Origin: Prevotella sp.
GTDB taxonomy: Bacteria; Bacteroidota; Bacteroidia; Bacteroidales; Dysgonomonadaceae
Reading direction: 5' to 3'
Length of the DNA: 18,803 nt
Assembly (NCBI GenBank): GCA_031285625.1
Contig: JAITVV010000083.1
Coordinates: forward strand, 1 to 18,803
Of this stretch, positions 1 to 18,803 are shown one piece after another; position 1 is the stretch's first letter; each line of letters starts with the position of its first letter. A program made the position numbers and the translations under genes. The notes beneath the pieces are model-generated. The model ran no database searches, was not told the DNA's origin, and was given only the letters and a program-made list of their open reading frames with translations.

Positions 1-32
1 AATGCTTCTTCTGCAACTTTAATTAAGTCCAT
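1..32 (-). CDS. rplS: 50S ribosomal protein L19, N-terminal fragment (runs off the window start)
   Basis: Reverse strand from ATG at 32 reads MDLIKVAEEA(F), which matches the Bacteroidales L19 N-terminus as I recall it (MDLIKIAEEAF...). It has a consensus promoter and a structured leader upstream. Not in the ORF track because it is truncated. Confidence 0.85.
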   Translation of the reverse strand, partial: MDLIKVAEEA

Positions 33-60
33 GATTATATGATGGTTTTGTTGTTAATAT

Positions 61-98
61 ACGCAATATACACGAGCCTCTCTCGTCAGAGATTACGC
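61..98 (-). ncRNA. Candidate L19 ribosomal-protein leader (cis-regulatory RNA)
   Basis: Minus strand reads GCGUAAU-CUCUG-ACGAG-AGAGG-CUCGU-GUAU-AUUGCGU: an outer 7-bp stem (2 G-U pairs) and an inner 5-bp stem. It lies between the promoter and the rplS ATG and resembles my recollection of the L19-Flavobacteria leader. Confidence 0.65.
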
Positions 99-108
99 AA
101 AGCGGATG

Positions 109-139
109 CAAAGATAAAAATATTTCCGAAATATGCAAA
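109..139 (-). promoter_or_regulatory. Bacteroidetes primary-sigma promoter for rplS
   Basis: Minus strand TTTG (139-136), 19 nt, then TATCTTTG (116-109): a perfect -33/-7 consensus. Confidence 0.85.
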
Positions 140-245
140 GTCTATTATCTTATTTATATGCAGGTTAGATAATATTCCTGATTACAGACTAAAATTTATT
201 ATCATAAGGCCTAATTTCTTTTTAATTTTTTTCATCAGATACCAT

Positions 246-325
246 ATCCCCATTTATTGTTATAAACGACACTAAATTTCATTATTATTTGTGATTGCCA
301 GTTTTTTTGAGAATAAGGACCTTTG
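246..325 (+). promoter_or_regulatory. Promoter of the first TonB receptor with two tandem ATCAC-N8-GTGAT-like boxes
   Basis: ATTG (294-297), 20 nt, GACCTTTG (318-325). Boxes at 246-263 and 278-295. 252-298 matches 2771-2817 at 35/47 positions without gaps. Confidence 0.6.
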
Positions 326-374
326 CCCTCGGTTATTATTATCTATTAACATTTCAATAAAATATATATAAACT

Positions 375-2765
375 ATGAGAAAAATTTCAGCTCTACTCCT
401 ATTATTATTTGTCAGCATATCTTTCATTAGTGCTCAGGTAATAAAAGGAAGAGTACTTGACGAGAAAGGGGAACCTATCCCTTCAGCAACAGTGGTGGTT
501 AAAGAATTGCAAAAAGGCATGTCTACAGACGTAAAAGGAAGATTTAGATTTACACATCTTCCTGCTAGGGAATTAACAGTAGAAGTAAGCTTTGTAGGAT
601 ACAATAAGAACATAAAAAAAGTAGATTTAAGAGAGAATGGCGAGATTCATCTTCAATTTGATATGGAGGTTGACGCCAGAAGCCTAAATGAGATCGAGGT
701 ATTTGGCGAACGATACAAACAGCCTGAGAAACTGGATGCTATCACACGTATGCCATTACGTCCGAGCGAACAAATACAGAGTATATCGGTTATTTCGGAC
801 AAAGTAATTTCTGAACAAGGGGCATTATCTATTACGGACGCTGTGCGGAATGTTCCGGGAGTAACTCTTTTTGGATCTTACGGTGGAGTACGTGAGAGTA
901 TGTCTATCCGTGGATTCCGTGGAGTTCCAGTCTTGAAAAATGGTGTCAGAACAGATTCCCAATTCCAGACTGCATCTATGCAGACAGATATGGCAGGAGT
1001 AGAAAGCATTCAGGTAATAAAAGGGTCTGCTGCTATTACTCAAGGGGTGATTACAGATATAGGTAATGCCGGAGGAGTAATAAATGTAGTAACCAAAACT
1101 CCAAAATTTGTAAACGGAGGAGAGGTTGGAGTACGCGTAGGAAGCTGGGGGCAGGTTCGTCCGACTTTTGACATTCAATCAGTTTTAGATAGCAAAAAAA
1201 CTGTAGCTTTCCGTCTGAATGGAGCTTACGAACGTGCAGACAATTACAGACCGGTTGTGTCAATGGATAAGGTATATATCAACCCATCATTGGAATGGCG
1301 CCCGGATGATATGACAACAGTAACACTGGAGTTGGATTATATGAATGAAAACAAGACTCCGGTAACAAGTACTGTAAATCTTGCCGGTGCCGATGAAGAA
1401 AAATTATATGATATGCCTCATAGCAAGTTCTTAGGATTCAAACAAGACAATGTAAACAACAAGACCCTTACTTATGCAGCACGTATTACACGCATGCTTA
1501 CTGATAAGTTAAGCCTGAGAGCAGCATACTTTAACTCTTCATACAATGTTGATAATACTTCTACAGGACTGTCGGCTTTGAGAAGCCAGCCAACTGATTA
1601 TAATCTTAAACAGCGTACTATTTCACGTAGTTTACGTGATGATAAGAACTCTACATTCCAACTGGACTTTGTTGGAAGAGATGTATATACCGGTACTGTA
1701 AAGCATACATTCCAGGTTGGTTTCGATTACAGAATTGCAGATGCGACAACAACAAACCTTGGATCAATGCTGGTAGATACAATAGACGTACTGGCAGACA
1801 AAATACCGAATGATATGCCTGCAACGTTGAAACTGACAGGAGCAGGAGATCCAGTACAGGCTAAATATACAACCTATGGTATTATGGCACAAGAAGTAAT
1901 GACCATTAATGATTATATAAAAGTAATATTAGGTCTTCGCTACAGCTCGATCTCTACAATCAATGCAACAGCAGGGACAACAAGAAATGACGCATGGAAC
2001 CCAATGTTTGGTTTGATGGTATCTCCTATCAAGAATGTGAATGTATTTGGTTCATATACAACCAGTACAAGTTTAAGATCTGCTGCTCAGATATTAACGG
2101 ATAGCGTTACTCAGGCAGGCCCGTCTACAACAAAACAATGGGAAGTAGGATTCAAATCTGACTGGTTAGATAACAGATTACGTTTCAATTTCACGTACTT
2201 CAATATCAGAACAGAGAACCTGACAAATTCAGAATATATAGAAGGAACCAATACTTCTACTGGTTACTACTACAAAGCAGGAACACTAAAAAGAGACGGT
2301 ATAGAAGTAGAATTGAATGGACGCATTTTACCAAATCTACAGGTAATGCTAGGATATGCCTACCTGAATGCAAGATATGCAGATAGTCCATCCTATGTAA
2401 ACGGTTCCGCTCCAATGAATGCACCAAAACATACAGCTAACGGATGGGTATATTATACTGTCGACAGGGGGCCTATCAGAGGTTTGTCAATTGGTGTGGG
2501 AGCATATTATGTTGGAGACCGTCCTGTGAATGAGTACAGCCTTGCTCCTGACGGACATGGATCCCCGGTAGGGACAAAACCATTCGATATGCCTGCTTAT
2601 ACAACTGTGAATGCACAATTGGCATATACATATAAGAGAGTTACAACACGTGTATTCTTCAACAATATATTTGACGAACTGGGATATAACTCTTATTACC
2701 GTGGTGGTTACATCAATCAGATCGACCCTAGAAACTTTGCAGGAGTAGTATCCTATCGTTTCTAA
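375..2765 (+). CDS. TonB-dependent siderophore-type receptor with N-terminal CarboxypepD_reg-like domain
   Basis: Signal peptide; IKGRVLDEKGEPIPSATV N-terminal domain; plug motifs (QSISVIS, NVPGV, SIRGF, IQVIKGS, GGVINVVTK); barrel ending PRNFAGVVSYRF with a C-terminal Phe. Confidence 0.92.
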   Translation: MRKISALLLLLFVSISFISAQVIKGRVLDEKGEPIPSATVVVKELQKGMSTDVKGRFRFTHLPARELTVEVSFVGYNKNIKKVDLRENGEIHLQFDMEVDARSLNEIEVFGERYKQPEKLDAITRMPLRPSEQIQSISVISDKVISEQGALSITDAVRNVPGVTLFGSYGGVRESMSIRGFRGVPVLKNGVRTDSQFQTASMQTDMAGVESIQVIKGSAAITQGVITDIGNAGGVINVVTKTPKFVNGGEVGVRVGSWGQVRPTFDIQSVLDSKKTVAFRLNGAYERADNYRPVVSMDKVYINPSLEWRPDDMTTVTLELDYMNENKTPVTSTVNLAGADEEKLYDMPHSKFLGFKQDNVNNKTLTYAARITRMLTDKLSLRAAYFNSSYNVDNTSTGLSALRSQPTDYNLKQRTISRSLRDDKNSTFQLDFVGRDVYTGTVKHTFQVGFDYRIADATTTNLGSMLVDTIDVLADKIPNDMPATLKLTGAGDPVQAKYTTYGIMAQEVMTINDYIKVILGLRYSSISTINATAGTTRNDAWNPMFGLMVSPIKNVNVFGSYTTSTSLRSAAQILTDSVTQAGPSTTKQWEVGFKSDWLDNRLRFNFTYFNIRTENLTNSEYIEGTNTSTGYYYKAGTLKRDGIEVELNGRILPNLQVMLGYAYLNARYADSPSYVNGSAPMNAPKHTANGWVYYTVDRGPIRGLSIGVGAYYVGDRPVNEYSLAPDGHGSPVGTKPFDMPAYTTVNAQLAYTYKRVTTRVFFNNIFDELGYNSYYRGGYINQIDPRNFAGVVSYRF

Positions 2766-2844
2766 TCACTATTTATTGTTAGCAAAAGACATAAATATCA
2801 TCATTTATTGTGATTGCAGGATAAAAGAATAACCCTGATCTTTG
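2765..2844 (+). promoter_or_regulatory. Internal promoter with two tandem ATCAC-N8-GTGAT-like boxes
   Basis: ATTG (2813-2816), 20 nt, GATCTTTG (2837-2844). Boxes at 2765-2782 and 2797-2814. Same architecture as 246-325. Confidence 0.6.
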
Positions 2845-2848
2845 TATC

Positions 2849-2934
2849 GATGATAGTTTAAAGAATTACTTAACTTTGATGATAGTTTAATTCCGGTGTT
2901 TTAGCTAAGCTTAGACACCGGAATTTTTCTTTTT
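2849..2934 (+). ncRNA. Candidate small RNA or attenuator leader with a duplicated 13-nt motif
   Basis: Starts just after a promoter, carries GATGATAGTTTAA twice (2849-2861, 2878-2890) and ends in a strong intrinsic terminator. Confidence 0.5.
2889..2934 (+). terminator. Intrinsic terminator
   Basis: Perfect 11-bp stem AATTCCGGTGT (2889-2899) / ACACCGGAATT (2915-2925), extendable inward, followed by a T-rich tract to 2934. Confidence 0.85.
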
Positions 2935-2958
2935 ATATAAAACAACTAAAGAACTATT

Positions 2959-4074
2959 ATGAGAATTTTTTTGAAAAAACTTCACAAATGGCTTTCTATA
3001 CCAGTAGGACTCATCATTACGATTGTCTGCCTTACTGGAGCAATTCTGGTTTTTCAGGATGAAATACTGGAACTCTCAAACCCTTCCCACTATTTTATAA
3101 AGGAAACAAAAGGCAACTCGATACCATTAGATGAATTGATACCGATGGTAAATGCACAACTGGACAGCAACAGCGTTGCCAGCGTACAAATTTCTCACGA
3201 TCCGGAACGTACTTACAGGATGACACTTGCCGAAGGATTCAGAATCACTGCATTTGTCAATCAATATACAGGAGAGGTAACCGGGATGTATAAATTCAGG
3301 GAAAGCCCTTTCTTTACCATCATGTCGCTGCATCGCTGGCTGATGGATGGCAGCCGTACCTGGGGGAAATATACAGTGGGAATATCTACCCTTATTTTTG
3401 TTTTCATACTGATTACCGGACTCATAGTATGGATGCCGAGACGATGGAACAGAAGCCGTTTTAAGATACAGCTTAAAAAAGGGAAAAAGCGATTGTTTTA
3501 CGATATGCACAATGTGCTAGGCGCATATGCTTGTCTTGTATTACTCATATGTGCCCTCACCGGTATGGTATGGTCTTTCGACTGGTACCGCAATGGGATA
3601 TTCAAACTTTTCGGTGCGGAAATCAAGCAGGAACAAGGACATGGAGGCGGTGGCAGAGGAGGAAAGAAAAAAGAAAAGGAGGAGCTGAATATTGCCAACT
3701 GGCAGGACATACTCAATACATTAAAGACATCAAACCCCGATTATGAATATGTACGCGTACAGGATGGTTCTGCTGCTGTTCATCTGAAATCATCGGTTAC
3801 CTCTCGCGCAACCGACCAATATAAATTTGATAAAAGGACTGGCGAAATTACCCAGACTACTCTTTTTAAAGATCAGGAGGGTACAACTAAAATATGGGCA
3901 TGGGTATACTCATTACATGTAGGTAATTACTGGGGCATATGGTCTAAGATATTTACCTGTATATTTTCACTGATTGGTGCCAGCCTGCCTCTGACAGGTT
4001 ATTATATGTTCTTTGTGAGAAGAAAAAAGGAGCAAACAGTAAAAAAACGAAAGGAAGAAAAAAGTGCTTTATAA
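2959..4074 (+). CDS. PepSY-associated TM-helix protein (iron-regulated membrane protein; FoxB/XusC-like)
   Basis: KLHKWLS...TGAILVF, SLHRWL, LITGLIVWMP, YDMHNVLG, TGMVWSF and SLHVG motifs. Four conserved TM histidines. Lies downstream of a TonB receptor. Confidence 0.92.
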   Translation: MRIFLKKLHKWLSIPVGLIITIVCLTGAILVFQDEILELSNPSHYFIKETKGNSIPLDELIPMVNAQLDSNSVASVQISHDPERTYRMTLAEGFRITAFVNQYTGEVTGMYKFRESPFFTIMSLHRWLMDGSRTWGKYTVGISTLIFVFILITGLIVWMPRRWNRSRFKIQLKKGKKRLFYDMHNVLGAYACLVLLICALTGMVWSFDWYRNGIFKLFGAEIKQEQGHGGGGRGGKKKEKEELNIANWQDILNTLKTSNPDYEYVRVQDGSAAVHLKSSVTSRATDQYKFDKRTGEITQTTLFKDQEGTTKIWAWVYSLHVGNYWGIWSKIFTCIFSLIGASLPLTGYYMFFVRRKKEQTVKKRKEEKSAL

Positions 4075-4086
4075 TACATTTTTGAT

Positions 4087-4114
4087 AGGAGAGAACAATG
4101 TTTCTCTCCTTTTT
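4087..4114 (+). terminator. Intrinsic terminator after the PepSY gene
   Basis: Stem AGGAGAGAA (4087-4095) / TTCTCTCCT (4102-4110) followed by TTTT. Confidence 0.75.
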
Positions 4115-4147
4115 CGTTATAATGTGTCATACAAAATGCTAATAATA

Positions 4148-4178
4148 TTTACCCCATCGTCAAAAAATATTACCTTTG
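4148..4178 (+). promoter_or_regulatory. Probable promoter for the GH2 gene
   Basis: TACCTTTG -7 element (4171-4178) followed by C, with a weak -33 (TTTA at 4148-4151) 19 nt upstream. Confidence 0.6.
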
Positions 4179-4275
4179 CGCGCTAGGGATAAGATACCGT
4201 CAGTTGTTACTTAGCAAGTAGGCACACAAATATCCTAATCACACTAAACAAGAATAACCGATTAATATTTTACCA

Positions 4276-7125
4276 ATGATCACCAAAAAACAATCAAAAT
4301 TTTACATGAGTTTGATGATATTATTGATGATATCATTTACTAACATTAATGCTCAGGATTTTATTCCTGGTCAACTATGGCCGGGACTGAGACAGCCGCA
4401 GCCCGAAGCAGAATTACCAAAAGGAAAAGCTCCGTTCCAAACAGCCGAAAGAGTCTCAAAGAGAAATATCCCGACAGTACTAGCCCCTGTTCAGACAGGA
4501 GAATGGATGATTACAGACGGATGGGAACTGACTGATGGAAAAACAGTCCTGGAGTCAGGCAAATCCGTATTTGACCCTCAACTGAACACAGCAGAGTGGT
4601 ACAATGCTACCGTACCGGGCACAGTACTCACTACCCTCGTCAATCAGGGAGTATATCCTGATCCGTATTTCGGATTGAACAACATGAATATACCCGAATC
4701 GCTAAGTCGTACAGACTGGTGGTACAGATGCAAATTTACAGTACCGAATGACGCTGCAGGCAAACAGCTACGTTTGTTATTTAAAGGCATCAACTATAGA
4801 GCTGATATTTATCTGAATGGTAAAAACCTGGGAGATATGACAGGCGCTTTTATACGTGGTGAGTTTAATGTTACCGACCTGGTAAATAAAAGTGGCGAAA
4901 ATATATTAGCTATCCATGTGTTCCCTCCTTACAATCCGGGCATTCCTCACGAACAATCGATGATTGCCGGACAGGGACTTAACGGTGGCGTATTAAGCAC
5001 CGACGGGCCAACTTTTATCTCTTCCATTGGCTGGGACTGGATACCGGGAATCCGCGATCGCAACACAGGTATCTGGCAGGATGTAATACTAAAAGCAGGG
5101 GGCGATATCGTATTAGGCGATCCACTTGTAACAACTGATATCCTACTACCTGATACAACTCAGGCTAAGATTTCAATAAAAGCAATTATTAAAAACATTT
5201 CTTCGAAAACGGTAAATGGCACACTTACAGCGAAGATAGAGAATATAAATATTTCGCTGCCTTGCACTTTAGCACCAAATGAAGAAAAGGAAGTAATATT
5301 CACTCCTGAGCAGTTTAACGAACTGAACATAAAAAATCCTCGTTTGTGGTGGCCAAATGGTTATGGAAATCCTGAACTATATGATCTGGAACTGACTATG
5401 CAGGCTAATAATCAGTTCTCGGATATGAAAAAACTAAAATTCGGTATCCGGGAGATGTCATACGAACTGATGGTAAATGAGAACAACCAGAACAAGCGCG
5501 TACTTTATACTCCGAATGAAACAGTGAGTAAAGGCAAGCCTGTATTTGATTATATCAATCGTGTTTTGTTTGATAAAAGTAACAACCTGCCTGTAATTGC
5601 AAAAGGAGCCGATACTTCCGGACTTCAGGCATTATCGAATGACGATCCTGTAGGCCCATTCCTCGTAATCAGGGTAAATGGAGTAAGAATATTCTGCCGC
5701 GGTGGTAACTGGGGTATGGATGATGGAATGAAACGTGTATCGAGAGAAAGATTAGAACCTTACATCAGATTGCATAAAGATGCAAACTTCAACATGATTC
5801 GTAACTGGACGGGAGAGACTACAGAAGAAGATTTCTATGCACTGTGCGATGAGTACGGAATGCTTGTATGGAACGATTTCTGGATTACGACAGACGATAC
5901 AGTAGAACCAAGCGATTTCCCTTTGTTTGTAAAGAACGCAACAGATGTTGTAAAACGTTTCCGCAACCACCCGTCTATTGCAGTATGGTGCCCGCGTAAC
6001 GAAGGTTTCCTGCCTAAACAAATGGAAGAAAGCATATCTGCAATGGTAGCAAAAGAAGATCCGACACGCCACTACCATGGACAATCACGTTTTCTGAATA
6101 TGGGGACAAGCGGCCCTTGGGGATATTTCAAAGACCCTTCGAAATATTACACAGAAAATGCAAAAGGATTTAATACCGAAATGGGTAGTTATGCAATCCC
6201 CACAGCCAATACAATCCGCAAGTTTATTGCACCTGAAGATCAATGGCCGATCAATGACGTGTGGGCATACCATGACCTGCATCATACGACACAGAATTTC
6301 GGAGACTTTATAAATGCTGTTGACCGTTATGGTAAACCAAACAGTATGGAAGATTTCTCCCGCAAATCTCAGTTTGTAACATATGATGCATGGCGCAATA
6401 TGCTTGAAGCATGGAACAGCAGGATGTGGAACAATACAACAGGTCTTGTACTTTGGATGAGCCATCCGGCTTGGCCAAGCATGATCTGGCAAACATATAC
6501 CTATGATTATGAAACTCCGGGTTCTTATTTTGGTGCAAAAAAGGCCTGCGAGCCCATCCATATACAAATGAACCTACCTGAAAATGATGTAATGATCATT
6601 AATACTACATTACATGATTACAAATCGGTAACTGCCAATCTGCGCTACATTGATTTGCAAGGCAAGGAACTTTATAAGAAGAATATAAAACTGGATGCTA
6701 AAGCTAACTCGGCAACTAAATGTTTCATTCCTGAAAAAGGTAACAACCTGCCTAAACTATATCTGGCACGCCTTGAACTGAAAGATGCAAAAGGTAAAGT
6801 ATTATCTGTTAACGATTATTGGATGACCGATGGCAATAGTAAGTCATATGAAGAAATGAATAAATTAGCTACTGCAACGGTAGATATTAAAACGACCAAT
6901 AGCAAAGGCAAAGTACTGGTAGAGGTATCAAATCCGTCAAATGTATTGGTTGCTGCCGTAAAGCTTAACGCAGTAGATAAGAAAACCAAAGAGGTATTGC
7001 TTCCAGCTTATTTCTCTGATGGATATATCAACCTTTTAGCCGGGGAAAAGAGGACTATAGAACTGGATGTACCTGCTAATATTACCAATTACACCATTGT
7101 AGCAGAGGGATATAATACGAAATAA
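4276..7125 (+). CDS. Glycoside hydrolase family 2 (beta-mannosidase / exo-beta-glucosaminidase-like), secreted
   Basis: Signal peptide; ATVPGTVLTTLV, DWWYR, FKGINYRADIYLNG, GWDW.P..RDRNTGIWQDV, LWWPNGYG, VNG..IFCRGGNW, NMIRNW, CDEYGMLVWNDF, RNHPSIAVWCPRNE (acid/base Glu), NTEMG (probable nucleophile). Confidence 0.9.
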   Translation: MITKKQSKFYMSLMILLMISFTNINAQDFIPGQLWPGLRQPQPEAELPKGKAPFQTAERVSKRNIPTVLAPVQTGEWMITDGWELTDGKTVLESGKSVFDPQLNTAEWYNATVPGTVLTTLVNQGVYPDPYFGLNNMNIPESLSRTDWWYRCKFTVPNDAAGKQLRLLFKGINYRADIYLNGKNLGDMTGAFIRGEFNVTDLVNKSGENILAIHVFPPYNPGIPHEQSMIAGQGLNGGVLSTDGPTFISSIGWDWIPGIRDRNTGIWQDVILKAGGDIVLGDPLVTTDILLPDTTQAKISIKAIIKNISSKTVNGTLTAKIENINISLPCTLAPNEEKEVIFTPEQFNELNIKNPRLWWPNGYGNPELYDLELTMQANNQFSDMKKLKFGIREMSYELMVNENNQNKRVLYTPNETVSKGKPVFDYINRVLFDKSNNLPVIAKGADTSGLQALSNDDPVGPFLVIRVNGVRIFCRGGNWGMDDGMKRVSRERLEPYIRLHKDANFNMIRNWTGETTEEDFYALCDEYGMLVWNDFWITTDDTVEPSDFPLFVKNATDVVKRFRNHPSIAVWCPRNEGFLPKQMEESISAMVAKEDPTRHYHGQSRFLNMGTSGPWGYFKDPSKYYTENAKGFNTEMGSYAIPTANTIRKFIAPEDQWPINDVWAYHDLHHTTQNFGDFINAVDRYGKPNSMEDFSRKSQFVTYDAWRNMLEAWNSRMWNNTTGLVLWMSHPAWPSMIWQTYTYDYETPGSYFGAKKACEPIHIQMNLPENDVMIINTTLHDYKSVTANLRYIDLQGKELYKKNIKLDAKANSATKCFIPEKGNNLPKLYLARLELKDAKGKVLSVNDYWMTDGNSKSYEEMNKLATATVDIKTTNSKGKVLVEVSNPSNVLVAAVKLNAVDKKTKEVLLPAYFSDGYINLLAGEKRTIELDVPANITNYTIVAEGYNTK

Positions 7126-7130
7126 GGGTA

Positions 7131-7862
7131 ATGGATGTATATAAAATAATAGCGGATCAAGATAAAGTAAATGAGTTTATTGACTGGCTTCCCCGTTTAG
7201 AGGAAAACGAGATGTTTTATACTTCTCTGTTTGCTCGGTCAAAATATCATGATAGTGTATCTGCTGATAAGCAGCAGTTAAAACGGTTTACTTCAAATAA
7301 GGAGTGGTTGTTATCTAAAATAATACAGAGCCAATCTATATTTGGCTCTTATTGTAACAAAAATGGAACGGCTATACCCCAAGAAGCTATTGCTATATAC
7401 ATAACACCTAATCCCAGAAATATGGAAAAGGCTGCAATAGCCACAGCCCATAAACTGATAGATCTGGTTAGTTCTCCCTATTCAGGATACAATCCTCACC
7501 AGATATGCCTGAACGAAATTCAAAAAACGAAGAGCAAGACCCGGTTTGTTATTTTCGATTTCGACATAGACAAAGACATTTATGATCCGGCTTTAAACAT
7601 TGGTTATGATAATAAACTCGAAGAAATAAACAAGCTGATTGAATCCATCGAAAAGATTATTCCGGAAAAATGCATGTCTTATATAGAAACCAGAGGAGGA
7701 TTACACGTCTTAGTAAAAGTGGATGAAAAACCGGATACATATAACAAAATGTGGTACAATGATTTTAAACTTATAAAAGGACTGGATCAATCAGGAGATC
7801 AGATGATTCCTATTGTTGGCACTTATCAGGGAGGATTTGTTCCACGTTTTATAAAAATTTAG
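7131..7862 (+). CDS. Hypothetical protein with archaeo-eukaryotic primase (AEP)-like catalytic motifs
   Basis: 243-aa ORF starting 5 nt after the GH2 stop. FVIFDFD, YIETRGGLHVLV and GDQMIPIVGT occur in the order of AEP motifs I-III. Confidence 0.6.
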   Translation: MDVYKIIADQDKVNEFIDWLPRLEENEMFYTSLFARSKYHDSVSADKQQLKRFTSNKEWLLSKIIQSQSIFGSYCNKNGTAIPQEAIAIYITPNPRNMEKAAIATAHKLIDLVSSPYSGYNPHQICLNEIQKTKSKTRFVIFDFDIDKDIYDPALNIGYDNKLEEINKLIESIEKIIPEKCMSYIETRGGLHVLVKVDEKPDTYNKMWYNDFKLIKGLDQSGDQMIPIVGTYQGGFVPRFIKI

Positions 7863-7894
7863 ATTTATCTATATTAAGCAATACAAGTAAAATG

Positions 7895-7944
7895 AAAAGG
7901 TGACAAATAAAACATATAAAAACCTGTTACTTTTGTCACCTTTT
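7895..7944. repeat. Short inverted-repeat element (GTGACA/TGTCAC family), copy 1; may act as terminator
   Basis: Perfect 13-bp IR AAAAGGTGACAAA (7895-7907) / TTTGTCACCTTTT (7932-7944). The right part AAAAACCTGTTACnTTTGTCACCTTTT recurs at 14151-14177. Confidence 0.75.
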
Positions 7945-7957
7945 TCAAATAATACCC

Positions 7958-8032
7958 TGTCATTCTGAACGTAGTGAAGAATCTCTTGTAAAACTTTGAG
8001 GGTCGGGATTCTTTGTTTCACTCAGAATGACA
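7958..8032. repeat. TGTCAT-type REP-like palindromic repeat, copy 1
   Basis: TGTCATTCTGAACGTAGTGAAGAATCT ... GGATTCTTTGTTTCACTCAGAATGACA; closely similar to 10308-10378. Confidence 0.85.
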
Positions 8033-8048
8033 AACAAGATAAAAGACA

Positions 8049-10301
8049 ATGAAAAGAATATTTCTGACAATAAGCATAGCTTTAGCAACAACCTGCCTGT
8101 CTGCACAGACAGAACCTGTCGACTATGTAAATCCATTTATAGGGACAACAAATTATGGAACAACAAATCCAGGAGCAATGTGTCCGCAGGGATTTATGTC
8201 TGTCACACCATTCAATGTAATGGGATCATCCGAGAACAAACGCGACAAAGACACCGGATGGTGGTCTACACCATACTCGTACGACAACAGTGTTTTTACA
8301 GGCTATGCACATGTTAATCTGAGCGGTGTAGGATGCCCCGAGATGGGAAGCCTGCTCTTGATGCCTATCAGCGGTGACCTTGAGGTAGATTACCGTAAAT
8401 ACGGAAGTAAATATAAAGATGAAAAAGCTACAGCCGGATATTATACTAATTATCTGACCAAATATAATATCAAGACTGAAGTAAGTGCAACCCAGCGAGT
8501 AGGCATTGCGCGCTTTACTTTTCCCAAAGGACAAAACCACATATTGCTCAATCTGGGCGAAGGGCTAACCAACGAAACAGGCGCTATGGTTCGCAAAGTA
8601 AGCGATACCGAAATAGAAGGGACAAAACTGCTGGGAACGTTCTGCTATACACAAAATCAGGCGGTATTCCCTATCTACTTTGTAATGCGTGTAAGCAAGA
8701 AACCTCAGAAATCTGGTTACTGGAAATTTCAGCGCCCCGGAGAAAAATGGGAAGAAGACTGGAATAAGGATGCCGGGAAATATAAAATATATACCAAGTA
8801 TGAAAAGGAGATAGCTGGCGATGATGTAGGTGCTTATTTCACATATGATTGTAAAGAAGGAGAAACAGTAGAGGTACAGATGGGTGTTTCCTTCGTGAGC
8901 ATTGAAAATGCACGCCTGAATCTCGAACAGGAACAACCTAAGCCAGACTTCGATGCTATCCGCCTTGCTGCACGTAAGATGTGGAACGATGACCTTTCAC
9001 GCATTCTGATAGAGGGAGGTACAGAAGATCAGAAAACAGTATTCTATACAGGGCTATATCATATGCTTATCCATCCTAATATACTACAGGATGTAAACGG
9101 ACAATATCCGGCAATGGAAAGTGCTGAAATAAAAACGACTAAAGAAAACCGCTATACAGTCTACTCATTATGGGATACATACCGCAATCTGCATCAGATG
9201 ATGACATTACTTTATCCTGACCGCCAGTTGCAAATGGTACGTACAATGGTGGACATGTATAAAGAATCGGGATGGATGCCGAAGTGGGAACTTTATTCCC
9301 GTGAATCGTTTACAATGGAAGGTGACCCTGCTATCCCTGTTATAACCGATACATGGCTAAAAGGCTTACGTGACTTTGATATCAATACAGCATACGAAGC
9401 ATTTATTAAATCAGCAACTACACCGGGATTACAAAATCTGTTACGACCAGATAACGACGATTATATGAAGCTGGGCTATGTACCATTAAGGGAAAAATAT
9501 GACAACTCAGTTTCTCATGCATTGGAATATTATATGGCAGACTGGACGCTTGCAGAGTTAGCAAAAGGTCTGGGTAAAAAAGAAGATGCCGAAAAATTCT
9601 ATAAACGTTCATTGGGTTACAAGCATTACTATAGTAAAGAATACGGTACGTTCAGACCGATATTGCCTAACGGAGAATTCTTAACTCCTTTTAGCCCGTT
9701 GCAAGGAGCCAATTTTGAGCCTAATCCGGGTTTCCATGAAGGAAATGCATGGAATTACACATTTGCTGTACCGCACGATATACCGGGACTAATGAAACTG
9801 ATGGGCGGAAAGAAGAGCTTTGTGGATAAACTACAGTCTGTGTTTGACAATGGTTATTTTGATGTTACCAACGAACCCGATATACATTATCCATACCTGT
9901 TCAGTCAGATAAAAGGTGAAGAGTGGCGTACCCAAAAACTTGTGAAGCAGATATTAGCTGATCATTTTACCAATGCTCCCGGCGGGCTCCCAGGCAATGA
10001 TGATACAGGAACCATTTCGGGATGGGCTGTTTTCAGTATGATGGGCTTCTATCCTGAATGCCCGGGAAAACCTGATTATACACTGACTACTCCTACATTC
10101 AATAAGATAACGATCAAACTTGACCCTAAACATTATAAGTCCGACAAAGTGGTTATTAATGTAATCAAGCCTCAGGATGCAGCTGCTGATTATATTAAGG
10201 AAGTAAGGGTAGATGGTAAAACATTAAACGGATACAGCCTTTCTCATGAGGCACTTACAGGAGCAAAAGAAATAACTTATATATTGAAACCGGGTAAATA
10301 G
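8049..10301 (+). CDS. Glycoside hydrolase family 92 alpha-mannosidase (alpha-1,2-mannosidase-like), secreted
   Basis: Signal peptide; YVNPFIGT, HVNLSGVGCP, VFYTGLYH, SLWDTYR, VSHALEY, FHEGNAWNY, NEPDIHYPY and GLPGNDDTG motifs. Confidence 0.95.
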   Translation: MKRIFLTISIALATTCLSAQTEPVDYVNPFIGTTNYGTTNPGAMCPQGFMSVTPFNVMGSSENKRDKDTGWWSTPYSYDNSVFTGYAHVNLSGVGCPEMGSLLLMPISGDLEVDYRKYGSKYKDEKATAGYYTNYLTKYNIKTEVSATQRVGIARFTFPKGQNHILLNLGEGLTNETGAMVRKVSDTEIEGTKLLGTFCYTQNQAVFPIYFVMRVSKKPQKSGYWKFQRPGEKWEEDWNKDAGKYKIYTKYEKEIAGDDVGAYFTYDCKEGETVEVQMGVSFVSIENARLNLEQEQPKPDFDAIRLAARKMWNDDLSRILIEGGTEDQKTVFYTGLYHMLIHPNILQDVNGQYPAMESAEIKTTKENRYTVYSLWDTYRNLHQMMTLLYPDRQLQMVRTMVDMYKESGWMPKWELYSRESFTMEGDPAIPVITDTWLKGLRDFDINTAYEAFIKSATTPGLQNLLRPDNDDYMKLGYVPLREKYDNSVSHALEYYMADWTLAELAKGLGKKEDAEKFYKRSLGYKHYYSKEYGTFRPILPNGEFLTPFSPLQGANFEPNPGFHEGNAWNYTFAVPHDIPGLMKLMGGKKSFVDKLQSVFDNGYFDVTNEPDIHYPYLFSQIKGEEWRTQKLVKQILADHFTNAPGGLPGNDDTGTISGWAVFSMMGFYPECPGKPDYTLTTPTFNKITIKLDPKHYKSDKVVINVIKPQDAAADYIKEVRVDGKTLNGYSLSHEALTGAKEITYILKPGK

Positions 10302-10307
10302 TATACT

Positions 10308-10378
10308 TTGTCATTCTGAGTGAAACGAAGAATCTCACCTTCTATACACGAGATTCTTCGTTTCACTCAGAATGACAA
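10308..10378. repeat. TGTCAT-type REP-like palindromic repeat, copy 2 (perfect 29-bp IR) between convergent genes
   Basis: TTGTCATTCTGAGTGAAACGAAGAATCTC (10308-10336), a 13-nt loop, then its exact reverse complement (10350-10378). Confidence 0.92.
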
Positions 10379-11577
10379 TCATTTTTATACCGTTCAAACT
10401 CGTCCTTAGACCTATTCACACAATCTTCGAGAGACAGACCATAGTAATAATTACCGAGCAAATAGATATTCTTATCTTTCCTTACAGACTGTACTTTTTC
10501 AGCCATATGCAGATGCTCGACACGCATAGCAGGTAAGCTATGTTCTATCGATTTTGTTTCAATAATATCCGGAGCAGAAATATCCAATACTTTACAAATC
10601 AAATCCAGCTTCTCTTCTTTACTCTTCCTTCCTTTTTCGAAATGAAATGTGAAGCTTCTGTATTTGTCATTCTCTATTAAGTCTCTCGAAACAGCCGACA
10701 AGAATTCGTCGGATAAAGAGATAATACCCGCAATTGGCTGCAGGTCCATCTTTTCTTTTGGTATAGTTATATTGATTGATTCAGACTCGAAGATTGGTAT
10801 TGAAGATAACAACTCCGCTAGCTCAGGCTCTATATCCTGTAATAACATTGACGATATTTTGGGGTTGGCAGCCATTGCTATATTTCGGGATTGGTAAGTT
10901 TGCCCGTTTCCGGTTATTATACAAAATAGCTCTCCTTGCTTTTTTATACCAATAACTTTTGATAATGTATCTACCTCAATATTGTCCTTCTCAATCACTG
11001 TGTTGATGAAAGTAGACAACCCCCCTTTAAAAGTAAACCTTCTGGAAATCTCTTTGTCCCTGTTCTTTCTCTTCTTCAGAAATATCTCGGCAGGATAATC
11101 ATCAGCAGGCTGACAAATAACAGCCTTAAAAGCATTCGTAAACAGTCGGTCATAATTAGAAGCACCCACTATCGGACGAAAATATTCACGTGTTGTTTTT
11201 CCTATTTTATCTGAGAAAAAATATTTAGGAAAGTGAAGCAAGCATGATAATTTAGATACCTCCGAACTAATGCTTTTAATTTTATCTGATGCATACAGTA
11301 CAAAGCTAAACTTGCTAAGTGGCGCTATTAAATCAGTTCTACCCAGATCTTTTACAATGGATAATAAGCTGGTATATGAATTGTAGCAAGTATGTGAACC
11401 CAGTTCGTACCAGAAATCGGAATCAGAAGACAGATGGCCTGTTTGCAGTTGTCCTCCGGTTCTTTCACCTTTTTCAAGTATCAATACCTTTCTGTCCTCC
11501 TTTTTCAGATAGTGGGCAAAAGAAACACCACTGAGGCCACCTCCCACTATAACACAATCATATACAGTCTCACTCAT
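10363..11577 (-). CDS. FAD-dependent oxidoreductase, divergent HemY/HemG (proto/coproporphyrinogen oxidase)-like
   Basis: Rossmann motif VIVGGGLSG...ILEK..RTGG, ELGSHT, FTFKGGLSTF, and C-terminal LLGNYYYGLSLEDCV resembling HemY. Clusters with hemN. ATG at 11577 preferred over GTG at 11583. Confidence 0.7.
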   Translation of the reverse strand: MSETVYDCVIVGGGLSGVSFAHYLKKEDRKVLILEKGERTGGQLQTGHLSSDSDFWYELGSHTCYNSYTSLLSIVKDLGRTDLIAPLSKFSFVLYASDKIKSISSEVSKLSCLLHFPKYFFSDKIGKTTREYFRPIVGASNYDRLFTNAFKAVICQPADDYPAEIFLKKRKNRDKEISRRFTFKGGLSTFINTVIEKDNIEVDTLSKVIGIKKQGELFCIITGNGQTYQSRNIAMAANPKISSMLLQDIEPELAELLSSIPIFESESINITIPKEKMDLQPIAGIISLSDEFLSAVSRDLIENDKYRSFTFHFEKGRKSKEEKLDLICKVLDISAPDIIETKSIEHSLPAMRVEHLHMAEKVQSVRKDKNIYLLGNYYYGLSLEDCVNRSKDEFERYKNDCHSE

Positions 11578-11598
11578 ATTCACAAAATTTGCTTAATA

Positions 11599-11606
11599 CA
11601 AATATA
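11599..11606 (-). promoter_or_regulatory. Possible -7 element for the HemY-like gene
   Basis: Minus strand TATATTTG about 20 nt upstream of the ATG. No clear -33 element. Confidence 0.4.
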
Positions 11607-11739
11607 CAAGGAATATTCTTCATTTATAATATCCAATATGTGTTAAATAAAGAGACTGTAACTTATGTGACACAATTATCGGAGTCGTATTCATATTTTT
11701 GATCTTGCATAGGTGTGCAAAAGATAAAGTAAGGAAAAT

Positions 11740-11787
11740 ATCACTACATCTAGTGATTGACAGCTATTTTTAGTTTCCCTACATTTG
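11740..11787 (+). promoter_or_regulatory. Promoter of the second TonB receptor with a palindromic operator
   Basis: Palindrome ATCACTA-CATC-TAGTGAT (11740-11757) overlaps ATTG (11756-11759), then 20 nt, then TACATTTG (11780-11787). Confidence 0.75.
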
Positions 11788-11829
11788 TCAATCAACTAAA
11801 AAAAACAATAATCAAGACACTTGATAAGA

Positions 11830-13923
11830 ATGAATTTTAAATATATTCTTCTGTTAACCTGTTTCGTATGTACCATTATTAATAGTATTCATGCTGATGA
11901 TATACCCATCGACAATGATTCTATTAAGATGAGGTATACAGCGAGAGAAGTAGTGATAGAGTCATTTAAGCAAAATAGTGACCTGTCTGTTCAGCCCATC
12001 TCTGCATCTATTCTTTCAGAGAGTGTTATCAAGGAAAATAACATAACCAATATAAAGGAAGTTACAGCTTTTGTCCCAAATCTGTTTATGCCGGATTATG
12101 GCTCCAAGATGACTTCTCCAGTCTATATACGGGGAATCGGTTCTGCAAAAAATGCTCCTTCAGTCGGGCTGTATGTGGACGGCGTTCCATACTTTGATCG
12201 TTCCACTCTCGATATAAATATCAATGATATAGATCGCATCGAAGTATTAAGAGGCCCGCAAGGAACTATTTACGGAAGAAATACAATGGGCGGTATTATC
12301 AATGTATTTACTAAATCACCACTAAAAACCACAGGCACCAATATTAATTTATCGGCAGGTAATTATAATACTTATCAGACAGGAGTTTCACATTATGGAA
12401 ATGTGGATAACAAAGTCGGTTACTCCCTTTCGGGAAACTATATGCATTCCGGCGGCTATTTTATGAATAAGACCACGGAAAAACGCGCTGACCCTATTGA
12501 TGCTATATCTACACGTGCACGATTGAGCTGGAGAATTATGCCGCGATTGACAGCAAATCTTATTCTGGCTTATGAATATTCAGACCAGGACGGATATCCA
12601 TATCGTATTTATAATAAAGAAACCAGGGAAGTGGAAGATATAAATTATAACTCCCGGAGTTTCTATCGCCGCAATATGTCCACCAACGGCCTGAATATAG
12701 AATACGTTACCGATAATTTTAAGCTGGGTTCTCAGACCTCTTTTCAGTTTTATGATGGCAAGCAGGGACTCGATCAGGATTTCTCGCCAATAGATCAATT
12801 TTACGTAGACTTCTATCAGCGGCAGCAAATGTACTCTCAGGAGTTTAATATCAAGTCGATAAGAGAAGACAGTAAATACAAATGGCAGTTTGGTCTTTTC
12901 GGATTTCACCAAAATTACTTTCAGATCAACGATGTTGACTACCGTACTACCGGAAAGCATGTATTACAAAATGTACATAACCCTACTGAAGGAGTGGCTG
13001 TATACCATCAGTCTACATTGAATGACATATTCATACCCGGGCTATCAGCCACATTTGGTATCCGCTACGACTGGGAAAGGACAAAATCGTCCCTGATACG
13101 CACAACTAAAGATCCGGGTGTAGAACCTATTATTGAACCGGAAGTAAAGGTAAAAGACCACTTCTCTCAGGTAACACCAAAGGCTTCGATCCAATATTCC
13201 TTCAACAGAGACGGATTAGTATATTTTTCTGCTACAAAAGGATATAAGACAGGGGGATTTAATAACACAGCCGATGAAGATAAAGACAGAACTTTCGATC
13301 CCGAACATAGCTGGTGCTACGAGTTAGGCTCCAAGTCAAGCTTCTTTGACAATCTGTTATACCTTGATCTTACCCTTTACTATATTAAATGGAATGATCA
13401 GCAAATATCCCAGACTAAGCCGACAGGACAAGGCTTCCTGATCCGTAATGCGGGAAAATCGGAAAGTAAGGGGATTGAATTTTCAGCACAAGTGAATCCT
13501 CTAAGGAATCTGAATTTCCAATTAACGTATGGTTATACCCATGCAAAATACAAAGAATACAAGGAGAGTGAAACGACCAACTATGATAACAACTATCTGC
13601 CAATGGTTCCTCAAAATACAGTAGCCATATCAGCAAATTATACAATAGAAACCAATCAGAGATGGCTGGATAATATTGTACTGAACGCGCAATATACCGG
13701 GGTTGGTAAATTATACTGGAACGATGCAAATGATATAGATCAGCCATTTTATGGATTGTATAGTGGAAAGATTTCTTTTGTAAAGAAGCTATTTTCACTG
13801 GATTTGTGGACTAAAAATATCGGTTCAAAAAACTATATAGCATATTACTTTAAGTCATCCGGCGATTTTGTACAAAGGGGGAAACCTTTTACTTGTGGAG
13901 TAAATTTGAATTTAAAGTTTTAA
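11830..13923 (+). CDS. TonB-dependent receptor (FyuA/pesticin-receptor-like plug)
   Basis: Signal peptide; VYIRGIG, VGLYVDGVP, IDRIEVLRGPQGTIYGRNTMGGIINV, KGYKTGGFN, NAGKSESKGIE; C-terminal GVNLNLKF. ATG at 11830 preferred over TTG at 11821. Confidence 0.92.
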   Translation: MNFKYILLLTCFVCTIINSIHADDIPIDNDSIKMRYTAREVVIESFKQNSDLSVQPISASILSESVIKENNITNIKEVTAFVPNLFMPDYGSKMTSPVYIRGIGSAKNAPSVGLYVDGVPYFDRSTLDININDIDRIEVLRGPQGTIYGRNTMGGIINVFTKSPLKTTGTNINLSAGNYNTYQTGVSHYGNVDNKVGYSLSGNYMHSGGYFMNKTTEKRADPIDAISTRARLSWRIMPRLTANLILAYEYSDQDGYPYRIYNKETREVEDINYNSRSFYRRNMSTNGLNIEYVTDNFKLGSQTSFQFYDGKQGLDQDFSPIDQFYVDFYQRQQMYSQEFNIKSIREDSKYKWQFGLFGFHQNYFQINDVDYRTTGKHVLQNVHNPTEGVAVYHQSTLNDIFIPGLSATFGIRYDWERTKSSLIRTTKDPGVEPIIEPEVKVKDHFSQVTPKASIQYSFNRDGLVYFSATKGYKTGGFNNTADEDKDRTFDPEHSWCYELGSKSSFFDNLLYLDLTLYYIKWNDQQISQTKPTGQGFLIRNAGKSESKGIEFSAQVNPLRNLNFQLTYGYTHAKYKEYKESETTNYDNNYLPMVPQNTVAISANYTIETNQRWLDNIVLNAQYTGVGKLYWNDANDIDQPFYGLYSGKISFVKKLFSLDLWTKNIGSKNYIAYYFKSSGDFVQRGKPFTCGVNLNLKF

Positions 13924-13978
13924 GGGATCGTGGAAAAATTATCTTATAGTAAGGGCAAAAAATTATGAGTTATAAGTG

Positions 13979-14027
13979 AAAAGTAACAATAGAAAATGTA
14001 GGAATAGTTGTAACCTTTGTCACTTTT
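13979..14027. repeat. Short inverted-repeat element (GTGACA/TGTCAC family), copy 2
   Basis: AAAAGTAACAA (13979-13989) / TTGTCACTTTT (14017-14027), one mismatch. Similar length and ends to 7895-7944. Confidence 0.6.
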
Positions 14028-14034
14028 TTGTTCC

Positions 14035-14114
14035 TGTCATGCTGACAACAGGAAGCATCTCGACTCATTCATCAAGGACAAAAGGTAAGAGATCCTTCGT
14101 TCCTCAGGATAACA
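14035..14114. repeat. TGTCAT-type REP-like palindromic repeat, copy 3 (variant)
   Basis: TGTCATGCTGACAACAGGAAGCATCTC ... GAGATCCTTCGTTCCTCAGGATAACA; same TGTCATnCTGA / GAAGnATCT scaffold. Confidence 0.75.
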
Positions 14115-14120
14115 AAGAGG

Positions 14121-14177
14121 AAAAGGAGATAGTAACACTAAAAAACAATAAAAAACCTGTTACCTTTGTCACCTTTT
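14121..14177. repeat. Short repeat element (GTGACA/TGTCAC family), copy 3
   Basis: AAAAACCTGTTACCTTTGTCACCTTTT (14151-14177) matches 7918-7944 at 26/27 positions. The left arm is degenerate. Confidence 0.65.
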
Positions 14178-14251
14178 AACAATTGTAAAATACGAAACAG
14201 CTACGTCAGCTTATTAATAACCGTTGCTGTAAACTGATAACCGAAATATAG

Positions 14252-15496
14252 ATGGGAGTAAACATACAAAAAGGAGGAAAACTATTCACATTCTTTTGCC
14301 TGTATATCGCGCAATCGATACCGATGAGTTTTTTCTCTACAGTCATACCTGTTATAATGAGGCAGAATAATTTCTCGCTCGAAACTATTGGTATGTTACA
14401 GTTACTGAAACTCCCATGGATACTAAAATTCCTGTGGTCTCCGGTTGTAGATCGCTCTACTTTCAGATTAGGCGATTTTAAGAGATGGATATTTTCATCA
14501 GAACTGATATATGCAACTATTATATTTGCAGTGTCTTTTCTTGATTTTCAGACAACGCCCTATCTTATTATCGGCCTTGTTATCCTCTCTTTTATAGCAT
14601 CTGCAACTCAGGATATTGCAACTGATTCTCTAGCTGTTTTATCATTTAGTAAGAAAGATAAAAGTCTGGCAAACAGTATGCAGTCAATGGGCAGTTTTGC
14701 CGGAGCAATGATCGGAGGCGGTGCTCTACTTCTGCTCTATCATAAATTCGGATGGGGAAACCTTTTGCCATTCCTTGCCTTGTTTGTCATTATAGCACTT
14801 GTACCTCTGATATTTTTCAGGAATGGACACAATCAGGATATTATAAGAGCCAGACAAGAAGAGAAAGCGACAACAAACGATATACTCGGTTTCTTCAAAC
14901 AGAAAGGGATATGGAAACAGATCGTATTCCTATTTCTATATTATGCAGGGCTCATTGGGGTTCTGGCCATGCTGAAACCAATGCTTGTAGATTATGGTTA
15001 TGATATGAAAGAGATCGGTATCATGTCGGGAATCGTAGGCACATCTATCGGTTGTCTTGCTTCGTTTGGCGGAGGATTTATTGTCAGGAAAATAGGAAGG
15101 CATGCGGCACGTATTTTGTTCGCAGTATGCACATTGGTGACTACAATCTATTTTTGCTTATTGGTTTCAGTTCTGCCCATTAATATAGCAACATTGCATC
15201 TGGGAATTTCACTATTGTGGGGAAGTTATGGGATAGCCGTAATTGTGGTATATACTACAGCCATGGACTGTGTCCGCCCGGGATTTGAAGGTACAGACTT
15301 TACTATACAAACGGTTATTACTCACCTCAGTGGGATTATTATGGGGGTAAGTTCAGGTAAAATAGCAGCGATGATAACCTATAAAGGCTTATTTGTTGTA
15401 GAAATGTGCATTGCAGCTGTTTCACTGGCATTTATCCTGTTTGCATTTAAACTTAAAGCACCAAAAGAAAAAGATGAAACAAGAATTACTGAATAA
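14252..15496 (+). CDS. MFS permease, AmpG/RhtX/FptX/YbtX family
   Basis: LYIAQSIPMSF, LPWILKFLWSPVVDR, SATQDIATD and EGTDFTIQ family motifs; about 12 hydrophobic helices. Confidence 0.88.
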   Translation: MGVNIQKGGKLFTFFCLYIAQSIPMSFFSTVIPVIMRQNNFSLETIGMLQLLKLPWILKFLWSPVVDRSTFRLGDFKRWIFSSELIYATIIFAVSFLDFQTTPYLIIGLVILSFIASATQDIATDSLAVLSFSKKDKSLANSMQSMGSFAGAMIGGGALLLLYHKFGWGNLLPFLALFVIIALVPLIFFRNGHNQDIIRARQEEKATTNDILGFFKQKGIWKQIVFLFLYYAGLIGVLAMLKPMLVDYGYDMKEIGIMSGIVGTSIGCLASFGGGFIVRKIGRHAARILFAVCTLVTTIYFCLLVSVLPINIATLHLGISLLWGSYGIAVIVVYTTAMDCVRPGFEGTDFTIQTVITHLSGIIMGVSSGKIAAMITYKGLFVVEMCIAAVSLAFILFAFKLKAPKEKDETRITE

Positions 15497-16841
15497 ATAT
15501 AGTGTTCCGGTGCCAAGGTATACAAGTTATCCCCCGGCTAACTTCTTCAATGAATCATTCAATGCGGATTCATATAAGGATGCTATTATTAAATCGAACG
15601 AACAGAGTCCTCAGCATATATCGATCTATATCCATATCCCGTTCTGTTTCCAGATGTGTTTCTATTGCGGATGCAACTCGCAACTACTGAAAGACAATCA
15701 TGTAATAAAAGACTACATTAATGCCTTAAAAAAGGAAATAAGGATGGTACTTCCTCTATTAGACCATAGCAGGAAAATATCTCAAATACATTATGGAGGT
15801 GGGACTCCAACCTCTCAACCAGTATCTGTACTCAAAAAAATCAACCAAATGATTTTTTCCGAGTTTGATTGCATCAAAGACCCTGAGATAGCTATAGAAT
15901 GTCATCCGGGATATATGGACGAAGACTACTGGAATGAGCTTATCGATGCCGGATTTAACCGTATCAGTATAGGAGTACAGGATTTTAATGAAGACGTGCT
16001 GAAAGCATCTAACCGGAAACTTTCGCGGATGCCGATGGAGGATATTGTACATATATTAAGAAGCAGGAGTATGGCGCTAAATATGGATTTTATATATGGG
16101 CTTCCGTTACAGACACCTGAATCTTTTGCAGAGACAATCAATAAAGCTATCTCTTTAAAGCCGGATAGAATAGTGACTTTCTCTTATGCCCATGTGCCTT
16201 GGGTGAATGAGTTGCAAAAGAACCTTGAAAAGATAGGCCTACCATCAGTTTCTATAAAAAATGAGATATACGAAACAACAAAGAAACTGCTGACGGATGC
16301 GGGATATAAAACAATAGGCCTCGACCATTTTGTATTACCCAACGACGAGCTCTACGAGGCTTTAGAGTCGAAAGCTTTGCACCGTAATTTTCAGGGATAT
16401 TGCACACGCCGTACTACCGGACAGGTTTATGCTTTTGGCATTACAGGTATTAGTCAGCTGGCGACAGCATATAGCCAGAATACTAAAGACCTGAGCACAT
16501 ACATATCTCAGGTAAATGCAGGCCAATATCCTATAGCTAAAGGTTATATTTTGAATAAGGAAGAACAGATAACACGCGAAATTATATCTGCCCTGATGTG
16601 TAACTATACTGTCAACTGGGAAGACATAGCAACCCGGATGAATTTATCTGTGGCAGATGTAAAAGGGGCACTAAATTATAAAGAGGAAGTATTAACCGAT
16701 TTCGCGAAAGATGGTATTATTAAATTTGACAACGATTATATCACAGTCTTACCTGATGCAGCACCATTTGTGCGCAATGTAGCAGCCTCTCTGGATAAAC
16801 TGATGTTGAATAGCAATAAGCGATATTCTAAGTCGGTGTAA
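15474..16841 (+). CDS. hemN: Oxygen-independent coproporphyrinogen III oxidase (radical SAM)
   Basis: N-terminal PRYTSYP, YIHIPFCFQMCFYCGCN (CxxxCxxC), HYGGGTP, GLDHF and HRNFQGY; the last distinguishes true HemN from HemW. ATG at 15474 overlaps the MFS gene end by 23 nt. Confidence 0.93.
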   Translation: MKQELLNKYSVPVPRYTSYPPANFFNESFNADSYKDAIIKSNEQSPQHISIYIHIPFCFQMCFYCGCNSQLLKDNHVIKDYINALKKEIRMVLPLLDHSRKISQIHYGGGTPTSQPVSVLKKINQMIFSEFDCIKDPEIAIECHPGYMDEDYWNELIDAGFNRISIGVQDFNEDVLKASNRKLSRMPMEDIVHILRSRSMALNMDFIYGLPLQTPESFAETINKAISLKPDRIVTFSYAHVPWVNELQKNLEKIGLPSVSIKNEIYETTKKLLTDAGYKTIGLDHFVLPNDELYEALESKALHRNFQGYCTRRTTGQVYAFGITGISQLATAYSQNTKDLSTYISQVNAGQYPIAKGYILNKEEQITREIISALMCNYTVNWEDIATRMNLSVADVKGALNYKEEVLTDFAKDGIIKFDNDYITVLPDAAPFVRNVAASLDKLMLNSNKRYSKSV

Positions 16842-16913
16842 TTACGAATATAAAAAGACTGCTTTTATATGAAAAATTTCTATCTTGCATAGATAAACCT
16901 TAATCAACGATTA

Positions 16914-17534
16914 ATGAAAACTTTTTTTAAATTCTTACTATTTGTGTGTATTTCATGTTATCTGATATCTTGCAACAGCGATATGGATAATTCAGAAGAA
17001 TCCAACGCCTACAGATTCTATTCCATTATGTGGAAATTAGATGATGGAGACGGACTGGAAGTACTGGACTATAAAACACACGAAGTCTTTTATAATAATG
17101 AAAACAAGGATATAAATATTGTTTTCGAATCAATGGAAGAAGTTGAGGATTACTCTTATTTTCATGAAACCGAAAATGCAGAATTATTGAAAAAACTATT
17201 AGGTAAGGACTCCATTGTATCAATACCATCTGAATATAACTATCTATTTTCTGATTACAGTTCTTTTAGTGGAACAGAAGCTCCCTTACGTATTGGAGAA
17301 AAGGTAAAACTACATCCACTCATGGCCGCCGCATCTGTGACAAGATTGCCACCAAACTGTAAATTGACTCAAGATAGAACAGTGTATCAAGATAAAATAA
17401 CAGCGACTTATTCCATCCGATTTGTCTCCAAAAAAGACTGGTTTGATTATAAAGAAATACAAGGGAAATGGACTGGAGTATTTTTCAGAGATATAGAAGA
17501 AAATCCTGTAGTCGAAGAGATTGGAGTTGAATAA
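16914..17534 (+). CDS. Hypothetical lipoprotein, probably surface exposed
   Basis: SPII signal peptide with lipobox LISC, followed by acidic NSDMDNSEE resembling a Bacteroidetes lipoprotein export signal. Confidence 0.75.
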   Translation: MKTFFKFLLFVCISCYLISCNSDMDNSEESNAYRFYSIMWKLDDGDGLEVLDYKTHEVFYNNENKDINIVFESMEEVEDYSYFHETENAELLKKLLGKDSIVSIPSEYNYLFSDYSSFSGTEAPLRIGEKVKLHPLMAAASVTRLPPNCKLTQDRTVYQDKITATYSIRFVSKKDWFDYKEIQGKWTGVFFRDIEENPVVEEIGVE

Positions 17535-17558
17535 TGAAAACTATATTCTGAATCAGTA

Positions 17559-17593
17559 TAAAAAACAGCCTCAATCGAATGATTAAGACTGTT
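17559..17593 (-). terminator. Intrinsic terminator for fabG (possibly bidirectional)
   Basis: Minus strand AACAGTCTTAATC-ATTC-GATTGAGGCTGTT followed by TTTTA. Confidence 0.7.
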
Positions 17594-17620
17594 CTATAAT
17601 ATCTAAGTTCTTTGAAATAA

Positions 17621-18361
17621 TTACATACCTCCTGTAACCGGAATAACTTCTCCCGTAACATAAGCAGAAAGGTCAGAACCTAAGAATACAGCTACATTTG
17701 CTACATCCTCAGGAGTACCTCCGCGGCGCAATGGAATTTGCTCTGCCCATTTCTTCTTTACATCATCAGAAAGAACTCCTGTCATTTCTGTGATAATGAA
17801 TCCAGGACAGATACAGTTTGCACGCACGTTTCTTGAGCCTAATTCTTTCGCAACAGATTTAGCCAGACCTATCATACCCGCTTTAGATGCAGAATAGTTT
17901 GCTTGTCCGGCATTACCGTTAATCCCTACCACAGAGCTCATGTTGATAACATTTCCGCTCTTTTGCTTCATAAATATCGGTGTAAGCGCATGGATAAAGT
18001 TAAATGCCGACTTCAGATTGATATTGATTACCATATCCCATTGTTGCTCCGACATACGCATAACCAGACCATCACGTGTAATACCGGCATTATTAATAAG
18101 AATATCTATTTGTCCAAAATCTTTTGCTATTTCTTCAACCACCTTATGAGCATCTTCAAAATTTGCAGCATTCGATGCATATCCTTTAACCTTTACGCCA
18201 AATTTAGCTATTTCAGCTTCAGTTGCTTTTGCATTGTCATCGATAGCCAAGTCTGTGAATGCAATATTTGCTCCATGTTCAGCATATTTTAGTGCAATGG
18301 CTTTACCTATACCACGTGCAGCACCTGTAATAATAGCGGTTTTACCTTCTAGTAATTTCAT
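17621..18361 (-). CDS. fabG: 3-oxoacyl-[ACP] reductase
   Basis: SDR motifs TGAARGIG, NNAGITRD, SSVVG, GQANYSASKAG (YxxxK) and PGFI.T.MT. Confidence 0.95.
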   Translation of the reverse strand: MKLLEGKTAIITGAARGIGKAIALKYAEHGANIAFTDLAIDDNAKATEAEIAKFGVKVKGYASNAANFEDAHKVVEEIAKDFGQIDILINNAGITRDGLVMRMSEQQWDMVININLKSAFNFIHALTPIFMKQKSGNVINMSSVVGINGNAGQANYSASKAGMIGLAKSVAKELGSRNVRANCICPGFIITEMTGVLSDDVKKKWAEQIPLRRGGTPEDVANVAVFLGSDLSAYVTGEVIPVTGGM

Positions 18362-18399
18362 AATTTTAAATATAAATTAGAATATAATTTGTTTACAAT

Positions 18400-18803
18400 C
18401 TATTTCTTCTTTTTGATGCCTTCAAATATCAGGTAGGCGATATTTTCCCTCTGCGACTCCGTTTGCAGACTTTCGGCCCTTATCTGTCCTCTTATGTATG
18501 GAACTTCCAAACCCTTTAATGCATGGTGCAGGATTTCAGCTGTTGCCTGTGTATCCGGCATTTCAAAAGTACCTTCTTCCACTCCTTTGTTCAGGATATC
18601 CTTTAACACCTGTATTTCTTTTATATCAAATGATTTACGTACATTCTGCACACGCCATATATCACGGAAGAAATCAGCCTTGAGTGTACCGTTTCGCGCA
18701 ACCACATTCTTAACAGCATCAAAACGGGTATAGAAGAATAACAGAAGTTTTTCGTCAGCAGGAAGTTTCTTATTTGCAACAGTTTGCAGTGCATGATACA
18801 TCT
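18400..18803 (-). CDS. TetR/AcrR family transcriptional regulator, C-terminal part (start outside window)
   Basis: Helical ligand-binding region with ILNKGVEEGTF and ALKGLEVPYIRG, directly upstream of fabG as usual in Bacteroidales. The HTH is not visible in the window. Confidence 0.75.
   Translation of the reverse strand, partial: MYHALQTVANKKLPADEKLLLFFYTRFDAVKNVVARNGTLKADFFRDIWRVQNVRKSFDIKEIQVLKDILNKGVEEGTFEMPDTQATAEILHHALKGLEVPYIRGQIRAESLQTESQRENIAYLIFEGIKKKK

Follow-up and report, generated by a model that had tools for sequence, protein, structure and literature searches.

A receptor-permease-hemN locus of the Bacteroidales and its probable role in the salvage of a late heme precursor

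Why does a transporter pair of siderophore type stand directly in front of the gene for a late heme enzyme? The question is raised by a locus on an 18,803-nt stretch of DNA (the window) from a Dysgonomonas-like bacterium, whose best-matching sequencing run is a termite-gut metagenome. Genes for a FyuA-like TonB-dependent receptor, an AmpG/RhtX-like MFS permease and HemN lie on one strand, and a flavoprotein gene of protoporphyrinogen oxidase (PPO) fold is transcribed divergently from the receptor gene on the opposite strand (Table 1). Domain and family profile matches recovered all four genes in the places given by an earlier note on this DNA, and profile searches of the window agreed with it that neither an early tetrapyrrole gene nor a ferrochelatase gene is present there. 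We consider it probable that Bacteroidales share a conserved operon for the salvage of a late heme precursor, of which this locus would be the Dysgonomonas form; the precursor, probably coproporphyrin(ogen) III, would be converted in turn by HemN, HemY and HemH.

Table 1. Features of the locus, in positions of the window.
Feature	Position	Strand	Basis
HemY-like PPO-fold FAD flavoprotein, 406 aa	10363-11583	-	TIGR00562, predicted fold
Divergent intergenic region between HemY-like gene and receptor gene	11584-11820	.	sequence reading
TonB-dependent outer-membrane receptor, FyuA-like, 700 aa (longest ORF)	11821-13923	+	Plug and barrel domains
Receptor-permease spacer, unusually long	13924-14251	.	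sequence reading
AmpG/RhtX/FptX-like MFS permease, 414 aa	14252-15496	+	MFS_1 domain, TIGR02718/TIGR00901 matches
HemN, radical SAM oxygen-independent coproporphyrinogen III oxidase, 455 aa	15474-16841	+	TIGR00538

The encoded proteins and the regions between their genes

The hemN open reading frame spans 15411-16841, and the family match starts at ATG 15474. This start results in the 23-nt overlap with the permease gene that had been claimed earlier. Its product reaches 451.9 bits on TIGR00538 (cut-off 324.95) and stays under the cut-offs of the rival radical SAM families HemW (TIGR00539, 160.1 against 205.4), ChuW/HutW (161.7 against 400) and HemZ (129.3 against 321.4). Residues 5-444 align with residues 12-444 of E. 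coli HemN (1olt), i.e., end to end, with an E-value of 7.5e-92, which bears out the reading as a true HemN. The alignment displays HIPFC..C..CGC and GGGTPT, which correspond to the CxxxCxxCxC cluster motif and the GGGTP expected of a HemN. In the HemN tree, permease-linked and unlinked sequences are intermixed, with 16 changes between the two states, at least nine of which are forced by well-supported branches. Thus, the linked enzyme is an ordinary HemN, and this indirect evidence suggests that it may convert coproporphyrinogen III to protoporphyrinogen IX.

The receptor carries the plug (PF07715, 71.6 bits) and the beta-barrel domain (PF00593, 127.2 bits), and ATG 11830 is a likelier start than 11821, where the longest open reading frame begins. 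FyuA (4epa) is the nearest solved structure, matched over the full length with an E-value of 1.6e-29, in accordance with the earlier description as FyuA-like. On the model of TonB-dependent siderophore receptors, TIGR01783, it scores 165.5 and remains under the cut-off of 223.5; the heme-receptor models TIGR01785 (54.7, cut-off 316.85) and TIGR01786 (56.7, cut-off 323.75) fail as well.

Best among the NCBIfam matches of the permease is RhtX/FptX (TIGR02718, 170.9, cut-off 356.15); AmpG (TIGR00901) yields 147.6 against a cut-off of 350. A profile of 33 permease orthologs matches AmpG 8zgz, the nearest solved structure, at 1.3e-42. The assignment to the AmpG/RhtX/FptX family hence stands as a superfamily likeness, with both subfamily cut-offs missed: fold and topology are those of the AmpG superfamily, yet the protein belongs to an ortholog group of its own. 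In a phylum sample of 401 genomes this group was not seen outside the order, the remaining nine matches showing merely 25-29% identity. We propose the permease as the inner-membrane importer.

With its PPO fold and strong sequence divergence, the flavoprotein represents a type characteristic of Dysgonomonas-like genomes. Its 109.2 bits on TIGR00562, the protoporphyrinogen oxidase model, exceed the cut-off of 97.85 and are split over three stretches; a same-genus ortholog remains under the cut-off (57.3), and the HemYs encoded downstream of hemN in other lineages reach 244-288 bits over the full length (five of five tested). To these canonical HemYs (11 sequences of 445-496 aa) the flavoprotein is only 17-23% identical, BLAST similarity is confined to the N- and C-terminal parts, and the divergent, upstream gene position is likewise unlike that of the canonical operon HemY. 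At the same divergent position, Parabacteroides sp. Marseille-P3160 encodes a protein of 48% identity over the full length. The AlphaFold model (pLDDT 91.5, pTM 0.90) has PPO/CgoX structures as its top nine Foldseek matches, ahead of monoamine oxidases; the best match is Myxococcus PPO 2ivd (TM-score 0.81), 3i6d reaches 0.79 and 4ivm 0.76, and 2ivd, 3i6d and 3nks together lie at 0.78-0.82. G14, G16 and G19 of the N-terminal FAD-binding GxGxxG are invariant in the alignment. Profile searches of the window's genome found no HemG, HemJ or further PPO, leaving the flavoprotein as the sole protoporphyrinogen oxidase candidate found there. Of the earlier label, HemY/HemG-like, the first half can be kept while the second is to be dropped.

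A TAnnTTTG-type box, which we take to be the -7 consensus of Bacteroidetes promoters, occurs at 11780-11787 between the flavoprotein and receptor genes and again at 14161-14168 in the receptor-permease spacer. A scan for sigma-70 sites returned 35, against 28.4 +/- 5.2 by chance, and hence no excess. The spacer also contains an interspersed repeat of approximately 81 nt (about 14035-14116) with 42 matches across the window's own genome, and in four sequencing runs extra depth and loose ends appear at 14035/14115. In two close relatives (L081, L083) the spacer measures 4 nt.

Gene order and heme pathway complement across the order

Our sample of the order comprises 301 genomes from 208 genera. 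The permease has orthologs of 44-83% identity in 45 genomes; hemN follows immediately on the same strand in 41 of them, spanning 33 of the 208 genera. An arrangement kept to this extent is far beyond chance. A receptor ortholog directly precedes the permease in 43 of 44 fetched loci and in 79 of 80 named loci; 71 of the latter show the full order receptor-permease-hemN, and of the nine in which hemN is lacking, four are truncated at contig ends. The linkage to hemN in relatives, proposed earlier as a point on which the salvage reading could fail, is thus present, and linkage to hemY is found in most lineages, in some together with hemH. According to ORF clustering, a PPO-family gene belongs to 35 of 45 loci, the window included, and a ferrochelatase gene to 15 of 45. 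The PPO-family gene follows hemN everywhere except in the window and in L038, where it is divergent. Outside the window type the common layout is receptor-permease-HemN-HemY(-HemH) on one strand. Common strand, overlapping junction and an order shared across distant genera mark receptor, permease and hemN as a predicted operon, from which we infer co-transcription. In the literature searched, no paper describing this operon was found.

Distribution of the pair is closely tied to the remaining heme pathway. The 89 hemN-bearing genomes divide into 47 with hemE and without the permease, 41 with the permease and without hemE, a single one with both (G121) and none with neither. Accordingly, hemE is absent in 41 of 42 cases of permease-linked hemN versus 0 of 47 of unlinked hemN, and hemB was detected in 4 of the 45 genomes with the permease versus 44 of 47 genomes with hemN only, in good agreement with the expected correlation with loss of earlier heme genes. 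Ten independent hemE contrasts on the HemN tree point in the same direction: linkage changed opposite to hemE in nine, the same way in none, and one showed no difference (sign test, p 0.004).

At least 15 of the 47 de novo genomes carry hemE upstream of hemN at a distance of no more than 350 nt; in the hemE-less genomes, the same slot is occupied by the transporter pair. Further downstream, 31 of 40 de novo loci hold hemN and hemY together, 21 of 40 with hemH as well.

For the window's genome, a 94%-complete draft, a complete de novo pathway would have contradicted salvage; hemA, hemB, hemC, hemE and ChdC were all without a match above family cut-offs, although a draft of this completeness may still miss a gene that the organism has. 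A single ferrochelatase is encoded on contig C52 (PF00762, 266 bits; TIGR00109, 189.6, cut-off 124.6). No ferrochelatase is recognisable in 12 of the 45 permease genomes, several of them 99-100% complete, so the three steps are not complete in every carrier of the operon.

The probable substrate of the transporter pair

A receptor and a permease fronting the last heme enzymes in many gut Bacteroidales unable to make heme precursors suggest that a late precursor is imported and heme finished in-house. The FyuA-like receptor would bring a tetrapyrrole across the outer membrane, coproporphyrinogen III or coproporphyrin III being the likeliest candidate, and its passage through the inner membrane would be the task of the AmpG/RhtX-like permease. 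HemN, whose translation is coupled to that of the permease, would convert the import to protoporphyrinogen IX, the PPO-fold flavoprotein would oxidize this to protoporphyrin IX, and the ferrochelatase, encoded on C52 here and inside the operon in many relatives, would insert iron. The earlier proposal that a siderophore-style module salvages a tetrapyrrole intermediate is largely supported by comparative genomics; we infer substrate, its redox state and the direction of transport. Several observations count against salvage. For both transporters, the closest characterised relatives have siderophores or muropeptides as cargo, the window flavoprotein is distant from canonical HemY as described above, and exceptions occur: the permease without hemN in three of 45 genomes (G081, G112, G210), the missing ferrochelatases, and hemE beside the cluster in G121. 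Moreover, HemN depends on the reduced porphyrinogen, a compound unstable in air; we know of no porphyrin reductase; and HemY enzymes usually depend on O2, which is odd for anaerobes. In favour of salvage, on the other hand, stands a further tetrapyrrole link: a HemD-family gene follows the pair in place of hemN at L155, the one locus of uncultured Prevotella of this kind that is annotated.

It is unlikely that the pair instead imports protoporphyrin IX, heme or porphyrins generally, with HemN and HemY being relics or kept for another reason. Bacteroides and Porphyromonas grow on protoporphyrin IX plus iron, as passages of PMC6460266 and PMC12094164 have it; G210 retains receptor, permease, HemY and HemH with hemN cleanly absent, and the 12 carriers without HemH fit this reading, too. 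However, HemN and HemY would then be useless, yet 41 of 45 carriers hold an intact, permease-coupled hemN, the linked HemNs have not diverged from those of de novo genomes, and among the 89 hemN-bearing genomes none combines absence of hemE with a hemN lacking the pair.

Slightly less likely is a variant of salvage in which oxidised coproporphyrin III is imported, possibly as a metal chelate, and the PPO-family flavoprotein, especially the diverged 406-aa Dysgonomonas type encoded divergently next to the receptor, also runs backwards, reducing porphyrin to porphyrinogen in the reducing cytoplasm. Uptake as a chelate would fit a FyuA/YbtX-like pair. Of the two forms, oxidised coproporphyrin III is the stable one; it predominates among faecal porphyrins and is commonly excreted by bacteria. 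A porphyrin reductase activity of this kind is, to our knowledge, not yet described in biology. If this variant were true, coproporphyrin would act as a public good of vitamin-like character for the anaerobic communities of the gut.

An alternative that we regard as improbable is plain iron supply: receptor and permease would import a (xeno)siderophore or metallophore, as FyuA/YbtX or FptA/FptX do, and would adjoin hemN through shared iron regulation. Such an importer would agree with the FyuA and RhtX/FptX likenesses, with G112, the most divergent member, whose pair sits downstream of Xus-like siderophore genes (receptor, DUF4374, PepSY), and with the separate siderophore-type receptor and PepSY pair at 375-4074 of the window. 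Both proteins are nevertheless well under the siderophore family cut-offs, and iron supply leaves unexplained the near-constant hemN linkage, the near-restriction to hemE-less genomes and the occupation of hemE's place in the operon. No siderophore synthesis or reduction genes were found near the pair.

Another tetrapyrrole, i.e., an earlier porphyrinogen, a corrinoid precursor or coproheme used by a non-canonical HemN, is very improbable as substrate: the HemD-family genes at L155 and approximately 3 kb from the pair at L117 (Rikenellaceae), three further uncultured Prevotella loci without downstream hemN, and the radical SAM relatives AhbD and ChuW, which act on coproheme or heme, speak for it, whereas uroporphyrinogen would need HemE, absent from 44 of 45 carriers, the HemN scores as HemN equivalog, under the HemW and ChuW cut-offs, and is orthologous to de novo HemNs, and no ChdC turned up in the window's genome.

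Comparison with known systems

FyuA/YbtX, FptA/FptX and RhtA/RhtX share with the locus a plugged receptor of the 22-strand type and a single MFS permease of the AmpG/RhtX/FptX superfamily. In contrast to these, family scores are far too low here (165.5 versus 223.5; 170.9 versus 356), and the pair is joined to hemN-hemY-hemH, almost only in genomes lacking hemE.

Like Hmu (HmuYRSTUV) and Hus (HusA/HusB) of Porphyromonas and Bacteroides, the locus begins with a TonB-dependent receptor and serves heme-auxotrophic Bacteroidota. For Hus, uptake of coproporphyrinogen III or protoporphyrin IX for HemN/HemG/HemH is proposed in theory only, in a passage of a review (PMC12094164). The earlier note had expected a difference from Hmu-type heme uptake, and it is evident: hemophore, CobN-like HmuS and MotA/ExbB-like genes are missing from the locus, the receptor obtains 54.7 bits on the TonB-hemin model (cut-off 316.85), an MFS permease takes the inner-membrane step, and the cluster is physically joined to heme enzymes.

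Partial late heme pathways are known from Leishmania, which has the last three enzymes, and from Haemophilus, which has ferrochelatase. Auxotrophs keeping the last steps only, such as P. gingivalis with HemN/HemG/HemH, are assumed to finish heme synthesis with precursors taken from outside; the same passages of PMC13096392 place the P. gingivalis 'HemN' nearer to HemW and link no dedicated importer to it. The window, by contrast, encodes a true HemN with predicted translational coupling to a transporter.

The canonical late, protoporphyrin-dependent heme operon hemE-hemN-hemY-hemH of heme-prototrophic Bacteroidales has orthologous HemN, HemY and HemH in the same order. The difference lies upstream: hemE and its predecessors in the pathway are absent from the salvage type, and receptor and permease fill the slot before hemN.

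Genes of the locus and heme genes of the genome

The genes of the window were checked by an ORF map together with Pfam and NCBIfam scans. An earlier note, made from the sequence alone, had read here a TonB-dependent receptor, an MFS permease and a true hemN in one direction, with a HemY/HemG-like flavoprotein opposite. All four genes are present as described, save that the flavoprotein is HemY-like and not HemG-like according to ORF map, family scans and predicted fold. HemN clears its own family model, scores below the cut-offs of the rival HemW, ChuW/HutW and HemZ models, aligns over its full length with E. coli HemN (1olt, E 7.5e-92) and contains the cluster-binding cysteines and the GGGTPT motif. 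The 23-nt overlap of permease and hemN is borne out when hemN is counted from the ATG at which its family match begins. A profile of permease orthologs matches AmpG structures (1.3e-42), and the nearest solved structure of the receptor is FyuA (4epa, 1.6e-29). The predicted structure of the flavoprotein (pLDDT 91.5) best matches PPO/CgoX of Myxococcus, Bacillus and human (TM 0.76-0.82), ahead of monoamine oxidases.

Coordinates of the features discussed, in the window and in other genomes
Feature	Sequence	Position	Strand	Family evidence or remark
HemN	window	ORF 15411-16841, family match from ATG 15474	+	TIGR00538 451.9 bits (cut-off 324.95)
MFS permease	window	14252-15496	+	best models RhtX/FptX 170.9 bits (cut-off 356), AmpG 147.6 (cut-off 350)
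TonB-dependent receptor	window	11821-13923	+	Plug and barrel domains; below siderophore and heme subfamily cut-offs
FAD flavoprotein, 406 aa, divergent	window	10363-11583	-	protoporphyrinogen oxidase model TIGR00562 109.2 bits (cut-off 97.85), three stretches
Interspersed repeat, about 81 nt	window	14035-14116		
ORF, 206 aa	window	16914-17534		lipoprotein-like signal
Siderophore receptor, then PepSY_TM protein	window	375-4074		TIGR01783 293.9 bits (cut-off 223.5)
Receptor directly 5' of hemN	L171 (G096:C91)	1513-5068		no permease
Most divergent receptor-permease pair	L077 (G112:C8)	992-10635		no hemN
Receptor-permease-HemY-HemH	L051 (G210:C30)	384-6487		no hemN
HemD-family gene after the pair	L155, uncultured Prevotella	8227-9021		HEM4
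HemD-family gene near the pair	L117, Rikenellaceae bin	11295-12314		HEM4
Split permease match	G003:C6	257425-258738		
Split permease match	G268:C32	32221-33528		
Small-protein gene	L047	11553-11915		
Small-protein gene	L060	6637-6996		
Small-protein gene	L145	4403-4762		

The assembly of the window comprises 4.84 Mb on 96 contigs and is 94% complete. Its closest permease homologs bear Dysgonomonas names (73-92% identity), and the sequencing runs that match best come from gut metagenomes of termites and insects. Within this genome hemA gave no match over the cut-off, and hemB, hemC and the hemE equivalog model gave no match, so that the complete de novo heme pathway, which would have spoken against the earlier note, appears to be lacking. 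Five proteins match the URO-D Pfam family, none of which reaches the hemE model. One HemD-family protein is present, as is one ferrochelatase on contig C52 (PF00762 266 bits; TIGR00109 189.6 bits, cut-off 124.6). A coproporphyrin-dependent route via ChdC was rejected, since the genome gave no ChdC match. Alternative oxidases were rejected as well: HemJ stays below its cut-off, the Flavodoxin_5 match is FldA (209 bits, against 24 bits on the HemG model with a cut-off of 142), and no second PPO besides the flavoprotein was found in the genome. Of the protoporphyrin-dependent route, the genome thus appears to retain just the three final steps.

The repeat lies inside the 329-nt spacer between receptor and permease, which measures only 4 nt in two close relatives. 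It has 42 matches across the genome, its own copy counted (74-100% identical), and in four sequencing runs it stands out by raised depth and loose ends. The siderophore receptor and PepSY_TM protein constitute an XusA/XusC-like iron-uptake pair, which lies some 6 kb 5' of the heme locus and is separated from it by GH2 and GH92 glycosidase genes. The 206-aa ORF begins 73 nt 3' of hemN and has no Pfam or NCBIfam match; as homologs occur in only one of 80 named and none of 44 fetched loci, it was rejected as a part of the system and is probably a strain-variable insertion. In D. mossii, fabG directly follows hemN.

An Rfam scan of the window returned no family at gathering score, and neither promoter-like sites (35, shuffled expectation 28.4 +/- 5.2) nor terminator-like sites (7, shuffled expectation 4.4 +/- 2.1) exceed expectation there. 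Of four runs compared with the window, two are labelled as RNA and stem from relatives of about 90-99% identity; their contigs cover all four genes of the locus. We did not count these as evidence of transcription: one contig spans both divergent genes, so that DNA carry-over is possible, and neither strand nor start or end can be read from assembled contigs.

Conservation of the gene order

Gene order was surveyed in an even sample of 301 Bacteroidales genomes from 208 genera. Permease orthologs (44-83% identity) occur in 45 genomes and 33 genera, while true hemN exceeds its cut-off in 88 genomes (89 at E 1e-60). The linkage to hemN, whose conservation the earlier note proposed to test, extends to relatives: by coordinates, 41 of the 45 permease genomes have the permease directly 5' of a hemN that is read in the same direction. 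Of the other four, G081, G112 and G210 lack hemN, while in G291 a contig end interrupts the permease and hemN is on another contig. For the 44 permease genomes other than that of the window, the flanks of the permease were taken to about 9 kb either way and the receptor was sought by tblastn; an ortholog lies directly 5' of the permease in 43 loci.

With the window counted, ORF clustering assigns a PPO-family gene to 35 of 45 loci, always 3' of hemN except for the divergent arrangement in the window and in a locus of the same genus (L038). Five such genes tested from outside Dysgonomonas score 244-288 bits on TIGR00562. Ferrochelatase is found within 15 of the 45 loci. The usual layout is receptor-permease-HemN-HemY(-HemH), with HemH between HemN and HemY in Paludibacter and a Porphyromonas cangingivalis bin. 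The variant of the window, a short and strongly diverged flavoprotein placed divergently upstream, is shared by Dysgonomonas, Proteiniphilum and Parabacteroides sp. Marseille-P3160; this flavoprotein reveals 48% identity inside the Dysgonomonas-type group versus 17-23% to canonical HemY.

A species-genome collection contains at least 580 species-level stretches encoding a permease relative. Among 80 named loci examined, the receptor lies 5' of the permease in 79 and hemN 3' of it in 71; the remaining nine comprise four cut by contig ends, four uncultured Prevotella bins and one Rikenellaceae bin (L117). Named carriers include Dysgonomonas, Proteiniphilum, Parabacteroides, Bacteroides pyogenes/hominis/neonati and Paludibacter, joined by Rikenellaceae MAGs, an uncultured Alistipes bin and a Porphyromonas cangingivalis MAG. 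Dysgonomonas mossii DSM 22836, D. gadei ATCC BAA-286, Proteiniphilum acetatigenes and Bacteroides pyogenes are carriers that can be cultured. In a 401-genome sample of the phylum, ortholog-level permeases are delimited to members of the order (G000, G017, G029, G112), and the nine other matching genomes encode AmpG-like proteins of 25-29% identity.

Several loci deviate from the common pattern. In two genomes of one genus (G003, G268) the permease match falls into two pieces inside a longer open frame (482-508 aa), which has an insertion of some 40 residues in mid-protein. The pair in L077 (receptor 36%, permease 44% identity) sits behind Xus-like genes, namely a receptor, a DUF4374 lipoprotein and two PepSY_TM proteins, and possibly represents a sister of the family that handles siderophores. 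In L051 hemN is cleanly missing, leaving a 160-nt spacer, and a search at E 1e-60 found none elsewhere in this 98% complete genome. L155, the only annotated one of the four uncultured Prevotella loci, carries its HEM4 gene in the place of hemN, and the similar loci L154, L158 and L159 likewise have no hemN downstream. In L117 the HEM4 gene lies about 3 kb from the pair. L155 and L117 hint that the pair has another use, likewise connected with tetrapyrroles.

A small-protein family of about 115-125 aa, absent from the window, is encoded directly 5' of the receptor in other genomes. Of 111 loci having enough upstream sequence, at least 34 contain the gene, at a distance of 40-430 nt. Its members have no Pfam match. 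A hydrophobic helix (MFxFGxFxSxxPY) lies at the N-terminus, the acidic middle part varies, and the extreme C-terminus is conserved as [FL]SRPPP, or as LRGPPxA in a second subtype. They may be membrane regulators or polyproline-stalling leaders.

Exchange of hemE for the receptor-permease pair

The correlation with loss of early heme genes that the earlier note proposed to check is pronounced. Only one of the 45 permease genomes (G121) contains hemE and four contain hemB, versus 47 and 44, respectively, of the 47 genomes with hemN only. Of the 89 hemN genomes, 47 thus contain hemE and lack the permease, 41 contain the permease and lack hemE, one contains both and none lacks both.

Kinship does not explain this sorting, as follows from a HemN tree of 39 sequences linked to a permease and 40 unlinked ones. 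Both kinds are intermixed, with 16 changes, at least nine of which are forced by well-supported branches. In ten independent contrasts, linkage changed opposite to hemE nine times, in the same direction never and without difference once (sign test p 0.004). L207 was left out of the contrasts because it is probably part of a linked gene split over two contigs.

In the de novo genomes, hemN and hemY are together in 31 of 40 loci, with hemH in 21. At least 15 de novo genomes out of 47 have, by coordinates, hemE at most 350 nt 5' of hemN; the uptake pair therefore fills the operon slot of hemE. The comparison documents a biosynthetic gene being repeatedly replaced by an uptake module in the same operon position. 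L171, from a heme-prototrophic genome (hemB and hemE present), encodes a receptor 32% identical to that of the window.

Proposed salvage route and known systems

Many gut and oral Bacteroidales are unable to make heme. What the data show directly is which genes these are and how they are ordered, that the earlier pathway is missing, and that linkage goes with loss of hemE; we consider it highly probable that the locus is a tetrapyrrole-salvage unit. On the parsimonious reading, carrier bacteria would be unable to make coproporphyrinogen III, and would retain an ordinary HemN solely where it is coupled to a receptor in the outer and a permease in the inner membrane; for these two reasons the pair most likely imports the substrate of HemN, or a compound converted into it. 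Heme would then be completed by HemN, the PPO-fold flavoprotein and ferrochelatase. Receptor, permease and hemN are presumably co-transcribed. Somewhat less surely, the substrate is probably coproporphyrin(ogen) III, the bracket allowing for either redox state; coproporphyrin III was the example given in the earlier note. Coproporphyrin is plentiful in faeces and excreted by many bacteria, and a rumen Bacteroides (Bacteroides ruminicola) reportedly used coproporphyrinogen instead of heme (Caldwell et al. 1965).

Several points fit this route less well. The closest likeness of both transporters is to siderophore systems. Three carriers lack hemN, among them G112 with its pair behind Xus-like siderophore genes. 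The route would also call for a supply of reduced porphyrinogen and for a HemY-type enzyme able to work in anaerobes. Moreover, 12 of the 45 carriers have no recognisable ferrochelatase, in keeping with a passage of PMC6460266 that ascribes iron insertion in Bacteroides and Prevotella to an enzyme yet to be identified. The remaining 33 carriers, from many genera, have ferrochelatase, in contrast to a published abstract stating that HemH is retained uniquely by Porphyromonas among the Bacteroidota analyzed there.

The operon offers a concrete and widespread genetic answer to why the last heme enzymes persist. Their retention in some heme auxotrophs has been a puzzle. Passages of PMC12094164 and PMC13096392 discuss coproporphyrinogen III salvage by P. 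gingivalis only as theory and describe its 'HemN' as HemW-like. A full-text literature search, supplementary tables apart (those of PMC13096392, e.g., might list hemN neighbourhoods), found no description of the operon and nothing of use on the heme requirement of Dysgonomonas. The putative salvage operon is real and conserved, and apparently undescribed. Our results name candidate genes for an importer of a heme-pathway intermediate; we know of no earlier one in bacteria. They predict that porphyrin cross-feeding helps decide who lives in anaerobic guts, insect guts included, and suggest growth supplements for hard-to-culture Bacteroidales.

Compared with known systems, receptor and permease share the transport architecture of the FyuA/YbtX, FptA/FptX and RhtA/RhtX pairs, but both proteins miss the cut-offs of these siderophore families and are therefore not filed as members. 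The late heme enzymes are the ordinary ones of the known pathway, and the system is distinct from uptake of the Hmu and Hus kinds. It is a known type of TonB-dependent receptor and MFS import pair, here with a biosynthetic tail attached.
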